Part shown: positions 1 to 64,000 of the stretch, in pieces | Layout: the number at the start of each line of letters is the position of its first letter | Numbering within the stretch: position 1 is the first letter of the stretch | Source of the DNA: Escherichia phage vB_EcoM_DE16 | Reading direction: 5' to 3' (one strand) | DNA: 64,000 bases | Sequence record: OP595145.1 | Notes under the pieces: model-generated | What the model saw: only the letters and a program-made list of their open reading frames with translations | What the model was told of the DNA's origin: nothing | The model's database searches: none | Position numbers and translations under genes: made by a program

Positions 1-1
1 T

Positions 2-784
2 GGAACCAAGTGGAGTGAGATTCCGGTAGTTGCAGCAGAGAAAGGATACAATCCTGTTGGTGTGGAGTCTATTACAGGGATATCTTCTACCTTTACAGGT
101 TATCTTGATAGTGGTAACTTCTATTCATTTTCCCCTGGTCGAGATGTTGAGACAGACGCAGAATTCCGCTCTCGTTTCAATGACAACGTTGACGAAGCTA
201 ACGCAGGGACACGAGCAGCTATTGTGAAAGCTCTGCTACTTACAGATGGTGTTACTAAGGTGAAGATTTATGATAACCCTACATTACATGATCAAGAACA
301 TGCTCCAGCTATGACTTTCCAGACTATAGTTTATGGTGGCAGTGCAGAAGAAATTGCAAATGTTATCTATAAAACCAAACCAATCAACACTTTGACACAC
401 GGAACAACTAACATAACAGTTACAACAGAAGATGGAGGACAAGAAATTATCCGCTTCTCTCCTGGTACTTCTGCTATGTATTCCGTAAAACTTGTTTATC
501 AAACTGTCAACGGAACAACTTTAAGTGGAACAGAAAAACAAAACATCGTAGAAGCTTTACAAAACCTGCAAGCTTACTTTGAGTTAGGTTCTTCAGTAAC
601 GAACGATCAAATCAAAGGTGTTATTTATGCAGCACTTGCTTTTGGACGCTTGACTTCTCTTCGTGTTTATGTTAAACTTAATACTGAGGATGACAGTAAA
701 TATACAGAGAATAATATAGTTCCTGCTTATAATGTTGTCCCTTCTTTTGACCTTGATAACATTTCTTACGAGTATGGAGTGTAA
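2..784 (+). CDS. baseplate wedge protein (gpJ/gp6-like), C-terminal part; 5' end lies outside the window
   Basis: Frame-2 ORF open from the window edge; first in-window start is an internal GTG at 62; sits directly upstream of a gpI-like gene and the tail fiber block. Confidence 0.45.
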   Translation, partial: GTKWSEIPVVAAEKGYNPVGVESITGISSTFTGYLDSGNFYSFSPGRDVETDAEFRSRFNDNVDEANAGTRAAIVKALLLTDGVTKVKIYDNPTLHDQEHAPAMTFQTIVYGGSAEEIANVIYKTKPINTLTHGTTNITVTTEDGGQEIIRFSPGTSAMYSVKLVYQTVNGTTLSGTEKQNIVEALQNLQAYFELGSSVTNDQIKGVIYAALAFGRLTSLRVYVKLNTEDDSKYTENNIVPAYNVVPSFDLDNISYEYGV

Positions 785-786
785 AA

Positions 787-1416
787 ATGGCAGTGAGTGT
801 TGACCATGTAACAACTTGGGCCAGTATCAATGAAGATGTTAAAAACCTTCTGATTGAAGATTTTAAATCTTCTCCTAACATTGTCAAGCTCCTCTACATC
901 GTATCCAGTGAAAAGCAAAAGATAGATCAGGCAATGATCTATCTTGCTAAACACCGCTTGATCTCTACAGCTACAGGCAAATACCTAGATATTCTAGGGG
1001 AAGAAATGGGGATCGAACGTAATGGCTCTGATGATGAAGAGTATAGAACAATATTAAAAATCAGGGCTTACCGCGTAGCCTCATCGGGGACTCGTGGTGA
1101 CATAATTGATATCTTCGCCCGTTTCACAGGAACAGAGCGTGAAACGCTTAATACTTACGTAGGTTTGAATAAAACCTTTGATGTGTTTTTCTACAACCTG
1201 TGTCTTCAATCTGATCAAGCTTTAGAGCAGTTGCTAAGTGTTTTCCCTATTATTAGTAGCTACCGTCTTGGAGCAAAAGCAGGATCAGCTTTTGGTTTTA
1301 GTTCTTATTATGCTACCAAACCGCCTCATGGTATTGGTGGTTTAGGTTCCCTGTACATGGAATCTACTGGGGATGAAACAGGACGCATGTGTACGCTTCT
1401 CAAGCAAATAGATTAA
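787..1416 (+). CDS. baseplate/tail protein, P2 gpI-like
   Basis: ATG 3 nt after the upstream stop; 209 aa; position between baseplate J-like and fiber genes; family assignment by pattern only. Confidence 0.4.
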   Translation: MAVSVDHVTTWASINEDVKNLLIEDFKSSPNIVKLLYIVSSEKQKIDQAMIYLAKHRLISTATGKYLDILGEEMGIERNGSDDEEYRTILKIRAYRVASSGTRGDIIDIFARFTGTERETLNTYVGLNKTFDVFFYNLCLQSDQALEQLLSVFPIISSYRLGAKAGSAFGFSSYYATKPPHGIGGLGSLYMESTGDETGRMCTLLKQID

Positions 1417-1425
1417 GGAGTTTAA

Positions 1426-2487
1426 ATGGCGAAGCCAATATATTATCCTGACTGGGCTACACAAACTGTAACGCTCCCAGGAACTTTAAACACAAACAAA
1501 ATTAGACCTAAAGAAACCATCCGCACAGTTGGTATGGATTATGGTCAAATCATGACTTGCGAAGAAATGAACTGGATTCTTAATAATATCGGTTTATGGA
1601 TTCGCTATTTGGTGGATGATTTTCTTCCAACTTTACCTAATACCTACTTGCCTTTAGTGGGAACTAAGATTACAATGGCAGGTGATGCTACTGGTGAGGC
1701 CACTTGGAACGGTAACAAAGAAGTTACTTTATCTATCCAAGTTCAAGATAACAGTCATAATCACTTGTCAGCAAACATTACAGATGCTACTAGTTCAACA
1801 GTAACACCAAACGTGTTGGTAAAACGTGATGCGGGTGGTGCTATTTATGGTGGTGATGTTTATGTTAACGGTACTTCCACAACAGATCCTGCAACACTGT
1901 TCTTCAAAAACTTTGCAGGACAAACAAATGGTGAGATTTCTGCCGAGTATCAAAGCGGAGGTCAGCTTTACATCTATCGTAGAAATCCTAACACAGGTAG
2001 TGTATTGGCAGGTGTTCGTTTATATGATGCAGGTTATGTTCTAATAGATAATCCAAGATCGAACAGTGGACAAGATACTTCTAACGGAAATGCTTTAGTT
2101 CGTTTAGATTATCTGAACTCTCGTTTGACTTCCCTTCAGAACACATTGCAGACGAATATTAACACTGTTCAAAACAACTTGAATAATGTTAACAACAACC
2201 TCTCTTCTCGTATAAACAATGTAGAAAGTAATCATCAAAGTCAGATTACAAATAACTACAACTATGCTAACGGAACCTTTGTAAGAGATATTCGTTATAC
2301 TAGCCAAGGTGTGTATTATCCGCCAGGGAACGAGGTTTCTTGGACTTATATCTGTTCTTCTGGTTATGTTCTTTCTGGTATTATCGTACAGGAAACAGGA
2401 CGTAGCTCTGCGGATAACATCGGTGGGGTTTACTTCAAACGCCTCCAGCGCAACGTTAACGGAAACTGGTACGATATTGGAGGCTAA
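1426..2487 (+). CDS. tail fiber-like protein
   Basis: AAGGAG RBS; 353 aa; Asn/Gln/Leu-rich heptad-like segment (NTLQTNINTVQNNLNNVNNNLSSRINNVESN) typical of fiber shafts. Confidence 0.45.
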   Translation: MAKPIYYPDWATQTVTLPGTLNTNKIRPKETIRTVGMDYGQIMTCEEMNWILNNIGLWIRYLVDDFLPTLPNTYLPLVGTKITMAGDATGEATWNGNKEVTLSIQVQDNSHNHLSANITDATSSTVTPNVLVKRDAGGAIYGGDVYVNGTSTTDPATLFFKNFAGQTNGEISAEYQSGGQLYIYRRNPNTGSVLAGVRLYDAGYVLIDNPRSNSGQDTSNGNALVRLDYLNSRLTSLQNTLQTNINTVQNNLNNVNNNLSSRINNVESNHQSQITNNYNYANGTFVRDIRYTSQGVYYPPGNEVSWTYICSSGYVLSGIIVQETGRSSADNIGGVYFKRLQRNVNGNWYDIGG

Positions 2488-3033
2488 ATGATATTTACAA
2501 ACTTTAAAAAATATATTCCTGAAGACCCTGAACTAAAAGAATTGGTAGAAGCAGAGAACATTCTTTTTCTTCGTTGCGATCAAGGTTACGACTGGTATGA
2601 TTTACGTAGCACAGAATTCAATAACGATAAAATGAAAGTCGTTTTTGATGATCAAAATCGTATTGTGTTTTGGAATACTGATCCTACACTACTTTGCCCT
2701 GAAGATCTTTCTATAGCACAAGTAGACTTTAATATAGATACTTTTGAGGATATTAGGAACAAGGTTCTGGATTTAGAAACCTTAACTCTTAAGGATAAAG
2801 AGTATTCCCGTGAAGAGTTGATGACACAAGCTAGTGCAAAAATTCGCTCTTTACAAGAAACAGCGGTAGCACTTATAACACCTTTACAGTATGCTAAAGA
2901 TTTAGAAATGGCTACTGAAGACGAATTAGCTTATCTTAAAAATCTTCAAGTTTATGTAGTTAAACTAAATCGTGTTCCGCTTCAAAAAGACTATCCTTAC
3001 GCTATAGATTGGCCTACATTACCGACAGAATAA
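2488..3033 (+). CDS. hypothetical protein, possibly tail fiber assembly/chaperone
   Basis: ATG overlaps upstream stop (TAAATG); GGAGG RBS; function inferred from position only. Confidence 0.3.
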   Translation: MIFTNFKKYIPEDPELKELVEAENILFLRCDQGYDWYDLRSTEFNNDKMKVVFDDQNRIVFWNTDPTLLCPEDLSIAQVDFNIDTFEDIRNKVLDLETLTLKDKEYSREELMTQASAKIRSLQETAVALITPLQYAKDLEMATEDELAYLKNLQVYVVKLNRVPLQKDYPYAIDWPTLPTE

Positions 3034-3042
3034 GGGATCACT

Positions 3043-3378
3043 ATGGAATTTCAAGAAGCATGGGGACTTGCAAAGGATGCAATAATCCCTTTAATCGGAG
3101 TCATCTGGTTCTTTTTCAAACAAAAAATGGATAAATTCGGCTCTGATCTTGAGGAAATGGAGGAGAAAAGTCGAGAGCTAGAGAAGAAGTTGGTCTTTGT
3201 TGAATCAACTTATGCAACTAAAGCCGAACTTACCCAGATGCTAAATCAAATTAACTCTACATTAATGGCAAATAATAACACCCTTGAGCAAAAAATTGAA
3301 AAGATTATGGACCTCAAGAATGCGACTATCCAAATGATGCTAGATGACATAGTTAAACGTACACAGAATAAGGGGTAA
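3043..3378 (+). CDS. small membrane-anchored coiled-coil protein
   Basis: N-terminal hydrophobic helix (IIPLIGVIWFFF) followed by charged coiled-coil-like region; 111 aa. Confidence 0.35.
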   Translation: MEFQEAWGLAKDAIIPLIGVIWFFFKQKMDKFGSDLEEMEEKSRELEKKLVFVESTYATKAELTQMLNQINSTLMANNNTLEQKIEKIMDLKNATIQMMLDDIVKRTQNKG

Positions 3379-3381
3379 TTA

Positions 3382-6300
3382 ATGGCAACATTCCCAACAT
3401 ATCCAGCAACGTCTCTCGAACAGGGCGTAGACCTGGTTATTTTCTCATCTAACCAACTCCATGATGTTATTAATGGAAGTGCTACAGAGAGTATTGAAAC
3501 AGAATCAGGGTTGATACCAACCCTGAGAAAAGCCCTTGTTGACAACTTTTTCTTTAAAAGCCCATTGGATTGGGCGCAAGGCACAAACGAAACAGTTTTT
3601 AACCAACTTCGTTATTTCCAGAATGGAGTATTGAGCGGTTATTACTATGCCCCTAACGCTACATTGGTTAACCCAATCCCTATGCAAGGGACTCCAGTAG
3701 GAGATAACAACTGGGTATTGTGGGGACTGAAAACAGAACAATTAGCAACAGAAGTCACCCCGTGGGTATACTCTGGTGCAACGGGTTATGAAACAGTAAT
3801 TAGTCCTCCTTACATCTTTGATAGTGCTATTGTTACGATCAATGGTGTTATTCAGGTTCTGGGGGAAGCTTTCCGTATAGAAGATAGTAAGATCATCTTA
3901 TCTGAACCTTTGGGACACGATCCTGCAACAGGACTACCAAACAAGCTTTTTGCTTATATTGGTAAAATCGTAGCTTCAGCAGATACAGATCCTAATCTAG
4001 AGAACCGTCTTGTTAGTTTAGAAACAAAAACGGAAGAACTAACAGAAAGCATGGATAAAGTCCCTCTGCAAACTATTGCTCGTAAATATGGTTTGTTAGA
4101 TGATGAGGTGGCTTACGCAACAGCAGGTCAATCGTTAACAGGGATTAAAGCTCTGTATGATCCAGTAGCACAGTCTTCCTACACATTACCTCCTAACATC
4201 ACAGGAACTTTAACATCCTTGTCTGTTTCTGGAGTAATGACTTATTCTGGGGGGTCTGTAGATCTTTCTGCACTAGCTGTTGAACGTGGACAGTTTGTTC
4301 ATTTGCCTACAAGCTTTGGTAATAACGTAACTCTGACAGCTAAAAATCAGACGATTGGACGTGGTGCTGGTCGTTATCGTTGGGCTGGAAGTTTACCAAA
4401 AAGTATTTTGGCTTCTGATACATTGGAGACAAGCGGTGGATTAGGTCCAAATGCATGGGTTCTGACCAATACAGAAGGACTGTTAACCCCTCGTGGTGGA
4501 ACATACAACGATTTATTCGATGTTGTCTACTTGTCAGAATTTGCTAACAACACAACAACATATACCACACCAGAAGCAGCTTTCCAAGCGGCACTGTTAG
4601 CAGCAAAAGCTTCGAAAAGCAAGATTCTCGATGCTTACGGTTGCGATATGACTTTCACGACAAGCTCTTTTGATATTCAAGGTATCACTTTGCGTGGGGG
4701 TGTGTTCCGTGGTCAACGCGACTATCGTGTGCAAAATGCTACAGTAGAAGGCACAACTTTCCGTAACTCTCGTGTTATGTATTGGGGTGGTGCTGTGCGC
4801 ATGTTCGATTGTTTGTGGGACGGTGCTCCTCGCGCAGGTCAAGTTGGTAGCTTGGTATTCCAAGGCAACCCAATATCAGGTACTTTTGAAATTGATAATT
4901 GTACTTTTAAAAACGGGTTATACGGCATCCTTCAACAAGGAACAGGGGAACCAGTAACACGTGGTGTCTTCCGTAACCTTACCTTCATGGACATGCAAGG
5001 TGATGCAATAGAACTGAACGTCATCAATAAACATTATGACGATGGTTGTGTGATTGAGAATATTTACCTGTCTAATATCGATGGAACTAATGCTCCTATT
5101 CCTCTGTCCAACTGGGGTATCGGTATTGGTGTAGCTGGTAAAGGACCATATGGTTACGGAATCCCTGATGATCAATATTGTAAGAATATTACAATTCGTA
5201 ACGTTTTTGCAAAACGTTGCCGTCAGATTGTCCACGTAGAAGTTGGTCGTAATATCTCTATCGAAAACATTCATGGCGATCCAGACCAGACTGTATCTGT
5301 TGGGACAGGTTTGGCAACTGGCGCAGTTGTAATGTATGGAAGTAAAGATTTTACGATTGATGGTGTTTATGGAGAGCCTAAAACAGACGGTAGCACACTT
5401 GCAAGTAATATCCGTATGATTTATTTGGAGTGGGGAACTAACGCAGTTCTGGACGAAGAGGGTAATCCGGTAGTTCCGGCACAGGGCAGACCTTCAAATC
5501 CATGCTTTAACTATTCTGTTCGTAACATTCACACCAAAACTGGGCGTGTTTTTGCGGGAGTTTCCGCTGGGCCAGGTTATGAAAACAGAGTTAGCTTTGA
5601 AAATATTCGTTGCGCTGCATTGCAGTTGTTCGGTATAGCTTCTTGGCTTTCAATGTCTAACATCACCTGTAATATCTTCGATTGTGTTGGTCAACCTGAA
5701 TCTGGTCCAGGGACATTTTATGATGGATTCTTCCGTAGAGAAAAATCTGTTCTTGAAATGGTTAACGTAAACTGTTACCCAGATGGCAAGACGATGGTTA
5801 CTGGTCGTCCACAGTGGAGCCGTTGCCGTTACTCGGATATTCATCGTGTCAACTGTAATGTTGAAGCTAATATGTATACCAATATCGCAGGTGGTATTGG
5901 AGCTATTGTAGGGACAACGGGCAAAGTTTATTACTTAGAGCCTAATCCTAGTCGAAACATTGATGGAATGCATTTCCCAACAGGGAAAGAGTTTGACAAA
6001 GGGGATATGATAGTCAAGGCGGATAATACGTTCTTCCTTGTAACAACAAGTGGGGCATATATTCCAGATATCCCAGCTTTCGGTATTCGAGCTACACAGG
6101 CAGGAGATACCTTCCTGACACAGAACTTGACTCCTAACGGGACAGCAACAAATGCTTCTTGGTTGTATCATTACCCTCTGTCAGCAGGGACACGTATCCG
6201 TATTCCTGGTGCTGGTGTAGGTGGAGCAGATTTGGACACAGTTATTACTCGTGCACCTTATCAAGATAATGATACGTGGACTAACCCAGTTAAAATAGAC

Positions 6301-6435
6301 ATTGCAGATCCAATTGTAACGCCTACAAGTGCTGGAGTTAGAATTAAAACCATACCTAATGATTCCAGTAATGTTTCTGTAGGTAATACTGCGGTTATTC
6401 GCCCAACGCCAGTAGTAGATGTGCCAACAACCTAA
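3382..6435 (+). CDS. tailspike/tail fiber protein with beta-helix-like repeat core (possible depolymerase)
   Basis: 1017 aa; AAGGGG RBS; recurrent N-I-x-I/V-x-N and Gly-rich turn motifs (NITIRNVFAKRC, NISIENIHGD) as in parallel beta-helix spikes. Confidence 0.5.
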   Translation: MATFPTYPATSLEQGVDLVIFSSNQLHDVINGSATESIETESGLIPTLRKALVDNFFFKSPLDWAQGTNETVFNQLRYFQNGVLSGYYYAPNATLVNPIPMQGTPVGDNNWVLWGLKTEQLATEVTPWVYSGATGYETVISPPYIFDSAIVTINGVIQVLGEAFRIEDSKIILSEPLGHDPATGLPNKLFAYIGKIVASADTDPNLENRLVSLETKTEELTESMDKVPLQTIARKYGLLDDEVAYATAGQSLTGIKALYDPVAQSSYTLPPNITGTLTSLSVSGVMTYSGGSVDLSALAVERGQFVHLPTSFGNNVTLTAKNQTIGRGAGRYRWAGSLPKSILASDTLETSGGLGPNAWVLTNTEGLLTPRGGTYNDLFDVVYLSEFANNTTTYTTPEAAFQAALLAAKASKSKILDAYGCDMTFTTSSFDIQGITLRGGVFRGQRDYRVQNATVEGTTFRNSRVMYWGGAVRMFDCLWDGAPRAGQVGSLVFQGNPISGTFEIDNCTFKNGLYGILQQGTGEPVTRGVFRNLTFMDMQGDAIELNVINKHYDDGCVIENIYLSNIDGTNAPIPLSNWGIGIGVAGKGPYGYGIPDDQYCKNITIRNVFAKRCRQIVHVEVGRNISIENIHGDPDQTVSVGTGLATGAVVMYGSKDFTIDGVYGEPKTDGSTLASNIRMIYLEWGTNAVLDEEGNPVVPAQGRPSNPCFNYSVRNIHTKTGRVFAGVSAGPGYENRVSFENIRCAALQLFGIASWLSMSNITCNIFDCVGQPESGPGTFYDGFFRREKSVLEMVNVNCYPDGKTMVTGRPQWSRCRYSDIHRVNCNVEANMYTNIAGGIGAIVGTTGKVYYLEPNPSRNIDGMHFPTGKEFDKGDMIVKADNTFFLVTTSGAYIPDIPAFGIRATQAGDTFLTQNLTPNGTATNASWLYHYPLSAGTRIRIPGAGVGGADLDTVITRAPYQDNDTWTNPVKIDIADPIVTPTSAGVRIKTIPNDSSNVSVGNTAVIRPTPVVDVPTT

Positions 6436-6441
6436 TGGAAT

Positions 6442-6466
6442 AGAGGGGGATTCCCCCTCTTCTTCC
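6442..6466 (+). terminator. rho-independent terminator-like hairpin
   Basis: AGAGGGGGA-TT-CCCCCTCT stem-loop followed by T-rich run, 7 nt after the stop. Confidence 0.55.
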
Positions 6467-6496
6467 AATAGAATGGTCTAATGATAGGAGAGATAA

Positions 6497-8521
6497 ATGA
6501 ATTTAACAAGACCTAATAGTGCGATAGCCGATCTGGTAGAAGCTACTTATCGAAAACGTCGCAGCTTTGAGGCAGGTTTTACATTACGTAATTCCCGTGA
6601 AGTTTTGCTGTTAGCAGCAGAAGGGAATTATTACCAATGGAAAGGAACTTTTCCTAAAGTTGTTCCAGCAAACTCTACGCCAGCCACCACAGGTGGTATT
6701 TCTTCCCTTGCATGGCAAAGTGTTGGGACCGCTGATGATATAGCAATTATCAATGCCAAGTTTACAGCAATGCAGCAACAGATTGATGATCTGTCGGAAA
6801 CAATACCTGAAGCTGGTAAATCGGCTTATCAGATCGCACTTGATAATGGTTTTGTTGGAACAGAAGCACAATGGCTTGCTTCTTTGAAAGGGGATACTGG
6901 TGCTCAACTTAATATTAAAGGATCATTAGCAAGCACTAGTGAACTACCATCCACAGGTAACGTTGCAGGGGATGGTTATATCGTAGGTGATGTAATCTAC
7001 GCTTGGGATGGTTCTGTTTGGAAACTTATTTCTTCTCTTGGGCCAGAAGGTAAATCAGCTTACGAGGTATGGTTGGCAGATGGTAATACAGGATCTGTTT
7101 ATGATTTTCTTACCTCTATAAAAGGTGATAAAGGTGATGTTGGTCCTACAGGGCCACAGGGAGCACCTGGTGTTAACGCCAACGGTTTTGATTATCGTGG
7201 GGATTTGCCTTCTACAAGTAACTTACCACAACCTAACTCTGAAAACGTAAGCCAAGCTTATTCTATCAATGGTAATCTTTATGTCTCTAATGGGACAGCT
7301 TGGGTCAACATGGGTAATATTGTTGGTCCTCAAGGTCCACAAGGTGAGGCAGGTAAAGACGGTCTTGATGGAACAGATGGAGATGAAGGGAAATCTGCAT
7401 ATCAAAGTTGGCTGGATGCTGGTAATGAAGGGACAGAAGTAGATTTTATTGCCTCACTTAAAGGTCCAAAAGGAGACAAGGGTGATCAAGGAGAGCGAGG
7501 TCCACAAGGTGAACTAGGTCCACAAGGACCAGTGGGTGCAACAGGATCAGGTTTAGAGATTATCGGGGTTCTGAACAGTGAAGCTGAACTTCCTCCTACT
7601 GGAGAAGTAGGTGATGCATATAAAATTAATAATGATTTGTATGTTTGGATTCAAGATGCTACGGAATGGATGAATGTTGGCAGTCTTGGAGGAACATCAA
7701 TTACAGCTAAAGGTCATGTTCCGAACAGTGAAGCTCTCCCTGTTTATAATAACTATGGTGATGCCTATTTAACTGAAGACACTAGTAATCTTTACATCTA
7801 TACCTACGATCAAGACACCAATTCCGCATCTTTTGTTGACATGGGAAGTATTAAAGGCGACAAAGGTGAAAAAGGGGATAAAGGAGATAAGGGTGATCCT
7901 GGAACAAACGGAACCAACGGTACTGATGGGACCAACGGTAAGGACGGCGCACAGTGGTTTGTAGCAACAACTAATCCAGTTGCAGGAGACGGTGTTATCA
8001 ATGATTACGCTTTCAACACTACCACTGGAGCAGTGTTTAAGAAAACAGATTCTTCTACATGGACACTTATAGGAACTCTTCCTAGTATACCAGAAGCACC
8101 TCAAGACGGCTTGACGTATGGTCGTTCTGATGGGAACTGGATCGAAATATCAGGATCAGATCCTACAGAAGCTATAACACCAACTAAAGTTACAGCAGGT
8201 TTCATGGAACTTGAAACAACTACTGCCAACTCTGGAGCATCTTGGACTCCTTCTGGAACTTCCAATATGTATGTTGTTACAGTAACTGACGCTCTGACAG
8301 TTGGAGCATGGCCTGGTGTCACTGGCTCTACAAAGCCTAAAGCGTTTTCAGCAATGATTTATTTGATTCAAGATACAACGGGACACACGGTTACACTAGA
8401 TGCGTCTTATGGAGCACTGAATGATACAGAAATAGCAACTACTGCTAACGCAGTAACAATTTTGCAATTAACGTATCCTGGTGTGGGTGATATCGTGGAC
8501 ATGGTTGTTGTAACACGATAA
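6497..8521 (+). CDS. tail fiber protein with collagen-like Gly-X-Y repeats
   Basis: 674 aa; several G-X-Y runs (GDKGDVGPTGPQGAPG; GPQGPQGEAGKDGLDGTDGDEGK; GPKGDKGDQGERGPQGELGPQGPVGATG; GDKGEKGDKGDKGDPGTNGTNGTDGTNGKDG). Confidence 0.6.
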   Translation: MNLTRPNSAIADLVEATYRKRRSFEAGFTLRNSREVLLLAAEGNYYQWKGTFPKVVPANSTPATTGGISSLAWQSVGTADDIAIINAKFTAMQQQIDDLSETIPEAGKSAYQIALDNGFVGTEAQWLASLKGDTGAQLNIKGSLASTSELPSTGNVAGDGYIVGDVIYAWDGSVWKLISSLGPEGKSAYEVWLADGNTGSVYDFLTSIKGDKGDVGPTGPQGAPGVNANGFDYRGDLPSTSNLPQPNSENVSQAYSINGNLYVSNGTAWVNMGNIVGPQGPQGEAGKDGLDGTDGDEGKSAYQSWLDAGNEGTEVDFIASLKGPKGDKGDQGERGPQGELGPQGPVGATGSGLEIIGVLNSEAELPPTGEVGDAYKINNDLYVWIQDATEWMNVGSLGGTSITAKGHVPNSEALPVYNNYGDAYLTEDTSNLYIYTYDQDTNSASFVDMGSIKGDKGEKGDKGDKGDPGTNGTNGTDGTNGKDGAQWFVATTNPVAGDGVINDYAFNTTTGAVFKKTDSSTWTLIGTLPSIPEAPQDGLTYGRSDGNWIEISGSDPTEAITPTKVTAGFMELETTTANSGASWTPSGTSNMYVVTVTDALTVGAWPGVTGSTKPKAFSAMIYLIQDTTGHTVTLDASYGALNDTEIATTANAVTILQLTYPGVGDIVDMVVVTR

Positions 8522-8525
8522 CAGA

Positions 8526-8549
8526 AGCCCCGAAAGGGGCTTTCTTTTT
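8526..8549 (+). terminator. rho-independent terminator
   Basis: AAGCCCC-GAAA-GGGGCTT hairpin followed by TTCTTTTT. Confidence 0.65.
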
Positions 8550-8562
8550 ATGGAGGGTTTAA

Positions 8563-11235
8563 ATGTTTCCAATTCCAATATTTACTATTATGACCAGCAC
8601 TGGTGTCGTTCCTCTGCCAGCAGGTATTGTTAAAAAAGTAATTACTTTAGATTACCCAGATAACGCTGGTAATTCTAACAGCAGTTTAGCAATTTTGCTT
8701 AATGATGGTAGATTGTTTACTCAAGGCGCAAACCTCTTTGGTGAGATTGCAGATGGAACTCGTAGTGCACGATTCAATAATTTCCACTTAGCTTCTACTG
8801 TAGTAGCAGATGTGTTTACCGCAGATCGTTGTTTTGTTATTAAAACTAACAGTGGGGGATGGCAATATTCAGGATTGACAGCAGGGTTGGTAGGATCTAT
8901 AGCAGCAGGTGGTACGGATGCATGTGTAACTACTTGGACCAGCTTTCCATCTGTAATAACAGGGACTATTTCTTTAGCCAATCTTAAAGAGGTTAAAGGA
9001 GGGTATAACAATACTCTCTGGTTAATGAATAGTGGTGTTCTTTATGGATCGGGTCAAAACACAGTAGGCAGTTTAGGTGCAAGCACTACTAACGAAGTTT
9101 CTACTCCTCGTCAGATAACAAGCGCAGCAGTTGCTTTTGATGCAGGTTACAACCAATGCTCTTATGTCAACAATGTGGGAACCTTGCGTGTTTGTGGAGC
9201 TAGTAAAGGTTTAGCAGGTAATAATAACACAACAACCGCTTTTGTCAATGCCAAGATATCCACTACTGAAACAGTGTATGTCAAAGATTACATCAATACA
9301 GTTTCCCAGACAATAGTTGTAGGAGATACCTCCGGTGGTACGGGTACGGTAAACTACTTATATGTTAGGTCTAATACAGAAACAACCTACACTAAACTGG
9401 ACACCTTTGCAGCAGGTTTCTCAACATGGAAGTTTCCACCAAGCCGCCACTCTTTTTTCGTTGGGATCAATAATTCCTTGTGGGCTATTGGTAAGAACTA
9501 CACTGCAAACTTAGGTTTGGGGTATGATTCTGCGAGCGGAGATCCGCTTCAAGTGGGAAAACCAGTTAAACCTGAAGGAGTGGGTTCCTGGGATATAAAC
9601 AAGCTCACAAGCGTTCATACGCTGAATATGGATGTTACTAACCAATTAGGTTATCAAGGAACCTTTTTCGTTTATAACGGGGATATGTATTATTCCGGTA
9701 TTTGGAAAGATGGGAAAGCCTCGTATCTGTTCAATAGTGGTTTAAACTATAATAAATTCACACCAATAGCAAGCTCTGTGATTACAGGGGATGTGCTGGC
9801 AACTAGCTTAACTACAGATTCTTTAGGAATTTGTATTGTAGGTGGAACTAAACAGTTGACGCATTCTGTTAGCCCAGAAGGAGGTAAACTTTTCAATATT
9901 AAATACACTTCTTCTGCCCCTGCAAACATGACAATATCATCTACTGGTTTAATGACTTTCCATGCAGAAGGTGGTTTTGATGCAGGTATGACAGCCTTAA
10001 ACGCTGAAGGAACAACTTTATCAGATACCTCTGGAGGATATGCTTCAACATTAAGTGTTTACACCCCTAGCTTATCTGCGATGGATGTAGGAACAACACA
10101 AACAATGGTAGCAGAAATAACGCCAACAGGGGCAGCAAGCTTACCTGGTATGGTTGTTGAGTATACAACTACAGATCCTAATGTTGCTACAGTAGATCCT
10201 ACAACTGGTGTAATAACTGGTGTTGGTGATGGTGGTTGTAGAATTGGTTGCACAGCTACGTATCAAGGTGTTGTTACCGCTTCTGATAGTTCTTATTTAA
10301 CGGTGAACGCTGTTGCGGGAAAGGAGTTAGCTCCATCTCCGAGTAGTAGTTTAACGGTTCTAAACGGATATTTCAACCACTCGGCAGATGGGGCAATCAC
10401 GTTCCCAATTTTATCGGGTACTGTCACACCAGCTAACTTTGTAGTTAAGGTGGATGACGTTGTAATACCTTCAAATAAAGTAATATTTAGAAATAAAGCT
10501 TTCTCTACAGTGGATAGTTATCCAGCAGGAGAATATAGACTGGCTATTGAATTTGCAAGTGCTTCAGTAGTGAATAGTGTTGATGTGTCTATGGAAGCAA
10601 ATCCAGATCTTTTAGAATTATGGGGCGGCAACAGAATTGGTTATTCTACAAGCCCAGCCTCACAATTCTTAAAAGGTTGTGCTAACTTAAGACGAATAAC
10701 TTCTGATTGTTTTAGTAACACATCTTACACCGGAACATCTATAAGTGGTATCTTCTCTGGCTGTACAAGTTTGACAGCTATCCCTGAAGGATTATTCAGT
10801 GATGCTTTATTTCCTTCAATGACAACAATGTCAAGCACGTTTGAAGGTTGTACATCTTTAACATCTATTCCTTCAGATTTATTTAAGAATCTGTCAAAAG
10901 TTACAAGATATTCTTACACCTTTAAAGATTGCACCTCTCTTGCAGAAGTTCCAGCAGGAATGTTTGATAATATTCCAACGAAAGTGACCTCTTTAACAGC
11001 TACATTCCAAGGTTGTTTAGCACTTACAGATTTTAATAAAATCTTTAATGACAATCCAGGGTTAACTGTTTGTGGTAAACGTGGATCATTATCTTCTTTC
11101 TTTAGTGGATGCACAAATCTTACAGGAACAGGAACAACATTAACAAATACATTAGGCGGAGTAGCTAATAGTTACCTATTCAGGTATTGCACAAAACTTT
11201 CTGATTATAATAATATTCCTTCGGGTTATAAATAA
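8563..11235 (+). CDS. tail fiber / receptor-binding protein with Ig-like segment and C-terminal BspA-type LRR-like repeats
   Basis: 890 aa; GGAGGG RBS; C-terminal ~200 aa carry at least 5 copies of F-x-G-C-T-S/N-L-T-x-I/V-P-x-x-L/M-F. Confidence 0.5.
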   Translation: MFPIPIFTIMTSTGVVPLPAGIVKKVITLDYPDNAGNSNSSLAILLNDGRLFTQGANLFGEIADGTRSARFNNFHLASTVVADVFTADRCFVIKTNSGGWQYSGLTAGLVGSIAAGGTDACVTTWTSFPSVITGTISLANLKEVKGGYNNTLWLMNSGVLYGSGQNTVGSLGASTTNEVSTPRQITSAAVAFDAGYNQCSYVNNVGTLRVCGASKGLAGNNNTTTAFVNAKISTTETVYVKDYINTVSQTIVVGDTSGGTGTVNYLYVRSNTETTYTKLDTFAAGFSTWKFPPSRHSFFVGINNSLWAIGKNYTANLGLGYDSASGDPLQVGKPVKPEGVGSWDINKLTSVHTLNMDVTNQLGYQGTFFVYNGDMYYSGIWKDGKASYLFNSGLNYNKFTPIASSVITGDVLATSLTTDSLGICIVGGTKQLTHSVSPEGGKLFNIKYTSSAPANMTISSTGLMTFHAEGGFDAGMTALNAEGTTLSDTSGGYASTLSVYTPSLSAMDVGTTQTMVAEITPTGAASLPGMVVEYTTTDPNVATVDPTTGVITGVGDGGCRIGCTATYQGVVTASDSSYLTVNAVAGKELAPSPSSSLTVLNGYFNHSADGAITFPILSGTVTPANFVVKVDDVVIPSNKVIFRNKAFSTVDSYPAGEYRLAIEFASASVVNSVDVSMEANPDLLELWGGNRIGYSTSPASQFLKGCANLRRITSDCFSNTSYTGTSISGIFSGCTSLTAIPEGLFSDALFPSMTTMSSTFEGCTSLTSIPSDLFKNLSKVTRYSYTFKDCTSLAEVPAGMFDNIPTKVTSLTATFQGCLALTDFNKIFNDNPGLTVCGKRGSLSSFFSGCTNLTGTGTTLTNTLGGVANSYLFRYCTKLSDYNNIPSGYK

Positions 11236-11237
11236 GA

Positions 11238-11266
11238 AAAGGAGCCATTTGGCTCCTTTCTTTTAT
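11238..11266. terminator. bidirectional rho-independent terminator between convergent gene blocks
   Basis: AAAGGAGCC-ATTT-GGCTCCTTT hairpin flanked by A-run and T-run; lies between plus-strand stop (11235) and minus-strand stop (11300). Confidence 0.65.
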
Positions 11267-11299
11267 TCAGCATTCAACCTCACACACTTGAAACAAACC

Positions 11300-12232
11300 T
11301 TAGAAGCAATGCAGGAAGTTTCGACCATATTGCAGTCCAATAGGAGCAAATGGAATATCATCGTCGAAGTCCATTGGAGGTTCTTCTTGATTACTTGGAG
11401 TTGGTTCTGGTTGTGGTTCAGGCTTCTTAACTTCTTTCTTCTCTTCTTTCTTAGGTTGTTCTGCGGAACCACGAATGGCAGCAGCAACTTTATCAGACAG
11501 AGCCAGAACTTTACGAGCAGAGTCAATCAGATCTTCTACAGATACAGTCTTAATGGTATGGTCTTTACAAGCATTGAGAATAGCGTGACCAACAGATGCC
11601 CCAAGATCATAATCATTAATATCAACGCCACGAGATTCAGCAATTTCCGATTTCAGCGTGACAGTTGCAGATTGAACAACCCCAGCGATATCGAAAGCAT
11701 CACCTTTAACACCATTACGAATCAGTTCCAGTGCACCATTTACTGCGTGACCAGTTTCCAGACCTACAGTATCACGTTTTTTATAGGACTGCTTAGGAGC
11801 AGCATCGTTGGAACCTTTATTGCCAGAAGATTTGTTAGACTTCTGAACACCATCGGTAGACAATACTGTAATACGAGATTTTTTAGTATTGTAGTAAGTT
11901 TTACCGCCTTTATTATCAACGCGATCAATATCAATACTTACTTCTACACCTTTTTCAATAGTGATCCAATTATCACCTTCTTTGACTTGCAGGTTTTCAT
12001 AACCTTCTTTCAGTTCAATGTCACCAAGAGAAATCCAAACACCTTTCTCATCTGGTTTAGCACCTTTCTCTTTCAGAACAAGAGAAGCTCGGTGAGTTGA
12101 AACAATCGTTTTTCCTTCCCAATGAAAAGTTTTAGGTTCAGCGAATTTATCCAGTTTAACGTAGTCTACGATACCAGTTGCATAAGTTACGGTTTTGCCT
12201 TTACGATCAGTTTCAGTATTAATTACGGACAT
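11300..12232 (-). CDS. SSB-like protein carrying an E. coli SSB C-terminal tip motif (PMDFDDDIPF) followed by a 15-aa extension
   Basis: 310 aa; AGAGGAG RBS; acidic Pro/Glu-rich linker then MDFDDDIPF; N-terminal domain not recognisable by eye. Confidence 0.45.
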   Translation of the reverse strand: MSVINTETDRKGKTVTYATGIVDYVKLDKFAEPKTFHWEGKTIVSTHRASLVLKEKGAKPDEKGVWISLGDIELKEGYENLQVKEGDNWITIEKGVEVSIDIDRVDNKGGKTYYNTKKSRITVLSTDGVQKSNKSSGNKGSNDAAPKQSYKKRDTVGLETGHAVNGALELIRNGVKGDAFDIAGVVQSATVTLKSEIAESRGVDINDYDLGASVGHAILNACKDHTIKTVSVEDLIDSARKVLALSDKVAAAIRGSAEQPKKEEKKEVKKPEPQPEPTPSNQEEPPMDFDDDIPFAPIGLQYGRNFLHCF

Positions 12233-12248
12233 TATTATCTCCTCTACA

Positions 12249-12641
12249 TTACATTAATTTTGCACAGAAAGAACGGAGTCTTTCCATATCATCTTGCTCT
12301 AACAGGTATTTACCTTTACCTATTCCAACTCCAATTTCACCATTAGGAAAATGAACTATTTGCACTGGGAAACCTCCGAGTTTAATTGTGGCAGCTTTGC
12401 CTTCTTCGTCTATAACGTTTCGGATTGTATCTTGCAGTGAAATGAATTCTTTGTTTGTAACGGTGGTTTCAATTATTTCAGATGTTTCAACACGAGCAGT
12501 TAGCTTCTTGTTTCCACCTTGAATAACCAAAATTTGAAAATAAAAAGAGTTGTCAAGACCTACAACATTTTTCTCAACTAGTGTCAAACTGGTATAGTTT
12601 CCATAAACAGTTTCAACAGCTATCTTAGAACGTTCAGTCAT
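12249..12641 (-). CDS. hypothetical protein
   Basis: 130 aa ORF with ATG start, tightly packed in the minus-strand operon. Confidence 0.4.
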   Translation of the reverse strand: MTERSKIAVETVYGNYTSLTLVEKNVVGLDNSFYFQILVIQGGNKKLTARVETSEIIETTVTNKEFISLQDTIRNVIDEEGKAATIKLGGFPVQIVHFPNGEIGVGIGKGKYLLEQDDMERLRSFCAKLM

Positions 12642-12686
12642 TGAATGCTATCCTATCATAAAATGTTTAATATTGTCAAGCTTTAA

Positions 12687-13280
12687 TTACCAAGGAATAT
12701 CATCTTCTTCCAATCTGGTATCTACTTGAGGTGGACGTGGAACCTTAACCTCTTTCACAAAACGAAGATATGGGAAACGTGTAGCAATTTTAATAACATG
12801 TTTGGCATCTTCTCTAACATCTTTGTGCAAGAAGCAGATCCCTGTTTCCAAGGTTGTTTCAAAATCTTCAGAATAATAACAATCCTTCCCATCAAATGCA
12901 GCCTGGCAGATGGACAGATCGAACTCATTTAGAAAGGTTGTCATTACGCTTGTTTCCATAATCATAAGGTTGCAAAGCTGACCATCACGTTCAAACTCAA
13001 AAACGTGTTTAAGACCAGTAACACCTTCATAATTGTCAGAAGCCTCTTTGTTTCCTAGTTTACGAATATTGGTTCCCATTAAAGCAGATGCAATTAATCC
13101 TTGTATTTGTTCTTCAGTCCGATGTGCAGGAAGGGATGTATAGAAATCCAGATCACGTCCAGCAATATCAAGAATACGCCAATCACGAACAGCACCGCCA
13201 GCCAAGACAGAATTAGGATCAGCGATCTTTAATACGGTAAGAATCTCTTTGGCAATATTGATTTGTTTTGATTTAGTCAT
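12687..13280 (-). CDS. nucleotidyltransferase-fold-like protein with SSB-tip-like acidic C-terminus (EEDDIPW)
   Basis: 197 aa; GG-x13-DLD arrangement (LAGGAVRDWRILDIAGRDLDF) compatible with pol-beta-type NTase; true C-terminus is ...LEEDDIPW. Confidence 0.4.
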   Translation of the reverse strand: MTKSKQINIAKEILTVLKIADPNSVLAGGAVRDWRILDIAGRDLDFYTSLPAHRTEEQIQGLIASALMGTNIRKLGNKEASDNYEGVTGLKHVFEFERDGQLCNLMIMETSVMTTFLNEFDLSICQAAFDGKDCYYSEDFETTLETGICFLHKDVREDAKHVIKIATRFPYLRFVKEVKVPRPPQVDTRLEEDDIPW

Positions 13281-13491
13281 TGATACGCTCCACAGTTACT
13301 TTTACAACATCGTCCATATTAATCTCATCCCCCAAGACCTCAATAACACCTTCCTCATAAAGTCGAGCACATTCTTCCCACACTTCAGCTTCCGTCATTC
13401 CACCTGCAATCTTATTTGCAAGACCTTTAATAACATCTTCATTTTGTTCATCAATAAGAATTGAAACATTAAAGCTCACTAATTTACGCAT
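13273..13491 (-). CDS. hypothetical protein
   Basis: 72 aa; AAGGAG RBS 6 nt upstream of ATG. Confidence 0.4.
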   Translation of the reverse strand: MRKLVSFNVSILIDEQNEDVIKGLANKIAGGMTEAEVWEECARLYEEGVIEVLGDEINMDDVVKVTVERIND

Positions 13492-13501
13492 TGTTTTCTC
13501 C

Positions 13502-13669
13502 TTATACTTCTAAACGGAAAGTTTCTTTAGATACAAAATCGTATCCACCTTTTTCAAGCCAGTCATTGTAAACCTCATCAGCTTGAGACTCTATCATAAA
13601 ATACCGAGTGGTAACTTCGTCTCCGACAATACGCACAATTTTATAGCAAATCATGATACCATTTCCCAT
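13502..13669 (-). CDS. hypothetical small protein (55 aa), not in supplied ORF track
   Basis: ATG overlaps upstream stop (TAATG); GAGGAAG RBS; translated by hand to MGNGIMICYKIVRIVGDEVTTRYFMIESQADEVYNDWLEKGGYDFVSKETFRLEV. Confidence 0.35.
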   Translation of the reverse strand: MGNGIMICYKIVRIVGDEVTTRYFMIESQADEVYNDWLEKGGYDFVSKETFRLEV

Positions 13670-13860
13670 TAATCTTCCTCCAGATCAATTTCATTATAAC
13701 AATGTATACAGAAACCATCATTGTGCATATGTTGTTCATAAGACATATCTTTACCACAAGACCAACAACGGATATCCCCATCGTCCCATTCACGTTCTTC
13801 TTCGCCTTCAAATTCATCTGGTAGGTAAGGCATACCAAAATAATCTAAATCGTAACTCAT
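13669..13860 (-). CDS. small zinc-ribbon protein (CxxC...CxxC)
   Basis: Track ORF 13669..13965 trimmed to the internal ATG at 13860 preceded by AGGAG; CWSCG...CIHC pairs; the longer version would run through the polymerase terminator hairpin. Confidence 0.4.
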   Translation of the reverse strand: MSYDLDYFGMPYLPDEFEGEEEREWDDGDIRCWSCGKDMSYEQHMHNDGFCIHCYNEIDLEED

Positions 13861-13873
13861 ATCTTCTCCTATA

Positions 13874-13891
13874 AAGGGGCAGAAGCCCCTT
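13874..13891 (-). terminator. intergenic GC hairpin after the DNA polymerase gene
   Basis: AAGGGGC-AGAA-GCCCCTT stem-loop; weak U-tract. Confidence 0.35.
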
Positions 13892-13909
13892 ATAAAACAA
13901 TACGTTAGA

Positions 13910-16507
13910 TCAATGACAGGATGCCCAGGAATTACCCACATCATATCCGGCAGTAAGCTGAACATTAAGATTGTAAAATTCTCCAGCCTTAGTAACAGCT
14001 AAGGCAGCAAGTTCACCTGCCCGACTATAGGCTGTAAACCATCCACCTTTGGGAGATTCATGAATGTTAGCCCAAATTTGCCCTGTCTCTTTTTCCTTAT
14101 TATGCTTCCATTCTTCGACTTTAGCAAGGCATTCTTTATCAATTTTCTTTTGTTCTTCAGGATCGTCTACTTTCTTCCAACCTAATGATTCAGGTGAAAA
14201 CCATTTGAATTCTACAAGGTTACGAGAAACTTCAAGCTGGGCTTCATCGTGGTATGCAATCATTTGTTGCACGAAGTCTTTATTCTTCCAATCATCTTTA
14301 AAGAAGTCAACACTTAGTCCTTCTTCTTCGATCATGTCGTCATAAATAACCATTGCACGTTTAGCACAGATAACCCCACCACTTTGGAACAGAGAGTTAA
14401 GAATCGCGTGAGCAGAACGAGTAGGAACCTTACGACCGTCAATACCCAAAACATATTGTTTACCAGTCTTAACCCAGAAATCGTTTAAACGTTCTTTAAG
14501 ACGCGCCAATGGGAATGCAGCTTCCCAGAAAGCATCGAACACCAATTGACCTGTAAACTTATCGCTACCAATTGTTTTAGCAACCTTGTCGGCTTGTGCA
14601 CCATAGGTAATACCATACTTAACAGATTTAGCAGGACTACGTTCAAATTTACGTCCAATAGTTTCAGTGATACGTTTTGCCATCATTGTGTGAACATCAT
14701 TAGGTTTCTCTAACAACAGGGCGTTACAATACTCGTGTGGCTCCGGCTCGTACCGCCAACAGTAGTGTGATTCAATTTTTGCTTCCAAAGAGTCGAAGTC
14801 GTAGCCGATCTGGAAGTATTTAGGAACCTCCACACCAAACAAGTTACGCATCTCCCATCCAAACAAAGATGTGACACGAGGAATATTAGCTACAGACCTA
14901 TGCTTCATACGCGAGGTTGCAGCATCACATGTAGCGGCTGGGGTAGGAATACGCCCATCCGCCCTTACTGCGGCTAAGAAACCTTTATCGTATTCTTGAT
15001 CTTCTTCATCTTCTTCCCAATCAGCACCGCCACCTAAAATAGAGTTCCTACGATGTTTATACGTTAAGTATTCTACAATCTGTGTAGCATAAGGGAATTT
15101 CTCACCCAAAGCTTGCAGGTTAGGACAGATTTCTTTTTCCTGACCTTTGGTAAAGCATGGGTTAGTCAATACTTTAAGACCGCGACCTTTACCTTTTGCT
15201 ATACGCTCTTGAATCTTCCTTTCCAAAGTTTCCGGTGTGCACTCCAGATGATCACAACGATCCTGACAAAAATTAGAAGATAGAGTTTGCTCAACGTAAG
15301 CTCGAATACCTTTCTGAAGTTCTTCCTCGCTCTTTTTAATCTTGGTGCCAGATTTAAGAGTCAAGTCTTTATCTTTATATTCAGACGGTACCCAACCTAA
15401 TCCTACAAGCCAGTTTTTAATATGGGTAGTATCGTTCAATGTTGCAGGGATGTTAGGATCACACAAAGGCTCATCTGCTGCAACTGGCAGTTTCCACTCT
15501 TTCCCCAACATCACTAACCACCAATCTCCATCCCTCTCTTCCAAATGACCATCATGTTTCTTAGCAAAATTGATCATATGGTTAGTTGGCTCTAAGTTCT
15601 TTTTAATTTGCAACTTAGGTGGAATAAAAGCCTTAAGATAACCTTTTGTTGCTGGTTTAGGTGGCAAAATAGGCTCAACGAGTAAACGAAGACGCTCCAT
15701 TTCTGCATCCAAAAAAGCAAGGTTCTCTTCTGCTTGCTTCATGTTAAAAGCAAACCCACGGTGTTCCTGGCGTGTAATAATGTCTGCTACACGTTGTTCA
15801 AGTTCAAATGGACCTTCCCATTTATCATAATCACCCCATTCTTCCATAAGGTAATTATATACGCTCGTATTGGCTTTGTTGTCATAGATACAGTAATAAA
15901 GCATATCAGCAGCAAAAGTCTTAAATCGATCTTCTTCTGGAATCTCTTTACGGAAATCTATTTTTACATCACCCCCTGCCTTTCGAGAAAGTGCTGCCAA
16001 ACTATGTCCTGATTTGCCTTCAATCTTTCGATCTGGGTTTAACACTTTACTCAAAATCAAGGAGTCAATAAGTTTTACCTTATTTTTGCCCCACGTATTA
16101 TATTTAACACTGTAATCTAAGCCATAAAACAGTTTTGTAGCCAACCAGTCATAGTTGATACCGTTGTGAGCCACAGCCATTTCAACCAGATATTCAGGCT
16201 TATCTTTAAAATAACCTTCATGATTAATAAAGTCTGGGAAATCTTTTAGTTGAAAATGTGTGTAATCTTGCGCCACATACTCTTTAAGAACATATGTGTA
16301 TTTACCATCTGACTCTTCATAAGGACGCCCATCAAAGATGTATTTAGGGCCATCGTGGAAAGCTACTATTTCTCCTGTTTCATGGTTCTCTAAGACAATA
16401 CAGTGCATTTGAAATGTGTCTTTGAGACGATAAGGACTAGCTAAATAATCGATAGTGTCATTATTCAACAATCCGTTTGCTTCAATATCCCATGTAAACT
16501 TACTCAC
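13910..16507 (-). CDS. DNA polymerase, family A, T7 gp5-like, with N-terminal 3'-5' exonuclease
   Basis: 865 aa; N-terminus MSKFTWDIEANGLL mirrors T7 gp5 MIVSDIEANALL (Exo I); motif B-like ERSPAKSVKYGITYG; motif C YHDE; C-terminus ...NSWASCH like T7 ...PNWAICH; GTG start after AGGAGG, overlapping upstream stop (TAGTG). Confidence 0.85.
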   Translation of the reverse strand: MSKFTWDIEANGLLNNDTIDYLASPYRLKDTFQMHCIVLENHETGEIVAFHDGPKYIFDGRPYEESDGKYTYVLKEYVAQDYTHFQLKDFPDFINHEGYFKDKPEYLVEMAVAHNGINYDWLATKLFYGLDYSVKYNTWGKNKVKLIDSLILSKVLNPDRKIEGKSGHSLAALSRKAGGDVKIDFRKEIPEEDRFKTFAADMLYYCIYDNKANTSVYNYLMEEWGDYDKWEGPFELEQRVADIITRQEHRGFAFNMKQAEENLAFLDAEMERLRLLVEPILPPKPATKGYLKAFIPPKLQIKKNLEPTNHMINFAKKHDGHLEERDGDWWLVMLGKEWKLPVAADEPLCDPNIPATLNDTTHIKNWLVGLGWVPSEYKDKDLTLKSGTKIKKSEEELQKGIRAYVEQTLSSNFCQDRCDHLECTPETLERKIQERIAKGKGRGLKVLTNPCFTKGQEKEICPNLQALGEKFPYATQIVEYLTYKHRRNSILGGGADWEEDEEDQEYDKGFLAAVRADGRIPTPAATCDAATSRMKHRSVANIPRVTSLFGWEMRNLFGVEVPKYFQIGYDFDSLEAKIESHYCWRYEPEPHEYCNALLLEKPNDVHTMMAKRITETIGRKFERSPAKSVKYGITYGAQADKVAKTIGSDKFTGQLVFDAFWEAAFPLARLKERLNDFWVKTGKQYVLGIDGRKVPTRSAHAILNSLFQSGGVICAKRAMVIYDDMIEEEGLSVDFFKDDWKNKDFVQQMIAYHDEAQLEVSRNLVEFKWFSPESLGWKKVDDPEEQKKIDKECLAKVEEWKHNKEKETGQIWANIHESPKGGWFTAYSRAGELAALAVTKAGEFYNLNVQLTAGYDVGNSWASCH

Positions 16508-17301
16508 TATTCCTCCTTTCTAATGTTCTCCAGAACCCACTGAAGTTCTTTTAAACTTAAACTTCTTACTCCCGCAGTTTTACTAGCTTCAGCTTTAAGT
16601 AACGGGTAAGCCTCAATGATACGCGTTTTAAGATCAGAAGTCAAGGCTTTTAAAAAATAGGTAGATGCTTCAGATAAAGAATCTTCTTCTGATAACACTT
16701 TACCTGCACTTGCTCCCGCTCTCCTAACGGCTATATCGTAGTCTTTACTGTTACCTAATACGAATAGTCGATTCTCTCCTAAAACAACGGGAGAACGCTT
16801 CTCGTTGCGTTTAATCCATATCTGGAATACACAAGGAACATCCCAAGGTTCTCCATGAAGAATAAAAGATCCTTTTGGACATTCTTCTTCGTAAAGAAGA
16901 TGCATATGGGGATTTAGTTTGTGTGCAAAAAAGATTTTTTGAAATGTGCGAGGCAAGATAAAACAAATACCACCTTCGTTATCCAGCATTTCAGCACAAT
17001 GGTTAAAGAATTTAATGGCAAGACTAGCATTTTTTCCAAATGGAGGATTACCGACAAAAGCAGTTACACTACCAACAGACTCAACAGATTGAGCTAAAAA
17101 ATCTGCCTCAATACAATCTTCAAACTTAGGGTCAATATCAAAAGAAGTTATGTTTTTAAAACAAGAAGAGAAAGCTCCTTCTCCCGCAGATGGTTCTACG
17201 TAGTTAGCTTCCTCTCCAAAAATTTCTTTGATCTTATCACATAAGAACCCCGCATAAGCGGGGTTAGTGTAATATTGATCAAGTGTGTTCAACTTGCTCA
17301 A
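16507..17301 (-). CDS. N6-adenine DNA methyltransferase-like protein
   Basis: 264 aa; motif I-like VEPSAGEGAF then motif IV GNPPFG; TTG start after AAGGAGG; stop overlaps polymerase start. Confidence 0.6.
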   Translation of the reverse strand: MSKLNTLDQYYTNPAYAGFLCDKIKEIFGEEANYVEPSAGEGAFSSCFKNITSFDIDPKFEDCIEADFLAQSVESVGSVTAFVGNPPFGKNASLAIKFFNHCAEMLDNEGGICFILPRTFQKIFFAHKLNPHMHLLYEEECPKGSFILHGEPWDVPCVFQIWIKRNEKRSPVVLGENRLFVLGNSKDYDIAVRRAGASAGKVLSEEDSLSEASTYFLKALTSDLKTRIIEAYPLLKAEASKTAGVRSLSLKELQWVLENIRKEE

Positions 17302-17310
17302 TAGTCCTCC

Positions 17311-17742
17311 TTAGTTGTTAGCGAACTCAATAGTGAGGTCCACTTTACCATCATCAGAAATAACCATGTTTTTGGTATTTTTAAAGATGATATCTACTTT
17401 ACCTTCACTTACACGACAGAATGCAACACCATCTGCAACTTTATCAATATAATATTTGTAAGAAAGAATACCCACTTTACTACGACCAGCACCTTTTGTG
17501 AAAGAAGGGCTTACATCGAAACGGAAACCTTTAGAAGAAACAACACGGTAAGAACGTCCAGTTGGGATATGTTCAATAACAGAGACATTGTTCTCAACAA
17601 CTTTTACAGCAAACTCTTCAGGATGATCCTCAACAATCATGTGCGGAATGGCAAATGCCAACGCTTGTTTGTGTTTAATAACACCAGCACCCAGAGCACC
17701 AGCAGCTTTAACTTTTGCATTCAGATCGATTGTCATACGCAT
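17311..17742 (-). CDS. hypothetical protein
   Basis: 143 aa; GAGGAG RBS before ATG. Confidence 0.4.
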   Translation of the reverse strand: MRMTIDLNAKVKAAGALGAGVIKHKQALAFAIPHMIVEDHPEEFAVKVVENNVSVIEHIPTGRSYRVVSSKGFRFDVSPSFTKGAGRSKVGILSYKYYIDKVADGVAFCRVSEGKVDIIFKNTKNMVISDDGKVDLTIEFANN

Positions 17743-17811
17743 TTTTACTTCTCCTCTTGTTTGGTTGATGAGACAAGTATAAGTCCCTTCCGCAAAGTTG
17801 TCAACAGGTAT

Positions 17812-17837
17812 TTTTAATAAAAGGGCCGAAGCCCTTA
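17812..17837 (-). terminator. rho-independent terminator after primase-helicase gene
   Basis: AAGGGC-CGAA-GCCCTT hairpin followed on the minus strand by TTTTATTAAAAAT; includes the stop codon. Confidence 0.6.
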
Positions 17838-19613
17838 ATAGTTGCTATCCGTAGGCAAATTAGCAGGATTGTTGAAATACTGCTCTTTGTCATGCAGAGT
17901 TGCAGTTCTAATGTCATAGTAAAACTGCCCTGCTGGACCAGTCTCTGAGAACTCACGGTTTTTTAGGATAAAGCAATGAGTCGTATTTCGTTCTACAGGG
18001 TCTTCAGCGGCTTTATCTCGTTCCAAAGCCAAGGTAATACCAGCACCTTTAGCCAAGAAACTACTACCCATTGCATCGTCCTCTGTTAAGTGTTCATTGC
18101 CACCATTAGCCGATTTCTTAACGTGTGAGATGACAATAATAGTTATAGCATACTCTTTCATGATGCGCTTCAACCATGTTGCTAACTCTTCCTGGGCTTG
18201 AACATCCATACCAGAAAGCAAATCAGAATAAGGGTCGATAACAAGAATTGTTACTCCAAAATAGATGATCATCTCCAAAACTTTTTCTTTGATAGACTCC
18301 ACATCTGCTCCACGATCATCACACACATAAAAACGTGGTGATCCATCTTCTCTTTCGTAAAAATCTAGGATTTTTTCTTTATTCTCTTCCAAGATTTGAA
18401 ATTTCTCTTCCGGTGTTTTCCTATGTAGAGGAATGTGCAGGAAAGAGGACAACAGGTTACGAGAATATTTCTTATAGGTTGCTTCCAATGACAGAATACC
18501 GAGGGTATGTTCTGGGTGTGCAACAATAATATGTTTGGTGATCTCGTTCACCATCAAAGTTTTACCGATACTGGTCTTTGCCAGGATGACTGTAATCTCT
18601 TCCTCTACTAAACCACCACCCAGCATATTTGCAGCAACACGCATAAAAGGAGGCAAGGTAATCATCTTGGATTCCAAACATTCTAATGCAGCTTCATACA
18701 AGACATTAGAAGCATAAACACCTGCTGGGGTGTATAGACGAGCACTCCAAAAAGCTTTTACGAAATCCTTTGCACGACCTTCTTCCAGATACTGATTGGC
18801 ATCCTTAAGATCCATCTGCATACGGTAGACTTTGTTACGAGGCAGCACCTTAACAATATTTTCAAATGCCTCATTACCCGCTTTGTCATTATCCATGCAA
18901 ACAATAATCTTCTTAAATTTTTCAAAGAAAGGATATTGTGCCTGAACTTGTTTATACATACTGGTTTCACCAGTTGTGCCACTTACTACTGCTGGAAGCT
19001 CATATTTGTTGTCCAAGTTTTCAGACAGCATTTGATAAGCTGCCAGAGCATCGTGTTCACCACCTGTAATTACCACAGTATGAGAACGATCTGCAAAACG
19101 AATTTGTCCAAAAAGATCTACATCTTTACCTACTTGACCAATAGGTTTACTGAAATCTTTAGGATGAATACGACGCTTAAAACCAACCAATTCTTTACCG
19201 ATGGTAGTCGGATATAAACAACTTTCTACTACCATCTGATCCCCTTCCTGACGGTATTCATAACGAACACCATAGAAAGATGAAACTTTTTCTTTAATGC
19301 CTCGATAACCACGTGGGTTGGTTGATGTTTCTTGAACAATTTTACGATGAATCTGTTTATTAAATTCCGAACCCACAATCTCCTCCTCTTCTTCTAAAAC
19401 TTCACCATTTTCTCGTAACCATTCTACGCTAGGAATAGTGTATTCACACGCAAAGCACTTAGCACCTTTATGCTCTCCATTAGAATCTAATCCATAAACC
19501 ATCAGGTTATTACGAGAGCGATCCTTGCCATTTTTCATGCAGCGCGGACAACCTGTATGCCCTTCCTTGCTAAGATCAACATCAAATCCATATTTAGTTA
19601 TAATGTGCGACAC
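17835..19613 (-). CDS. bifunctional DNA primase/helicase, T7 gp4-like
   Basis: 592 aa; N-terminal Cys4 zinc ribbon (CPRC...CFAC); TOPRIM-like GGEHDALAAYQ; DnaB-type helicase Walker A AKTSIGKT; GTG start after AGGAGAA. Confidence 0.8.
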   Translation of the reverse strand: MSHIITKYGFDVDLSKEGHTGCPRCMKNGKDRSRNNLMVYGLDSNGEHKGAKCFACEYTIPSVEWLRENGEVLEEEEEIVGSEFNKQIHRKIVQETSTNPRGYRGIKEKVSSFYGVRYEYRQEGDQMVVESCLYPTTIGKELVGFKRRIHPKDFSKPIGQVGKDVDLFGQIRFADRSHTVVITGGEHDALAAYQMLSENLDNKYELPAVVSGTTGETSMYKQVQAQYPFFEKFKKIIVCMDNDKAGNEAFENIVKVLPRNKVYRMQMDLKDANQYLEEGRAKDFVKAFWSARLYTPAGVYASNVLYEAALECLESKMITLPPFMRVAANMLGGGLVEEEITVILAKTSIGKTLMVNEITKHIIVAHPEHTLGILSLEATYKKYSRNLLSSFLHIPLHRKTPEEKFQILEENKEKILDFYEREDGSPRFYVCDDRGADVESIKEKVLEMIIYFGVTILVIDPYSDLLSGMDVQAQEELATWLKRIMKEYAITIIVISHVKKSANGGNEHLTEDDAMGSSFLAKGAGITLALERDKAAEDPVERNTTHCFILKNREFSETGPAGQFYYDIRTATLHDKEQYFNNPANLPTDSNY

Positions 19614-19625
19614 TTTGTTCTCCTG

Positions 19626-19904
19626 TTAAAATGGTTCGTTAGTCTCCATCATATATTCTGCTTCTAGTTCTTCCATGTGCTTTCTAAATTGGAAAGCAAT
19701 TTCTGCTACAGTTACATTTAAATCTTTTTCAAAAACTTCTGTAGAGCCTTCGTAAAAACGAATACCGTCAATTAAAAGCCCTCCGTGGTAATCCCAATCA
19801 CTTTCACGAGAAAGCGGGTTAGGCTCTTCATAATAGTAATCCACCTCCACGACTAAGGCTTTCCCGTTACGAGTGGTGTATTCAAAATCAAAAGTGTTAA
19901 TCAT
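19626..19904 (-). CDS. hypothetical protein
   Basis: 92 aa; ATG overlaps upstream stop. Confidence 0.4.
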   Translation of the reverse strand: MINTFDFEYTTRNGKALVVEVDYYYEEPNPLSRESDWDYHGGLLIDGIRFYEGSTEVFEKDLNVTVAEIAFQFRKHMEELEAEYMMETNEPF

Positions 19905-20848
19905 TATAGCTCCTCAAATAAAAGTCTACGACGCTCATTCAACACATCAATGTGATAATGAGTCCTGACATACTTAGCTAATGCTAATCCTTTCTCCATG
20001 CAAACATCGGGAGCACTTAATAAGTATTCCGTAATATCTTTCCACTCGGAAGGTGTTTCAGCAAAGAATAACAGATCTTTAAACTCTTGTGTATGATAAT
20101 TCTCACGAGGAGAACAAATCAAAGGTAAACCCTTAGCACCTGCCTCAAGAATTTTAAGATTGCTTTTTGCATTATTAAACACGTTATCAATCAATGGCGC
20201 AAGACTGACTTGATGACCATCGTAAGATTCCATGTAGTTGGCATATGGTCTTACACCTTCATAAACACAAGTTGGTGCTACATTTTCTCTGATTACAGAC
20301 CATTCACGACTACTTAAAACTTCAGAATCCCTACGAAAACCACATATTGTAAGATCTTTACCAAAATCGGGCAAGATAGCCAAATCTTGTTTATGTGTTT
20401 CACTTCCAGCCCAGACTAATGGAGTTTTGGAGTAGCGATCACGGGTCAACACAAATTGACCTTCATCGTAAGGAAGTCCATTAGGGATTATGTGCACATT
20501 ATCATTGTATTGTGAAAGTTCAACTTGCAAGGCAGGTGTCGTAGTTGTAACAAGGTCACTGTGCTCTAAAAACCATTTTAAATGTTCACGAATACCTGAT
20601 TCAAAAATACCTTCTAACATGTGTCCTTTTGGAATAACTAAAGAGTCATCCAAATCCATAACCATTTTAAAGCCTAGGTTTTTAAGGGCTAAAAAGCCCT
20701 CTTTACCTTTTGTTGGCACTCCGTTAAAAACGAAAACGTTGTGTTTAGGTTGTGAAGAGAACTGCCTTGAGTAAGGCAGCACTACCCTATGGAAATCGCA
20801 GACACTATAATTGATTCCGTTACGATTGTCAAGAATTATTTGTCCCAT
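19904..20848 (-). CDS. glycosyltransferase-like protein (paralog 1 of a tandem pair)
   Basis: 314 aa; shares CDFHRV, NN-x-KSNLKILEAGAKG-x-P and VRTHY blocks with the next gene. Confidence 0.5.
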   Translation of the reverse strand: MGQIILDNRNGINYSVCDFHRVVLPYSRQFSSQPKHNVFVFNGVPTKGKEGFLALKNLGFKMVMDLDDSLVIPKGHMLEGIFESGIREHLKWFLEHSDLVTTTTPALQVELSQYNDNVHIIPNGLPYDEGQFVLTRDRYSKTPLVWAGSETHKQDLAILPDFGKDLTICGFRRDSEVLSSREWSVIRENVAPTCVYEGVRPYANYMESYDGHQVSLAPLIDNVFNNAKSNLKILEAGAKGLPLICSPRENYHTQEFKDLLFFAETPSEWKDITEYLLSAPDVCMEKGLALAKYVRTHYHIDVLNERRRLLFEEL

Positions 20849-20855
20849 ACTTCAC

Positions 20856-21803
20856 CTACAAACTTTCAATAACCTGGCGTCGCAATTCGTTTGCATCTGC
20901 CAGATTATAATGTGTTCGAACATGTTCAGCCAAGAACAAGCCACGATCTTCCCGATAGTTTGGATTGCGAAGAAGCTTAACAATTTCGTAATGCCATTCT
21001 GCTTTATTCTCTGCGTAAGCAACAGCACGAGCATCTACAGGGTTAAAATAAGGTAACACCTTAGAACAAACAATCGGAATACCTTTTGCCCCAGCTTCCA
21101 GGATTTTGAGATTACTTTTGCAATTATTAAAATCATTATCTACCAAAGGAGCTATAGCAATAGCATGACTTTCGTAAACACTCATGTAATTATCTAAATC
21201 TTTTACAGCAGCTTTATATTTAGCGTTTGGTAAATTTCTGCGAATCTTAATCCACTCTTGTCCCGTGATGCTCTGTGATGCTTCATATCCCGCAATAGTA
21301 AGAAGTTCATCATCGAAAGTATTAGAGACTAGTCGTAAGTCGGGTTCGTGACTAGCACCGCCAGCCCATACAACAGGGGTACCGGATGAACGATCATTTG
21401 ACAAAGTGAATTGTCCACTATCAAAAGGAAGTGCATTTCGGATCACAACAACATTCCTATTTAAGTGACGGATCTTATATGCCAAGTATTCCGTAGTCAC
21501 AATAACCACATCAGCAAGCTTAACCATAGCCACAATAGCATGAGTGTTTGACTCGTATAAACTTGCCAAATAATGCTCTGGATTAAGTTGGTAAAAATCA
21601 TCTAAGTCTACAACAATCTTAACACCTTGACGTTTCAAAGATAAAACGTATTCTGCACCTTTAGAGTGGATACGGTTAAACACAACAACATCTTTCTTAG
21701 GTTGAATATTACTGTTGTTAAATGGTATAACAATACGATGATAGTCACAACCGCTGTGAGGTTTTGCATCAATTTTTAGTTTAGACCATTTTTTATTTGA
21801 CAT
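20856..21803 (-). CDS. glycosyltransferase-like protein (paralog 2 of a tandem pair)
   Basis: 315 aa; colinear similarity to 19904..20848 over the whole length (CDYHRI, NNCKSNLKILEAGAKGIPIV, HVRTHY). Confidence 0.5.
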   Translation of the reverse strand: MSNKKWSKLKIDAKPHSGCDYHRIVIPFNNSNIQPKKDVVVFNRIHSKGAEYVLSLKRQGVKIVVDLDDFYQLNPEHYLASLYESNTHAIVAMVKLADVVIVTTEYLAYKIRHLNRNVVVIRNALPFDSGQFTLSNDRSSGTPVVWAGGASHEPDLRLVSNTFDDELLTIAGYEASQSITGQEWIKIRRNLPNAKYKAAVKDLDNYMSVYESHAIAIAPLVDNDFNNCKSNLKILEAGAKGIPIVCSKVLPYFNPVDARAVAYAENKAEWHYEIVKLLRNPNYREDRGLFLAEHVRTHYNLADANELRRQVIESL

Positions 21804-22476
21804 GTGCTAGTGCCTCCTCATAGGAAATTCGGATTTTCCCATTTTTAATATCCTCTAAAGATGCTTTATATTCTTCCCAGTTAATCCCAATAGCAGCTTC
21901 TTTCTCTTCTTTTGTCAGGTTAGCAAAAGGCATAGGATTGTTTCCAAAAACATCGTCTGGGTGGATATAAGCCATGATACGAAGTGGACAAGGTGTTGCC
22001 TGAATACCATGATTCAAACCAGCAGCTTGCAAACGGTGTCCCCATTCAGCATCTTCAAAACCATAACCGTGAGTGTAAGGACGGAAATAACCCATCTTCT
22101 CAACAACGGCACGAGAATACATTGCAAATTGACACATTGCAAGTTCCCAGAGAATAACTTCTCCTTTGCTTCCAACAACTTTATCTTTGAAATACTCCGG
22201 CATACCAAAGAAATCCCATCCTCCAGAAACAGCCTGATCTACAAAGTATGTTTCCCATCCTTCCATGACTGGGTAGCAATCATCGTCAAAAATAAACCAA
22301 TAATCATAACCTTCTTCATAAAACTGGTGCATAAGTTCATTCCTGGCATAAGCTACACCTTTACGATCTGGATCGTTGAATACTCGAAAATCTGCACGTG
22401 GATCTGTTACAAGGTAGTCTTTAAGTGGACGGACACCTACAGTGATAACACCCACTCCGATTTTAATATTTTCCAT
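21793..22476 (-). CDS. glycosyltransferase, GT-A fold-like (DxD)
   Basis: 227 aa; GVAYARNELM...WFIFDDDCYP resembles a nucleotide-sugar transferase DxD region. Confidence 0.45.
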   Translation of the reverse strand: MENIKIGVGVITVGVRPLKDYLVTDPRADFRVFNDPDRKGVAYARNELMHQFYEEGYDYWFIFDDDCYPVMEGWETYFVDQAVSGGWDFFGMPEYFKDKVVGSKGEVILWELAMCQFAMYSRAVVEKMGYFRPYTHGYGFEDAEWGHRLQAAGLNHGIQATPCPLRIMAYIHPDDVFGNNPMPFANLTKEEKEAAIGINWEEYKASLEDIKNGKIRISYEEALAHVK

Positions 22477-22484
22477 TATCTCTC

Positions 22485-23048
22485 CTAAATAGTTTTACTG
22501 TGATCGTGACAGTGTAATAAATGATGTATAGACCGTTGAGGATTTGTTTGACCTAATCTGTAAATGTGGAACAGATACATTCCCCGCATCAATCCTAACC
22601 TTTTTCCTTTTTCGTGTAAAGTGCGAGAGAAAATTAAGTCAAATTGAATAGATTTTTCTTCGAAAGGAATTTCATTCCATAGTGATTTCCTAAAAAGCAA
22701 AAAGAAACCTGCCAGAGGTGTTCCGAAAGGAACTTCTTCAACACTCACTTTATGATATTCTCTTGCAATCTTAGCATATTCTATATGGTTTAGAATATCT
22801 GGATCATCGTTAATTTGGTTAGAGAAAAGCTGATAACCACTGCCTAACCTGTTACAAGTTGCACCTATTACATCAAAAGGCGGGTTTGACATAACAAGCT
22901 CTTCAAGCATAGATGGTTGATCAGGTAGGAGGAACATTGTATCGGTATCTCTTAAACACACCCAACTATCATCTGGAAGAACGGCAATGGCTTCATTGAT
23001 AGCCTTGCCGATATTTCCTGTCAGATAGGGAGTAATATAATAAATCAT
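22485..23048 (-). CDS. putative glycosyltransferase-like protein (DxD-type)
   Basis: 187 aa; WVCLRDTDTMF D-x-D-like motif; weak assignment. Confidence 0.3.
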   Translation of the reverse strand: MIYYITPYLTGNIGKAINEAIAVLPDDSWVCLRDTDTMFLLPDQPSMLEELVMSNPPFDVIGATCNRLGSGYQLFSNQINDDPDILNHIEYAKIAREYHKVSVEEVPFGTPLAGFFLLFRKSLWNEIPFEEKSIQFDLIFSRTLHEKGKRLGLMRGMYLFHIYRLGQTNPQRSIHHLLHCHDHSKTI

Positions 23049-23064
23049 TCTCCCCTCCGTTATA

Positions 23065-23256
23065 TTAACTGTCGGCTACAATCCCACGTTTAATCATTTC
23101 TTGTTGAATCTGGATCACACGATCTCGTGCTTCCATATATTCTTTAAAAGATTCTTGAAGATGGTCACGAGCTACGTCTCGTAGCTTAATCAGTTTGTCG
23201 TTTGTCACTTCTTGAAGAGAGATTTCGCCAGTTTCATTGGTCCCAAGCGTTTTCAT
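23065..23256 (-). CDS. hypothetical protein
   Basis: 63 aa charged helical ORF. Confidence 0.35.
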   Translation of the reverse strand: MKTLGTNETGEISLQEVTNDKLIKLRDVARDHLQESFKEYMEARDRVIQIQQEMIKRGIVADS

Positions 23257-23464
23257 TTACAACCTCCTTAATAGCTACTGCACAGTTCTTACAAATACAT
23301 TGACCTTTGTTCTTAGAAATTTCAATGTAAGGTTCATTTTCGTTTTCTCCGCGTCGTGAGTCGTATATTACTGTATTGAAGCAGACAACGCAAATGTTTT
23401 TAATAACGACATATTTTTGCACTTTCTGTTTAGTGCGAAAATTGACTTCAATGACTTCTCCCAT
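23234..23464 (-). CDS. small zinc-ribbon protein
   Basis: Track ORF trimmed to internal ATG (MGEVIEV...) with GGGGAG RBS and ATGA overlap with upstream stop; CVVC...CKNC. Confidence 0.35.
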   Translation of the reverse strand: MGEVIEVNFRTKQKVQKYVVIKNICVVCFNTVIYDSRRGENENEPYIEISKNKGQCICKNCAVAIKEVVNENAWDQ

Positions 23465-23748
23465 CAGTGAATCTCCCCTAAAATGTTGTTTTGAGACATT
23501 ACTGCGGAGCATTCTACAGCATCATGAGTCCTTGCAAAACGCTCCCACAACACAGCATCTACTTTAAGAACCATACAAGGATAAATACTGTCGTTGATCA
23601 TGTCAATGCTATATTTATCTACATCCTTTTCATCTTCCATAAACAAAGTAGCGTATGCTTCTAAATGCTTACGGGTGTAGTATACATCCTCCTCGGTAAG
23701 ACCGACAACCAGGTAACTTGCTACAACAACAGTATTATCTTCTTGCAT
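23464..23748 (-). CDS. hypothetical protein
   Basis: Track ORF trimmed to internal ATG (MQEDNTVV...) preceded by AGGGGAG, directly after the endolysin stop. Confidence 0.35.
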   Translation of the reverse strand: MQEDNTVVVASYLVVGLTEEDVYYTRKHLEAYATLFMEDEKDVDKYSIDMINDSIYPCMVLKVDAVLWERFARTHDAVECSAVMSQNNILGEIH

Positions 23749-23749
23749 T

Positions 23750-24271
23750 TTAACTCCCCTTTGGTAGATAGAAACCATGCACTTTATCTCGATAAACAAG
23801 ACGCATATCACGTTCCCAGTGTGTCCTTATATTCCGTTTCTTGAAGTATAGAGCACCTTTAGTAACATCTAAAACAGACCGCAATTCAGGAAAATGTTTC
23901 TCTAAATAAAGTAAACGCTCCGCTATTGCTTTTGCTTCCTGCCATTTATCTTTTTCTGTTACGTTAAAAGTTTTCGCATATGAGAATTGCCCTTTCTGGA
24001 ACAAAACTCCTCTGACTGTGTTAGGGAAGTAGGTATCATTTCTTCTGTTGATTACCACATTCCCAACGGCATTCATTCCTTTTTTACCCAGACCGCGACC
24101 TTCTGCGTAAATTGCACAAGCTAATAGAATTTTATCATTATATTGCTTTGTACATTTGTGAACTACTTTAGCGGTTTTTACGTTTGCAGCTTCGGCTTTC
24201 GCCACAACAGGTGTAAATGTAAAAGCAGTTAAGGATAGTAACGCAACTGTTACAAAGTTTTTTATCAGCAA
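23750..24271 (-). CDS. endolysin, SleB/CwlJ-type cell wall hydrolase with N-terminal signal peptide
   Basis: 173 aa; signal-like LLIKNFVTVALLSLTAFTFTPVVAKA; core LACAIYAEGRG...VGNVVINRRNDTYFPNTVRGVLFQKGQFS; TTG start after AAGGAGG. Confidence 0.6.
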   Translation of the reverse strand: MLIKNFVTVALLSLTAFTFTPVVAKAEAANVKTAKVVHKCTKQYNDKILLACAIYAEGRGLGKKGMNAVGNVVINRRNDTYFPNTVRGVLFQKGQFSYAKTFNVTEKDKWQEAKAIAERLLYLEKHFPELRSVLDVTKGALYFKKRNIRTHWERDMRLVYRDKVHGFYLPKGS

Positions 24272-24332
24272 ATTTTGCCTCCTTTTTAAGTTAACGAATT
24301 TCTAGTATAACACGATAGAGGCTTTATTGCAA

Positions 24333-24352
24333 GAGGGGGATTTCTCCCCCTC
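24333..24352 (-). other. intergenic GC hairpin
   Basis: GAGGGGGA-TTTC-TCCCCCTC stem-loop between TerD-like gene and endolysin; no clear U-tract. Confidence 0.35.
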
Positions 24353-24370
24353 AAAATCATTTGTTAATTA

Positions 24371-24973
24371 TTATGGACATTCATACCATTCTTTTTTACC
24401 ACCGAAGGCCATCACCACATCACAAATATCCAGACCAGCTTTACCTACACCATATGCTTTCAGCTTCCATTCTCCATCTTCACGAACCAAGGAAGCCACG
24501 TGGCAGATTGTGTTGCCAGCTACTTCAGGAGCCAGGAAGTCAAAATCCAGAATTTCCACATTGCGCTCGGAGTCGAAGATTTTAAGCATACCTTCAGAAG
24601 CATGACCAAAACGTTTCAGACCTGTATCATCATCAATGGTCAGAACAAAGGCAATCTCTTGTGCATCAGGAGAGATTTTAGCCAGAGTAATATCAATCTG
24701 CTCCATGCTGCCAGTTCCATCACGAACATCATCACCAGCGAAGGTAGAACGTTCAGGATCAAACTTGTTAGCATAGCAAACCAGATGACGTGCAGACAGC
24801 ATTTCAGGATTGCCAGCGGCATTGTGACGACAAACCAGTGCACTTACATCCAGGTCCAGTTTAGAATCAGATTTCCAAGAGAATTCCAGGCGCAGTTCTT
24901 TCAGAGCCGGAGCAACTTTCTTCAGGGAAATTTTTTCGCTAGAGCCTTTTTTCAGGGAAATTTTATCAGTCAT
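24371..24973 (-). CDS. terD: TerD-family protein
   Basis: 200 aa; N-terminal KISLKKGSSEKISLKK repeat, LDLDVSALV, GDDVRDGTGS, EIAFVLTIDD and GEWKLKAYGVG match the bacterial TerD pattern. Confidence 0.75.
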   Translation of the reverse strand: MTDKISLKKGSSEKISLKKVAPALKELRLEFSWKSDSKLDLDVSALVCRHNAAGNPEMLSARHLVCYANKFDPERSTFAGDDVRDGTGSMEQIDITLAKISPDAQEIAFVLTIDDDTGLKRFGHASEGMLKIFDSERNVEILDFDFLAPEVAGNTICHVASLVREDGEWKLKAYGVGKAGLDICDVVMAFGGKKEWYECP

Positions 24974-24988
24974 CTTTTGTCTCCTCTA

Positions 24989-25258
24989 TTATTTAAGTGT
25001 AATACCAGTTACAGTCAATTCTACTTCCAAAAGCTTAGATGTGTTTTGGATTGATACTAATTGTGCATGATGGTTTAGTTCTACAGCAGAATAATCATTC
25101 TCCCCATCATCTACTTTTAAATAAACAATAACTTCACTAAGGTCTAAACCATTTTCGTCAAATGCAGTTTCATAGACGAAAGTATCTCCTACATCCAAAT
25201 CTTTAATGGTAAGGCATCGTTTATTTACTTTTTGCTCATCAATTTCGAAGTTTAACAC
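24989..25258 (-). CDS. hypothetical protein (paralog A, C-terminus ...LEVELTVTGITLK)
   Basis: 89 aa; GTG start after AGGAGG; directly upstream of terD; paralog of 26280..26558. Confidence 0.4.
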   Translation of the reverse strand: MLNFEIDEQKVNKRCLTIKDLDVGDTFVYETAFDENGLDLSEVIVYLKVDDGENDYSAVELNHHAQLVSIQNTSKLLEVELTVTGITLK

Positions 25259-25487
25259 TTCTTCCTCCTAATGTTATCTCCGGTTTGTATATACGAAGAA
25301 TTATAGCATTTTCATTTTCTTTGTCAACCCATTCTTCATAATCGGGCCATACATGAATCTCTACTCTATTCGCAATATCTTCCATCCGCACAGTCCCAAT
25401 GAAATACTCTTTGAGACTGCGCATAATGAAAGCTTCTCTCTCGCGCCAATAATTTTCTACGACTTGAGAGGCAAGCTCGTCGATCAT
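25239..25487 (-). CDS. hypothetical protein
   Basis: 82 aa; ATGA overlap with upstream stop. Confidence 0.35.
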   Translation of the reverse strand: MIDELASQVVENYWREREAFIMRSLKEYFIGTVRMEDIANRVEIHVWPDYEEWVDKENENAIILRIYKPEITLGGRSVKLRN

Positions 25488-26278
25488 TTTTTAGCACCTA
25501 CTTTAACAACCCACTCTCCGAACTCTTCAGATAAGAGTTTGTCATAAAGCTCTGAATCTGTCAAGTCTAAATCTTTAATGCCAATAAAACCAACATTATC
25601 ATAAGCATTTGCCAGTTCTTTCAGGAAGCCAAACTTCTCATTACCAACGCCAACCATGAACCAATAGATAGGCTTATTCTTATTTTCTTCAATAAGACGA
25701 CGAACAGCACTAGGATCACCATTCTCACCATCTGTCTGGAAGAATACAACACCAGGGGTAACGTCAGCACCTGGTTCAGATACAGCTACAACCTTTTCAC
25801 GCTCTACAGACACTGTTTCAGTTTTACCAAGCAGACGATTAAAGAAGCCTTTCTTTGGAGCCTCCTCTTGTACCACTTGTTTAGTGGTAATATATTTGGT
25901 AACAGTGCCAAAATACTCATCGTAGATATCTGCCATTACAGGGGCGTAATTTGTTCCACCTCCGATACGAACATTACGCATACATTTACCAACATAGTCA
26001 TCGTAAACGTCTGCTGTTGCTGGAGTAAGCTCTTGAGAACTCGTATTGAAGGCCCACATGTCAATTTGTTCATTATCGTCGAACAGCATACCAAAAGGAA
26101 GCAGTTTACCTACAAAATCACTCACTACCCCACGAGCATATAGACTATGCATACTACCAGAAATATCTAGAGCACATGCTACACGAAGAACAATCTTACC
26201 TTCATTCAGGTTCTTATTCTTTTTCAGAGAGAAAGCAAGGTTTTCTTGACGTTTTTTCAGGCTGATTTTCTCGGACAT
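25484..26278 (-). CDS. von Willebrand factor A (vWA) domain protein with TerD-like N-terminal repeat (TerY-like)
   Basis: 264 aa; N-terminal MSEKISLKKRQENLAFSLKK; MIDAS motif ALDISGSM. Confidence 0.65.
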   Translation of the reverse strand: MSEKISLKKRQENLAFSLKKNKNLNEGKIVLRVACALDISGSMHSLYARGVVSDFVGKLLPFGMLFDDNEQIDMWAFNTSSQELTPATADVYDDYVGKCMRNVRIGGGTNYAPVMADIYDEYFGTVTKYITTKQVVQEEAPKKGFFNRLLGKTETVSVEREKVVAVSEPGADVTPGVVFFQTDGENGDPSAVRRLIEENKNKPIYWFMVGVGNEKFGFLKELANAYDNVGFIGIKDLDLTDSELYDKLLSEEFGEWVVKVGAKK

Positions 26279-26279
26279 A

Positions 26280-26558
26280 TTATTTCTCCTTCTTAAGTGT
26301 AATGTTGGTAACTTCTAAATCTACTTCCACCATATTTGTATCTGGTGGGATACAATGAGTATAGCCTCGTTGTGCTAGTGATCCATTAATACAAATCGCA
26401 CTGTTTGTGGAATTTTTAATGAACACCAAGTTACGGTAGGTATCCAACCCTGCGTCTTCATAGGCATCATAATACATGAATGTGGCCCCTATGCCAAGAT
26501 CTTCGAAAGCAATAGGCAAATCCTGACACTTTTCTTCTTGAATATTGAATCTAAACAC
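26280..26558 (-). CDS. hypothetical protein (paralog B, C-terminus ...VEVDLEVTNITLKKEK)
   Basis: Track ORF trimmed to GTG preceded by GAGGAGG; colinear with paralog A; directly upstream of the vWA gene. Confidence 0.35.
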   Translation of the reverse strand: MFRFNIQEEKCQDLPIAFEDLGIGATFMYYDAYEDAGLDTYRNLVFIKNSTNSAICINGSLAQRGYTHCIPPDTNMVEVDLEVTNITLKKEK

Positions 26559-27114
26559 GCATACCTCCTCTACCAATTTTGAAGCCCAAATCGTAAGCTT
26601 CCTTAGTGATCTTTTGTAACTCACTTATAGGAAGTGTTACAAGAGGATCATCTTCTTCAATTTCCATCTTGTCATCTTCTGTTTCAATGAGAGTATTATG
26701 CACTTTGTGATAAGGGTTGTCAACACGTTTAAACTTATTCTTTTCTGTGCTGAAAAAACAATCTGGATCTTCTTCACCATCACCCCAACCTTGGTTAGGA
26801 TCTCCGTCAGATTGTTCTGTAGGGATTTCACCTGTAAAGTACTCTTCCAGCACCATAGCAATACCGTCCCTTGGATTTGAGGAATGCATTAAATCACAAA
26901 CCTTACCCCAATCCATAGCCCATTCGAACCGTTCACGAACGCCATTTTCATCCTCCTTTCCAGAGAAAACACAACCATAACTATCATAGTTGCCATACAT
27001 CTCTTCAATAACAACACCATCCTTCAAAAGAAAGAGATAACAAGGTGATCCGTCGAAAGAAGTAGAAAGGGCAGCTTTGCCAGATTCCTTACACAAAAAA
27101 CTAAAACAACCCAT
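26551..27114 (-). CDS. hypothetical protein
   Basis: 187 aa; acidic, Cys-containing; ATG start. Confidence 0.4.
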   Translation of the reverse strand: MGCFSFLCKESGKAALSTSFDGSPCYLFLLKDGVVIEEMYGNYDSYGCVFSGKEDENGVRERFEWAMDWGKVCDLMHSSNPRDGIAMVLEEYFTGEIPTEQSDGDPNQGWGDGEEDPDCFFSTEKNKFKRVDNPYHKVHNTLIETEDDKMEIEEDDPLVTLPISELQKITKEAYDLGFKIGRGGMRV

Positions 27115-27317
27115 TACAAACCCTCCTTCAGATTATCAAGAGCTACAGTGGTTTCACAAAAGTCTCCATACGTTTTATGATGTTCCAGAAAAGCTTCGGG
27201 TCCACCCCAATCATTATCTTGTGTATTCCAGCCATCAATAAAAGCATCTTCAATGATTGTGATCAGTTCTTGTCGGGTTAACTGGATAATATCAGGATCG
27301 TTATCGTAGTTAAACAT
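27114..27317 (-). CDS. hypothetical protein
   Basis: 67 aa; start overlaps upstream stop. Confidence 0.35.
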   Translation of the reverse strand: MFNYDNDPDIIQLTRQELITIIEDAFIDGWNTQDNDWGGPEAFLEHHKTYGDFCETTVALDNLKEGL

Positions 27318-27483
27318 CTTCTTCCTCCTCTAAAATATGAAACCCGTAATTACAATAGTCCTGAAATGTTTCGTGTGCAAGATCTTCTATATCCTCTTGA
27401 GACATATCATCTTCAATTTCGATATCCACAACCTCATTGCATCCACACCAAGCAGTTTCAATATTCACTCGTAATATTTTCAT
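27310..27483 (-). CDS. hypothetical small acidic protein (57 aa), not in supplied ORF track
   Basis: AGGAGGAATA RBS plus ATG overlapping upstream stop; hand translation MKILRVNIETAWCGCNEVVDIEIEDD...; coordinates approximate. Confidence 0.3.
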   Translation of the reverse strand: MKILRVNIETAWCGCNEVVDIEIEDDMSQEDIEDLAHETFQDYCNYGFHILEEEEDV

Positions 27484-27680
27484 TATTCCTCCTCCTCGTT
27501 GAAGTCGATATCTGCAAGTAGTTGGAATTTACGGAAGTTACGACAACCTTCATAAATATAACAATCACGACAAACTGCTAGAACACTTGGGGGATATATG
27601 CCTCCCATCGGTGCGAATCGTTTTTCGTCATCATAACGGACACCAATGTCTTCATCAATTATATAGATACGGATTCTCAT
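27483..27680 (-). CDS. hypothetical Cys-containing small protein
   Basis: 65 aa; ATGA overlap with the TelA-like gene. Confidence 0.35.
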   Translation of the reverse strand: MRIRIYIIDEDIGVRYDDEKRFAPMGGIYPPSVLAVCRDCYIYEGCRNFRKFQLLADIDFNEEEE

Positions 27681-28789
27681 TTACCAAGCCCTCGTTTCAC
27701 AGCAGCTACCATCCCGTCTTCCAGAGATTGAACTTCATTAATATAATCAACACGAGCAGCACGGGCTTCCGTATTGATGCGGTTAGTTTCTTCCAACATC
27801 TTAACCAAGTTTTCCTGATCGTGACGCAGAGTTTCAATATCCAACACTTGACGGTTAGCCAGTGCTGCTGCTTCGATCTGATTCTGTGTGGCAAGATCGC
27901 TACCCAGTTTAATTGCCAGGTTAAATTCGTCAAGAACGTTATTCTGCGTCTCTGCTGCTTTCATTTGACGTAAGCTCTCGATATACATGGAGAAGTTAGC
28001 AGAGTAAGCAGGAATAACATTATTTACTATGTTACGCGCAGATCGCATTAAGCTTGCAGAAACTTTTTGCATACCTTGTACACGCGGTCCCATTTGGACA
28101 CACAGTAGGCGCAATGCTTTTAAATCTGCAATACGAATCTCCAGAAGATCCAAAGTATCTCGGATCACTTGTCGCTGTTCTACTGCATCTTCTGGAAGAG
28201 CAGCCAAAGCTTGTTCTTCTTTTTCATAGGTTGCTGTTAGAAGCTGCATATCTCGGTTCAAACTTGCAGCATATTGTCCAATAGCTTGATGTAGCTTTTC
28301 AAGATATACCAAGGAATCTTCTTCTTTGCGAATATCCATTTGAAGGTTCTTTACCAACTCTTCAATACGGTTATTAACATTATCAAACTCCCCAAACAGG
28401 TCTTCTTTCATACCCATAACTTTTTTAATGAGTTTAGTAATACCCTTGCTTTGTTTAATAGAGTTTGGATCAAGTTGTTTTGCCTGTTTAATCAAAGCTG
28501 TGAGTCGTTCACTCATCTGATCACCTTGATTACTACGTTGATGTTTTAATACCTCGGCATTCAAGGAACGCAAGGTTGTTCCTGCCTCTGCCCCGATTTC
28601 TTCGATTTCTTGCCTGGTCATAGAAGGCAAAGCTGGTACTTCTTGCGGTGCGGCTGGTGCATAAACAGGACTGGCATCTAACACGCTTGGAGCGAATACA
28701 GATTTACTGGCATCTGTTGTTGCAGCAAATACGCTCATTTCAGGCTTCTTCTGACCACCAGTAGCTGCTTTTAAAAATGGACTTGTCAT
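27677..28789 (-). CDS. TelA/KlaA-like toxic-anion-resistance family protein (predicted all-helical)
   Basis: 370 aa, helical/coiled-coil composition, size and neighbourhood (TerD, vWA, TerC) fit TelA; no sharp motif. Confidence 0.45.
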   Translation of the reverse strand: MTSPFLKAATGGQKKPEMSVFAATTDASKSVFAPSVLDASPVYAPAAPQEVPALPSMTRQEIEEIGAEAGTTLRSLNAEVLKHQRSNQGDQMSERLTALIKQAKQLDPNSIKQSKGITKLIKKVMGMKEDLFGEFDNVNNRIEELVKNLQMDIRKEEDSLVYLEKLHQAIGQYAASLNRDMQLLTATYEKEEQALAALPEDAVEQRQVIRDTLDLLEIRIADLKALRLLCVQMGPRVQGMQKVSASLMRSARNIVNNVIPAYSANFSMYIESLRQMKAAETQNNVLDEFNLAIKLGSDLATQNQIEAAALANRQVLDIETLRHDQENLVKMLEETNRINTEARAARVDYINEVQSLEDGMVAAVKRGLGK

Positions 28790-29376
28790 TCTTCATTCTC
28801 CTCTTCTGCATCTCTTATATATGGTGAAACACCGTACTCTTTAGCTACTTTAACCCAATCGTCCCATTTATACAACCATAATTTTCCTTCTGTCCCTTCT
28901 TTATCTGATTTCAACCACATATTAGGTTGCTTACCTGGGTACATGCGATTAGGTTTACGATTATAACCTCTAACACATCTTGTCGCAAACCTATCTACCA
29001 GAACAAGAACATATTTATATTCGTGGTTCAACGGCTCTTTGGAAGTGGCTTTAGGATTAGCCCCTAATTCTGCTGCCAGTTTTTGCCAATGAGCACCGTG
29101 CCTACTAAACTTACCCATACAACCATCAATAGCATGAGCAATTTCGTGCTTCATTGTATCTACGATCATATCTCTTGTGGAGTTCTTATGCAAGTGCCAA
29201 TTTACAACAACAATTTTATCTCGGTAGTTGCACCAACCGAAAGAGTTATTCACTTTGTTTCTAACACAAGCTTTATATCCTGCTTCACGTAACATGTTGT
29301 AGTAAACAGGAAAATCTTCTTTTATTTCCTGCATCACTTCCCACCACAAGAGTTGCAAGTCTCTCTCGGTATGCAT
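28786..29376 (-). CDS. SprT-like zinc metalloprotease domain protein
   Basis: 196 aa; HEIAH (HExxH) followed by GKFSRHGAHW. Confidence 0.5.
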   Translation of the reverse strand: MHTERDLQLLWWEVMQEIKEDFPVYYNMLREAGYKACVRNKVNNSFGWCNYRDKIVVVNWHLHKNSTRDMIVDTMKHEIAHAIDGCMGKFSRHGAHWQKLAAELGANPKATSKEPLNHEYKYVLVLVDRFATRCVRGYNRKPNRMYPGKQPNMWLKSDKEGTEGKLWLYKWDDWVKVAKEYGVSPYIRDAEEENEE

Positions 29377-29379
29377 AAC

Positions 29380-29973
29380 TTACACCTTAAAAGCGAAATG
29401 TGTGGTCGTGGCTTCAAAATCAGGGCCAGATAAACTTGCACTGAAATCTGAAATATTTGTAATTAAAAAGCTTTTATGCATACCTAACACAGCCACGCTT
29501 TCAATATCTTCTACTAACATTTCAATCATGTTAGAAACATGGCTGAACGTATAGTTTTGTTTTTTGATGGTGTAGAAAGAAAGACTCCCACCTGCTGTAT
29601 AAGATACCTCTTCAAAATCTTTAATCGTATATTGTGTGCCATCAGTAAAGAAAATGGTAGCTTTATTAGTAGCACGTTTCTTGTTTTTTGGTCCTTTTTT
29701 ACGTTTACTGCGAGTAGGCAAACCATTTGGAAATACCGTAGCTACAAATTCTTCAGGAGAAACCTCCTTACCGAAATCATAACCGTAAGAAACAGCGTCT
29801 ATAAACTCGTCGTCTTCATTTTTAAAATAATGAAAATAGGGCCAATTTGAGAGATTATCGAGCATCTTGTGCTCATCCACAGCAGAGAACGTATCCCTCA
29901 AAGCACGTGTGATTTGCAAAGCATTAGGCAAACTTTTAACACCTGTAATGGAAGTACGAATAGAAATTGTCAT
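29380..29973 (-). CDS. hypothetical protein
   Basis: 197 aa ORF with ATG start. Confidence 0.4.
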   Translation of the reverse strand: MTISIRTSITGVKSLPNALQITRALRDTFSAVDEHKMLDNLSNWPYFHYFKNEDDEFIDAVSYGYDFGKEVSPEEFVATVFPNGLPTRSKRKKGPKNKKRATNKATIFFTDGTQYTIKDFEEVSYTAGGSLSFYTIKKQNYTFSHVSNMIEMLVEDIESVAVLGMHKSFLITNISDFSASLSGPDFEATTTHFAFKV

Positions 29974-29987
29974 TGTTTTTCTCCTTA

Positions 29988-30425
29988 TTAACGTCGCTTG
30001 CTACGAGATGAACTCTTTTTACTTAAAGGGCTATTGTAAGATTTACGAGTTGTATAGCTACTATTTGTTTTAAAAGTTTGTCTCGGCTTTTCATAAGTTT
30101 TTATCTCTTGTTTAGGCTTACCATAAAAATTAGTTTTCGGTTTAGGTGTATTATAATGCTTATTAATAATCGTTCTGTTATCGTTATAATCTCCACTGCT
30201 ACGATTACTACCGCCACTCATCATATGCCCTAACAACATACCTGTAGCAAACTCACCAACACCGCTACTACTAGAACCGCCACCATTGTTGATAATAGTT
30301 GTATCTCCGTCAGATCCTTGTTGAGCGTATTGTTGAGGAGGTTGTTGGTATTGTGCAGGATTTGTTTCATCCTCGCAAGCTGTTAAAAAGATACAACCAA
30401 TTAAAATCAGGGCTAGTTTTTTCAT
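29988..30425 (-). CDS. lipoprotein (lipobox LTAC), Gly/Ser-rich with basic C-terminus
   Basis: Track ORF trimmed to ATG (MKKLALILIGCIFLTAC...) preceded by GAGGAAAG; signal peptidase II lipobox. Confidence 0.45.
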   Translation of the reverse strand: MKKLALILIGCIFLTACEDETNPAQYQQPPQQYAQQGSDGDTTIINNGGGSSSSGVGEFATGMLLGHMMSGGSNRSSGDYNDNRTIINKHYNTPKPKTNFYGKPKQEIKTYEKPRQTFKTNSSYTTRKSYNSPLSKKSSSRSKRR

Positions 30426-30612
30426 ATTTGCTTTCCTCGTTTTGGCTATTAATACATCTGTGTTTGAAATCTCCAGAGAAGCAATAAAGTTGCTCTCCAT
30501 CTCGGTATAAACTCACTTTACTGCCGTTGATTATGCTTGTCAATACAAAAATTACAACAAACAACCCTATTGCAAAACAGATATTTTCAAACACAACCAA
30601 CAAGTATTTCAT
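30367..30612 (-). CDS. small membrane protein whose 3' end overlaps the lipoprotein gene
   Basis: 81 aa; N-terminal TM helix; ATGA coupling to upstream gene; 59-nt out-of-frame overlap with lipoprotein start. Confidence 0.35.
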   Translation of the reverse strand: MKYLLVVFENICFAIGLFVVIFVLTSIINGSKVSLYRDGEQLYCFSGDFKHRCINSQNEESKYEKTSPDFNWLYLFNSLRG

Positions 30613-30959
30613 TTTAAAAATACCTCATCATCAGTTTCATTATCCCAGAAGAACAAATCCCAACCACTTGGATCATTCCATTTGGCTGCTGGAGAAGTCC
30701 ATATTTGCTCAATATCAATATTCAAAACTTCACCGTTTCGTTTTGAAACAGCTTTAGTTAATTCCCAACGGGATACAGGCTCCACTTCCCCTGAACCACT
30801 CCCACAACAAGCTACAACATTAGGAGGCAAATTAATTGGATCTTTGGTCACAATCATAACGCTTACCCCAGGGTAAACTTTTGAAAGATAATCTGAAATA
30901 TAATCCACATCACCAGATAAATCCCAAACAAGTTCTTGAATTTCATCAAAATTATTCAT
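30609..30959 (-). CDS. hypothetical protein
   Basis: 116 aa acidic ORF. Confidence 0.4.
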   Translation of the reverse strand: MNNFDEIQELVWDLSGDVDYISDYLSKVYPGVSVMIVTKDPINLPPNVVACCGSGSGEVEPVSRWELTKAVSKRNGEVLNIDIEQIWTSPAAKWNDPSGWDLFFWDNETDDEVFLK

Positions 30960-31001
30960 AAGTCTCTCCTATAAAATAGCCTCCCGAAGGAGGCTCATCT
31001 A

Positions 31002-31976
31002 TTAAACAGCAGCTTCTTCTTTTTCAGGGAAGATAAAGCTTGCAATAACACCAAGAGCTAATGTGCCTAGAACAATCATCAGACTTACGTTAGGGGAAAT
31101 ATCATGCGGGAGGAATGACCACTTGGCATGAAGTGTTTCACCGAACGGGTGATACATAAGTTTAGCACCAACAAACACCAGAACCACAGCAACAGCTTTC
31201 TCTAAGTGAACCAGATATTTCACAGCTACACTTAACACAAAGAAAAGTGCACGTAAACCAAGAACAGCCATCAGCATTGCAGAATAAACTAGCAGAGGTT
31301 CTTGTGTCACCCCGATCACAGCCGGAACTGAATCAAAAGAGAAGACAATATCTGTAAGCTCAATAACAAACACACAAAGAAGAGCAGGAGTTGCATATTT
31401 AATACCATTCTTAATGGTAATGAACTTTTCACCATCTAGTGCATTGTGCACAGGCAGAACTTTACCTACTAAACGAACAGCCCAATGCTTAGAGTAATCA
31501 ATATCCTCTTCTTCGTCACCACCTTTGATGATAGCCACGGCAGACCAAGCTACAATCAAACCGAACAACACTTGGACCGACCAATGAAGGTTAAACAAAG
31601 CGGTCCCTGCTGCAACAAAAATACCTCGGAAGACAATGGCTCCTGCAATCCCCCAAAGTAAAATCTTATGTTGGAGATGTGTGCTCTTAATTCCAAAGCT
31701 TGCAAAAATTGCCATGAACACCATCAGGTTATCTACAGAAAGACTCTTTTCCAACACATAACCACTTAGGAAAAGCGCGGCAAACTCTTTACCATGTTCT
31801 ACCCAAATGAATGCGTAATATCCTAAAGCTAAAGCAATCCAAAAAACAGACCAAAGCAAAGCAGATTTAATTCCAATTTCTTTATTCTCTTTATGACCAA
31901 AGAAATCGATACCAATAGACAATGCCAAAATACCAACTAAAACAACTACATCAATAATTGGGAAACCGAGTTGCAT
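31002..31976 (-). CDS. terC: TerC-family integral membrane protein
   Basis: 324 aa multi-pass membrane protein; SLSVDNLMVFMAIF and FSFDSVPAVIGVTQEPLLVYSAMLMAVLGLRALFF match TerC signatures. Confidence 0.75.
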   Translation of the reverse strand: MQLGFPIIDVVVLVGILALSIGIDFFGHKENKEIGIKSALLWSVFWIALALGYYAFIWVEHGKEFAALFLSGYVLEKSLSVDNLMVFMAIFASFGIKSTHLQHKILLWGIAGAIVFRGIFVAAGTALFNLHWSVQVLFGLIVAWSAVAIIKGGDEEEDIDYSKHWAVRLVGKVLPVHNALDGEKFITIKNGIKYATPALLCVFVIELTDIVFSFDSVPAVIGVTQEPLLVYSAMLMAVLGLRALFFVLSVAVKYLVHLEKAVAVVLVFVGAKLMYHPFGETLHAKWSFLPHDISPNVSLMIVLGTLALGVIASFIFPEKEEAAV

Positions 31977-32055
31977 TCTTTTCTCCTCTCTTTGCGGGGA
32001 ACTATTCCCCGCTTCATGTGATATATCTTACTCTTTTTAAGAACTATGTCAACAC

Positions 32056-32277
32056 TTATTTTGTTGAATGAGAGGAAAAGATTCCTCGTAATACCGCCAG
32101 AATAAACGAAACACAAACCACGGTCCAGAAGGTTACTGGGACAGTGATATCTGCATGACCCATAACTTCAGCAACATAGTTGTAAGCCAGCAACAGTAAC
32201 CAAGCTGGAATCAAACTAAGCATAAAAGCAATAACAAAAAAGCTTACCACTGCAACAATACCTGCAAAAACACCCAT
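32056..32277 (-). CDS. small two-helix membrane protein
   Basis: 73 aa; two hydrophobic segments. Confidence 0.4.
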   Translation of the reverse strand: MGVFAGIVAVVSFFVIAFMLSLIPAWLLLLAYNYVAEVMGHADITVPVTFWTVVCVSFILAVLRGIFSSHSTK

Positions 32278-32289
32278 ACTAATCTCCTC

Positions 32290-32763
32290 TTAAAGTTTAT
32301 AAATAGTCACATCGTGACCTGTTTTTACTAAAGTTTCTTCAATCATCACTTGGATGATAGCCCAATTACCTCCGGCATGTCCCGCTCCAATCATAGGTAA
32401 ACCGATCTTACATTTTTGGTCACGGAGAAGCAAATCATTAGCCATAGCTATTAGTGCATCGTATAGGGCATCATAGTCCAACTGACGACCTTTAGCATTA
32501 TATCCGTAACGGTATTGCCCGTATAGATTATATACCAAAGGGTCTGATTGTTCGTCTGGCACCCCTAAACTAAAAGAACCTAACTTACTTTGATCACCAG
32601 CCATTGTGTCTAAATCTGCCGCATATGCATAAGGGAATGCTCGTTTAATTTGCGGAGCAATTCCTGCCCCCATATTACACATACAATTGCAACAATGAGC
32701 AATAACAGTTACTTCACCTGCTTTAGCGGCATCAATAAGATTACCTGTTTTCATTTTAAGCAT
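32290..32763 (-). CDS. macro-domain-like protein (ADP-ribose binding/processing fold)
   Basis: 157 aa; VIAHCCNCMCNMGAGIAPQI and IGLPMIGAGHAGGNW resemble the macro-domain N-x6-GGG and G-x-G-x-G loops. Confidence 0.5.
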   Translation of the reverse strand: MLKMKTGNLIDAAKAGEVTVIAHCCNCMCNMGAGIAPQIKRAFPYAYAADLDTMAGDQSKLGSFSLGVPDEQSDPLVYNLYGQYRYGYNAKGRQLDYDALYDALIAMANDLLLRDQKCKIGLPMIGAGHAGGNWAIIQVMIEETLVKTGHDVTIYKL

Positions 32764-32775
32764 TTTAGCTCCTTA

Positions 32776-33603
32776 TTACAGAATGTGTTGTTTTGTGTAA
32801 CGATCCAAGAATTCAAAGTTTTCAGCATACTTTGAAATTCGGTTGTAACCTTCTCCCAAACATCCGAAGAAAAGTTGCTCTACATAGTAGTGTGGCAATT
32901 GGCTAAGAATGATTTTGAAGTCTTCGTGATTTTGGCCCATAAGATACTTAATAGGACGAACAAGACACTGTGCATCACGTTCTTCATTAATCATTTTAAC
33001 AAACGCTTCTGGTGTATTAATATAATTAAAATTCAGTTTAGCTTCGGTATCTGCTTGATTACCTTCATATTTTGCAAAATACAAGAAGTAAACATCATTT
33101 TTAACTTGATTTTCATCAAGGATCTCAATCAGTTTGTCTTCATGAGTTCCAGTGATATTTACATCATCAATAAACACAAGCTTCTTATCACCCCAGAATT
33201 CTTTGTTGCAGTAGAATGTATCCCCATCGATAAGTTTCTTACGACTAGCTTTATCCAAGAAACCATAATCGTTGATATAGCTAACTTTACGATGAATAAT
33301 ATCCAGTTCTGCTGAACGACCTTGATCATATTGTGATTGCAACATATTAAAGTAATTAATAAAATGATCTGTCATCATTGTTGCAGCATTATGCACATGG
33401 TTGTAAGGAGAAGGAATGATAACAAATTGTTCCCCAATATGTTTCATTGCCACTTGAGCAAAAAACTGAAGTGCCAATTCTTTACCCATACGACGCGCAG
33501 CCTGGTTACTACCAAATTTCAATTTTGAATAATCTTGGATATCAAAAGTAGCAGTTTCCAGGTCATCAAATTTATTTGCAAAAATTTGAGTTTGATTACG
33601 CAT
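32776..33603 (-). CDS. type I phosphoribosyltransferase-like protein
   Basis: 275 aa; PRPP-loop-like KLVFIDDVNITGTH. Confidence 0.5.
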   Translation of the reverse strand: MRNQTQIFANKFDDLETATFDIQDYSKLKFGSNQAARRMGKELALQFFAQVAMKHIGEQFVIIPSPYNHVHNAATMMTDHFINYFNMLQSQYDQGRSAELDIIHRKVSYINDYGFLDKASRKKLIDGDTFYCNKEFWGDKKLVFIDDVNITGTHEDKLIEILDENQVKNDVYFLYFAKYEGNQADTEAKLNFNYINTPEAFVKMINEERDAQCLVRPIKYLMGQNHEDFKIILSQLPHYYVEQLFFGCLGEGYNRISKYAENFEFLDRYTKQHIL

Positions 33604-34252
33604 TTACAATTTCTCCTCTTTTAAGTTTCTCTAGTAAGTCGTTAGGGTTCTTAATATGACAGAAGTTAATCCCTATGTCAACACATTTACCATCAAATTC
33701 TTCGCTGTCCCCAACATGTAAAATCTCTTCAGCCTTCAAAGGAATGCTTGAATATGTGGCGGTCCTAACAAAGAATCTAGGATCTGGTTTACACAACAGA
33801 TGTTCGTCTGAAAAATGCATAAATTCAAAACAATTCCAACTGTCGAACATACAAGCACGACGCAAAATATCCCCAGATATAAAATTAGTATTGCTTTTAA
33901 TACTAAGATCATATTTACCAGACAAGTATAGCAAACAAACTGGCAAATCTAAAGCAATATGTGGAGGAAATTTAAGAAACCATTGCTCACACTCAAAACG
34001 CATTTGTGCAGATTCTACAGGGGTTAAACCTATCTTTCTTCCCAACATATTCCATGCATATGCTACACCTTCTGCACACCCATTTAGTGCAGCATTATCC
34101 ATAATTTCTTTGGCATCTTTATATGCTTCTTTTGCCGCACGTTCAGACATTCTACCATATGTAGCAATAGTGTGCGTACGTGCATCTGCATAGTTTTGAT
34201 TGGCAGAAATAAGAGTATTCCATACATCAAAAGAGATATGTTTTATTGTCAT
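33596..34252 (-). CDS. HAD-superfamily hydrolase (phosphatase)-like protein
   Basis: Track ORF trimmed to ATG after GGTGGG; motif I-like FDVWNTL, conserved Lys (CKPDPRFF), motif IV-like HVGDSEEFD. Confidence 0.5.
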   Translation of the reverse strand: MTIKHISFDVWNTLISANQNYADARTHTIATYGRMSERAAKEAYKDAKEIMDNAALNGCAEGVAYAWNMLGRKIGLTPVESAQMRFECEQWFLKFPPHIALDLPVCLLYLSGKYDLSIKSNTNFISGDILRRACMFDSWNCFEFMHFSDEHLLCKPDPRFFVRTATYSSIPLKAEEILHVGDSEEFDGKCVDIGINFCHIKNPNDLLEKLKRGEIVNA

Positions 34253-34253
34253 A

Positions 34254-34859
34254 CTAGGCCCACCATGCATCAAGATTTAAGTTACTGTCTACCACAACTT
34301 GTTCTATGTGGTAGCCTTTTATCTGTATGCCACTGTTCAAGAGCATATCATATGCTTCATTGAAACGCAACTTATCTTCTGCGGAATATAAGCGAGCATT
34401 ATAAAATCGGTAATCAATTTCTTCAGCATTAGAAGAAATACGGAAGAAGTTTGTTTCTACTTCGGGATCACTTGCTGAAGTCTTAATGTGAACTTCTCCA
34501 TAATTTTCTTTACTTAGATCCATGAAAAGAACACAGGCAACATGTTTAAACATTCGTTCCAGTTTGTAACGAACAACATTGAAACCTGCATTCTCAAGTT
34601 TTTCTACACACTGCAACATTAAAGTAGTGTCGAGATCGCTTTGATACTTTGTTAACATACGATCACGTTGAGACTTTGTATCCCGATGTAAATCAATTGT
34701 TGTGCATTTTGCACCAATAATCTTAGCTGCTTTCATCAACTCTTCAGAACTAACGTTAGATAAAGTAAGATGAAAATGGGCTTTCCACACTTTTTTAGCA
34801 GGGACACCAAAAGATTTATCCCCACTATTCGGCATGTTGACTACTACACTATGTTGCAT
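34254..34859 (-). CDS. hypothetical protein (one H-x-T-x motif, weak 2H-phosphoesterase-like hint)
   Basis: 201 aa; HFHLTL motif; second motif not clear. Confidence 0.35.
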   Translation of the reverse strand: MQHSVVVNMPNSGDKSFGVPAKKVWKAHFHLTLSNVSSEELMKAAKIIGAKCTTIDLHRDTKSQRDRMLTKYQSDLDTTLMLQCVEKLENAGFNVVRYKLERMFKHVACVLFMDLSKENYGEVHIKTSASDPEVETNFFRISSNAEEIDYRFYNARLYSAEDKLRFNEAYDMLLNSGIQIKGYHIEQVVVDSNLNLDAWWA

Positions 34860-34874
34860 TACTTATCTCCTCAC

Positions 34875-35066
34875 TTAAAATGGAAGTCTTTGAAGTTCAT
34901 CTCCTCCGATATCAAGTAATTTAGCAACATCTCGATCAGAAAGCAACTCTTTTCTTTGTAAAATATCCACAAGGGTTGCAAGAATGTCCTTAACGTCCCG
35001 ATCACTGTTCTTCAAAAGTTCTCCTGCCGTCCCTACTTTATCTCCTACAGCAAAATATGTAACCAT
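34875..35066 (-). CDS. hypothetical small protein
   Basis: Track ORF trimmed to ATG after AGGAGG; 63 aa. Confidence 0.3.
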   Translation of the reverse strand: MVTYFAVGDKVGTAGELLKNSDRDVKDILATLVDILQRKELLSDRDVAKLLDIGGDELQRLPF

Positions 35067-35079
35067 GAAACCTCCTAAG

Positions 35080-35550
35080 TTAATCTGATTGCCAACCACT
35101 TGCCGTTTTGGTCCATAATCTTTGATTATCTGACCCTCTGAAAGGTTTTGTAGTTGGATTGTTTATTTCATACTTTCCGTCTACAATAATGTCAACAAGA
35201 TTTTTAATATATAAAGGCACTTCCTCAAAAGTATATCCTGTATACACCATTATATCTTTGCTTGACCCATAAACGTCTCTAACCTTTTCTATAAGGCTTT
35301 TAACATTGTAAATATTCTGCGGATCTAATGGTTCTCCTCCTAAAATTGTTAAACCTTTTACAAACGGTCTTGACAAATCTTTTAAAACTTGCTCTACATT
35401 TTCGTGAGTAAATGGTTTCCCGTAAGAATAAGACCAGGCTTTCTGGTTAAAACAGCCACGACAACCGTGGCTACAACCACTAACCCAGAGGGAGCACCTA
35501 ACTCCCTCACCATTAATAAGATCTACAGGTTCATATCCTGCAAAATTCAA
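35080..35550 (-). CDS. nrdG: anaerobic ribonucleoside-triphosphate reductase activating protein (radical SAM)
   Basis: 156 aa; CxxxCxxC cluster (GCSHGCRGC); colinear with T4 NrdG including C-terminal RGSDNQRLW. Confidence 0.85.
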   Translation of the reverse strand: MNFAGYEPVDLINGEGVRCSLWVSGCSHGCRGCFNQKAWSYSYGKPFTHENVEQVLKDLSRPFVKGLTILGGEPLDPQNIYNVKSLIEKVRDVYGSSKDIMVYTGYTFEEVPLYIKNLVDIIVDGKYEINNPTTKPFRGSDNQRLWTKTASGWQSD

Positions 35551-37361
35551 AGATGTTTCTCCCTTTGCAAAACTTCCTGCATTTTACCTTTGTTATAAGG
35601 CCGTGAATTAGGGGCAGAAAGATACCCTGATACACGTCTAACTACAGAAATAGTTTCTTCTTCATGGTTGCCACAATCAGGGCACTCAAACCCTTTAGCC
35701 GTTGCCTTAAATTCTCCATGAAAACCACACTTAAAGCATTGATCCACGGGCTGATTAATACCAAAATAGTGAATATGTTCATAAGCGTAGTCTACTAAAG
35801 TCTCCAAAGCTTCTAAGTTATTCTTTAAGTTTGGTGTTTCGACATAACTTATGTTACCACCATTGCTAATCTGTGCAAAACCTGCTTCATAATCCCATTT
35901 TTCAAAAGGATTTGTTACCAACCATACAGGTTGATGAAAAGAGTTGGTAAGATAGTCTCTTTCTACCAAACCTGGGTATTTTTCATTTAAAGCTGTTGCA
36001 AACTTATAGCACAAGGATTCTGCTGGAGTTCCATAGAGACTAAACGCCAGTTTAGATCGTTCTTTAAACACAGCACACACATCTTTCATATGTTGCAGAA
36101 TGTTTTTACCAAGTTCCTTTTTATCTTTTTCTTCTGGATAAAGGATTTCCAAAGCTTCAGCAAGACCTACATAACCAATACTAATAGAAGCATAACCATC
36201 TTCAAACAAAACACCAATTTCATCGTTGGCATTTAAACGCGCTAAAGCCCCTTCCATGAAAAGAATAGGGTTTTCAGATGCTTTGGTATGTCTAATACGG
36301 TTTACACGTAGCATGTGAGCATCATAGGCTATCTCCATATGCTTATTAAGAAGATCGGTGAAAGATTCTCCTTTGCTTCTCGCTTCCGCAGCAATCAGAG
36401 GCAAGTTGATAGAAACTACTCCAAGGTTGAATCGTCCATCATATTTTTCTCCTTGTTCTGTGGCATAGTACGACAAAAAGGAACGACAGCCCATACTCGT
36501 AACGGTACCATCTGCTGATCCCGTAACTTCTTTGTTCAAAGGAACAGAAATAAAATCTGGATAAATACGATCAGCACAACATGCCAAAGCTTGTTGCTTA
36601 AGGTCATAGTTAGGATCACTAGGTTTCATGTTAACACCTTCTTGTAAAAAGAAAATAACTTTAGGGAATACAGGCGTTACATGATCTTTGCCTAGACCAT
36701 TACTATGCACTTTAAGATAGTTAGCTGTGATCATTCTGCCAAAAACAGAGGTATCCAGACCCATACTGATTGTAATAAAAGGAGATTGTCCATTTACACT
36801 CATTAAAGTATTAACCTGATACAAGAGAGTTTGCATAGCATCATATACATCTTGTTCAGTCATTTCTAGGGCTTCTTTCCTTGCATAACAACCGTAGCGA
36901 CGTTTGGTTATCTCCATGTTTTTAAGGAAACTAGCTTCAACATAAGGACTAAGACCTTTATCAATGTGCGCACACGTCTGACCGCCATACTGACTGGAGG
37001 CAACAGCTTGGATGATTTGAGTTAGCACTGTAGTAGCTACTCCAATAGATTTTGGTTTTTCTATCTGTGCAGCACCGATCTTAAAACCATTCTCTAACAT
37101 ATCTTGATAATTAACAAGACAACAGTTTGTAAGAGGAGAGAGTAGATAATCCAAGTCGTGAATATGTCCAAAACCTTCTGTATGCCATTCTGACAAGTTT
37201 TTTGGCAGTATCTGTGTCATTGCCATATGTTTGCTTAAAATCCCCGCCAAGAGATCCCTGTGCGTGTTAACGAGGTGGGAAGGTTTGTTTGCATTCTCTC
37301 TAGTGTATGTTTCTGAAGTGCGATCTAAAAAAGAAAAAACATCTTGGTACAAATCTTTCAT
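35547..37361 (-). CDS. nrdD: anaerobic ribonucleoside-triphosphate reductase (glycyl radical enzyme)
   Basis: 604 aa; N-terminal ENANKPSHLVNTHRDLLAGILSKH close to T4 NrdD; C-terminal Zn ribbon CFKCG...CPDCG and glycyl-radical motif RRVSGY. Confidence 0.9.
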   Translation of the reverse strand: MKDLYQDVFSFLDRTSETYTRENANKPSHLVNTHRDLLAGILSKHMAMTQILPKNLSEWHTEGFGHIHDLDYLLSPLTNCCLVNYQDMLENGFKIGAAQIEKPKSIGVATTVLTQIIQAVASSQYGGQTCAHIDKGLSPYVEASFLKNMEITKRRYGCYARKEALEMTEQDVYDAMQTLLYQVNTLMSVNGQSPFITISMGLDTSVFGRMITANYLKVHSNGLGKDHVTPVFPKVIFFLQEGVNMKPSDPNYDLKQQALACCADRIYPDFISVPLNKEVTGSADGTVTSMGCRSFLSYYATEQGEKYDGRFNLGVVSINLPLIAAEARSKGESFTDLLNKHMEIAYDAHMLRVNRIRHTKASENPILFMEGALARLNANDEIGVLFEDGYASISIGYVGLAEALEILYPEEKDKKELGKNILQHMKDVCAVFKERSKLAFSLYGTPAESLCYKFATALNEKYPGLVERDYLTNSFHQPVWLVTNPFEKWDYEAGFAQISNGGNISYVETPNLKNNLEALETLVDYAYEHIHYFGINQPVDQCFKCGFHGEFKATAKGFECPDCGNHEEETISVVRRVSGYLSAPNSRPYNKGKMQEVLQREKHL

Positions 37362-37424
37362 TATTAATCCTTATTTTGTGAGTAGAACTATTATTCTACC
37401 TCTTTCAACCGAAAAAAGCTTTGA

Positions 37425-37455
37425 GGGAAATCAAAAAAGGCGCAAAGTGCGCCTT
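37425..37455 (-). terminator. rho-independent terminator after the 449-aa gene
   Basis: Minus-strand AAGGCGC-ACTTT-GCGCCTT hairpin followed by TTTTTTGATTT. Confidence 0.65.
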
Positions 37456-37461
37456 TAAGTT

Positions 37462-38811
37462 TTATCGTTTGGAGAGGAATTGTCTTCCCATGATCTTACC
37501 ATTCTTTACAGCGGTCCCATCATGTCCATTATAATCCCAAGTTCCGTCGATATTACGCAAGAAACTATCACGAACAGTGTAGGCTTTACCGTTCTCTACT
37601 TTACTTTCTTCCACAATGATCGCCATAACAAGCTTATTTTCAATTTCGGTAGTAACCGATTCTTTGATACCCTCTGTAACTTCACGATCATATTGGATAT
37701 AAACTCGCTCCTCAGTCACTTGCACGTCTACCACATTTTTAAATGTGTAGGTCTGTTGTGTAGTGTAGAGGACACGAACGACACTCTTCTTACCTACTGG
37801 CGGCTTCTGACGACGTTTGCGGTAACGTGGAGACGGGTTAAGTTTAATATAGCCTACAATGTCTGATCCATCTCCAGAGTGGCTCCAATAAAGTGTCTCT
37901 GCCAACAAACCTTTTCCTTGGTCCCCATTTCGAAAAAGAACATCAACAGGACCATCACAAGGGCGTTTACCTCCGATGTGGGCTTGGTATTTTGCTGTTC
38001 TTGGGAGAACAAAATATTCTTCAATCTGCCATTCACTATCGTATTTCTCCCACTCAAAGTGGTTGGCTTTGCATACTTCTAAAACACCATTTTTGTAACG
38101 GACTTGAACAAAGTCCTCACAAGGTTGAATACCTGTATTAGGAATATAGGTAGGCTCTGTGTCTTCTGGTTCAAAAGTCTCTTTTTGTTGTTCCACATCT
38201 TCCACTTTTCTTACATGCTTAGTATAAAACATATCTTTAAACTCCTGTGCTTCAACCTCAACTGCAAATTCATGTTCTCTGACAGCCGGAGGCACAAGGC
38301 TTCCACACTCAAGATGTAGAGCATCCAGACCTGCCATTTTATCGTAAAAGATAACTTTTCGATACTTCTTACCGTCTTCTGGAATAGCAGGGTCTACTCG
38401 TTTAAGACGGGAAGCATCGCTTTTAGTCCAAAAACTCTTCCCTGTTGTATTATTGAAAGTAGTAATCATTTCTCCAATTTCTTCTTCAGAAAGGTTACTA
38501 GTGTCTGTGTAAACATCTTCAATTTTTAGCATTTTAGTTTTCTTAAAAATTAAATCTAGCATTGCATCTCCTGTAAAACGTAGTTCATTATCTCCTACTG
38601 TCGGCTCTCCAGTAAATTCATCGGTCCCGACTGTGTGACAGATGTATGGAAAATTTGTGCAACCGTGTAAAAGAGCATATTGTCCTGTAAGTTTAGGATC
38701 TGTCTCTTTAGTCCAACCATATGCAATCTCAATAGCTTTGCAAAGCTTATCGAACAAGCCCCGATTGTTTGCCGCTGTTACCAAATCTTGCTTATGTGCA
38801 TATACATTCAT
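37462..38811 (-). CDS. hypothetical protein (449 aa)
   Basis: Long ORF with ATG start and own terminator; no motif recognised. Confidence 0.45.
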   Translation of the reverse strand: MNVYAHKQDLVTAANNRGLFDKLCKAIEIAYGWTKETDPKLTGQYALLHGCTNFPYICHTVGTDEFTGEPTVGDNELRFTGDAMLDLIFKKTKMLKIEDVYTDTSNLSEEEIGEMITTFNNTTGKSFWTKSDASRLKRVDPAIPEDGKKYRKVIFYDKMAGLDALHLECGSLVPPAVREHEFAVEVEAQEFKDMFYTKHVRKVEDVEQQKETFEPEDTEPTYIPNTGIQPCEDFVQVRYKNGVLEVCKANHFEWEKYDSEWQIEEYFVLPRTAKYQAHIGGKRPCDGPVDVLFRNGDQGKGLLAETLYWSHSGDGSDIVGYIKLNPSPRYRKRRQKPPVGKKSVVRVLYTTQQTYTFKNVVDVQVTEERVYIQYDREVTEGIKESVTTEIENKLVMAIIVEESKVENGKAYTVRDSFLRNIDGTWDYNGHDGTAVKNGKIMGRQFLSKR

Positions 38812-39362
38812 AATAACCCTCCTCGTTTTATTGCAATAGATGCCCTAGGCTCTGCGATACCAGTGGCGTATAAATATGGATGACCTTGTGGAGAAGTTCT
38901 CATCCCAAACGAACCTAATTCTAACCCATACATATCTTCCACGTCAAGACCAATATCTGTCTCTATGATTTGAGTTTGAACTTTGTAATACGTCCAAAAG
39001 AAATAGCGCATAGTTTCGGCATATTCTTTGACGGACGCTCCTGGATAAAACTCAATAATTTCCAACTTTAAGAAAATGTTAAAATGAGCATCATCCAATT
39101 CTTCTTCTGTTCGGTAGCAAGGTGTTAGAGCCATATAAGGATGATCTGTTGAAAATTCAAACCCATCTTTCTCCATCTGGAGGAAAGACTGCTCTGCACT
39201 GGCTACGTAGAACTTACCATTAGGATGCCCCAAGGGGCGATCCTCTTTACCTTCTGGTAATGTATATGCAAGGATATCCGCATCTACAAGATAAGGGACT
39301 TCCAACATCTCCGCAAATCGCCCGTAGTAATCAATAGCTTGAGCAATAACAGCTACGTTCAT
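38808..39362 (-). CDS. hypothetical protein
   Basis: 184 aa; ATGA overlap with downstream gene. Confidence 0.4.
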   Translation of the reverse strand: MNVAVIAQAIDYYGRFAEMLEVPYLVDADILAYTLPEGKEDRPLGHPNGKFYVASAEQSFLQMEKDGFEFSTDHPYMALTPCYRTEEELDDAHFNIFLKLEIIEFYPGASVKEYAETMRYFFWTYYKVQTQIIETDIGLDVEDMYGLELGSFGMRTSPQGHPYLYATGIAEPRASIAIKRGGLL

Positions 39363-39610
39363 GATCTTCCTCCTGTGCGGAAAGCGCGTTTAGTAATGTT
39401 GGACATAATGATTAAATCTTGTAAAGTCATATCTGGGAACTGTTGTTCTAAAACTCCCTCAACAGCACCTATAATATCTGACAATTCAACAAGTTGCATT
39501 ATTTTGCAATCCTGTTCAACAGCATCAAAAAGTTCTTCTACTTCCTCTTTAATCTTTTCTATGCTGCCATAAGGTTGTTTCTTAATGTCTGTTATGTGAT
39601 ACCCCGCCAT
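39359..39610 (-). CDS. hypothetical protein, possibly MazG-like helical NTP pyrophosphohydrolase
   Basis: 83 aa; EEVEELFDAVEQD...ELSDIIGAVEGVL pattern. Confidence 0.3.
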   Translation of the reverse strand: MAGYHITDIKKQPYGSIEKIKEEVEELFDAVEQDCKIMQLVELSDIIGAVEGVLEQQFPDMTLQDLIIMSNITKRAFRTGGRS

Positions 39611-41203
39611 TTAACGATCCTCTCTGATTTGATTAATCTTACGAGCAAGGGCAGCTATAAGCTTATCTTCTTCGGATACAGGAGCCGTGCTCTTACCTAA
39701 ACGATGCATGTCTAGAATCTCTTGAACAGTCCGGTTCCATTGTAGACATTTAATACAACGTGTATGTGCAACATACAGAAGATTTCGTTCTGATTCTTCA
39801 AGACCTACCCACTCACCCTTCTTATCATAATTAGAAGGGAAGTCATTTGCAACAATAACCTGATCCCATTCCAAACCTTTTGATTTGTGGGCTGTAGTTA
39901 AAGTAACTTTAGCCGTTGGAGAGTTACGGTGCATACGTAAAGTGTATGCAATATTATTAGCTTTACCAGAAACAACAATGTTTAAAAGTCGTTTTGCATC
40001 AGGATCTGATTCTGCACACTCTACAAATTCTTCCCAAGAAGTGTAAGGTAGAACTGTCTCATGCTTAACTTTGTCCAAATCACCTCTACGTAAAGCATTA
40101 ACACTATCAACCATAGAAATGAAATCTTTGGTATCTACGTTAATAATAATCTCTTCTCCGTTAGCGATTCGGTCCATAGCTTCGAGCAACAGGGTCAAAT
40201 TCTTACGGAAAATAATGGTGTAAGGTTTACTATAATCTACCACATCAGAATGAAAACTTCCAGTGACAGTATCATAACCTTTCCCTACCAGCGGATGCTT
40301 CAGAGGTGAGCGATCAGAAAGGATCGCATTAGCAATGTCCGCAACTTTAGGACCAAAGCGAAAACAAGCTGTCAGAGGCAACTCAACCCCATATGTAGCC
40401 GTTTGCTTCATCATGTTCTGGCTTCCACGGAACTGATAAATACTCTGAAACTCATCACCCACAACAACAATACGTTTAGCCGATTTAGCATTGCGAAGGA
40501 TAGACAGGAATGCAGGGTTAACATCCTGGAATTCATCTCCAAAAATAATATCGTATCCTAAATCTTCTTTACTCAATTCAAAGAGTTTCACATAGGTGTC
40601 ATGAGTCATAATGGTTTCTGATTTAGGATCAATACGCTCACGCCAAAGTTGCTTCGCATATTTAACAACTTCGTTAATAAGTTTTTGTTCGTTGATGTTC
40701 TTACGTTTAAGATCTGACATATGCACTTTAGGAAAATGTTTATGTCCAATATGTTCATCGTCAGAAAACTCGTATTTAGCTAAAGTTTGTTTTACCATTA
40801 ACCCGATCATTGCACGAGTCAGTAGCACTTTACCATTCTTATCGATCAAGTTCTGAATCTTGAATTTTTTAGCAATCTCACTACCAGTTCCAGCTACGTT
40901 AACATATTGACCTTCTGGACGAGACAATTTGTGTCGAAGGTTTTGTGGAAGACGCTGGTAGCAGATAGAATGTAGCGTTCGGCACATAACATTAGGCGGC
41001 ATTTTACGTCGAGCTTCCTCTGCCATACTTTTGTTAAACGCCAAGTATAGAATACTATCATTTGTGCCATTAGCCAACATATACAGTGTTGACGTTTTAC
41101 CTGATCCAGATTTAGCTTGAATTGTAACGAAACGATTTTCTTTATACCCGCTTTCAATAGCGTATTGTTCCTCGGTAGGTGTAAAACTCAATTGTGTAGA
41201 CAC
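39611..41203 (-). CDS. SF1 DNA helicase, UvrD/Rep-like
   Basis: 530 aa; Walker A AKSGSGKTSTL; motif II GDEFQDVN; motif III VVGDEFQSIYQFRGS; motif VI TAHKSKGLEWD. Confidence 0.75.
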   Translation of the reverse strand: MSTQLSFTPTEEQYAIESGYKENRFVTIQAKSGSGKTSTLYMLANGTNDSILYLAFNKSMAEEARRKMPPNVMCRTLHSICYQRLPQNLRHKLSRPEGQYVNVAGTGSEIAKKFKIQNLIDKNGKVLLTRAMIGLMVKQTLAKYEFSDDEHIGHKHFPKVHMSDLKRKNINEQKLINEVVKYAKQLWRERIDPKSETIMTHDTYVKLFELSKEDLGYDIIFGDEFQDVNPAFLSILRNAKSAKRIVVVGDEFQSIYQFRGSQNMMKQTATYGVELPLTACFRFGPKVADIANAILSDRSPLKHPLVGKGYDTVTGSFHSDVVDYSKPYTIIFRKNLTLLLEAMDRIANGEEIIINVDTKDFISMVDSVNALRRGDLDKVKHETVLPYTSWEEFVECAESDPDAKRLLNIVVSGKANNIAYTLRMHRNSPTAKVTLTTAHKSKGLEWDQVIVANDFPSNYDKKGEWVGLEESERNLLYVAHTRCIKCLQWNRTVQEILDMHRLGKSTAPVSEEDKLIAALARKINQIREDR

Positions 41204-41217
41204 GTATTTCTCCTCTC

Positions 41218-41733
41218 TTAATAAAAACTCTTGACAATCCTCATCATTTCCTTAGCTCTGCTGGCATAAGGTTCTTTTAGATTAGGTGGCAAATGTGCAT
41301 TAATGTACCCCATTTGTTTTTCCCATGTCCACTTATCTTTAAATCTTGGCATGGTGTCTCCTGCTAAACTGTTTTCTTTTCGTGTTTGAATAATCCAATT
41401 ACATGGAAAATGCACACCACCTTTACGGAAGGGAATATAATGTCCCAATGTGAATGCCTTATTGTTCTTTAAACGTCCAGCTAAATTAAGATTAACAATA
41501 AGACTACGAAACACGTAGTATTGATAAAGATTGTCAACAGTATATACAGAGTAGTATGCTCTAAGTGCATTATCTCGACTAAGATTACCAACATCCAAAC
41601 TGCACCAGTTTAAATTACTTGGATCGTAGTTGTGATTATCAATCCATTCTTCTCTTTCCTCAAATTCTGCATTAACAGCGGATTGCCCTGCTGTAGATAC
41701 AAAAAGAGAATTTGCATCAAAGAACATACTCAC
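41218..41733 (-). CDS. hypothetical protein
   Basis: 171 aa ORF. Confidence 0.4.
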   Translation of the reverse strand: MSMFFDANSLFVSTAGQSAVNAEFEEREEWIDNHNYDPSNLNWCSLDVGNLSRDNALRAYYSVYTVDNLYQYYVFRSLIVNLNLAGRLKNNKAFTLGHYIPFRKGGVHFPCNWIIQTRKENSLAGDTMPRFKDKWTWEKQMGYINAHLPPNLKEPYASRAKEMMRIVKSFY

Positions 41734-41741
41734 TCCCCCTT

Positions 41742-42095
41742 TTAGTTTACATCGTTTAGAGCATTACCAATCTTTAAGATAATAACATCGTTAAGAGCTT
41801 CTTCTCCATTAAGGCCAGAGAAAGCAGGAGTAACGAAAGTTACCATATAATAATGGTCTTCTTGTAGGATTGCGATAACGCCGTCTAGTTTAACATCTCC
41901 TGTGAAACGAAAAACTTTCAACTTTTGTTCTAAAGGAAGATCTCCTTCAACATTTAAAACCATATCTCCGACACCAAACTTTTCTGCCCCGATGTAGATG
42001 TAAGCTTGGTCCTCTTTTTTATGGTAATACAATGTTGCTTGTTTGTCTTGTAGTGTTGTGATACCAAACACATCTACATCAATAATATTTTTCAA
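41742..42095 (-). CDS. hypothetical protein
   Basis: Track ORF trimmed to TTG after GGGAGGAG (TTGA overlap with upstream stop); untrimmed version would overlap upstream gene by 60 nt. Confidence 0.3.
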   Translation of the reverse strand: MKNIIDVDVFGITTLQDKQATLYYHKKEDQAYIYIGAEKFGVGDMVLNVEGDLPLEQKLKVFRFTGDVKLDGVIAILQEDHYYMVTFVTPAFSGLNGEEALNDVIILKIGNALNDVN

Positions 42096-42460
42096 AAATT
42101 CTCCTCCCAAATCCAATAATTGTCTACATAAGTAGGATGCCTTTTGTCCCACTCTTTTCTAGCCCAGGCCACGGCTGCTACCAATACATCTCCATGACAA
42201 GGTTGAGGGGAGCAGAAGCAAACTAAATCTTTCCCTTCTAACTCTAATAAATCTTCAAGAGTGATCTTACCACAACGAATTTGCTCCCACAACCACTCTT
42301 TATACCTTTGTATAGTTGATCCTCGTGGTTCATCATCTTTTAACTTAAAAGGGTTTGCAAACTTAGAGGCTTTTAGTCCCATATGTGGCATTGCTCTACC
42401 AATATAAACAGCACCATCTGGGATTGTTTTGCCTAAATGGTAAAAGTTTAATACCTTCAT
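42092..42460 (-). CDS. hypothetical protein with C-x-C-x5-C-H-G-D motif
   Basis: 122 aa; VCFCSPQPCHGDVL. Confidence 0.4.
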   Translation of the reverse strand: MKVLNFYHLGKTIPDGAVYIGRAMPHMGLKASKFANPFKLKDDEPRGSTIQRYKEWLWEQIRCGKITLEDLLELEGKDLVCFCSPQPCHGDVLVAAVAWARKEWDKRHPTYVDNYWIWEENF

Positions 42461-42461
42461 A

Positions 42462-42824
42462 TTAACCTAAACACATACGTGCGATCAGACCTTGGATGAG
42501 TTTATCTGCTTCTTCACGATCATAGTCGGTATCTTCTATACCACCATCTTCGTCACGATAAACTTTACCTTCCAGGTACCCAGCATCGATCAAACCAATA
42601 ATCAAATCAAACTGCCAGCAAGAGTTACCGAAAGGGCGTTTTCCACTGAAACTGTCTTCTTCTTCCCAAAGTGTAGAGAGCAGTCGTCTGAAATATTCAC
42701 GCACAGTAACAGTGCCAAGATCATCGTCTTCAAAAACAACATCTAAAGCATCTGGTTCAGCTTTCTCTACAACAGGCACATAACGTTGACCATTAATAAC
42801 AACATCTACGATTGTTTCTCTCAT
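42462..42824 (-). CDS. hypothetical acidic protein
   Basis: 120 aa ORF. Confidence 0.4.
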   Translation of the reverse strand: MRETIVDVVINGQRYVPVVEKAEPDALDVVFEDDDLGTVTVREYFRRLLSTLWEEEDSFSGKRPFGNSCWQFDLIIGLIDAGYLEGKVYRDEDGGIEDTDYDREEADKLIQGLIARMCLG

Positions 42825-43183
42825 TTTTCCTCCTTTTTGTATTCAATGAACATATCTGCATAGTAAGCTTTACGTTCTTCAAATTTAGCAGGGTTTACCA
42901 CAATGAACAACACCTTTCTGTTGTCTTGTGGTTCTTTGACTGTAATATATAAATCTTTTGTGCAATAGAAACCTGTGGCTTTGTAAGCGTCACCCCAATT
43001 ATCCACTCCACGATCTATACGATCAAACTTACAGTTATACTTTTTATCATCCACCTGGTAGACAGCTTCACCACCATACCAAGTGAAGAATTGGCTACCT
43101 TCCACCCCAATCTTGAAACCATCACGGGCAGCTGTAGCATTGGTGGCAATCATCAACATCAGGACACAAAGTAGCCTTTTCAT
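42821..43183 (-). CDS. secreted/periplasmic protein (signal peptide)
   Basis: 120 aa; N-terminal MKRLLCVLMLMIATNATAA. Confidence 0.4.
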   Translation of the reverse strand: MKRLLCVLMLMIATNATAARDGFKIGVEGSQFFTWYGGEAVYQVDDKKYNCKFDRIDRGVDNWGDAYKATGFYCTKDLYITVKEPQDNRKVLFIVVNPAKFEERKAYYADMFIEYKKEEK

Positions 43184-43489
43184 TTAGAATTCCTCTTCAG
43201 TCTTCTGTCGGTTTTTGAAGAATACTACGTCATATACCTCTCCGTAACCATCATTTACACAAAACATAATAAAACGATCATCTTCTGCTGTTGGTGCACG
43301 ATGTTCAAGTTCAAAACTTTCAATAAAACCGCGTGAATTTACGTAGTAGATTTCATCCTCACCAGAGAACATCCAATCCCTGTCTATCAGATAGAAAGCT
43401 AAACTCACAGGCGACAACTCATCCTTCACAGAATCATTGTACAGCATGTGGGCTGCAACTGCCAAGCTTAAAGTCGGATTATACAACAT
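43184..43489 (-). CDS. hypothetical protein, tandem paralog 1
   Basis: 101 aa; shares DEIYY..., ELEHR..., DDRFIMFCVNDGYGEVYDVVFFK with the upstream gene; GAGGAGG RBS and TAATG coupling. Confidence 0.4.
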   Translation of the reverse strand: MLYNPTLSLAVAAHMLYNDSVKDELSPVSLAFYLIDRDWMFSGEDEIYYVNSRGFIESFELEHRAPTAEDDRFIMFCVNDGYGEVYDVVFFKNRQKTEEEF

Positions 43490-43797
43490 TACACCTCCTC
43501 GTCAGACTCATCTGCTTTAGAGAATACAACATTAAACGTTTCACCGCAACCATTATTTACGAAATACATGATAAAGTTTTCATCTTCGTCTACAGGGCCA
43601 CGGTATTCCAGTTCGTAGCTATACAGAGAACTATCGCTTGTGGCTCCCTGCGGATACCAGAAATAGATCTCATCGAAAGATTTAACCCACTTCAAACCTG
43701 TACGATCCTCAAACACTAATGAGGAAGGATTGTCAGCATCTTTGACAGCTTCTTCATAATCCTGGTGGAACTTGACTGCTGTTGATAATGTGCTCAT
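43489..43797 (-). CDS. hypothetical protein, tandem paralog 2
   Basis: Track ORF (GTG-initiated) trimmed to ATG after GAGGAGG; 102 aa; ...ENFIMYFVNNGCGETFNVVFSK. Confidence 0.4.
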   Translation of the reverse strand: MSTLSTAVKFHQDYEEAVKDADNPSSLVFEDRTGLKWVKSFDEIYFWYPQGATSDSSLYSYELEYRGPVDEDENFIMYFVNNGCGETFNVVFSKADESDEEV

Positions 43798-43970
43798 TAT
43801 GCCTCCTCGTAATGTTTGCAAACAACGTGTCTCCACGTCTTCTTATAATGTTCTCGCTTCGTCATAGCTTCTTGATAAGAGGGAATACGCTGTAACAGAA
43901 GTCTCCATTCGCAGTCTACGCCCATACGTCCGTACAAAGCATAACGAACATTGTTTTTCTTGTCTTGCAT
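43797..43970 (-). CDS. hypothetical small basic protein (57 aa), not in supplied ORF track
   Basis: GGAGGG RBS plus ATG; stop overlaps downstream ATG (TAATG). Confidence 0.3.
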   Translation of the reverse strand: MQDKKNNVRYALYGRMGVDCEWRLLLQRIPSYQEAMTKREHYKKTWRHVVCKHYEEA

Positions 43971-43989
43971 ACTCCCTCCGATCAGTTAA

Positions 43990-44187
43990 TTAAACTTTTT
44001 CCCAAGTACCAAAAGCACAGGAAGGGTAGATTCCAACTTGAGGGTTTCCGTTATCATCTTTGAAAGTAAAACTGTTGTTGTCTTTATCAAGAACTGTAGA
44101 ATAAATCTTACCAACAGTAACGCAGTTGGAAGCTTGACCCAGTTCAGTGAGAGTAAGACATTTCATTTTCTGTTTCTTTGTAGCCAT
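43990..44187 (-). CDS. hypothetical protein
   Basis: 65 aa ORF with ATG. Confidence 0.35.
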   Translation of the reverse strand: MATKKQKMKCLTLTELGQASNCVTVGKIYSTVLDKDNNSFTFKDDNGNPQVGIYPSCAFGTWEKV

Positions 44188-44269
44188 TTATAAAATCTCC
44201 TTAGTAAGTGAATCTTTATTCTACACAAAGAGCTTTGCACATGTCAAGTAACTCTTTGTCAGATTAGTC

Positions 44270-44539
44270 TTAATGATTAGTGATGTTGATGACAATCTTA
44301 GTTTCAACCTTAGCCCAACAGTAGTCTGCTTCATTAAAACGACTAGTCACAATGTATTCTCCTGCACGAGAACCTGTTAAGCACACTGCACCTGTATCTG
44401 TAGCTAAGTAGTAGTCCCGTTCTTGTTCACTTACTTCTGAATCGTAGTAGTAGAAAACAGACATAGGTTCAATTTCATCTAAACGATATAATTTTGGAAC
44501 AGGGGATTTCTCGATAAACTCGATAGAAGTCTTACTCAT
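44270..44539 (-). CDS. hypothetical protein
   Basis: 89 aa ORF. Confidence 0.35.
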   Translation of the reverse strand: MSKTSIEFIEKSPVPKLYRLDEIEPMSVFYYYDSEVSEQERDYYLATDTGAVCLTGSRAGEYIVTSRFNEADYCWAKVETKIVINITNH

Positions 44540-44733
44540 TTGTTTTCTCCTAGATCTAAACTAATTAAGAAGTCACGAAGGATGATCATTTGTTCTGTAG
44601 ATAATGATAATACACCTTCTCCATAAATATCACCAGACCATTCAGCAGTCAGATCTAGTGTACCAGTACCAGGAAACCAATCAATAGTGATCTGATTACC
44701 ATTAGAGTCAGGTAGTATTTCACTAACTAACAT
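44536..44733 (-). CDS. hypothetical protein
   Basis: Track ORF trimmed to ATG after AGGAGAG; 65 aa. Confidence 0.3.
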   Translation of the reverse strand: MLVSEILPDSNGNQITIDWFPGTGTLDLTAEWSGDIYGEGVLSLSTEQMIILRDFLISLDLGENK

Positions 44734-44910
44734 AACACACTCTCCTATTATTGTTCTTGATCTTACGATCATCTACCGATAAGAACAAGTACTTAAATCT
44801 CTGTTCTTCGAACATCTAACGATAGAGATTAATCTATTACATAATCTATACTCGCTATCGCTCGACCCTTCGGGGTTAGGGTAGCATATTTTTTTGAAAA
44901 AAGTCAACAT

Positions 44911-45228
44911 TTATTTTTTGGTAAGTAGATAAATCAATTGTTCACCTGCTTCTGGTGCATATAGTGATTTAGTATCGGAGTCAAAGAAGTGAGTGACCCC
45001 TGTTACTTTGGATACCTGAATAGATAATCGTGCAAGCTTAAGCAGATTATCCATTTCCGCAATCTTTGCACGAAATACTGCACGTGTAGCGTCAAAAGCT
45101 GCATGTGGCATGTATTTACGATTTAGACTACTACGTTTAAATTTACGATAATCTGCAATGATCCTGTTACGTTCTTTGTTCAAGTACTCTACCAGTGCAG
45201 TATATACGTGTGGTTCTTTGTTAGCCAT
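44911..45228 (-). CDS. hypothetical protein
   Basis: Track ORF trimmed to ATG (MANKEPHVY...) after AGGAGA. Confidence 0.35.
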   Translation of the reverse strand: MANKEPHVYTALVEYLNKERNRIIADYRKFKRSSLNRKYMPHAAFDATRAVFRAKIAEMDNLLKLARLSIQVSKVTGVTHFFDSDTKSLYAPEAGEQLIYLLTKK

Positions 45229-45433
45229 TGTTAATCTCCTCTTCATATGTTGGTAGTGCATGGTATGCGATCACAGGTGCCAAGTCAAAATAAAAATGAC
45301 CATTGATAACAGCTATCGTTCCATTGCGTGTTTTGTTAACTTCACAGAATCCCTTCTTGCCGTTTGCCATGATTACAAGCCACTCTCCGATAGGAACATC
45401 CTCAGTACCAGATACTTTAATCCATCCACTCAC
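45221..45433 (-). CDS. hypothetical protein
   Basis: 70 aa ORF. Confidence 0.35.
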   Translation of the reverse strand: MSGWIKVSGTEDVPIGEWLVIMANGKKGFCEVNKTRNGTIAVINGHFYFDLAPVIAYHALPTYEEEINNG

Positions 45434-45690
45434 TTTACTTCCCCTTTGTAATCGGACACTATACCAGGTCTTACTTTTGCCTTAAGATGTTTCAACTCTG
45501 CCATAGGAGTTGCCACTTGTATAAGGTTAATAATTTCAACCTCGTAGATAGTATACTCATAACCCGCATACTTCCCGATGGAATGCAGGTATTTGATAGC
45601 ATGTTCAGGTGAATCTGCTTCAACATACCCCAAATCTTTTGTAGTGCGGCCTTCACAGTCGCCTTCTGTAGTTACGTGATAAAGTGTCAT
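45430..45690 (-). CDS. hypothetical protein
   Basis: Track ORF trimmed to ATG (MTLYHVT...) after GAGGAGG. Confidence 0.35.
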   Translation of the reverse strand: MTLYHVTTEGDCEGRTTKDLGYVEADSPEHAIKYLHSIGKYAGYEYTIYEVEIINLIQVATPMAELKHLKAKVRPGIVSDYKGEVK

Positions 45691-45836
45691 AAAACCTCCT
45701 CGTAGTAAGGCAAAGCTTTGATTAACTGTTCTGAAGTGCCATTCTCTGTCCATGTAACCCCGTTGTCAAGAGAAACAAACCCTTTCTTATCGATAAATTT
45801 ACGGAGACAACCAGTGAACTTGTTTTTGTAGATCAT
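45687..45836 (-). CDS. hypothetical small protein (49 aa), not in supplied ORF track
   Basis: ATGA coupling at both ends; AAGGAAAG RBS; alternative to the 5' extension of track ORF 45430..45753. Confidence 0.3.
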   Translation of the reverse strand: MIYKNKFTGCLRKFIDKKGFVSLDNGVTWTENGTSEQLIKALPYYEEVL

Positions 45837-46267
45837 TTCTTCTTTCCTTTCTTTAATTTGTTGTGACCTTTACCCTTATAAAGCTTGTGATTACGAGCAG
45901 ACGGGTTATTTTGGTTCTCCAGTCGGCTAACAGGTGTATTCCAAAGGTTTCCTGCTACAAAAGATGCTGCCACAAGTTCTTCCAGGTATACAAAATCCAA
46001 AGCAGGTATCTTTGTTTCCCTCATCTCGCGTTCTACATTAGACAACACGCCTTCTTCCTTACTGTCTTCTTTTTCAATTACAGACCAACCCTCTTCCTGC
46101 CAAGCTTCCCCTCTGAACCAAGTTTCCATGTTATAACCTTGTTCGTCGAGAATAACACCATCTCGCATCTCAAACCATTCGCCACCACAAAAATGGCGGT
46201 GCTCAACACGTCTACCTTCCTTCATTGCTTCTTTAGCTTCGGGCCAAGTCAGTTTGATGTTTTGCAT
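45833..46267 (-). CDS. hypothetical protein with N-terminal region resembling DUF2829 (Tad2-like) proteins
   Basis: 144 aa; first gene of the leftward operon; N-terminal LTWPEAKEAMKEGRRV...GEWFEM; Lys-rich C-terminus; assignment tentative. Confidence 0.35.
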   Translation of the reverse strand: MQNIKLTWPEAKEAMKEGRRVEHRHFCGGEWFEMRDGVILDEQGYNMETWFRGEAWQEEGWSVIEKEDSKEEGVLSNVEREMRETKIPALDFVYLEELVAASFVAGNLWNTPVSRLENQNNPSARNHKLYKGKGHNKLKKGKKK

Positions 46268-46328
46268 TTGTTTTCTCCTTTTGTTTGGTAGGAGTTGATC
46301 TTAACAAGATTAAAAAGTATGTCAATAC

Positions 46329-46356
46329 TTGATCTGAAATTATTTTCAGGTATCAT
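46329..46356 (+). promoter_or_regulatory. candidate sigma70-like promoter for the rightward early operon
   Basis: TTGATC, 16-nt spacer, TATCAT; about 25 nt upstream of the first plus-strand early gene. Confidence 0.35.
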
Positions 46357-46381
46357 GTATGAACATTAACAAGAGAGGTAG

Positions 46382-46675
46382 ATGATGAACATTACTTTAG
46401 CAACTAAGAATATTTCTGAAACAATTAACGGTTTTGGTGTGATTGTAGCCTTGCACGGTAACAATGAGAAATGGTTGGCTTCTTTTGAAGAGGATCGTCA
46501 ACACAACATTATTTTAGATGCCCCTATAAAAGTTATGCATATCGTTGGTGAAAGCAAAGTGCTCACTTCCTCCCGTTCAAAAGAACAAATTACAAATGAA
46601 TTAGTAAAACTGCTTGACAATGTTCTTAACATGTTTGATAATGCACCCATCGATACAAAACGTGTCTTAATGTGA
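46382..46675 (+). CDS. hypothetical early protein
   Basis: 97 aa; AGAGAGG RBS. Confidence 0.4.
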   Translation: MMNITLATKNISETINGFGVIVALHGNNEKWLASFEEDRQHNIILDAPIKVMHIVGESKVLTSSRSKEQITNELVKLLDNVLNMFDNAPIDTKRVLM

Positions 46676-46687
46676 GAGGAGAACAAA

Positions 46688-46975
46688 ATGTACTATTCAC
46701 AAGACGAAGTAGCAAACATTAAACTGGCAGTGGGAGATCTTATTGTGTCACCTAACTACTATTGGGATAACACAGATTTGGTTGAAGTAGTAACCCATGT
46801 TGGAGTTGAAGGTATTGTGCTCTACACACTAGGTGGAGGTGTTGTTGGGGAAATGGAACGTTATACGACAACGAAGAAACTGGTAAGCTCTTATCACATG
46901 TTTTTACACCAAGGTTCGGAAGAGTATACAGCTTTCTTGTTGAAATTAGATGCAGATCGGGAGAAGGCACGATGA
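46688..46975 (+). CDS. hypothetical early protein
   Basis: 95 aa; GAGGAG RBS. Confidence 0.4.
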   Translation: MYYSQDEVANIKLAVGDLIVSPNYYWDNTDLVEVVTHVGVEGIVLYTLGGGVVGEMERYTTTKKLVSSYHMFLHQGSEEYTAFLLKLDADREKAR

Positions 46976-47328
46976 AAATTGTACACGATGAAATTCAAAT
47001 AGAAGAAAGTGACCTGATGGATTTGGATGCAGCTTTGGGGAAGGTAATCTATGCAGGAATTAAAGCCTTCCGTGAGAAGGCAAACAATAGCACGTTTGTC
47101 ATGATCCCCACTAAACTGATGCGTGTTTTGTATCCAAATAGAAGTGCGCCGTATACAGATGAAGAAGAGGAGACAGGTAGAAGAGAGTGGTTAAATATTT
47201 TAGAAAAGATGGAGAATGCTTTTATTGATAGTGGTAATCCAGAAATCGTGTATGCTCAAGATCAAAGGAAGGCACGATTAGAGGGCCGTCTTTTATTCGC
47301 TAGTTATTTTGATAATCTTTGGAGCTAA
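46972..47328 (+). CDS. hypothetical early protein
   Basis: 118 aa; ATGA overlap with upstream gene. Confidence 0.4.
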   Translation: MKIVHDEIQIEESDLMDLDAALGKVIYAGIKAFREKANNSTFVMIPTKLMRVLYPNRSAPYTDEEEETGRREWLNILEKMENAFIDSGNPEIVYAQDQRKARLEGRLLFASYFDNLWS

Positions 47329-47330
47329 AT

Positions 47331-47507
47331 ATGTCTGAATTCTTCACAATGGTTTTCTTAGGGATCTATCTGATTATTAGTGCTGTTGGCTTAATCATGT
47401 CTCTAATAGAGGAAATGGGAATTAAGTGGAATTGTGCATTCGGTATAGCTCTTATGCTCACTCCAGTTTGGATCTACATTTGCAAATCGGTTGAACTAAT
47501 TGGTTAA
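47331..47507 (+). CDS. small membrane protein
   Basis: Track ORF trimmed to ATG; 58 aa; two hydrophobic helices. Confidence 0.35.
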   Translation: MSEFFTMVFLGIYLIISAVGLIMSLIEEMGIKWNCAFGIALMLTPVWIYICKSVELIG

Positions 47508-47517
47508 TGGAGGTAAT

Positions 47518-47856
47518 ATGTTTAGTAAAGAAATGAGAGAGGTGATCGCTACTCTGGTAGTTGATCATGGTGTTGAAGTTGAGCGTCACGTTTGGAAAGA
47601 TGAGCCTCCTTTCTTTGATTTGGCATCACGGGCTAAAAGTCACATGTATCTCCTTGAAGATGATAAGGATTTTATTCTGCGTATGCGTTATGATCGAGAG
47701 TTTAGAATTCCTCTTGACACAGATCCTGATGATGTAGTATTGTGGTTGGCAGAGCATTTCGCATTTAACGCTCTACATGGAAGAAGTTTTGGTAATGAAC
47801 GTTGGGATACCATTTGTCGTAAACATAATATTGAACCAGAATACGGGAGTATGTAA
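47518..47856 (+). CDS. hypothetical early protein
   Basis: Track ORF (TTG) trimmed to ATG after GGAGG. Confidence 0.4.
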   Translation: MFSKEMREVIATLVVDHGVEVERHVWKDEPPFFDLASRAKSHMYLLEDDKDFILRMRYDREFRIPLDTDPDDVVLWLAEHFAFNALHGRSFGNERWDTICRKHNIEPEYGSM

Positions 47857-48107
47857 TGTTAAGTATCAAACCTAAAATGATTACTGAAGATCAAAAAGAT
47901 TACATTTATAAATGTGGTCGGGTGTGGAAAGAATACACTAAAGGTAATGAAGTTATTGTAGTTACGGAACATACTATTTCTTTATCAGATCTTTTTGGGG
48001 ATTATTTGCAAGTCATTAAAATTGGTATTGACAGAGGTTTGGTGCAGGTGTTAACATTATCCCAAGTTGAAGCAGAACACTTAGACAAAATCATTGTCGA
48101 GTTCTAA
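47856..48107 (+). CDS. hypothetical early protein
   Basis: 83 aa; TAATG coupling. Confidence 0.4.
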   Translation: MLSIKPKMITEDQKDYIYKCGRVWKEYTKGNEVIVVTEHTISLSDLFGDYLQVIKIGIDRGLVQVLTLSQVEAEHLDKIIVEF

Positions 48108-48120
48108 GAGGAGAAAGAAT

Positions 48121-48285
48121 ATGATCTCTTTAGAATCAATAGCTTTTAAGAAGGGGTATACCGCAGGGTTCAAGTTTGGTATGTTTAATAAAGTAAATCC
48201 ATATTGTCCAATGACACACAAAAAGGAATTCGAAGAATGGGAAGATGGATTTTCTAAAGGCTATCAGGCAAAAGGTTGGTTGTAA
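48121..48285 (+). CDS. hypothetical small protein
   Basis: Track ORF trimmed to ATG after AAGAGGAG; 54 aa. Confidence 0.35.
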   Translation: MISLESIAFKKGYTAGFKFGMFNKVNPYCPMTHKKEFEEWEDGFSKGYQAKGWL

Positions 48286-48294
48286 GGAGAGAAT

Positions 48295-48459
48295 ATGATT
48301 TTAAACTTCATCATCAACTTGTGTTTGACATTGGGATTACTCTGTGCAATAGTATCCCCTCTGGTTGGTGAATATTGTTCTGAACTGGCGATGTTTATAG
48401 TTCTTGGTGCGGCTATTGCTAATATGTTTGTCGCTGCGATTTGTATGTTGTGGGAATAG
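48295..48459 (+). CDS. small membrane protein (54 aa), not in supplied ORF track
   Basis: TAAGGAGAG RBS; two hydrophobic segments. Confidence 0.35.
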   Translation: MILNFIINLCLTLGLLCAIVSPLVGEYCSELAMFIVLGAAIANMFVAAICMLWE

Positions 48460-48470
48460 GAGGGAAGTTT

Positions 48471-48827
48471 ATGAAAAAACTAATCTTAGCCACATTGCTG
48501 GCTACCGTAAGCTTCACCACTTACGCTCAAAAATTTGTAGCAGTTAAAACGGATATTGGTAAAGATGTTGTGATCACAGGCAACAAATTTTACTATACAC
48601 CTGGAAATGGTGTTCTAGAAGAGTGCAAAGATGTTGAGGCATATACAGGAAAAGAAGATAACACGGAACGTCCTTTTTATTCGATTATAGCTACTTGCAA
48701 AAATGAAATAGTAGCTATTAAACAATACAAAGATGCCCCTGGAGGAGAGTACTTATTAGTCAAGAATATTAAGAGTGAAAAAACTGCAAAGTTTACAGTA
48801 ATTATTTTAAAAGGAGAAACGTTCTAA
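48471..48827 (+). CDS. secreted protein with signal peptide
   Basis: Track ORF trimmed to ATG after GGAGGGAAG; MKKLILATLLATVSFTTYAQ. Confidence 0.4.
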   Translation: MKKLILATLLATVSFTTYAQKFVAVKTDIGKDVVITGNKFYYTPGNGVLEECKDVEAYTGKEDNTERPFYSIIATCKNEIVAIKQYKDAPGGEYLLVKNIKSEKTAKFTVIILKGETF

Positions 48828-49966
48828 TGAAATACACTATTTTTGGAGATGTAGCTGTTGTAAATAAGGAATATGGCGTTGAAGCTAATAAACTTCCTGC
48901 TGGAGTTTGGGTTGTCAACTGCGATCCGCACGGTAACTACTCTTTAGCGCGTGGCGAAAGTTTCTCTCTTCCGAACACTCTTTATGGGGAAACTAAAGAT
49001 CGCGCCGCACATGTTATTAAAACATTTGCTCGTCGTAGTAAAGAAGGTAAAAATACTGGGGTGTTACTGACAGGCACAAAAGGTAGTGGTAAGACGATGT
49101 TAGCTAAACTAATTAGCATGTCCCTAATGTCCACAGAAGGTTTAGGTATTCCAACCATTTTGGTTACACAGCCTTACACAGATGCTGGATTCTTAGAATT
49201 TATGAGTAAAATTACAGATCGTGCTGTTGTTTTATTTGACGAATTTGATAAAGTGTATGCTAAGAAAGAAGATCAGGAAGCACTGTTGACCTTGTTGGAT
49301 GGAACAGGAAGTGGGAATAAACTTTACATCCTCACTAAAAATAGTGGCTATATCTCGGAATATTTTGTAAACCGTCCTAGTCGTATTTATTACAGTTTCA
49401 ATTACGATAAACTGTCTAGTGAAACTATGTTAGATTACTTGGATAAGAACTTGGTAAATAAAAAGCACGTAGATAACTTCCAACGTTTATGGGATGTTAG
49501 CACAGAGCTGTCTTTCGATGTTATTCAAGGCATTGTAGAAGAATTGAATTTCTATCCAAAAATGACTTTTAAAGAATGTCTTGAAATGATGGGTATTTCT
49601 TTAGGCAACGATGCTAAATGGAATGTGGCTTCTATCGTAGCTAATGGCAAAACCCTGAAGGTGAATTGGATCAATAACTGGCACGACTTCACCCCTACTA
49701 AGTTTTTGTCGGGTTCTTGTTCCCTGAACATCTATCTGCAAAGCTTGAAAGATGATGAAGTGGAAGCAATGGAAACCAACAGTTATGTTATCCTGGATGA
49801 AGATGGCGATCCACATATTGATCTGTGTGCAACTGCTGATGGTCTAACTTGTGATCTGATTGAAGGTGGTAAGATTCTGGTGATGAGCACTACACCAGGA
49901 AACACTCTGCGAGTGGTGCTGGAGCCTGTAACACAACGTTCCACTACACTGGGTAGCGTGTTCTGA
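48827..49966 (+). CDS. AAA+/P-loop ATPase
   Basis: 379 aa; Walker A GTKGSGKT; Walker B VVLFDEFD. Confidence 0.55.
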   Translation: MKYTIFGDVAVVNKEYGVEANKLPAGVWVVNCDPHGNYSLARGESFSLPNTLYGETKDRAAHVIKTFARRSKEGKNTGVLLTGTKGSGKTMLAKLISMSLMSTEGLGIPTILVTQPYTDAGFLEFMSKITDRAVVLFDEFDKVYAKKEDQEALLTLLDGTGSGNKLYILTKNSGYISEYFVNRPSRIYYSFNYDKLSSETMLDYLDKNLVNKKHVDNFQRLWDVSTELSFDVIQGIVEELNFYPKMTFKECLEMMGISLGNDAKWNVASIVANGKTLKVNWINNWHDFTPTKFLSGSCSLNIYLQSLKDDEVEAMETNSYVILDEDGDPHIDLCATADGLTCDLIEGGKILVMSTTPGNTLRVVLEPVTQRSTTLGSVF

Positions 49967-49982
49967 TACAGCACAAATAACT

Positions 49983-50008
49983 AAACCCGCTTCGGCGGGT
50001 TTTGTTAT
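49983..50008 (+). terminator. rho-independent terminator
   Basis: AAACCCGC-TTCG-GCGGGTTT hairpin followed by TGTTAT. Confidence 0.7.
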
Positions 50009-50046
50009 ATTGACTTCAGACTTATAGGGAGAGAGGATAGATAAAG

Positions 50047-51249
50047 ATGGCGAAGACGTTAGAACAGTATATAGGAGAATGTAAACCAATAGCGGAAGCT
50101 AAAGGATATGAGATTATAGGGATTGTAGAGCCATTTAAAGGTGTGCACACGAAGATGATCAACTTCTGCCCTAATCATGGGGAGTGGAGAACATCCACAT
50201 TTGCCAATTTTAAACGTGGTAAGTCTGGTTGCCCTGGGTGCAAAAATGAGAAAGCAAGACAAGACAACAGTAAAAACCTAGATTATTACCTTTCGGAATG
50301 TAAGCCTATTGCTGAAGCTAAGGGAATCGAGATTTTAGGCATTAATGGAGAGTTTATAGGTGTACATACAAAGATGATCAACCTTTGTCCTGAGCACGGG
50401 GAATGGCGAACATTAACATTTCATAATCTTAAGGGTGGTAGTGGTTGTCCTAAATGCGGTAACAAAAGATCTAGGAATTCTAAAATACTCCCAGACGATC
50501 AGCACATACAAGACTTCATTAATACAGGAAAGTTTAAAGAGGGTACAATCTTCACTAAAACAGATAAAAAACGAGGCCGCGATTCTTTATGGTGTGTAGA
50601 GTGTCCTACCTGCTCTCACGATGAGTATGTGCAAGCTGGGGTGTGTGATGGTAAGTTTTATGTCGCAGGGAATGACCTTAAACAAGGGAAGATTCCTTGC
50701 CGTTGTGCAACTAACTGTCATTACACAGAAGCCCAGATTACCTATAGGGTAAAAAAGGCAGTAGAAAGGAAAGGGTATATCTGGGTAGGTTGGATCGGGA
50801 AACCGTCTGTAAGATTAGGTAAGTTTAAATATGGATGTAAGAAACATGGGGTACAAATAGGACGTGCCAGTGGTTTGTTAAATCATGGCACTGGTTGTCC
50901 GCAATGTGCTAACCAGACACAACAACAATGTTACATTAACCACATTCATGATGAACAAGGTATTCTCTGTGCTTTGAAATTTGGAATTGCCAATAATAGT
51001 GATCGCCGTATCAAAAAACAAAATAGTCGTAATGTGTTTACTATGAAACAGGTCCAAGTGTGGCACTTCCCTACTGTGAAGCAATGCAAAGATGCAGAGA
51101 AGCGTTGTAAGCGTGTCCTTCACACGGAAGCAGTGAGCAAATATGCTATGCCAGATGGCTACACAGAAACAGTAGAGTTATCTTGCATGGCCTCAATACA
51201 AAACATTTATAAACTTTATGGTGGAACATTACAGGAGGAAACATGTTAG
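50047..51249 (+). CDS. Cys/His-rich protein with tandem ~55-aa zinc-ribbon-like repeats
   Basis: 400 aa; two near-identical modules (ECKPIAEAKG...GVHTKMIN-x-CP-x-HGEWRT-x-TF...GCP-x-CxN) plus further CxxC/CP-x-C pairs. Confidence 0.5.
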   Translation: MAKTLEQYIGECKPIAEAKGYEIIGIVEPFKGVHTKMINFCPNHGEWRTSTFANFKRGKSGCPGCKNEKARQDNSKNLDYYLSECKPIAEAKGIEILGINGEFIGVHTKMINLCPEHGEWRTLTFHNLKGGSGCPKCGNKRSRNSKILPDDQHIQDFINTGKFKEGTIFTKTDKKRGRDSLWCVECPTCSHDEYVQAGVCDGKFYVAGNDLKQGKIPCRCATNCHYTEAQITYRVKKAVERKGYIWVGWIGKPSVRLGKFKYGCKKHGVQIGRASGLLNHGTGCPQCANQTQQQCYINHIHDEQGILCALKFGIANNSDRRIKKQNSRNVFTMKQVQVWHFPTVKQCKDAEKRCKRVLHTEAVSKYAMPDGYTETVELSCMASIQNIYKLYGGTLQEETC

Positions 51250-51608
51250 TTGACGTTCAAATTATGCGCAATGAAAGGATGGATTTCTTTGAAGCAGTAG
51301 AGGAACATCTGATTCGATGGGATTATGAATTTGTTCCTGCTGGATGTGGACCAGTAGAGCATTTAGCGGAAGACGATGATGTATACATGATCATTCGTCA
51401 AGTGTACCAGACAGACCAGTGTGAAGAAACTCCCGAACTGATTTTGTTTGAGTGTAAAGATCTTGCAAAATATTTTGACTATGGCGGAAAAGAGGGTCAT
51501 AATCTCTCCAGATACAATAAACGTCTACTTATCTTAGACTACATGCGGAACAACAAACACAAACTCATCGACGCAGACGCAGTTTATGGCTACTGGTGGA
51601 TGGACTAA
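51243..51608 (+). CDS. hypothetical early protein
   Basis: 121 aa; start overlaps upstream gene. Confidence 0.4.
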   Translation: MLVDVQIMRNERMDFFEAVEEHLIRWDYEFVPAGCGPVEHLAEDDDVYMIIRQVYQTDQCEETPELILFECKDLAKYFDYGGKEGHNLSRYNKRLLILDYMRNNKHKLIDADAVYGYWWMD

Positions 51609-51621
51609 CAAAGGAGAAATT

Positions 51622-51801
51622 ATGGCACGTTTAGCAGATCATGAAATCTTTAAACCTATTCTGAACCACTATGATGAACTTAAAGCAGTGTTGGATTGTT
51701 ATAGAGAGGATGAAGAACGTTTGGAAGTCAATCTTAAGATAGTTCTGATGAAAGCTTTTCAAGACGGGCAAGCTAAAGTTTTAGAAGGCATGAAAAAATG
51801 A
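51622..51801 (+). CDS. hypothetical small protein
   Basis: Track ORF trimmed to ATG after AAAGGAG; 59 aa. Confidence 0.35.
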   Translation: MARLADHEIFKPILNHYDELKAVLDCYREDEERLEVNLKIVLMKAFQDGQAKVLEGMKK

Positions 51802-52340
51802 GAATAACTGATGAATATGTATTCTTCTTTTCACATAAAGATGTGTTTAGTAATTGGTATATTGCACCCTTTACAGAAACTGAACCAGGTTACAATGAGA
51901 CTTTCTGTTGTGTTGAGCAATATATGATGTGGCGTAAGGCTTTGCTGTTCAAGGATCATGCGATTGCAGCAGCTATCCTTGATCACTCGACTATACGTGA
52001 CAACGAGAGGAAACAAGCTTATTACAAACGTATGGGTAGGGCAGTGTCGGATTTTGATAACAACGTATGGGAAGAGAACCGTGAGCGTATTGTTATGCGA
52101 GGTTTATGCTTGAAATATGTACAGAATCCAGATTTGTATGCAGACTTACACCTTTACCAATACAAAACGTTTGTTGAAGCAAGCCCCTACGATAAGGTTT
52201 ACGGAATTGGAATGGGGATGTATGAACCAGGGGTGCTAAACCCTGCCACCTGGAAAGGGCAGAATCTTTTAGGCAAATATCATAATAAACTGATCGAAAT
52301 ACTTTTCCCAGACAAAATACCGCAAAGACGATATTTGTGA
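51798..52340 (+). CDS. NADAR (YbiA-like) domain protein
   Basis: 180 aa; FFFS...FSNWY, FCCVEQYMMWRKALLF, ASPYDKVYGIGMG follow the NADAR pattern. Confidence 0.55.
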   Translation: MRITDEYVFFFSHKDVFSNWYIAPFTETEPGYNETFCCVEQYMMWRKALLFKDHAIAAAILDHSTIRDNERKQAYYKRMGRAVSDFDNNVWEENRERIVMRGLCLKYVQNPDLYADLHLYQYKTFVEASPYDKVYGIGMGMYEPGVLNPATWKGQNLLGKYHNKLIEILFPDKIPQRRYL

Positions 52341-52395
52341 TATTTTAACTTTTTTCATTTTTAGAACAAAGGTGTCACTTTGTAGCACAGAAATA

Positions 52396-52430
52396 AGGCT
52401 CCTACAGCACCGTAGAGAGCCTATTATTTT
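52396..52430 (+). terminator. terminator-like hairpin after the NADAR gene
   Basis: AGGCTCCTAC-AGCACC-GTAGAGAGCCT imperfect stem followed by ATTATTTT. Confidence 0.45.
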
Positions 52431-52581
52431 GTCCTATACAAACCTTGTCTTTTTCAGTTTGCATCACTAGGATTCGATCTGAGTGGGTTCCTGAAGGTCT
52501 GCCAATAAGATTAAAGGTTATCTCAAATTCCCATTACCTATTATCTCAAAAATCCCTCAAATTATTTAAACTTTTTAAGAA

Positions 52582-52758
52582 TTTACAAAAGTGAAAGTTG
52601 AAAACCAAAATTTAAAGTTTAGGAAAATTATCTTAAAATGTTAGATACAAAACAAAACTCAAAAGTCAAGGAAAATTTTAAAAATTTTGCGCGCCCACAG
52701 TATTTAAAGTTTTTTTGCTTTTACAAAAATGAAAGTACAAAAGCAAAATTTAAAGTTT
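52582..52758. repeat. AT-rich direct repeats (two ~39-bp copies) with embedded TTTAAAGTTT near-palindromes
   Basis: TTTACAAAAGTGAAAGTTGAAAACCAAAATTTAAAGTTT (52582-52620) vs TTTACAAAAATGAAAGTACAAAAGCAAAATTTAAAGTTT (52720-52758). Confidence 0.6.
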
Positions 52759-52807
52759 ACAAAAATTTATGCAGGTGGGAATGAGAAGAGTTCTCATGTG
52801 GAAATGC

Positions 52808-52886
52808 AAATGATAATGATTCGCATTTAGGTTTATAAATGAGATTGATTCTTATTCAATAAGGTAAATGATAATCATTCTCATTT
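52808..52886. promoter_or_regulatory. two Fur-box-like palindromic operators
   Basis: AAATGATAATGATTCGCATTT (52808-52828) and AAATGATAATCATTCTCATTT (52866-52886) vs Fur consensus GATAATGATAATCATTATC; also palindrome AATGAGAAGAGTTCTCATG at ~52779-52797. Confidence 0.45.
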
Positions 52887-53117
52887 AGAGAATGACGCGC
52901 AGGGGCGGTGTTTGTCTCGCGCTCCCGTGTCCCCTCGCCATGTAATAAGAATAACAGATCCAGCCAGGAAAGCAAGCGATTATTTTATCTTTACATTTCT
53001 TTACAAATATATAGCGCCCAGCCTACCGGCGATCAACCTTCCAACCAGCGCCCTGGTATGTTAGCCCCGCCTTTACGCCGTGGGGTGGCGCTTCCTCTTC
53101 TGTATGTAAAACAGTAT

Positions 53118-53160
53118 AAGCCCGATCCCTGGGCTTGTCAAGATTATTTTTTGTTTTCTT
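53118..53160 (+). terminator. terminator-like hairpin at the end of the GC-rich island
   Basis: AAGCCC-GATCCCT-GGGCTT stem then TTTTTTGTTTTCTT 10 nt downstream. Confidence 0.3.
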
Positions 53161-53519
53161 GCCAGGATAGGACACCTAACCAAAAATGCATATCGCCCCG
53201 CGCCCCTGGTGGGATCTTGCTTTCCCCGCCGCCACTGCAAGCCCATAAATAACCATCAGCGAACGGATCAAAGTTTTCTATTTCTTCCACCTTATGATCG
53301 CCCAGGTTGAGAACGGTTTCAACCTTTAAGCCCGTTGCGCTTGCTACCTGGTGCACCGTGCCGCCTTGCCAGCCCAATGAGTGCATAAGGTGTAATGTAG
53401 TATTTGTCATGGTATCGCCCTTTCTTTGTTGTGCGCCCTGGTTGGCGCGGTAGAAAGATGATAGCCGTTTCCTTCATATACAGCAAGCAAAAAGAAAATA
53501 AAAAAGATTGAAAAAGTGG

Positions 53520-53548
53520 TTGACGTTCCTCACCTGGTAGCGTAGTAT
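53520..53548 (+). promoter_or_regulatory. sigma70-like promoter with long leader
   Basis: TTGACG, 17 nt, TAGTAT; ~135-nt leader before ATG 53683. Confidence 0.4.
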
Positions 53549-53682
53549 TCATCTTGTCGAGGGGGCGCGGCACAACGACAATAAACAACAGGAGGGCGCA
53601 ATGTAGGACGGGCAAAGGTGAGGATCTCCATAATCCACCGTCCACCAACAAAAAACATCATTCATCACCTGGAGTTAAAATC

Positions 53683-53880
53683 ATGGCAACATTGCACATA
53701 GTAGCGAAAGCAGGACAAATCAGCGTCGTGGTAAACGGTTTTACTGAGTTCAGTCATCCCCAGGATGATCATGAAACGGTTTTATCTTTTATTGATTCCT
53801 TGTTAGAAATGGGAGTCATTACAGAAGACCAGCACGCTACAAAATGCAAGCGCGTTAATCAAATTGCAGGGATAGAATAA
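53683..53880 (+). CDS. hypothetical early protein
   Basis: Track ORF trimmed to ATG after GGAG; 65 aa. Confidence 0.35.
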   Translation: MATLHIVAKAGQISVVVNGFTEFSHPQDDHETVLSFIDSLLEMGVITEDQHATKCKRVNQIAGIE

Positions 53881-53886
53881 AAAGTA

Positions 53887-53946
53887 TTGACAACAAACAA
53901 CAACCTGATAAGATGTATCACATAGGGCGGGAAGTGGTTTCCCGCT
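53887..53946 (+). promoter_or_regulatory. promoter plus 5'UTR stem-loop cassette
   Basis: TTGACA, 16 nt, TAAGAT; hairpin GGGCGGGAA-GTGG-TTTCCCGC; then AGAGAGATTATCATC-ATG. Confidence 0.5.
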
Positions 53947-53970
53947 CGTAACAGAAGAGAGATTATCATC

Positions 53971-54243
53971 ATGGCATCATATAGCGCAACAATGATCGTA
54001 GCTGGCACAACTGGTAAACCTATGAGCGGTGGCGGATCTTTCGCTAATATCAATATTGACGGGCGTTTATCCCTGGACGCAGCGATTGCCATTGCACGGG
54101 AAACATTTAAAAAAGAATGTAATTTCAATAAGCAAGATTATTTAGGTTTCGCTATTGAAAAAACCGCGCGCTTTGTTGATTATAAAAGCCCGAAAATGAT
54201 CGACACTACACTAAAAGCGCAAGATGTAGCGTTTTTGCTTTAA
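53971..54243 (+). CDS. hypothetical early protein
   Basis: 90 aa; cassette-supplied RBS and ATGGC start. Confidence 0.45.
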   Translation: MASYSATMIVAGTTGKPMSGGGSFANINIDGRLSLDAAIAIARETFKKECNFNKQDYLGFAIEKTARFVDYKSPKMIDTTLKAQDVAFLL

Positions 54244-54246
54244 GGC

Positions 54247-54302
54247 TTGACATTAACGAATAATTTGTTAATATGTTACATAAAGCGGGAATAGTTCCCG
54301 CT
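54247..54302 (+). promoter_or_regulatory. promoter plus 5'UTR stem-loop cassette
   Basis: TTGACA, 16 nt, TAATAT; hairpin AGCGGGAA-TAG-TTCCCGCT. Confidence 0.5.
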
Positions 54303-54319
54303 ATTTGTAAGGTGGTAGA

Positions 54320-54577
54320 ATGTTTTACATCAAATTAAAAGGTCACGTGATCGCGTTCAAAGATAACGCTTTTTACAGATTAGCAAAATATGCGTTAATA
54401 CATCCCCACTATGTTTATATAAGGGGGCGTGATGAAATAAATATCTTTGATCAAACAACATGCGAGAACATCGAGATCCGCAAGGTTGGCGTACGTGACT
54501 ATCGTACATCTTTCTACCCTTGCAAGGATTCAGCAAGTCTTTTTAAAGTATGCCAATTGTTGAAAAAAGGTGGTTAA
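54320..54577 (+). CDS. hypothetical early protein
   Basis: 85 aa; GGTGG RBS. Confidence 0.4.
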   Translation: MFYIKLKGHVIAFKDNAFYRLAKYALIHPHYVYIRGRDEINIFDQTTCENIEIRKVGVRDYRTSFYPCKDSASLFKVCQLLKKGG

Positions 54578-54578
54578 T

Positions 54579-55136
54579 ATGGGCCGCGAATATGTGATCC
54601 AGTCTTGGGTAAAACATGAAGCAGATGATCCGCGCATCATTCCCGATCATCTTATCGATGAATCCACGGGATATAGCGGTGAGCAAATAGGTAACAGATT
54701 AGCACGTAGTAACGGCAACGTAAAAGCGCGTTATGTGCGCCCTGGCTGGCTGGCAAATGGTAACGCTGATTTATCCAGTGCGGAAGATGCGAGCGACGGC
54801 GCGAAAGATAATCCTTTGTACAAAATTGATCCGGCTTTTCGTGTCCTGGATGAATACCCCAGCAAGATAGCGGCGCTCGATCAGGCCCTGGAAAGTAAGC
54901 GCATCACCTGGACCGCTTACAACATGGCAAAAAACGTACTTGATGGTAAATTGATTCAAGCTGAAAGAAAATTAGCCAAAATTGCAGCCATAGCCCAGGA
55001 GGAAGACGAGGAGACAACGGAAGAGGAAGAGTACGAAGAGATCCCGCCGTTGTTGTGTGTTGATGCTTTTCCTGATTATCAGCCGACAGAGGAAGAAAAA
55101 AGGATCGCACTAGAAAACTTTGAAAATAGTCTTTGA
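54579..55136 (+). CDS. hypothetical protein with acidic C-terminal region
   Basis: Track ORF trimmed to ATG after AAAGGTGG; 185 aa. Confidence 0.4.
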   Translation: MGREYVIQSWVKHEADDPRIIPDHLIDESTGYSGEQIGNRLARSNGNVKARYVRPGWLANGNADLSSAEDASDGAKDNPLYKIDPAFRVLDEYPSKIAALDQALESKRITWTAYNMAKNVLDGKLIQAERKLAKIAAIAQEEDEETTEEEEYEEIPPLLCVDAFPDYQPTEEEKRIALENFENSL

Positions 55137-55189
55137 CATATCGCCGCCACTGGCATAATATTTACCACGTAGGGCGGCAATGGTGCCGC
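55134..55189 (+). promoter_or_regulatory. promoter plus 5'UTR stem-loop cassette
   Basis: TTGACA, CATAAT/TAATAT; hairpin GGCGGCA-ATGG-TGCCGC. Confidence 0.5.
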
Positions 55190-55218
55190 TCATAGTGAAA
55201 TTATGCAAGAGGCTTACA

Positions 55219-55314
55219 ATGATTAATAAAGAAAATAGCTTGACGGTTGGAACGATTAACGCTATCATTCTAGCCGTTCCATTTTGGGTTGTAGTAGCGG
55301 CTATTATTTTCTAA
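55219..55314 (+). CDS. small membrane peptide (31 aa), not in supplied ORF track
   Basis: CAAGAGG RBS; MINKENSLTVGTINAIILAVPFWVVVAAIIF. Confidence 0.3.
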   Translation: MINKENSLTVGTINAIILAVPFWVVVAAIIF

Positions 55315-55322
55315 AAATATTC

Positions 55323-55383
55323 TTGACAACGTTTTTTAATCTGATAAGATGTATCACATAGGGCGGCGGAATACTTCCCCGCC
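55323..55383 (+). promoter_or_regulatory. promoter plus 5'UTR stem-loop cassette
   Basis: TTGACA, 16 nt, TAAGAT; hairpin GGGCGGCGGAA-TAC-TTCCCCGCC. Confidence 0.5.
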
Positions 55384-55406
55384 AAAACAAAAAAAAGGGT
55401 AACACA

Positions 55407-55769
55407 ATGAGCAAGCAAATCAATACTATCATGTTTAATCTGGTATCTTTCCGCGATGATATGAAAAATTTACCACGTGAAACGGTTGATATCCATGTTT
55501 CAGCTTATCGCGCCCTTATTGATATGTTACCGCTAAAACGTGATCAACATGCCGCTAATATGATGCTTAATGCTATGCTTAAAAAGATGATTCAAACGGA
55601 TCTTACTCTGGCGTATGAGTATCAAGGGCGCTTATATGCGACTTACAACAAAGCGGTACCTGGTCTGGGAAGTACCGAAGAGTTGCACGGCTTAAACCTG
55701 GATCAAAACACTTGGGATAGTATGCGCCGCGTTATGGTATGGGCCGAAAGCGGTAAAATTTACGAATAA
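55407..55769 (+). CDS. hypothetical early protein
   Basis: 120 aa. Confidence 0.45.
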   Translation: MSKQINTIMFNLVSFRDDMKNLPRETVDIHVSAYRALIDMLPLKRDQHAANMMLNAMLKKMIQTDLTLAYEYQGRLYATYNKAVPGLGSTEELHGLNLDQNTWDSMRRVMVWAESGKIYE

Positions 55770-55775
55770 AAACGG

Positions 55776-55832
55776 TTGACACTGTTTAAACTTCTGGTAT
55801 AGTTTATCACGTAGGGCGGCAATGGTGCCGCC
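55776..55832 (+). promoter_or_regulatory. promoter plus 5'UTR stem-loop cassette
   Basis: TTGACA, 16 nt, TATAGT; hairpin GGCGGC-AATGG-TGCCGCC. Confidence 0.5.
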
Positions 55833-55852
55833 AACAATAAAAGGTTAACATC

Positions 55853-56032
55853 ATGGCTATCATTGCAAAAACTGAGATTATAGGTTTAGATTCGATCCTC
55901 CTGGCTTATGAGGAAACTTTAAAAATGTATGTAGTGACCTATGGTGATTATGTGCGTGAATACGAATACATTGATCTTGCTTTCGAATGTTACATTCGCC
56001 AGGTCAATAAAGCCTATAACGATTATCGTTAA
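55853..56032 (+). CDS. hypothetical small protein (59 aa), not in supplied ORF track
   Basis: AAAGG RBS; ATGGCT start as in other cassette genes. Confidence 0.35.
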   Translation: MAIIAKTEIIGLDSILLAYEETLKMYVVTYGDYVREYEYIDLAFECYIRQVNKAYNDYR

Positions 56033-56051
56033 AAGTTTTAGTCTTATACTA

Positions 56052-56103
56052 TTGACAATGAGTGATAGTATAAGCATAATAACTTTTATCGGGAATACTT
56101 CCC
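56052..56103 (+). promoter_or_regulatory. promoter plus short 5'UTR stem-loop cassette
   Basis: TTGACA, 17 nt, CATAAT; hairpin GGGAA-TAC-TTCCC. Confidence 0.45.
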
Positions 56104-56129
56104 ACTAACCAAAAAGAGAGATTATCATC

Positions 56130-56495
56130 ATGGCTATTAATATCAATGTTTCCGCTTATGCTACCCTGGCTAACACGGCTAAAATTGAATTATCCAGCAT
56201 TGAAGCGGTGCACATTAGCGCCCGTCGCTGGTTTCAACAGTCCTACGGTAACACATATTTTTCTTTAATGGTTGACGTTGAGATCGGCGGTAAACTGATC
56301 GAGGTGGTTAACGTTCCGTTTCAATATGGCTATGGTGATCATTTTGATACCGTCGCCCTGGAAGAATTTAGCAAGGTTATTAATATGGAAGGTAAAGAGT
56401 TTTCACGCGGCGCGTATCTTTCCCGTTTTTGCCGTGACAATGGGATCACTGTATACAGTCATGCGAGCGATGTTAAACGTAAAAAAGATTTATAA
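56130..56495 (+). CDS. hypothetical early protein
   Basis: 121 aa; AGAGAGATTATCATC-ATGGCT. Confidence 0.45.
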   Translation: MAININVSAYATLANTAKIELSSIEAVHISARRWFQQSYGNTYFSLMVDVEIGGKLIEVVNVPFQYGYGDHFDTVALEEFSKVINMEGKEFSRGAYLSRFCRDNGITVYSHASDVKRKKDL

Positions 56496-56501
56496 AAAGC
56501 A

Positions 56502-56560
56502 TTGACAGCACGAATAAAAAGAGTAAACTGTATTACATAGAGAGCGGGAATACTTCCCGC
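56502..56560 (+). promoter_or_regulatory. promoter plus 5'UTR stem-loop cassette
   Basis: TTGACA, 16 nt, TAAACT; hairpin GCGGGAA-TAC-TTCCCGC. Confidence 0.5.
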
Positions 56561-56584
56561 CTCACTGAAAAAGAGATTAATATC

Positions 56585-56824
56585 ATGGCTAAATCAAAAA
56601 TGTTCTTAGGTCACAAAAATAAAACTCATTGGAATGTAAGCCTTTGGATTAATAATGACGAATCATTATATCGGTTGGCGAAAGAATTTATCGCCGCTAA
56701 TACTAATCGTAATGATGCTGCCCGTGATATGATGTTATTCCTGGAACAAACTGGACAAGATAAAACTCCAGACGGTTTCAAGTATAGCACTACAGCGATC
56801 CGCGCCGCGATGGTTGGAATGTAA
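56585..56824 (+). CDS. hypothetical early protein
   Basis: 79 aa. Confidence 0.45.
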   Translation: MAKSKMFLGHKNKTHWNVSLWINNDESLYRLAKEFIAANTNRNDAARDMMLFLEQTGQDKTPDGFKYSTTAIRAAMVGM

Positions 56825-56833
56825 TAAAAACAG

Positions 56834-56893
56834 TTGACAACGTTTAAAATTAGTGTAAGATGTATCACATAGGGCGGGAAGTGGTTTCCCGCC
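56834..56893 (+). promoter_or_regulatory. promoter plus 5'UTR stem-loop cassette
   Basis: TTGACA, 16 nt, TAAGAT; hairpin GGGCGGGAA-GTGG-TTTCCCGCC (same as the 53887 copy). Confidence 0.5.
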
Positions 56894-56914
56894 AAAACAG
56901 AGAGATTAAAGATT

Positions 56915-57142
56915 ATGGCTATCAATATTGTTCGCGTATCCGGCACCGTTGGCACTTCCCAGGTTATTGCAGTTGTAACAAACAAAAAGATTAATGATGT
57001 ATGTGAGATCTTGAATAAGTGGGCTGTTGCTAATTTTGGGGAATATGCAAGCGTCGAGTACATCGAATCCTACCAGGTGCCAACCATCAGCCTAACCGAT
57101 CTCAACGTTGATCGCCTGTTATGCCTGGATGAATTAATCTGA
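56915..57142 (+). CDS. hypothetical early protein
   Basis: 75 aa. Confidence 0.45.
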   Translation: MAINIVRVSGTVGTSQVIAVVTNKKINDVCEILNKWAVANFGEYASVEYIESYQVPTISLTDLNVDRLLCLDELI

Positions 57143-57151
57143 AAAAGATTG

Positions 57152-57207
57152 TTGACACGGGAAAGAAAAAGAGTAAACTGTATTACGTAGGGCGGCAATA
57201 GTGCCGC
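57152..57207 (+). promoter_or_regulatory. promoter plus 5'UTR stem-loop cassette
   Basis: TTGACA, 16 nt, TAAACT; hairpin GGCGGCA-ATAG-TGCCGC. Confidence 0.5.
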
Positions 57208-57232
57208 TCACAACAGAAGAGAGATTATCACG

Positions 57233-57448
57233 ATGGCTAATATCCGTACACTGTTAAAAAATGCAAGTCAAGTTTTATTTTCAGATGACGAGTATTTCAA
57301 TAAAGACATTACAGGCGTAAAAAATCTTAAAGATGTAAAGGATGTGATAGGTATTCGCGGATCTTTACGTAAAGGTGACTACTACGGCAATAAAGTACAA
57401 TATAAATTAAATCAGTCTTATGATTTTACTTTGACAATTATTTCATAA
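57233..57448 (+). CDS. hypothetical early protein
   Basis: 71 aa. Confidence 0.45.
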   Translation: MANIRTLLKNASQVLFSDDEYFNKDITGVKNLKDVKDVIGIRGSLRKGDYYGNKVQYKLNQSYDFTLTIIS

Positions 57449-57454
57449 AACCGC

Positions 57455-57516
57455 TTGCAATCTTAATAAAATAAAGTAAACTGTATTACATCAAGGCGGC
57501 GGAATGGTCCACCGCC
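57455..57516 (+). promoter_or_regulatory. promoter plus 5'UTR stem-loop cassette
   Basis: TTGCAA, 16 nt, TAAACT; hairpin GGCGGCGGA-ATGG-TCCACCGCC. Confidence 0.45.
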
Positions 57517-57540
57517 TAACAAAGAGAAGAGGAAAACACC

Positions 57541-57708
57541 ATGATCACTTTCGCTACCCGTGAAGCCGCTCGCAACGTTGCCCGTAAAGTTAACGCCGCC
57601 AACCTGGGCGCTACGTTTAAAGCACCTGTAAAAGATGAATCAGGGAAATGGATCTTCCCTGGTCTGCGTCATGCTGACAAGTTAGGTACTTTAAGCCTTA
57701 AAAAATAA
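57541..57708 (+). CDS. hypothetical small basic protein (55 aa), not in supplied ORF track
   Basis: AGAGGAAAA RBS; MITFATREAARNVARKVNAANLG... Confidence 0.35.
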   Translation: MITFATREAARNVARKVNAANLGATFKAPVKDESGKWIFPGLRHADKLGTLSLKK

Positions 57709-57711
57709 TCG

Positions 57712-57749
57712 TTGACTTTTCGTTATAGCGCCTTATAATGGGCGCTATA
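57712..57749 (+). promoter_or_regulatory. sigma70-like promoter with -10 box inside a perfect palindrome
   Basis: TTGACT, 16 nt, TATAAT; inverted repeat TATAGCGCC / GGCGCTATA brackets the -10. Confidence 0.45.
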
Positions 57750-57782
57750 GAGAAGAGAAACCACTACTAACAAGGAAACATC

Positions 57783-58004
57783 ATGATCACTTTCGCTATT
57801 GTCGCCGTTGTCGCTGGTCAGGTTTACGTAAACGATACATTCACCACAGAAGACAAGGCCGCAGGAGACATAACCGCCGTTTACAATAAGTGCAAGGCAG
57901 TAGAAAGGATGTTAGCGCCTTGTATGTTAATGAGTGAACGCCAGGACGGGATAACAGTGTTTACTAACATTGAAACAGGGTACCAAATGGTAGTAACAAA
58001 ATAA
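57783..58004 (+). CDS. hypothetical early protein
   Basis: 73 aa; hydrophobic N-terminus MITFAIVAVVAG. Confidence 0.4.
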   Translation: MITFAIVAVVAGQVYVNDTFTTEDKAAGDITAVYNKCKAVERMLAPCMLMSERQDGITVFTNIETGYQMVVTK

Positions 58005-58007
58005 AGC

Positions 58008-58065
58008 TTGACACGGATTTAATTTTCAGTAAACTGTTACACGTAGGGCGGGAATAGTTCCCGCT
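58008..58065 (+). promoter_or_regulatory. promoter plus 5'UTR stem-loop cassette
   Basis: TTGACA, 16 nt, TAAACT; hairpin GGGCGGGAA-TAG-TTCCCGC. Confidence 0.5.
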
Positions 58066-58082
58066 AAAAAGAGAGAAAGACC

Positions 58083-58436
58083 ATGAAAGCACAAAATGCA
58101 ATTAAAGAGTACATCCTTGCCGCTATCGATTTTAATGATTACGGTATTACAACCGAAAAAGAGAAGATCGCGGAATTGATGCGCCGTTTTAATTCAGAGT
58201 ACTGGTACCCTGATAACCAATCACGTTTTAATTATAGTATTGTTAAAGCACTTGCATCATGGTTACAAGGTTTGCCATCAGATATCAATATCGCTTTCGA
58301 ATATTGGGAAATTGATCGCTTGTTAACATCCTGGGGATACATTAAAGAGAATAGCAACGATGATAAAATCCAACGAGAAAGGGAAAATTATTGGCTTTAT
58401 ATTGCAGGCGTGATCCTTGCTTGCTCTTATGAATGA
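58083..58436 (+). CDS. hypothetical early protein
   Basis: 117 aa. Confidence 0.45.
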   Translation: MKAQNAIKEYILAAIDFNDYGITTEKEKIAELMRRFNSEYWYPDNQSRFNYSIVKALASWLQGLPSDINIAFEYWEIDRLLTSWGYIKENSNDDKIQRERENYWLYIAGVILACSYE

Positions 58437-58442
58437 TAAACC

Positions 58443-58496
58443 TTGACAATTTTACAAAACAGTTTAAATTAACAATATAGCGGCAATGGTGCCGCT
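58443..58496 (+). promoter_or_regulatory. promoter plus 5'UTR stem-loop cassette
   Basis: TTGACA, 16 nt, TAAATT; hairpin AGCGGCA-ATGG-TGCCGCT. Confidence 0.5.
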
Positions 58497-58515
58497 CATA
58501 TGAAGAGGAAACAAA

Positions 58516-58662
58516 ATGAATACATCTAATCGCGCAGAAAAAATTCAATCTTCCAAGATCCGCAAGGCCTGGAACGAGGAAGTGATCCGCAAAGGCGACA
58601 AGCGCAATAAAACAAAGCGCGGGAAGAGTGACAAATATAATTGGATGGATTTAGAGGATTAA
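58516..58662 (+). CDS. hypothetical small basic protein (48 aa), not in supplied ORF track
   Basis: GAAGAGGAAA RBS; followed by a strong terminator. Confidence 0.35.
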   Translation: MNTSNRAEKIQSSKIRKAWNEEVIRKGDKRNKTKRGKSDKYNWMDLED

Positions 58663-58668
58663 CATAAC

Positions 58669-58696
58669 AAGGGCGCACCAAGCGCCCTTTCTTTTT
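58669..58696 (+). terminator. rho-independent terminator
   Basis: GGGCGC-ACCAA-GCGCCC hairpin followed by TTTCTTTTTAT. Confidence 0.7.
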
Positions 58697-58717
58697 ATAT
58701 GTAGAGGATAAACAAAG

Positions 58718-58903
58718 ATGACTTTAAACGAGCTTAAAACAGCCTACAACGCAACGTTAAAAATAGCCGTGCGTTACCGTGATGCGTACGGTTTTATCGC
58801 GCAGGGCGTGATCCTGGGCTTTTCTGACGATGGTTTGATCTATGTTGATGCACATCATAACAAGGTAAAACCTGAAAACGTCATTAGCATAAAATATCTT
58901 TAA
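58718..58903 (+). CDS. hypothetical early protein
   Basis: 61 aa; GAGGA RBS. Confidence 0.4.
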   Translation: MTLNELKTAYNATLKIAVRYRDAYGFIAQGVILGFSDDGLIYVDAHHNKVKPENVISIKYL

Positions 58904-58909
58904 AAGTGG

Positions 58910-58969
58910 TTGACACCATAACCGGACCTGTTAAACTGTATTACATCAGGCGGGGAATAGTTCCCCACC
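58910..58969 (+). promoter_or_regulatory. promoter plus 5'UTR stem-loop cassette
   Basis: TTGACA, 16 nt, TAAACT; hairpin GGCGGGGAA-TAG-TTCCCCACC. Confidence 0.5.
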
Positions 58970-58988
58970 ATACAAAAAGGTAAATATT

Positions 58989-59195
58989 ATGATCACAACA
59001 AAACAAGAAAAAATTATTACAGACATTGCCGCAGTAGCCGCTATTGCTATTATTGGTACCTACTATGACACCGCGCGTCCTTCCTCCTTGCATGAGGTCG
59101 CCGCCGTTGCATCAGTTGGCGTACTGTTTTACGTTGGTAAACGCTATTTATCACCAATGATTAACAAGCTGACACCGTGGAAAAATAAAGGTTGA
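58989..59195 (+). CDS. small membrane protein
   Basis: 68 aa; two hydrophobic segments. Confidence 0.4.
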   Translation: MITTKQEKIITDIAAVAAIAIIGTYYDTARPSSLHEVAAVASVGVLFYVGKRYLSPMINKLTPWKNKG

Positions 59196-59250
59196 TCCTG
59201 TTTTATATTGTGTTATAGTTATCGTGTAGGGCGGCAATGGTGCCGCGCCC
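59192..59250 (+). promoter_or_regulatory. promoter plus 5'UTR stem-loop cassette
   Basis: TTGATC, 16 nt, TATAGT; hairpin GGCGGCA-ATGG-TGCCGC then GCCCTTTT. Confidence 0.45.
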
Positions 59251-59266
59251 TTTTGAGGATGCAATC

Positions 59267-59551
59267 ATGAGTAAAGCTAACACCGTGTTAATGTTTTCCC
59301 TAGTTAATGATGCCGCTCACTTGTCCAACATGACGCAGGAGGGTAACACATTAACGGCAACATTCACCAATAAGCTTGACCGAGTGATCATCATCTCACT
59401 GAAAACAGTTAGTAAAGGCTTTTACTCGTTAGCTTATCATTGGATCACCGATACCGATGAGACAAGCCAGGACTATAGCGCCCCTTTCCCTGAATCAATG
59501 GCACGGGAGATCATCGCCGCCGTTGTAAATGATGGTTTGTTTACTGCATAA
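59267..59551 (+). CDS. hypothetical early protein
   Basis: Track ORF trimmed to ATG after GAGGA; 94 aa. Confidence 0.4.
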   Translation: MSKANTVLMFSLVNDAAHLSNMTQEGNTLTATFTNKLDRVIIISLKTVSKGFYSLAYHWITDTDETSQDYSAPFPESMAREIIAAVVNDGLFTA

Positions 59552-59566
59552 AAATTTAGAAAAGGC

Positions 59567-59623
59567 TTGCAATAATTTTGAGATAGTGTATATTTAATTC
59601 ATAGGGCGGCGGGAATAGTTTCC
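59567..59623 (+). promoter_or_regulatory. promoter plus degenerate 5'UTR stem-loop cassette
   Basis: TTGCAA, 16 nt, TATATT; decayed hairpin GGGCGGCGGGAATAGTTTCC. Confidence 0.4.
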
Positions 59624-59646
59624 AAAGCAAACGAGAGGATTACACG

Positions 59647-59766
59647 ATGAGCAAGTACACAGTAGAATACACGGTAGAAAATCCGGCAGTATCCGAAGGT
59701 AAAAAGATGACATTTGCCATCAGTATAATCGCTTTCGTTGTCACTATCTTATCAATCATCTTATAA
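59647..59766 (+). CDS. small membrane peptide (39 aa), not in supplied ORF track
   Basis: GAGAGGA RBS; C-terminal TM segment; coordinates approximate. Confidence 0.3.
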   Translation: MSKYTVEYTVENPAVSEGKKMTFAISIIAFVVTILSIIL

Positions 59767-59776
59767 GGTGCACACC

Positions 59777-59938
59777 ATGAAAACAACAGACATTATCAAA
59801 GAGATCGCCCTTGCCGCTGGCGTTGAAGTCGAGGAAGTGATCGCGCTCAATCTTACAGAAAACGATCTGCGCAACTATGAAGCGGAAAGCGTGAAAGCAA
59901 GCGGCGCGGTCCTGGTATATGATCCGGCTAACAAGTAA
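59777..59938 (+). CDS. hypothetical small protein
   Basis: Track ORF trimmed to ATG after AGGTG; 53 aa. Confidence 0.35.
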   Translation: MKTTDIIKEIALAAGVEVEEVIALNLTENDLRNYEAESVKASGAVLVYDPANK

Positions 59939-59947
59939 GGGGATAAC

Positions 59948-60058
59948 ATGAATCCGAAAGATATGCAAGCATGGAAAGGGTACGACGATCTAAGCGCCTT
60001 GCGCAATAAGTCAAGCCGTAACCTTAGACGGTTGGAAGCAAAGAAAAAGAAAAAATAG
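59948..60058 (+). CDS. hypothetical small basic peptide (36 aa), not in supplied ORF track
   Basis: AAGGGG RBS; Lys-rich C-terminus. Confidence 0.3.
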   Translation: MNPKDMQAWKGYDDLSALRNKSSRNLRRLEAKKKKK

Positions 60059-60059
60059 T

Positions 60060-60115
60060 TTGACAAGTCCGCCTAGTCTGATAATATATATCTTGTAGGG
60101 CGGCAATGGTGCCGC
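60060..60115 (+). promoter_or_regulatory. promoter plus 5'UTR stem-loop cassette
   Basis: TTGACA, 17 nt, TAATAT; hairpin GGGCGGCA-ATGG-TGCCGC. Confidence 0.5.
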
Positions 60116-60136
60116 TCACAAGAAGAGAGAAAAATC

Positions 60137-60421
60137 ATGAAAATCACAAAAAGCCTAACTAATTATGCAGCACGTCGCGGATTATGTTTAACCGTTGAAA
60201 ACTTAGGGAAAGAAGACTTTTTGTGTTTTTGGGAGCTTGAAAATGATTGCGAGTGGATGTTTTCTTATTCTATCTGCGAAGATCAAAACGGTTGTTTGTT
60301 AACCTGGCGCGGTAATATCTATTTACCGGAAGAAATTAAAGAAGAGTTACCAGGTACGATCATGACAGAGAGACAGCTTAAGGAAATGATTAATTTTGTA
60401 GGGCAAAACATTAAAAAATAA
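60137..60421 (+). CDS. hypothetical early protein
   Basis: 94 aa. Confidence 0.45.
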   Translation: MKITKSLTNYAARRGLCLTVENLGKEDFLCFWELENDCEWMFSYSICEDQNGCLLTWRGNIYLPEEIKEELPGTIMTERQLKEMINFVGQNIKK

Positions 60422-60422
60422 T

Positions 60423-60483
60423 TTGACAGCACGCAAACAACGTAGTAAAGTTTACCACATAGGGCGGCGGAATGGTCCACCGC
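60423..60483 (+). promoter_or_regulatory. promoter plus 5'UTR stem-loop cassette
   Basis: TTGACA, 17 nt, TAAAGT; hairpin GGCGGCGG-AATGG-TCCACCGC. Confidence 0.5.
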
Positions 60484-60506
60484 TCACAACAGAAGAGAAA
60501 CAAATC

Positions 60507-60677
60507 ATGATCCCGACTATGTTTTATGTATCGCGCAAAGGTCACAATATTTTTTGGTCTGAAGATTTAAATGAAGCTATGACGTTTGCCCGTGATCGTG
60601 TTGCTATCGGTGGCGTTAACATCACCGTAACCGATGAAAACGGCATTGAATACTATAACGGCGACAATGAAGAGTAA
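60507..60677 (+). CDS. hypothetical small protein
   Basis: Track ORF trimmed to ATG downstream of the cassette; 56 aa. Confidence 0.4.
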   Translation: MIPTMFYVSRKGHNIFWSEDLNEAMTFARDRVAIGGVNITVTDENGIEYYNGDNEE

Positions 60678-60684
60678 TCAACAA

Positions 60685-60702
60685 GGCGGGATTAATCCCG
60701 CC
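60685..60702 (+). other. intergenic palindromic hairpin without promoter boxes
   Basis: GGCGGGAT-TA-ATCCCGCC perfect palindrome. Confidence 0.4.
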
Positions 60703-60721
60703 TGTATTAAAGGGTAATATA

Positions 60722-60859
60722 ATGAAAACTTTCAACGCAACAGCCTCGACAATTGGTTATATTATTACAGTGCAAGCCGTTGACCTGGTAGCGGCAGCAA
60801 ACAAGATTAAAAAGATGATCCCAACAGGCAGCGAATTTTCCGTTTGGGAAGTAAAATAA
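60722..60859 (+). CDS. hypothetical small protein (45 aa), not in supplied ORF track
   Basis: AAAGGG RBS; MKTFNATASTIGYIITVQAVDL... Confidence 0.3.
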   Translation: MKTFNATASTIGYIITVQAVDLVAAANKIKKMIPTGSEFSVWEVK

Positions 60860-60862
60860 AGC

Positions 60863-60923
60863 TTGACAATAATTTGTTATCTAGTAAAGTGTATTACGTA
60901 GGGCGGGGCAATGGTGCAACGCC
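60863..60923 (+). promoter_or_regulatory. promoter plus degenerate 5'UTR stem-loop cassette
   Basis: TTGACA, 15 nt, TAAAGT; hairpin GGGCGGGGCAATGGTGCAACGCC. Confidence 0.4.
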
Positions 60924-60942
60924 TACTAATGAGGGTAGAATC

Positions 60943-61047
60943 ATGTTAGAGAAAATTTTCACGGTTGCAGTGGTTGGCCTGGCGTTATCGGTTGGAGTAG
61001 TTGCAACTATGGCTAATATGATCCTATCTTCCCACGGTATCGGTTAA
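60943..61047 (+). CDS. small membrane peptide
   Basis: Track ORF trimmed to ATG after GAGGG; 34 aa hydrophobic. Confidence 0.3.
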   Translation: MLEKIFTVAVVGLALSVGVVATMANMILSSHGIG

Positions 61048-61048
61048 G

Positions 61049-61273
61049 GTGAAACAAATGATCACGAATAAGACAGGTAAAACGGAATTTTTACGCAGCT
61101 TGCAAGTTGGTAAACCTGAGATTTGGCATTGTACTAAATCCGCGCATAATGAAATGAAAGATTTTACCGCTACTTTACAACGTGTTAAAATATCTATCAC
61201 ACAGAAAAAAGCCTTGTTAGTAGTAGAAAACGAGATCCCGCAAACTATTATTATTGTCGAGCGTACAGCATGA
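61049..61273 (+). CDS. hypothetical early protein
   Basis: 74 aa; AAGGTG RBS. Confidence 0.4.
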   Translation: MKQMITNKTGKTEFLRSLQVGKPEIWHCTKSAHNEMKDFTATLQRVKISITQKKALLVVENEIPQTIIIVERTA

Positions 61274-61656
61274 AAACAGAAATCATTATTGAAATCATCA
61301 ACGGCTATAAAGAAGCCTTTATTTTTGCTGAATCAGCAAGGGATCATGAAGGTAATTTTATTGATAACTTAGACGATTATGATTTTTCTCCTAGCGCAGA
61401 TCAACGGATCGCCCAGGATGTAACAGCCTTTATTAATGCTAATCTTGCCGCTATCTCTGAGGCAATGAGCGACGGCGCAACAGCCAACCAGATCGGGAAT
61501 GATTTACATTTTACCCGTAACGGTCACGGCGTAGGCTTTTGGGATCGCCCTGAAATATACACCACTAACACAGCCAACCGCCTAACCAATGCAGCTAAGT
61601 TTATGCCGAACGTGTCGGCTTACATTGGTGAAGATAATTTGATTTATATTGAATAA
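61270..61656 (+). CDS. hypothetical early protein
   Basis: 128 aa; ATGA coupling. Confidence 0.45.
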   Translation: MKTEIIIEIINGYKEAFIFAESARDHEGNFIDNLDDYDFSPSADQRIAQDVTAFINANLAAISEAMSDGATANQIGNDLHFTRNGHGVGFWDRPEIYTTNTANRLTNAAKFMPNVSAYIGEDNLIYIE

Positions 61657-61662
61657 AAAGTA

Positions 61663-61718
61663 TTGACACAGATCGCCAGTGTGCTAATATTTACCACGTA
61701 GGGCGGCAATGGTGCCGC
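61663..61718 (+). promoter_or_regulatory. promoter plus 5'UTR stem-loop cassette
   Basis: TTGACA, 16 nt, TAATAT; hairpin GGGCGGCA-ATGG-TGCCGC. Confidence 0.5.
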
Positions 61719-61739
61719 TCCCCGAAAAAGGTAAACATT

Positions 61740-61931
61740 ATGAAAACCATCTCCTACCTGGAATCGAATAACATGTTTTTTGCGCCCGTTGATGAAATCA
61801 TCGAAGCATTAAACAACGAGGAAGGGATCAAAGGTTTATCTTATAGCCAACTTTTAGGAATGGTTGCAGCAAATGAAGAGCTTGCTTACTATGTTGAAAA
61901 TTTTGATGAAGCTGTAATCTTTACAAAATAA
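61740..61931 (+). CDS. hypothetical early protein
   Basis: 63 aa. Confidence 0.4.
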   Translation: MKTISYLESNNMFFAPVDEIIEALNNEEGIKGLSYSQLLGMVAANEELAYYVENFDEAVIFTK

Positions 61932-61934
61932 TCC

Positions 61935-61991
61935 TTGATCTAATCTCTTAGATAACTTATATTTAATGCGTAGGGCGGCAATGGTGCCGCC
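61935..61991 (+). promoter_or_regulatory. promoter plus 5'UTR stem-loop cassette
   Basis: TTGATC, 17 nt, TATATT; hairpin GGGCGGCA-ATGG-TGCCGCC. Confidence 0.5.
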
Positions 61992-62009
61992 GATAATGAG
62001 GAAAGTAAA

Positions 62010-62309
62010 ATGGAAACTATCGCTATTGTTACCGTAGAAAAACTGGTTGTTGGTGATGTATTCGCGTTAATGGTGCCTAACAGTAGCAAGCTGGGCGCTT
62101 ATGAAGTGATGGATCATAAAAATGAATCATTTGGCGACGGTTGCACAATGGCGGTAAAATCTTTAAAGGATGGAATCATCCGTCAAGCTAATTGGCACAA
62201 AGGGAATCAAGTCGGATTAATATCAGCTAATTTCTTGCCAGAAGAGCAAACGTTAGACCAACTATCAGGCGGTAAGACGTTAGCCGAACTACTGGAAACA
62301 GCGATCTAA
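62010..62309 (+). CDS. hypothetical early protein
   Basis: 99 aa. Confidence 0.45.
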   Translation: METIAIVTVEKLVVGDVFALMVPNSSKLGAYEVMDHKNESFGDGCTMAVKSLKDGIIRQANWHKGNQVGLISANFLPEEQTLDQLSGGKTLAELLETAI

Positions 62310-62317
62310 TCAACAAA

Positions 62318-62333
62318 GGGGCGGCAACGCCCC
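62318..62333 (+). other. intergenic GC hairpin (second family), no promoter boxes
   Basis: GGGGCG-GCAA-CGCCCC. Confidence 0.4.
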
Positions 62334-62353
62334 ACATCAGAAAGGAAAAGATT

Positions 62354-62590
62354 ATGAGTATTGCAACAGTATTAACCGCCGTTAAAACCGCTGAATCATC
62401 CGGCTTGCATGTTGAGCTTATAGATCAACCAGGTGGCGATCTCCTTGTCCAGGTTTACCCGCCGAAAGTAGGAGATGATTATTATTGGTGCTATTCTGAT
62501 ACGTTCGAACAAGTAGACACGAAAGCGATCACAGCTTTTATTTTAAAAGCCATTGAAGAAAATAACTTTCATCATAACATCAAGCAATAA
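62354..62590 (+). CDS. hypothetical early protein
   Basis: 78 aa. Confidence 0.45.
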   Translation: MSIATVLTAVKTAESSGLHVELIDQPGGDLLVQVYPPKVGDDYYWCYSDTFEQVDTKAITAFILKAIEENNFHHNIKQ

Positions 62591-62599
62591 ACCATAAGC

Positions 62600-62615
62600 G
62601 GGGCGGTAACGCCCC
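62600..62615 (+). other. intergenic GC hairpin (second family), no promoter boxes
   Basis: GGGGCG-GTAA-CGCCCC. Confidence 0.4.
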
Positions 62616-62645
62616 ATTAAACGCAATAGGAAGAGGCTAGAAAGC

Positions 62646-62930
62646 ATGAAAAAGATGATCGCAGTAGTTGCCCTGGTTGTTGGTATTAACGCGCCTGTAA
62701 TGGCTAATGAGTTGCCTGAATCCATCACGTTAACCGATATCAACGCAATAAACCGGATCGGTGTTAATTATCGCCTATGCCTTGCCGCTAAAACTTTCCA
62801 GGATGGCACGACAGAATACCACGGATTCGAGGGTATCCGCTGCGGTGAGCTTGCACGCGACCTTAAGGAAGATCCAGACCTTGAGGCCATACCGATGACC
62901 GTAAACGGTAAAGCCCAGGTAAACCGCTAA
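62646..62930 (+). CDS. secreted protein with signal peptide
   Basis: 94 aa; MKKMIAVVALVVGINAPVMA. Confidence 0.45.
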   Translation: MKKMIAVVALVVGINAPVMANELPESITLTDINAINRIGVNYRLCLAAKTFQDGTTEYHGFEGIRCGELARDLKEDPDLEAIPMTVNGKAQVNR

Positions 62931-62932
62931 CC

Positions 62933-63067
62933 ATGAGAAAGGTAATCATCACAATGGGGATCGTAGTAGCAACGCTGGCGCTTATTCCCTTCCTGGTTGA
63001 ATATGTGCTGATTAATGTTGTCCTGGTAGTCAGTGACCTATTGGAAACGGTTGGCAACTGGTTTTAA
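62933..63067 (+). CDS. small membrane peptide (44 aa), not in supplied ORF track
   Basis: ATG 2 nt after upstream stop; two hydrophobic segments. Confidence 0.3.
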   Translation: MRKVIITMGIVVATLALIPFLVEYVLINVVLVVSDLLETVGNWF

Positions 63068-63075
63068 GATAAATA

Positions 63076-63105
63076 AACAGGGCTTGTTTTTGTCCTGTTT
63101 TTTGT
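63076..63105 (+). terminator. weak terminator-like hairpin
   Basis: AACAGG-(12-nt loop)-CCTGTT then TTTTTTG. Confidence 0.3.
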
Positions 63106-63242
63106 TATACTTATTGAACGGGCGGCACCTGGGAGCAGGTGAAGATAATCACCGGACGACCCCGCTATATATTGATAGCTAACATCTATCAAACAACAAA
63201 ACATCAAAGGAATAAACTATCAAATCTTTACAATCCTACCTA

Positions 63243-63301
63243 TTGACACCGGATCACGCTTACATTATCATTTATCACGTAGGGCGGGAATGTTTCCCGC
63301 C
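63243..63301 (+). promoter_or_regulatory. promoter plus 5'UTR stem-loop cassette
   Basis: TTGACA, 15 nt, CATTAT; hairpin GGGCGGGAA-TGT-TTCCCGCC. Confidence 0.5.
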
Positions 63302-63319
63302 TGATTTAGGAGTCATATC

Positions 63320-63553
63320 ATGATCGAACAAATTAAAAGCACTAAACCAAATGTTAACGGTAATGTTTCTCACTTTATCGGGGATAATGAAAGAGGTACA
63401 CCGTACGCCGCCGTAACCGTTCAACCGAACGGGGATTATTGGTTTACCGTGTACGGATCTTACTCTTTTGGACGTTCGGCACATGATAAGATCTTGCAAG
63501 TGGTTAAGCCTACTGGGAAGAATATCACAGCAGAAAAATTTTATAAAAAATAA
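63320..63553 (+). CDS. hypothetical early protein
   Basis: 77 aa; AGGAG RBS. Confidence 0.45.
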   Translation: MIEQIKSTKPNVNGNVSHFIGDNERGTPYAAVTVQPNGDYWFTVYGSYSFGRSAHDKILQVVKPTGKNITAEKFYKK

Positions 63554-63554
63554 C

Positions 63555-63615
63555 TTGCTTTATAGCTCTTGTTAACTTATAGTTATTGCGTAGGGCGAGC
63601 AATACAGCAAGCCCA
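63555..63615 (+). promoter_or_regulatory. promoter plus degenerate 5'UTR stem-loop cassette
   Basis: TTGCTT, 17 nt, TATAGT; decayed hairpin GGGCGAGCAATACAGCAAGCCC. Confidence 0.35.
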
Positions 63616-63631
63616 CAAAGAGGAAAAGAAG

Positions 63632-64000
63632 ATGAGCAAATCAGCAATTAAAGCAGTTGAAAAAGCGCAAGAAGTGATCGCAACGTCAACCACTGGCGCA
63701 AAGGTTAATCTCGTTGGTTATCTGACAGATGAAACTATCCGTAAAAATTGGCATAATGCTGATTTACTGGCTTGCTTATTGATTAATAGTGTCGCTAATG
63801 CTTTCCAGTGTGAAACAGCCGAGAGCCTGGAGGAAAACTTGTTTGATAATATGGATCAAGCCATTGAAACCTATATACAATCAAACCTGGATAGCTGGAA
63901 CAGTAAAACATGGCCCGACAATTTACGCGATACAACTGATCAACTGATCCGCCTTGCCCTGATGGTTGAACGCGATAACGTTCACAACCGCACAAAGTAA
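63632..64000 (+). CDS. hypothetical early protein
   Basis: Track ORF trimmed to ATG after AGAGGAAAAG; stop at window end. Confidence 0.4.
   Translation: MSKSAIKAVEKAQEVIATSTTGAKVNLVGYLTDETIRKNWHNADLLACLLINSVANAFQCETAESLEENLFDNMDQAIETYIQSNLDSWNSKTWPDNLRDTTDQLIRLALMVERDNVHNRTK

Follow-up and report, generated by a model that had tools for sequence, protein, structure and literature searches.

A Ter-linked HAD–PRTase_3 gene pair and a Tk.4-family macrodomain gene in a phAPEC8-like Escherichia phage

Three neighbouring genes of Escherichia phage vB_EcoM_DE16 encode a macrodomain protein, a phosphoribosyltransferase (PRTase) and a HAD superfamily protein. Do they form a single unit that processes ADP-ribose, NAD or a nucleotide analog, and would such a unit act independently of the Ter genes encoded nearby? 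The first-pass annotation of this DNA had answered both questions with a cautious yes. The analysis presented here concerns a window of 64,000 nucleotides (GenBank:OP595145.1) from a phAPEC8-like E. coli phage (Phapecoctavirus); Phapecoctavirus genomes are 99% identical to it. It favors a different answer, namely that the locus holds two functionally separate things: a HAD–PRTase pair linked to Ter genes, and a macrodomain protein of the Tk.4 family. We put the probability of this reading at about 0.6.

The gene block

The three genes are adjacent and co-directional on the minus strand (Table 1), at exactly the coordinates originally given for them. The HAD and PRTase reading frames overlap by 8 nt, and the gap between the PRTase and macrodomain genes is 12 nt. 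Two hairpins resembling intrinsic terminators likely delimit a transcription block on its 5′ and 3′ sides, with the gene order NrdD-NrdG-orf74-orf201-HAD-PRTase-macro-tm73-TerC. A search of positions 30500-37600 against Rfam with an E-value threshold, for riboswitches and other known RNAs such as yybP-ykoY before TerC, returned only three matches, all at chance level.

Table 1. Coordinates of the genes and signals discussed in the text
Feature	Position	Strand	Family, class or match	Remarks
TerD domain protein	24371..24973	-	Pfam PF02342 (3e-28)	
vWA-TerF-like protein	25484..26278	-	Pfam PF10138 (8e-38)	
TelA family protein	27677..28789	-	Pfam PF05816 (3e-33)	
Intrinsic-terminator-like hairpin	30978..30995	-		directly past TerC; likely 3′ limit of the block
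TerC family integral membrane protein	31002..31976	-	Pfam PF03741 (3e-40)	
Sigma-70-like promoter match	32025..32052	-	TTGACA-16-TAAGAT	in the 79-nt gap before TerC; consensus match only
tm73, 73 aa	32056..32277	-	PHROG 16065 (6e-43)	hydrophobic, probably membrane; between the macrodomain gene and TerC
Stand-alone macrodomain protein, 157 aa	32290..32763	-	T4 Tk.4 / PHROG 335; ALC1-like class, SCO6735-like subclass	predicted ADP-ribosyl glycohydrolase
Type I phosphoribosyltransferase, 275 aa	32776..33603	-	PRTase_3 (PF15610, "ComF-like")	
HAD superfamily protein, 218 aa	33596..34252	-	subfamily IA, C1-cap	obligate partner of PRTase_3
orf201	34254..34859	-		stops 1 nt short of the HAD start codon
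Intrinsic-terminator-like hairpin, strong	37436..37456	-		9 bp, 5 GC, T-run; upstream of nrdD; likely 5′ limit of the block

The gene preceding HAD, orf201, is possibly a lineage-specific accessory gene. Its homologues form 34 clusters, all confined to Phapecoctavirus-like phages, and contain the invariant strands HxHxT, RxKxE and ExHxK. Searches of Pfam and NCBIfam gave no match to orf201, and the "AbiEi" models of PADLOC matched it at E=5e-13. Its AF2 model (pLDDT 83) consists of tandem ferredoxin-like halves, with no convincing match in the PDB.

The HAD–PRTase_3 pair and its Ter neighbors

The macrodomain, PRTase and HAD assignments all survived profile search. The PRTase matches the Pfam family PF15610 (PRTase_3) with E=2.2e-41 and 142.5 bits (cut-off 28.7), over 256 of the 264 profile positions. 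The PRPP loop that had been spotted in the raw sequence is indeed present at residues 142-154 (L142-VFIDDVNITGTH-154), where a hydrophobic strand is followed by two acidic residues and x-x-T-G-x-T. In an alignment of 31 homologues, its key residues D146, D147, T151, G152, T153 and H154 are invariant. Structure prediction, which had been suggested as a check, gave an AF2 model with a pLDDT of 92.9 and the alpha/beta core fold of type I PRTases. The best Foldseek matches of this model are HGPRTs and Helicobacter pylori ComF (PDB:7p0h), with E-values of about 1e-5 and a probability of 1.00; the TM scores reach only 0.36-0.47 because of an extra C-terminal helical domain (approximately residues 186-275), which is specific to the PRTase_3 family. 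No PDB relative was found by sequence, using either the single sequence or profiles.

The HAD protein scores 19.5 bits against the Pfam Hydrolase model, under the cut-off, which its homologues and the fusion proteins described below exceed. It also matches PHROG 14393 (E=9e-121) and, weakly, NCBIfam DREG-2/CTE7. HAD motifs I to IV (D9; S120/N121; K155; G181-D182...D187) are invariant in nine diverse homologues, together with W11, N12 and T13. Motif I reads D9-V-W11-N-T-L, with Trp replacing the general acid/base at the Asp+2 position (D-x-W-x-T instead of D-x-D-x-T). This Trp was found in 9 of 9 homologues as well as in all 13 proteins of HAD–PRTase fusion size, and the stretch FDVWNTL is shared with PDB:2om6. 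Nearly all HAD phosphatases use the Asp+2 residue as general acid/base; since it is missing here, the protein may not be a simple phosphomonoesterase. The earlier label "HAD phosphatase" therefore holds for the superfamily, whereas "phosphatase" is unproven owing to the Trp. The invariable D-x-W-x-T of the HAD clade that partners PRTase_3 is a new detail of this work. We found no substrate in the literature for any PRTase_3 enzyme or any D-x-W-x-T HAD.

The two genes form an invariant, obligate two-enzyme pair. The HAD gene lies directly upstream of PRTase_3 in 27 of 27 loci in a first set and in 20 of 21 loci in a set of genome contigs. When neighbors were clustered across phages and bacteria, it adjoined the PRTase gene in 46 of 47 loci representing 24 lineages. 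Carriers of the pair include phages of E. coli, Xanthomonas, Rhizobium and Brevundimonas and uncultured jumbo phages, and, among bacteria, Rhizobiaceae, Bacteroidales, a Peribacteria MAG and Pedococcus. Moreover, natural single-chain fusions exist, with HAD at the N-terminus and PRTase_3 at the C-terminus, all of them carrying D-x-W-x-T.

Unbiased clustering of the neighbors of the pair in the 24 lineages recovered Ter families as the only recurrent ones: TerC/DUF475 is found within 6 kb of the pair in 10 lineages, TerD in 8, and TelA and vWA-TerF in 6 each. These neighbors were called by iterated HMMs; single-sequence tblastn overlooked divergent TerD, TelA and TerC. Within the window, the genes for TerD, vWA-TerF, TelA and TerC are all on the strand of the pair and not more than 9 kb from it. 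On the chromosome of the actinobacterium Pedococcus, a single array reads TerD-x-TerD-TerC-vWA_TerF-TerD-TerD-HAD-PRTase_3-PRTase_3. The distributions of TerD and PRTase_3 among phages by host genus are also nearly alike (Escherichia 105 and 104, Brevundimonas 7 and 7, Caulobacter 4 and 4, respectively), and XaC1 has both. Thus, the separation from the Ter genes that had been assumed at first does not hold for the pair. In PADLOC, no defence-system match was found for the PRTase, HAD, TerD, vWA, TelA or TerC proteins.

Ter clusters, often present in pathogenic E. coli and Klebsiella, confer resistance to tellurite, colicins and phages, and their function has been a puzzle for decades. In 2012, Anantharaman, Iyer and Aravind reportedly predicted a Ter-associated biosynthetic module that makes a "nucleoside-like metabolite"; the module is said to consist of a PRTase and a HAD protein, with or without an ATP-grasp enzyme and a C-C lyase. 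We are not aware of any identification of this metabolite. The phage locus has in common with that module the PRTase_3 family PF15610, the adjacent HAD gene and the TerD/TerC/TelA/vWA-TerF neighborhood. In contrast to the full bacterial module, the phage version is minimal, with HAD and one PRTase: among 20 neighboring proteins of the window (some small ORFs being outside the scan), no Pfam match to an ATP-grasp amidoligase or a TIM-barrel C-C lyase was found. It also differs from the 2012 module in its lineage-specific additions orf201, macrodomain and tm73. The HAD–PRTase pair is, then, the minimal phage form of an already predicted Ter-associated module, and the early suggestion that these genes might make a modified nucleotide agrees with the published prediction for the pair. 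Iyer et al. (2021; PMC7824862) had already noted the module in Acinetobacter phage ME3 "and certain other related smaller tailed phages".

The PRTase was also compared with plasmids. A tblastn search of 72,556 plasmids gave matches in Rhizobium, Sinorhizobium and Hymenobacter only. As none of the enterobacterial ter plasmids was matched, acquisition of the gene by copying from a classical ter island of the host was rejected.

The macrodomain protein

The macrodomain protein matches Pfam PF01661 at E=7.9e-5 with 23 bits (cut-off 22) and PHROG 335 at E=1e-55. Its best PDB match is SCO6735 (5e3b, E=1.1e-12); others are BT1257 (2fg1), the DarG macrodomain (5m31) and TARG1 (4j5r), with sequence matches ranging from 1e-12 to 1e-6 and belonging to the ALC1-like class. 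The DarG models of PADLOC (1.6e-10) and NCBIfam (4.5e-9) were matched in their macrodomain part only, in the latter case at positions 2-147 of 338 with 36 bits (cut-off 250). The two loops first described as N-x6-GAG and G-x-G-x-G were approximately right. The actual first motif is N26-x5-G32-A-G34, so that the canonical N-x6-[GA]-G-[VLI] corresponds to N26-x6-A33-G34-I35, and the second loop is G126-A-G128-H-A-G131-G132.

The protein resembles SCO6735 in its loop lengths, in the loop P-x-I-G-x-G-x-x-G-G and in the residues N26 and Q83, which correspond to N27 and Q85 of SCO6735 and are invariant in 20 homologues. It was reported that Asn27 and Gln85 of SCO6735 are essential for removing the DarT-type ADP-ribose modification from thymidine, and that Lys34 is important for DNA binding (PMC9411070). 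The phage protein differs from SCO6735 in having Cys24 for Val25 and Ala33 for Lys34, and the latter replacement counts against the favored reading. Unlike DarG, TARG1 and AdfM, it is without the catalytic Lys, with Gln83 at the position of TARG1 K84 and DarG K80, and it has Ala at the position of TARG1 D125 ("GAGHAGG"). In contrast to DarG, it does not have the C-terminal DarT-binding domain, its 157 aa comparing with a model of 338 positions. There is no darT gene adjacent to it; the flanking genes encode the PRTase and the 73-aa membrane protein. In standing alone as an "orphan", it is like the phage anti-DarT factors such as AdfM, a macrodomain anti-DarT2 factor demonstrated in chimalliviruses (PMC13309987).

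Judging from these residues and relatives, the protein most likely works, in the manner of SCO6735 and DarG, as an ADP-ribosyl glycohydrolase on DNA thymidine or on proteins. Counter-defence against DarT2-like ADP-ribosyltransferases is plausible, and to this extent the idea of a role against ADP-ribosylating, DarTG-type immunity is consistent with the SCO6735 relationship and the invariant N26 and Q83. T4 tk.4 is a member of the same PHROG 335 family, and its product is 37% identical to the phage protein. Tk.4 and PHROG 335 are annotated as "phosphatase" or "macro domain protein", the former reflecting labelling of the ADP-ribose-1''-phosphatase type. No experimental function of Tk.4 was found in the literature.

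Homologues of the macrodomain protein are present in 2,983 phage records, including T4 tk.4, compared with 156 for the PRTase, a ratio of about 20. The gene stands beside the pair in only 3 of the 24 lineages, all from one subfamily, Stephanstirmvirinae. Its position is lineage-specific synteny with no conserved functional link, and the proposed three-gene unit has to be given up.

Alternative readings and possible chemistry

A single pathway, in which the three proteins would recycle ADP-ribose or rebuild NAD-like molecules to counter NAD-depleting immunity, is very improbable. The close spacing and common direction of the genes would suit it, as would an NMN-adenylyltransferase/Nudix gene located downstream of the pair, at a distance of about 250 bp, in a Rhizobium phage and the existence of phage NAD reconstitution pathways (PMC13464706). 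However, 21 of 24 lineages have no macrodomain gene beside the pair, the macrodomain gene is far commoner than the PRTase gene, and the partners conserved with the pair are Ter proteins rather than NAD enzymes. Rebuilding of NAD finds no support in the PRTase either, which is of the ComF/HGPRT-like type I and not a TIM-barrel enzyme of the Nampt/NadV type. The reconstitution pathways are likewise phage-encoded small-molecule pathways with ribose-phosphate/PRPP chemistry, but they are built from other enzymes: Adps and Namat for ADPR recycling in NARP1, Nampt and Nmnat in NARP2, PnuC and NadR in NARP3 (PMC13464706). None of the three proteins matches a NARP1-3 enzyme family in Pfam or NCBIfam; NARP3 was considered as a counterpart of the three genes and rejected, PnuC and NadR being unrelated to them. 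Recruitment of the macrodomain to the HAD–PRTase pathway in Stephanstirmvirinae only, giving a three-gene version or, with orf201, a four-gene version, is quite unlikely. There the macrodomain might act on the ribosyl or phosphoribosyl product, by binding it, hydrolysing it or taking a ribose-linked group off it. Genera of this subfamily whose PRTases are 63-79% identical (loci L002 and L012-L016) share the order orf201/HAD/PRTase/macro/tm73/TerC, tm73 included; the genes share one block between terminator-like hairpins; and an unrelated uncultured phage (L021) has a macrodomain homologue 7 kb from its HAD–PRTase pair. On the other hand, the whole region is syntenic in related phages, so that gene order carries little weight. 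The macrodomain has kept ADP-ribose-type active-site residues, its family occurs in thousands of phages without the pair, and bacterial Ter operons carry the pair without a macrodomain gene.

It is rather doubtful that the pair acts apart from Ter proteins as a stand-alone device for small-molecule ribosylation or for the nucleotide pool, which could detoxify or inactivate a metabolite of the host or a competitor, drain PRPP, or make an inhibitor of host immune signalling. PRPP transfer followed by dephosphorylation is known for non-nucleobase acceptors in antibiotic and cell-wall pathways. Nine phage lineages and Rhizobiaceae have no Ter gene within 8 kb of the pair, and therefore the pair can exist without Ter genes. 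Nearby Ter genes are missing in XaC1, in phages of Rhizobium and Brevundimonas, in several uncultured phages and in replicons of Rhizobiaceae. Rhizobium phages, with 11 PRTase records, are also missing from the listed host genera of TerD. Against this, Ter genes are the sole recurrent neighbors both across phyla and in phages, and the Brevundimonas and Caulobacter phages and XaC1 encode TerD elsewhere in their genomes.

Under the preferred reading of two separate systems within one co-directional early/middle block, the chemistry that we infer, with its acceptor, product and biological role, would be as follows. The type I PRTase would transfer 5-phosphoribose from PRPP to an acceptor, base-like or another nucleophile and probably a host metabolite, with specificity perhaps residing in the family-specific C-terminal helical domain. 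Next, the phosphoribosyl product would be processed by the HAD protein, in the simplest case through loss of the 5′-phosphate to yield a riboside. This product may act at the membrane together with the phage TerD, TerC, TelA and vWA-TerF proteins, possibly resulting in superinfection exclusion or in control of stress or ions during infection. The macrodomain protein would remove ADP-ribose from DNA thymidine or proteins and so be a candidate counter-defence against DarT2-like enzymes. Two-step ribosylation by a PRPP transferase and then a phosphatase is carried out by BtrL/BtrP on neamine and by Rv3806c/Rv3807c for decaprenyl-phosphate ribose. As in these systems, a PRPP-using transferase in the phage is tied to a partner of the phosphohydrolase type, and a riboside of a non-canonical acceptor might result; the protein families, however, are unrelated and their phosphatases are not D-x-W-x-T HADs, so that the parallel is one of analogy only.

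A bolder version, which we consider unlikely, is that the two enzymes suffice by themselves to make the long-postulated "Ter metabolite", a ribosylated small molecule for which PRPP and a common metabolite of the host would be the starting materials. The Trp-containing HAD would perhaps do something other than simply dephosphorylate, such as transferring the phosphoryl group or persisting as a long-lived phospho-enzyme, and the macrodomain and orf201 of Stephanstirmvirinae would perhaps act on the metabolite. If this were true, the phage cassette would open the chemistry of Ter-type resistance to stress, phages and colicins to experiment.

The phage pair is the smallest form of the Ter biosynthetic part, with two genes that are translationally coupled and, in some organisms, fused; it would lend itself well to a search for the acceptor and the product. 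If a Tk.4-family macrodomain reverses DarT-type DNA ADP-ribosylation, a very common phage gene, which T4 and some 3,000 sequenced phages in all carry, would be explained. Neither the reading of the pair nor that of the macrodomain will surprise specialists, and both could be foreseen from published comparative genomics.

Finally, the order macro-PRTase-HAD is common to Phapecoctavirus and Justusliebigvirus, in which the PRTases are 65% and the macrodomain proteins 49% identical. This shared order speaks against full separation of the two systems, which may to some extent be linked in function locally.

Three adjacent genes and their assignments

The first-pass annotation described a macro domain, a phosphoribosyltransferase (PRTase) and a HAD phosphatase encoded in a row, and read them as a possible unit for processing ADP-ribose/NAD or nucleotide analogs that could act independently of the Ter genes. 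The observation is confirmed by ORF positions, spacing, profile matches and motifs; the interpretation holds only in part. All three minus-strand ORFs were recovered at precisely the same coordinates. The end of the HAD gene and the start of the PRTase gene share 8 nt, a AAGAGGAG Shine-Dalgarno lies within the HAD gene, and the 12-nt gap between the PRTase and macro genes contains AAGGAG.

The three domain assignments are borne out by Pfam, PHROG and PDB matches, the PRPP loop and the HAD motifs. The macro protein clears the Pfam cut-off by a small margin (23 bits versus 22) and matches PHROG 335 (1e-55) and PDB macrodomains (up to 1e-12). The PRTase matches PF15610 (PRTase_3, 'ComF-like'; 2e-41), and its PRPP loop, LVFIDDVNITGTH, is kept among aligned homologues. 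In structure comparison, the core of its AlphaFold model (pLDDT 92.9) is a type I PRTase, nearest to 6-oxopurine PRTases and H. pylori ComF; TM-scores are only about 0.36-0.47 because of an additional C-terminal helical domain beyond this core. The HAD protein alone falls under the Pfam cut-off while its homologues are above it, and the alignment shows no variation in any of the four HAD motifs.

Over 4 kb around these genes, Klebsiella phage ZCKP1 and Escherichia phages nieznany and ESCO13 are 99% identical to the window, and ESCO5 about 98.7%; all four are members of Phapecoctavirus, a genus of the subfamily Stephanstirmvirinae. Public records label the macro protein 'phosphatase', the PRTase 'putative orotate phosphoribosyltransferase' or hypothetical, and the HAD 'hydrolase'. 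Two records of 'Campylobacter phage' B15 and C3 (MG065650.1 and MG065656.1) carry genes near-identical to those of E. coli Stephanstirmvirinae, with PRTases 98.9% and 65% identical to that of the window; the host given for them is possibly an error or a result of contamination.

Features of the window discussed in the text
Feature	Coordinates	Strand	Remark
Four successive genes	19904-23048	minus	downstream of Ter cluster
TerD	24371-24973	minus	same strand as pair
vWA-TerF-like	25484-26278	minus	same strand as pair
TelA	27677-28789	minus	same strand as pair
Terminator-like hairpin	30995-30978	minus	
TerC	31002-31976	minus	same strand as pair
Gap before TerC	31977-32055	minus	79 nt
Sigma-70-like match	32025-32052	minus	TTGACA-16-TAAGAT, within gap before TerC
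Macro	32290-32763	minus	
PRTase	32776-33603	minus	
HAD	33596-34252	minus	
orf201	34254-34859	minus	201 aa, ends 1 nt before HAD start
Terminator-like hairpin	37456-37436	minus	
Three proteins upstream of nrdD	37462-39610	minus	

The HAD-PRTase pair and the Ter genes

We gathered 48 PRTase_3 loci from annotated phage genomes, metagenomic contigs, IMG/VR, plasmids and GTDB genomes. With iterated HMMs, a homologous HAD was found directly upstream of the PRTase at 27 of 27 loci in the first set and 20 of 21 in the second; neighbour clustering placed it at 46 of 47 loci in 24 lineages (defined by PRTase identity of at least 80%). Searching 1.84 billion representative proteins with a profile yielded 843 family members. 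Among the best 149 of these matches, 15 are 450-560 aa long and are, according to Pfam, fusions of an N-terminal HAD to a C-terminal PRTase_3; one protein is PRTase-HAD-PRTase. The fusions keep the order of the gene pair, which is strong evidence that HAD and PRTase_3 share one pathway. The true unit is the HAD-PRTase pair, rather than three genes.

Besides HAD, unbiased clustering over the 24 lineages returned only four neighbour families recurring in many of them, identified by Pfam as TerC/DUF475 (10 lineages), TerD (8), TelA (6) and vWA-TerF-like (6). An actinobacterial chromosome (Pedococcus) carries the single array TerD-x-TerD-TerC-vWA_TerF-TerD-TerD-HAD-PRTase_3-PRTase_3. Among sequenced phages, TerD (148 records) and PRTase_3 (156 records) show almost equal host-genus counts, including Brevundimonas and Caulobacter jumbo phages and Xanthomonas phage XaC1, in which the genes are widely separated. 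There are exceptions: 11 PRTase-bearing records are Rhizobium phages, Rhizobium not being among the listed TerD host genera, and on Rhizobiaceae replicons no Ter genes were found within 8 kb of the pair. The Ter/PRTase-HAD association was reportedly published in 2012 by Anantharaman, Iyer and Aravind, who are said to have predicted synthesis of a nucleoside-like metabolite. Iyer et al. (2021; PMC7824862) noted its phage versions, in Acinetobacter phage ME3 and some related smaller tailed phages. Given the recurrent neighbours, the Pedococcus array, the matching phage counts and this published association, independence from the Ter genes is unsupported for the pair. In the window, the block between the two terminator-like hairpins reads NrdD-NrdG-orf74-orf201-HAD-PRTase-macro-tm73-TerC (tm73 being a 73-aa hydrophobic protein).

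The proposed recycling of NAD or ADP-ribose likewise finds no support: the PRTase is not Nampt-like, and known NARP pathways are built of enzymes other than the macro, PRTase and HAD of the window. The PRTase and HAD are a Ter-associated pair of a kind already known, with ribosylation as its predicted activity, and the cassette offers a well-suited minimal system in which to identify the Ter metabolite.

In HAD phosphatases, the second Asp of motif I is the general acid/base. The partner HAD has Trp at this position (D-V-W-N-T-L in the window, D-x-W-x-T in the clade), in 9/9 diverse homologues and 13/13 fusion-size proteins examined. The Trp is common to stand-alone and fused HADs (the window gene, loci L002-L011, profile-search proteins P0294-P0423), and 2om6, the sole PDB relative by sequence, also has FDVWNTL. 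Motif IV retains its Mg-binding acidic residues (G-D-x4-D), which makes phosphoryl chemistry still likely; the label 'simple phosphatase' is an assumption. The invariant Trp of the PRTase_3-partner HAD may be a new detail, and this clade merits a biochemical test.

The macrodomain

Macro homologues are found in 2,983 phage records, about 20 times the PRTase count, including T4 tk.4 and PAK_P1-like Pseudomonas phages. The gene adjoins the pair in 3 of the 24 lineages, all Stephanstirmvirinae, and in one further phage a macro copy and the pair are 7 kb apart. It is an ordinary, widespread phage gene that happens to lie next to the pair, and a separate matter.

Its nearest solved structures are SCO6735, Bt_1257, the DarG macrodomain and TARG1, that is, the ALC1-like class. 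Unlike TARG1 and DarG, the phage protein lacks the catalytic Lys, and it also lacks the C-terminal domain of DarG. SCO6735 needs Gln85 and Asn27 for stripping ADP-ribose off DNA thymidine (PMC9411070); the phage protein has Gln83 and Asn26 at the equivalent positions, both invariant in 20 aligned family members. 'Orphan antitoxin' hydrolases that act against DarT are documented in phages and include the NADAR AdfN, in related phages Bas60-62 (PMC11825919), and the macrodomain AdfM of chimalliviruses (PMC13309987). The best-supported guess is that the macro protein would reverse ADP-ribosylation, possibly that by DarT2, in line with one earlier suggestion. The Tk.4 macrodomain (PHROG 335) merits a biochemical test. 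In Justusliebigvirus phage JohannJBalmer (Bas62; L002 6833-7567), the macro protein is extended at its N-terminus by about 95 aa that match nothing in Pfam, and its ORF overlaps the PRTase gene end; Bas60-62 encode a NADAR anti-DarT1 factor (PMC11825919).

Other neighbours

orf201 was found only in Phapecoctavirus-like phages. It has no match in Pfam or NCBIfam and matches two PADLOC 'AbiEi' models (PDLC02277/02279, about 5e-13, residues 29-200). Its invariant strands are HxHxT (28-32), RxKxE (97-101) and ExHxK (122-126). In the AF2 model (pLDDT 83), two ferredoxin-like halves make up the protein, and no PDB structure is a convincing neighbour; a 2H-phosphoesterase was considered and rejected. 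The gap before TerC contains a short GC hairpin, GCGGGGAA-TAG-TTCCCCGC. It matches no Rfam family, so a yybP-ykoY riboswitch is ruled out.

In two Ter-less jumbo-phage loci (XaC1, L003 3518-8527; L009 2443-8825), the pair adjoins a DUF2828/DUF7788 protein and a T4 Rnl1-type RNA ligase, a hint of an alternative context of the RNA-repair type. Directly downstream of the PRTase, L040 (8804-9583), L019, L020, L031, L032 and L038 have a ClpP-like protease gene; this neighbour was seen in Rhizobiaceae and one uncultured phage lineage. On a Sinorhizobium garamanticum plasmid (L010), genes near the pair encode a UbiA prenyltransferase, a GMC oxidoreductase, an NAD-dependent epimerase and an SMR transporter, a setting that resembles decaprenyl-phosphoribose/arabinose-type PRPP chemistry. 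Since the gene table of this plasmid is incomplete, the likeness could be a coincidence.

Upstream of nrdD, the 449-aa protein is labelled 'ribonucleotide reductase' elsewhere and the 184-aa protein histidyl-, aspartyl- or glutamyl-tRNA-synthetase-like, both with no Pfam match; the 83-aa protein has a weak PRA-PH/MazG-like match (E=0.008). The four genes downstream of the Ter cluster carry glycosyltransferase labels in ESCO5.

Follow-up and report, generated by a model that had tools for sequence, protein, structure and literature searches.

The leftward operon of Escherichia phage vB_EcoM_DE16 (OP595145.1) opens with a gene whose product is named "hypothetical protein" in every annotated relative. 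An initial annotation of the 64,000-nucleotide stretch analysed here (the window) had likened the N-terminus of this product to DUF2829 proteins and proposed that it counters host immunity immediately after infection. Tad2 is among the few families of phage proteins known to act as sponges for bacterial immune signals, and its members deal with Thoeris I, II and IV, CBASS and Pycsar. Does the gene that heads the operon belong to this family, and if so, does it encode a sponge? The features on which the answer depends are collected in the table.

Table. Features of the gene, its product and the divergent junction in the window (positions are those of the whole stretch)
Feature	Position	Strand	Basis
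CDS, 144 aa plus stop, ATG start; phrog_22208 member	45833..46267	-	ORF list
ATGA shared by the stop of this gene and the start of the following one (45687..45836, 49 aa, phrog_2381)	45833..45836	-	sequence read
Mini Tad2-like domain, residues 4-66, net charge -6	46070..46258	-	predicted elements
Linker, acidic and variable, residues 67-90	45998..46069	-	alignments; pLDDT
Orphan C-terminal module, residues 91-120	45908..45997	-	alignment of diverged relatives
Polybasic C-terminal tail, residues 121-144 (NPSARNHKLYKGKGHNKLKKGKKK), net charge +10	45836..45907	-	alignments
5' leader with Shine-Dalgarno sequence AAGGAG at 46275-46280	46268..46297	-	sequence read
Sigma70-like promoter of the leftward operon: TTGACA, 16 nt, TAAGAT, with an upstream TG (extended -10)	46298..46325	-	consensus scan
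Promoter-like site of the rightward operon, back to back: TTGATC, 16 nt, TATCAT	46329..46356	+	consensus scan

The phage is a Phapecoctavirus (phAPEC8-like, Stephanstirmvirinae) with Escherichia as the host, and the ~2 kb around the gene are 98-99% identical to those of ECML-183-2, 536P1, AV125 and many more. The reading frame is present, and the string that the initial annotation had quoted from it, LTWPEAKEAMKEGRRVEHRHFCGGEWFEMRDGVILDEQGY, is found letter for letter as residues 6-45 of the translation. Since its stop codon and the start codon of the following gene overlap, the operon headed by this gene is tightly packed, and the ATGA overlap suggests translational coupling within it. The leftward block consists of small genes whose functions are unassigned (phrog_12401, 7252, 14778, 25113, 24836 and 27862). 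Looking for a functional clue among the neighbours, both in the window and around the relatives, we found only genes of unassigned function, and guilt by association is therefore unavailable. Nor was a second copy of the N-terminal domain or of the tail motif found elsewhere in the window. In ASO2A, a rho-independent terminator is annotated past gene five of the operon; its counterpart in the window, a hairpin at 44830-44915 (minus strand), has no U-tract and scored z = 0 against shuffled sequences, and we do not claim a terminator there.

The gene was said to lie just after a divergent promoter region, and this is indeed so: it is the first gene past a divergent intergenic region of 114 bp, the rightward operon starting at 46382, and a sigma70-like promoter precedes it, with 31 nt between the end of the -10 element and the ATG. 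The annotation of ASO2A places a promoter at the same site, directly followed by the counterpart of the gene (ASO2A_246, "hypothetical protein"). The promoter is also kept in a distant ortholog (P0033 on contig L012), which also heads one arm of a divergent junction; the opposite arm of that junction is an AAA ATPase, as in phAPEC8-like phages. There, TTGACA-16-TG-TAAGAT stands 30 nt before the ATG and aligns with the promoter of the window, and in the alignment the leader TACCAAACAA-AGGAGA is common to both. Promoter and leader are thus conserved as a pair (46268-46325, minus strand, in the window; 3620-3676, plus strand, in L012), whereas the coding sequences have strongly diverged. The region of the rightward promoter-like site is partly conserved with L012, where the site on the opposite strand reads TTGACA-16-TATTAT. 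The conservation of promoter and leader in L012 supports a functional promoter for the host polymerase and, hence, early expression. With a near-consensus promoter and a strong ribosome-binding site, the gene would be transcribed early by the host sigma70 RNA polymerase. It is its position and its promoter, and these only, that would suggest an immediate-early anti-defence role.

Next to be answered is whether the resemblance to Tad2 is real. The 144-aa protein itself had no match in Pfam, DUF2829 included, even at E ≤ 10, and the single sequence had no match in NCBIfam and, in the PDB, merely a meaningless one to CutA (E = 0.3). A word-indexed homolog search with the full protein returned close relatives only, and with the N-domain alone two fragments. 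In PHROGs, phrog_22208 covers the whole protein (E = 2.8e-100) and phrog_3474 covers residues 4-65 (E = 4.8e-30). A relationship to Tad2 did emerge from profiles. When the profile of the N-domain family was aligned by hhalign with a PF11195 alignment, made of SPO1 Tad2 (gp34.65) from the SPO1 genome and collected PF11195-annotated homologs, the score was 36.7 (Prob 93%, P = 2.6e-7), compared with 20.4 for the best of 40 column shuffles and 13.8 for the reversed alignment. Three of four stand-alone homologs scored 17-19 bits on PF11195, below its cut-off of 25 bits, and sub-threshold matches at E ≤ 0.01 were obtained for 17 of the 145 family members (E = 5.8e-4 to 0.01); beside PF11195, only SEC-C recurred in the Pfam scan of the members. 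Among genuine PF11195 proteins, 41 of 113 scored above 10 bits on the HMM of the mini family, and in the converse search with a Tad2 HMM shuffled mini-family sequences reached at most 6.4 bits; the cross-scores in both directions exceeded this shuffled control. Searched against PDB sequences, the family profile had SptTad2 as its first match; this match, with an E value of 0.77, is not significant alone, and it extends over the N-terminal helix as well as the C-terminal W...W-x-V.

The structural comparison gave the same answer. The predicted elements of the domain are a helix (8-16), three strands (20-23, 32-35 and 38-41), a second helix (55-58) and a last strand (61-64), and in the predicted fold alpha1 is packed on a small antiparallel sheet with a short helix, as in Tad2. 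With the full-length model as the query, the best PDB matches were SPO1 Tad2: its chains took the top seven places in Foldseek (E = 0.27-1.5, probability 0.57-0.97, target-normalised TM 0.47-0.60). In BFVD, the protein's own family came first, followed by a 63-aa DUF2829 protein (E = 2.5e-4, 33% identity); 60-63-aa proteins annotated as DUF2829 and many "Thoeris anti-defense 2-like domain" proteins were also among the matches. These data confirm that residues ~4-66 are a remote homolog of Tad2/DUF2829 that shares its fold. The likeness noted by eye is thereby confirmed as remote homology and as a common fold, but the gathering score of PF11195 (25 bits) is not reached, and the interpretation attached to it is partly supported.

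The domain belongs to a large family. In an exhaustive HMMER search over 1.84 billion cluster representatives, 215 representatives were found at E ≤ 1e-3, nearly all of them matching profile positions ~5-66 only, and by tblastn the N-terminal ~62 residues were matched in 479 phage records. The commonest form is a stand-alone protein of 60-66 aa in virulent phages of enterobacteria and Aeromonas. It is carried by T4-like phages (Citrobacter Merlin; Klebsiella jumbo-T4-likes), T5-like (Epseptimavirus) and Felix-O1-like phages and, further, by Chaseviridae, Autographiviridae and Vequintavirus-like phages. The family consensus is M-T-x-x-E-A-x-x-A-M-x-x-G-K-K-V-x-H-x-Y-F-x-x-x-E-[YWF]-x-x-M-x-x-G-x-I-x-D-E-x-G-Y-...-[FW]-[WF]-...-W-x-x-G-W-x-I, in which A11, G18, H23 (90%), F26 (96%), E30 (99%), E42 (94%), G44 and W61 are near-invariant. 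The members are acidic, with a mean net charge of -4.2 (-6 in the window domain), compared with -1.3 in Tad2. One member of 175 aa (P0047) has the mini domain twice in tandem, which may be a covalent pseudo-dimer and would be in keeping with two or more domains making up the functional unit. A eukaryote-like protein of 2489 aa (P0041) was rejected as a false positive: its E value of 2.4e-11 arose by summing over 15 repeats of ~55 aa (REGDRVEARYKGGSKYYKGKISRVNADGSYNIDYDDGD). In the Escherichia phages alia and muut, which are related large myophages, the N-domain is 58-61% identical and the match ends at window residue 69; the alia protein has 183 aa in total (BFVD A0A6B9XAY3). The N-domain appears to be shuffled as a module in these phages.

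If the domain were a canonical Tad2, one would expect the residues that contact gcADPR to be conserved. Two motifs, R-x-G-W-N-G-K-x-M-F and W-x-[PA]-S-x-[ST]-D-x-L-A-x-D-W, are common to every Tad2 protein characterised (SPO1, Mod, Hgm and Spt), and GWNGK and S-x-T-D are invariant also across the 113-sequence PF11195 set. The contacts to gcADPR are made by W25/N26 and S76/T78/D79 in SPO1 Tad2 and by W21/N22 and S90/T92/D93 in HgmTad2. According to Li et al., this site is conserved in ~99% of Tad2 proteins, which makes its loss in the window protein significant. Indeed, the column map shows both pocket motifs to be absent from the window protein and from its family. W25-N26-G-K28 of SPO1 Tad2 is replaced by [YFH]-F-[TSC]-[DS]: W25 corresponds to H25 in the window protein (Y, F or H in the family), N26 to F26 and K28 to D or S. 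S76-x-T78-D79 is lost, its S, T and D aligning with variable positions. Elsewhere, R22 corresponds to H23, M30 to E30 and A66 to E42; W73 and W85 alone are retained, their equivalents being W50 and W61. The spacing of the latter two is 11 in the window protein and 12, as in Tad2, in many family members. The correspondences in the C-terminal half of the domain are to be read with the low posterior probability (0.1-0.25) of its alignment to Tad2.

The second difference concerns the insertion between beta2 and beta3. In Tad2, a homotetramer whose ligand pockets lie between protomers, this insertion (residues 36-59 in SPO1, 32-72 in HgmTad2) forms the V-shaped dimer and, when long, also the pocket for cyclic dinucleotides. 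The window protein does not have residues 36-59 of SPO1 Tad2, that is, the insertion with alpha2 and the dimer interface: in the model, beta2 and beta3 are joined by a two-residue turn, and hhalign opened a gap of ~25 residues at the same position. The gcADPR pocket of Tad2 lies at the protomer interface and is built from the loops beta1-beta2 and beta3-beta4, strand beta4, the loop beta4-alpha3 and alpha3 (bioRxiv 10.1101/2023.05.01.538930). By the model and the column map, the beta1-beta2 loop holds H23, F26 and E30, the loop that follows beta3 holds E42 and G44, and the conserved aromatics W50 and W56 are near the short helix, in the segment equivalent to beta4/alpha3. From these positions it follows that the conserved residues of the family occupy the pocket elements of Tad2. 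Since fold and profile homology are present, but the Pfam threshold is not reached and the ligand motif and the insertion are missing, we assign the domain to a separate, minimal branch within the Tad2 superfamily and do not class it as a canonical Tad2.

More than half of the protein lies outside the part that had been compared with DUF2829: residues 67-144, a 78-aa extension, hold a conserved module and a basic tail. The linker is modelled with a pLDDT of ~50-54 for residues 71-90 and <50 for residues 69-76, and the module with a pLDDT of 53-72. The module has a conserved amphipathic helix motif, D-F-x-x-L-E (D91, L95, E96), and, in close relatives only, a TPVSR motif; it matched nothing in Pfam or among PDB sequences. 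A conserved tail, KGKGHNKLKKGKKK, terminates the module. Its core, K-G-x-G-H-N-x-L-x-K-x-K-K, is almost invariant even where the N-domain is only ~40% identical: four such diverged relatives (P0024, P0025, P0033 and P0040) keep both the helix motif and the tail core, and the stretch between the two varies freely, with total lengths from 109 to 221 aa. The C-terminal part is spanned by only five representatives among the matches listed, and the back-translated tail motif was found in one contig only in IMG/VR. Four other members (P0098, at 4001-4420 of locus L009, P0103, P0106 and P0130) end in a SEC-C zinc knuckle, C-x-C-G-S-G-x-K-[FY]-K-x-C-C, and in several others plain Lys/Arg tails take this place; the domain is thus repeatedly joined to a C-terminal basic element, which differs in form. 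The SEC-C (PF02810) knuckle itself, C-x-C-x-S-G-x-K-[FY]-K-x-C-C, was looked for in the tail of the window protein, which has no cysteine and no Pfam match.

What could such a protein do? The reading that we tentatively prefer, and to which we give slightly less than an even chance, is that of an early-expressed, oligomeric, ligand-binding (sponge-like) module whose ligand is other than gcADPR and which is tethered by its polybasic tail. The protein would be a two-part accessory protein, composed of the minimal Tad2-fold domain and the C-terminal module. Since its conserved residues lie in the elements that build the inter-protomer pocket of Tad2, the domain would most likely still be an oligomeric binder of a small ligand and serve as a sponge-like counter-defence or host-modulating protein. 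The chemistry of the pocket would be altered, with GWNGK replaced by [YFH]-F-[TSC]-x-D, M30 changed to E30 and S-x-T-D lost, and because of this alteration the ligand is probably not gcADPR bound in the manner of Tad2. By means of the conserved helix motif and the lysine-rich tail (+10), the domain would probably be tethered or brought to a polyanionic surface such as nucleic acid, the ribosome or an anionic membrane. An anti-defence sponge role of the product is plausible, and that of a canonical gcADPR sponge is unlikely. Several observations argue against the preferred reading: the pocket loops are acidic and the domain carries a charge of -6, whereas the pockets of known sponges are described as positively charged; the dimer-forming alpha2 insertion is absent; the gcADPR contacts of SPO1 Tad2 and HgmTad2 are lost; the relatives score below the Pfam gathering threshold; the C-terminal half of the domain aligns to Tad2 with low posterior probability; and the neighbouring genes offer no functional hint.

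An alternative is a host-takeover factor that is not a sponge, in which the acidic N-domain would be a module for protein binding or mimicry and the basic tail would bind nucleic acid, the ribosome or the membrane. The opposite charges of domain (-6; family mean -4.2) and tail (+10), the two glutamates among the invariant residues of the family, the very diverse extensions fused to the domain, SEC-C included, and the location of the genes in blocks of small early genes without assigned function are all in line with such a factor. However, the conserved residues are in the loops that form the ligand pocket of Tad2, most members are stand-alone proteins of 60 aa, like known sponges, and the data presented here point to no partner; we regard this alternative as serious but rather unlikely. 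Taken as a canonical Tad2 sponge, in line with the initial annotation, the protein would sequester the signal of type I Thoeris (1''-3' gcADPR) in the pocket known from SPO1 Tad2; this reading is improbable. The same fold, the remote homology, the retained equivalents of W73/W85 (W50/W61), an early promoter that suits a sponge and the great functional plasticity of the Tad2 family speak for it, but GWNGK and S-x-T-D are missing, with N26 turned into F26, K28 into D or S and D79 into a variable position, so that a site conserved in nearly all Tad2 proteins (Li et al.) is lost, as is the insertion needed for the V-shaped dimer.

The near-invariant polar residues H23, E30 and E42 in the pocket loops also allow for a small oligomeric enzyme, in which an immune signal, instead of being sequestered, would be broken down or modified by the invariant His and two Glu where protomers meet. 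There are precedents in phages: Acb5, for example, is a small enzyme that cleaves a signal and has symmetric active sites between its protomers. The case for an enzyme is made from residue identity alone, however; no similarity to hydrolases was found in Pfam, NCBIfam or fold searches, and we know of no enzyme with the Tad2 fold. We consider an enzyme highly improbable. That the likeness to DUF2829 is due to chance, the protein being a small alpha+beta protein unrelated to that family, would agree with the lack of a Pfam match for the protein itself, with the E value of 0.77 against PDB sequences and with the Foldseek E values of 0.27-1.5; set beside the profile-profile score, which no shuffled or reversed control approached, it is hardly credible. 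A more far-reaching reading, speculative and quite unlikely, would be that the family is an overlooked, widespread, insertion-less Tad2 branch in virulent phages of enterobacteria (T4-like, T5-like, Felix-O1-like and rV5/phAPEC8-like phages, Chaseviridae and Autographiviridae), whose re-engineered, acidic H/E/E/aromatic pocket captures or cleaves a signal or metabolite outside the range of the known sponges. In phAPEC8-like phages, it would be a "tethered sponge", with the polybasic tail concentrating the domain at the membrane, the ribosome or nucleic acid.

By the present analysis, phage proteins of ~60 aa that form a large family are recognised as a minimal, sequence-divergent branch of the Tad2 fold with different pocket residues, and annotation by Pfam thresholds misses the window protein and the relatives studied here. 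If members bind a ligand, the range of signals neutralised by phages would be wider, perhaps pointing to a new signal; if they bind none, the Tad2 fold would have been recruited for another task in early infection. The family takes in relatives from model systems (T5-like and T4-like phages and isolates of the BASEL collection) and is experimentally accessible in E. coli. A small puzzle of its own is posed by the lysine-rich tail and its conservation.

SPO1 Tad2 (gp34.65; PF11195; PDB 8SME, 8SMF, 8SMG and 8WJE) is one of the known proteins that come closest to the window protein. The helix pattern x-EA-x-x-A-[ML]-K-x-G-K-K-V is common to both proteins, as are the antiparallel sheet, the short helix and the end W-x-[IV]-[IV], and SPO1 Tad2, too, is a small protein of a virulent myophage; in contrast to it, the window protein adds the 78-aa C-terminal extension with the basic tail. 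HgmTad2/AcrIIA7 (PDB 8KBI) uses a 40-residue insertion, wholly missing in the window protein, to bind cyclic dinucleotides, and both HgmTad2 and ModTad2 (PDB 9EIB) keep GWNGK and S-x-[ST]-D, neither of which is found in the window protein. Similar in length and with the same insertion-less topology are short DUF2829/Tad2-like proteins of 60-73 aa, such as those of virus sp. ctML55 (A0A8S5RI74; 33% identity, Foldseek E = 2.5e-4) and Klebsiella phage KpS110 (A0A2K9VAK2) and Tad2_80, but none of these has the C-terminal module. Of the two sequence clusters, phrog_3474 is the stand-alone N-domain and phrog_22208 the whole protein, both without a function or fold assigned. Tad2_80, which scored 2.2 bits on the mini-family HMM, was negative on four systems where testable (bioRxiv 10.1101/2025.08.24.671296). 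The 18 Tad2 homologs put to experimental test in that study include no member of the mini family; the best of them reached 12.5 bits on the mini-family HMM, compared with 92 for the window domain, and the motifs of the mini family are absent from the supplements of two Sorek-lab preprints.

The ligands described for Tad2 proteins, 3'cADPR, His-ADPR, N7-cADPR, cyclic dinucleotides and cCMP/cUMP, attest to the plasticity of the family. Other counter-defence proteins that were considered have different folds and are not the mini family: Sequestin (helical, PF21825), Lockin, TadIV-1 (T4 vs.3, helical) and the enzyme Acb5. Atd1 of Phapecoctavirus, a MazG-like enzyme, is likewise unrelated to it. 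Atd1 has been described as a (p)ppGpp pyrophosphatase that blunts TIR-based defence (PMC11724313; bioRxiv 10.1101/2022.06.09.495361), and the group of phages to which vB_EcoM_DE16 belongs is therefore already known to possess one counter to TIR systems.

Follow-up and report, generated by a model that had tools for sequence, protein, structure and literature searches.

The gene at 48827..49966 in the sequence of Escherichia phage vB_EcoM_DE16 almost certainly encodes an active AAA-type ATPase. The window analysed here is a stretch of 64,000 nucleotides from sequence record OP595145.1. It is close to certain that the protein belongs to the classic AAA clade, which comprises Cdc48/p97, NSF, Rix7/NVL, FtsH, proteasomal Rpt/PAN/Mpa and Bcs1. 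With less assurance, we consider it somewhat probable that the protein is a stand-alone ring unfoldase or remodeller, which would use a threading mechanism on a protein substrate; the ring, the threading and the nature of the substrate are what we infer. Both public annotation and PHROGs already list the gene as an ATPase, and to this extent the finding is an ordinary one. Unfoldases of the classic AAA clade are not often found in bacteria. Here a classic AAA protein with intact motifs and a single AAA module, accompanied by two accessory domains without a match (in Pfam for the N-terminal one, in the PDB for the C-terminal one), is kept by phages of four host groups. The identity of its substrate would reveal what large phages must unfold or dismantle during infection, and would annotate hundreds of phage genomes together.

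The coding sequence, which comprises 379 codons and a stop on the plus strand, is supported by the open reading frame list, Pfam, PHROG and homologue clusters. A Shine-Dalgarno sequence, AGGAG, is present at 48812..48816 on the same strand, with the ATG 10 nt downstream, and the TAA of the preceding gene overlaps the ATG of the ATPase gene in the sequence TAATG. This spacing and this overlap make the start codon at 48827 credible. The 735 homologous protein clusters, the full-length match to PHROG 2376 and the Pfam AAA match above threshold are sequence evidence that 48827..49966 is a real gene and not a chance open reading frame. The 379-aa frame described in an earlier note on this DNA, with Walker A GTKGSGKT and Walker B VVLFDEFD, is present in full in the translation. 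Within the 64-kb window there is no paralog of the ATPase, as searched by tblastn with the protein. Phapecoctavirus genomes are 96–98% identical over the 6.1 kb surrounding the gene, and their records label it "ATPase", "putative ATPase" or hypothetical. Phapecoctavirus, the source of the window, belongs to the Stephanstirmvirinae, E. coli myoviruses of about 150 kb.

Counted from the divergent intergenic region, the ATPase gene is the tenth annotated gene. Gene 11 (50047-51249) encodes an endonuclease-like protein of 400 aa (CapR x3, DUF723 and a weak MUG113 match), which is bigger than the ATPase at 379 aa. The claim that the ATPase alone is a sizeable enzyme within the first twelve genes therefore does not hold. 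Gene 14 encodes a NADAR enzyme.

To which group of P-loop proteins does the ATPase belong? PF00004 (AAA) is the only Pfam family to score above its curated threshold in this protein (29.9 bits against a gathering threshold of 21.2), with aa 79-170 aligned to profile positions 1-107 of 131. PHROG 2376, named "ATPase", gives a full-length match (E=2.1e-111; aa 1-372 against profile positions 1-358 of 363). When the single sequence is used for searching, the relatives of known structure are Rix7, AFG2 and p97. A profile made from 30 sequences matches p97 D2, Cdc48, NVL, Rix7, AFG2, NSF and PEX1, the best E being 2e-7, and the profile alignment covers Walker A, Walker B, LLxxLDG (LLT-LDG), the sensor-1 Asn and RPxR. 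The LLxLLDG signature of classic AAA proteins is also found in the ATPase and is invariant. The earlier assignment of the protein to the AAA+/P-loop families stands, since its Walker motifs do align with AAA families, and a more specific assignment, to the classic AAA clade, is justified.

Several other assignments were considered and rejected. The STAND NTPase models nSTAND3, nSTAND5 and NACHT score 23.5, 21.7 and 18.9 bits, respectively, against Pfam thresholds of 34, 27.2 and 26.7. The RuvB and sigma-54 Pfam models are below their own thresholds, and NCBIfam returns only sub-threshold generic P-loop matches. No Rfam match reaches the gathering score anywhere in the 64-kb window.

Might the protein be a replication-associated AAA+ ATPase, such as a helicase loader, a clamp loader or an initiator-like protein, that acts on DNA-bound complexes? 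PHROGs of the clamp-loader and DnaC-like kind match weakly (E 1e-4 to 3e-3), as does Hda (19 bits), and the homologue in Enterococcus phage Porthos is labelled "putative clamp loader". However, the 19 bits for Hda compare with a cut-off of 194.8 bits, the dnaX, RFC and DnaC-like models are also far under their cut-offs, and the PHROG clamp-loader matches (E 1e-4) are limited to the P-loop region. The best matches of the ATPase are to protein remodellers. Its arginine motif is NRPxR, with two arginines, found together with a pore-loop aromatic residue, and is not the SRC of clamp loaders. In addition, replication genes are not adjacent to the ATPase gene, either in the window or in distant homologues. 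These findings make a role in replication quite improbable.

Conservation of the motifs was assessed in 29 lineages (60% identity clusters), each represented by a single sequence, drawn from 84 loci. K89, D138, E139, N172, R183 and R186 are invariant in all 29. The Walker A motif GTKGSGKT (aa 83-90; 49073..49096, plus strand, as are all features given below) contains K89, which is followed by T or S at position 90 in 29/29 lineages. The Walker B motif VVLFDEFD (aa 134-141; 49226..49249) contains D138 and E139. The sensor-1 residue Asn172, within LTKN, is encoded at 49340..49342. The sequence NRPSR (aa 182-186; 49370..49384), which contains R183 and R186, closes the second region of homology and is aligned to RPGR in p97, Rix7 and AFG2. 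In most of the lineages the RPSR of the window protein is the canonical RPGR. The pore-loop-1 region is TQPYTDAG (aa 114-121; 49166..49189). Position 117 in this region is Y, W or F in 27 of the 29 lineages, mostly in the form Ar-x-G. In the window protein the corresponding sequence is Y-T-D-A-G, in which the Gly is shifted from its place in the canonical Ar-hydrophobic-Gly.

The AlphaFold (AF2) model of the protein (pLDDT 83.9) has an AAA core plus a helical lid. At the N-terminus, model and alignment indicate a small beta domain of five strands (aa 1-55; 48827..48991), which is conserved family-wide at G7, G17, P24, G36, L40, P49, Y53 and G54 and has no Pfam match even at E<=1. This is followed by the AAA alpha/beta nucleotide-binding core (aa 56-195; 48992..49411), identified by Pfam, the model, and fold and profile searches, and by the alpha-helical lid subdomain (aa 196-255; 49412..49591), which has the conserved motif SFDVIQxxVEELNxYP. 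The C-terminal beta-rich domain (aa 256-368; 49592..49930) is variable in the family and confidently modelled, and a fold search found no structural relative of it in the PDB. In the AlphaFold model itself, the five N-terminal strands fall within aa 1-45 and the C-terminal beta-rich domain spans aa 264-368. Conservation in the family is seen in residues 1-250, and the C-terminal third is variable. The top structural matches are Bcs1, Trip13, NSF, NVL, Rix7, Rpt and FtsH, with Mpa also high. An HMM and structure search, which the earlier note had proposed, thus gives PF00004 above threshold and, in fold searches of the AAA core, AAA ATPases only.

The protein ends, according to the model and the alignment, in a flexible tail (aa 369-379, pLDDT <50; 49931..49963) with the final residues GSVF, and a terminal aromatic or hydrophobic residue is recurrent among the lineages. 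The docking tails of HslU and of the proteasomal ATPases end in an aromatic or hydrophobic residue. The phage ATPase could then be an unfoldase cap, the ring docking by its flexible aromatic C-terminal tail on a host peptidase (HslV or ClpP-like) and feeding it substrates. The disordered tail often has the aromatic or hydrophobic ending expected of such a cap, and the highest-ranking structural matches include FtsH, Rpt and Mpa. Yet the tail does not fit HbYX, and its length beyond the aromatic residue varies. The protein has no Pfam match to a peptidase domain, HEXXH is absent from its 379-aa sequence, and in the clustering of the 84 loci no peptidase gene is linked to the ATPase. We consider a peptidase cap very unlikely. 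Some BASEL phage records carry the label "FtsH-like protease" for this family; this label was rejected, there being no M41 peptidase match and no HEXXH.

Identity between the phage ATPase and p97/Cdc48 D2, NVL/Rix7, AFG2/Drg1 or NSF is only about 15-20%. Whereas p97-type proteins have the tandem modules D1-D2, the phage ATPase has a single AAA module. It also differs from the classic remodellers in its N-domain, which is a small and unrelated beta domain, and in the extra C-terminal beta domain that lacks a PDB relative. Bcs1, the mitochondrial translocase of the folded Rieske protein, has a small score margin over the other AAA matches, and its alignment extends over the AAA module only, covering about 255 columns both with the full-length protein and with the AAA domain by itself as target. 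Assignment to the Bcs1 family was rejected because neither BCS1_N (Pfam, E<=1) nor a transmembrane segment was detected in the phage ATPase. The Trip13/Pch2-like ATPase of CBASS (PDB 6p8v) is 15% identical, a resemblance that is that of the general AAA fold. Unlike CBASS Trip13, the phage ATPase has no HORMA/CD-NTase context, and its N-domain is unrelated.

How would such a protein work? Classic AAA proteins act on proteins. The invariant catalytic set, the pore-loop aromatic residue and the matches to protein remodellers together argue for a ring-forming unfoldase or disassembly motor with a protein substrate, and the trans-acting arginines make sense only in an oligomer. The protomers would form a ring, probably hexameric, in which Arg183 and Arg186 would complete the ATP site of the neighbouring protomer. 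Hydrolysis of ATP, supported by Lys89, Asp138/Glu139 and Asn172, would move the pore loop that carries Tyr117. The pore loop would in turn tug at a polypeptide, such that a protein is unfolded or a complex is pried apart. The conserved N-terminal beta domain may form a collar at the face where the polypeptide enters the ring. The C-terminal beta domain, which varies between lineages, and the flexible aromatic tail may provide partner or substrate specificity, or docking.

Homologues of the ATPase are present in 394 phage records (tblastn), of which 62 have copies at least 99% identical to it. The ATPase is 99.5% identical to its counterparts in dozens of Phapecoctavirus records, and other members of the family share 28-65% identity with it. 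The carriers include the Stephanstirmvirinae, with two paralogs in Justusliebigvirus; enterobacterial jumbo phages of roughly 360 kb (GAP32, Serratia BF and fHe-Yen9); Aeromonas and Proteus phages; Herelleviridae infecting Bacillus, Enterococcus and Lactobacillus; and Lactococcus 949-like phages, Staphylococcus 6ec-like phages, one Microbacterium phage and crAss-like phages. The hosts are thus Proteobacteria, Firmicutes, Actinobacteria and Bacteroidota, and the carriers are large virulent phages. Genes annotated as "ATPase" in PHROG 2376 and GenBank belong to the same family, for example Ro121c4YLVW gp108, GAP32_367, Lactococcus 949 ORF82 and the Enterococcus ECP3 ATPase. A literature search found no functional study of the PHROG 2376 ATPase family; the subject of one candidate paper was a MoxR ATPase, which is unrelated.

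Does a partner gene accompany the ATPase? When 6,222 ORFs of the 84 loci were clustered all against all, no conserved partner gene emerged across the lineages, and the largest co-occurring clusters are antisense shadow ORFs inside the ATPase gene itself. Neighbours encoding NadV-like NAPRTase, NadR-like AAA_28, Macro, RNase H, SPFH or R2K ATP-grasp proteins were each rejected as partners, being present in no more than 5 of the 29 lineages, and the neighbour genes in the window are confined to the Stephanstirmvirinae. Because no partner gene travels with it, the ATPase would appear to work as a stand-alone unit. The breadth of the family over unrelated hosts argues for a general role. Large virulent phages that infect widely different hosts have retained the gene, and for this reason a strain-specific restriction system is a less likely target than a phage protein, or than a host protein or complex that is universally conserved.

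Homologues are often embedded in phage tRNA arrays, which raises the question of a role linked to tRNA or translation. There is a tRNA within 1 kb of the ATPase gene in 25 of the 84 loci (9/29 lineages) and within 10 kb in 42/84, and all of the 319 tRNAs in these loci are on the ATPase strand. In ECP3, 949 and GAP32, which represent unrelated phage families, the homologue lies in or adjoins a tRNA cluster. However, there is no tRNA in the 64-kb window, nor in the 36 kb downstream of the ATPase gene. When same-strand ORFs of 100 aa or more are ranked by distance from a tRNA, the ATPase comes first in only 4 of the 15 tRNA-bearing lineages, so that the link with tRNA is regional. Proximity to tRNA genes is commoner than we would expect of a random gene, yet this is a pattern at the level of the family, which we have downgraded and do not take as evidence of function. 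We consider a role linked to tRNA or translation very unlikely. In other parts of their genomes, the Stephanstirmvirinae do carry more than 10 tRNAs (PMC12695924).

The earlier note had put forward host takeover or anti-restriction as candidate functions of this ATPase. In such a role the AAA motor would dismantle or unfold a host immunity protein, which might be a restriction complex or, by analogy with CBASS Trip13, a HORMA/CD-NTase complex. The gene is located within a long string of small accessory genes, among them that of the NADAR enzyme, and the variable C-terminal domain could follow host-specific targets. However, PADLOC gives weak and generic matches, headed by mad8 (E 4e-5, 21 bits, partial), the rest being short P-loop matches. 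The Trip13 score is indistinguishable from those of other AAA matches. Presence of the family in phages of unrelated hosts, together with its conserved N-domain, is unlike the narrow distribution and fast evolution of anti-restriction genes. Nothing specific to a takeover or anti-restriction role was thus found, PADLOC and NCBIfam being generic and the distribution being unlike that of a typical anti-restriction gene, and we regard this function as unlikely. More speculative, and less probable again, is a stand-alone viral unfoldase that dismantles a conserved host machine or immune complex, either as a Trip13-like switch that turns defence off or with its aromatic tail docked on a host peptidase, which would then be directed at proteins of the host. 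In that case, its repeated occurrence within tRNA arrays might be the sign of a mobile "translation and takeover" module that unrelated phage families share.

Nor do the promoter data give support to an anti-defence role through early expression. The ATPase gene is part of a co-directional string that begins near 46.3 kb, at a divergent intergenic region. The best sigma-70-like candidate promoter at the head of this string, TTGATC-16-TATCAT (46329..46356), is weak, with 9/12 matches, and is predicted from its sequence alone. Promoter-like sites in the ATPase operon region number 27, against 22.3 +/- 5.3 expected from shuffles, and are not above chance. Between 53.9 and 64 kb, a conserved cassette composed of TTGACA-16-TAAGAT/TAAACT/TAATAT and a GGGCGGCAATGGTGCCGC hairpin stands before almost all of the small genes, and there are 59 promoter-like sites against 32 +/- 6.5 expected. 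The ATPase gene string does not have the promoter cassette typical of that region. A search of the literature found no transcriptome for the Stephanstirmvirinae. The description of the ATPase as early-expressed was an assumption and not an observation, with modest promoters (9/12) at the operon head and the near-consensus downstream cassettes missing; early expression is possible.

In the reading that we favour, a stand-alone ring unfoldase or remodeller, the ATPase would be the last gene of a transcription unit that is closed by an intrinsic terminator. No promoter for gene 11 was seen when the 80-nt spacer beyond the terminator was read directly. TTGACT at 50010 was rejected as part of a promoter because there is no room for a -10 element before the ribosome-binding site. 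The terminator itself is an intrinsic-terminator-like hairpin with an 8-bp stem, a UUCG loop and a T-rich tail (49983..50012), for which the evidence is the motif, its folding and its conservation in relatives. The hairpin, AAACCCGC-TTCG-GCGGGTTT, occupies 49983-50002, starting 17 nt past the stop codon of the ATPase gene, and is followed by TGTTATATT. Its predicted folding energy is -18.2 kcal/mol (z = -5.3), and none of 200 shuffled sequences is equally stable. A GC-rich tetraloop hairpin followed by a T-run is found at the same position after the stop codon in relatives whose proteins are 80%, 65% and 48% identical, and also after the paralog. The strong terminator that the earlier note had placed after the ATPase gene is borne out by the hairpin and T-tract and by the retention of their position and shape in diverged relatives. 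The stem sequences differ among these relatives, which indicates that the structure of the terminator is conserved and its sequence is not.

The string of small plus-strand genes that includes the ATPase opens with two genes (46382-46975, plus strand) encoding a DUF7325 protein (E 5e-24) and then a "Phage tudor" domain protein (E 1.5e-24). Directly 5' of the ATPase is a 118-aa gene (48471-48827, plus strand), which is translationally coupled to it through a TAATG overlap. The 118-aa protein has no match in a Pfam search, and its gene is present in close relatives only. Judged by its sequence, the N-terminus, MKKLILATLLATVSFTTYAQ, looks like a signal peptide. At the other end of the ATPase is a disordered tail (aa 369-379; 49931-49963, plus strand) that ends in ...GSVF. 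In many of the lineage representatives the C-terminus has the form [FY]-x-[FYW]-x-A-F or resembles it in being aromatic or hydrophobic, and the tail may be a docking peptide.

Homologs of the ATPase are found within or adjoining phage tRNA arrays, the largest of which holds 29 tRNAs, on the same strand every time. The homolog loci associated with arrays are L002 (ECP3), L003 (phage 949), L004 and L010 (GAP32), L024, L030, L035, L058, and L069. A tRNA is present within 1 kb of the homolog in 9 of the 29 lineages, and no such association is seen in Phapecoctavirus. The link between the ATPase and tRNAs is regional rather than gene-specific. Phapecoctavirus genomes contain one copy of the ATPase. 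Justusliebigvirus genomes contain two diverged paralogs approximately 16 kb apart, each with its own terminator hairpin 3' of the gene; the window protein shares about 65% identity with one and about 43% with the other. The pair was seen at L007 and L016, both on contig IMGVR_UViG_2974717474_000001, and in records with two matching places.

Beyond the terminator that follows the ATPase is a 400-aa endonuclease-like gene (50047-51249, plus strand), labelled endonuclease or homing endonuclease in database records. Its product contains three CapR-homology Zn-ribbon modules, a DUF723 domain, and a weak match to MUG113/T5orf172. Within the gene is a tandem duplication of 219 nt, with copies at 50134 and 50353 that are 77% identical. 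No promoter for this gene alone was seen in the spacer that separates its ribosome-binding site from the terminator.

Farther along, a gene (51798-52340, plus strand) encodes a 180-aa protein with a clear NADAR domain (PF08719, E 1.8e-35). Its counterpart in OP562383 is labelled "GTP cyclohydrolase II", a probable mis-annotation. NADAR enzymes reverse DarT-type guanine ADP-ribosylation, and for this reason the NADAR gene is a stronger candidate for an anti-defence role than is the ATPase gene.

The 1.2 kb that follow (52340-53550) are poor in coding sequence, with one short gene on the minus strand (53144-53410). Two AT-rich direct repeats of 72 nt, at 52558 and 52696, are 82% identical, and 3' of these is a GC-richer segment with several hairpins. 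Rfam and tRNA searches of this stretch returned no match.

From 53870 to 64000, an intergenic cassette is repeated on the plus strand ahead of almost every small gene, with copies starting, for example, at 53872, 55308, 55761, 56819, 57137, 58000, 58895, 60045, 60848, 61648, 61946, and 63255. The order is an A-rich stretch, a near-consensus σ70 promoter (TTGACA-16-TAAGAT/TAAACT/TAATAT), a hairpin, a ribosome-binding site, and the ATG. There are 59 promoter-like sites in this region versus 32 +/- 6.5 in shuffled sequences, and it looks like the true strong-promoter region, perhaps an early one. The hairpin, GTAGGGCGG(C/G)AATGGTGCCGC, is conserved and is sited approximately at the transcript start; this 5' hairpin may be regulatory.

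Three of the matching records, OP562383.1, MG065650.1, and MG065645.1, carry the names "Acinetobacter phage ABPW7" and "Campylobacter phage B15/A145". Their DNA is 96-98% identical to that of E. coli phages of the genera Phapecoctavirus and Justusliebigvirus, and on sequence grounds the Acinetobacter and Campylobacter host labels are probably wrong.
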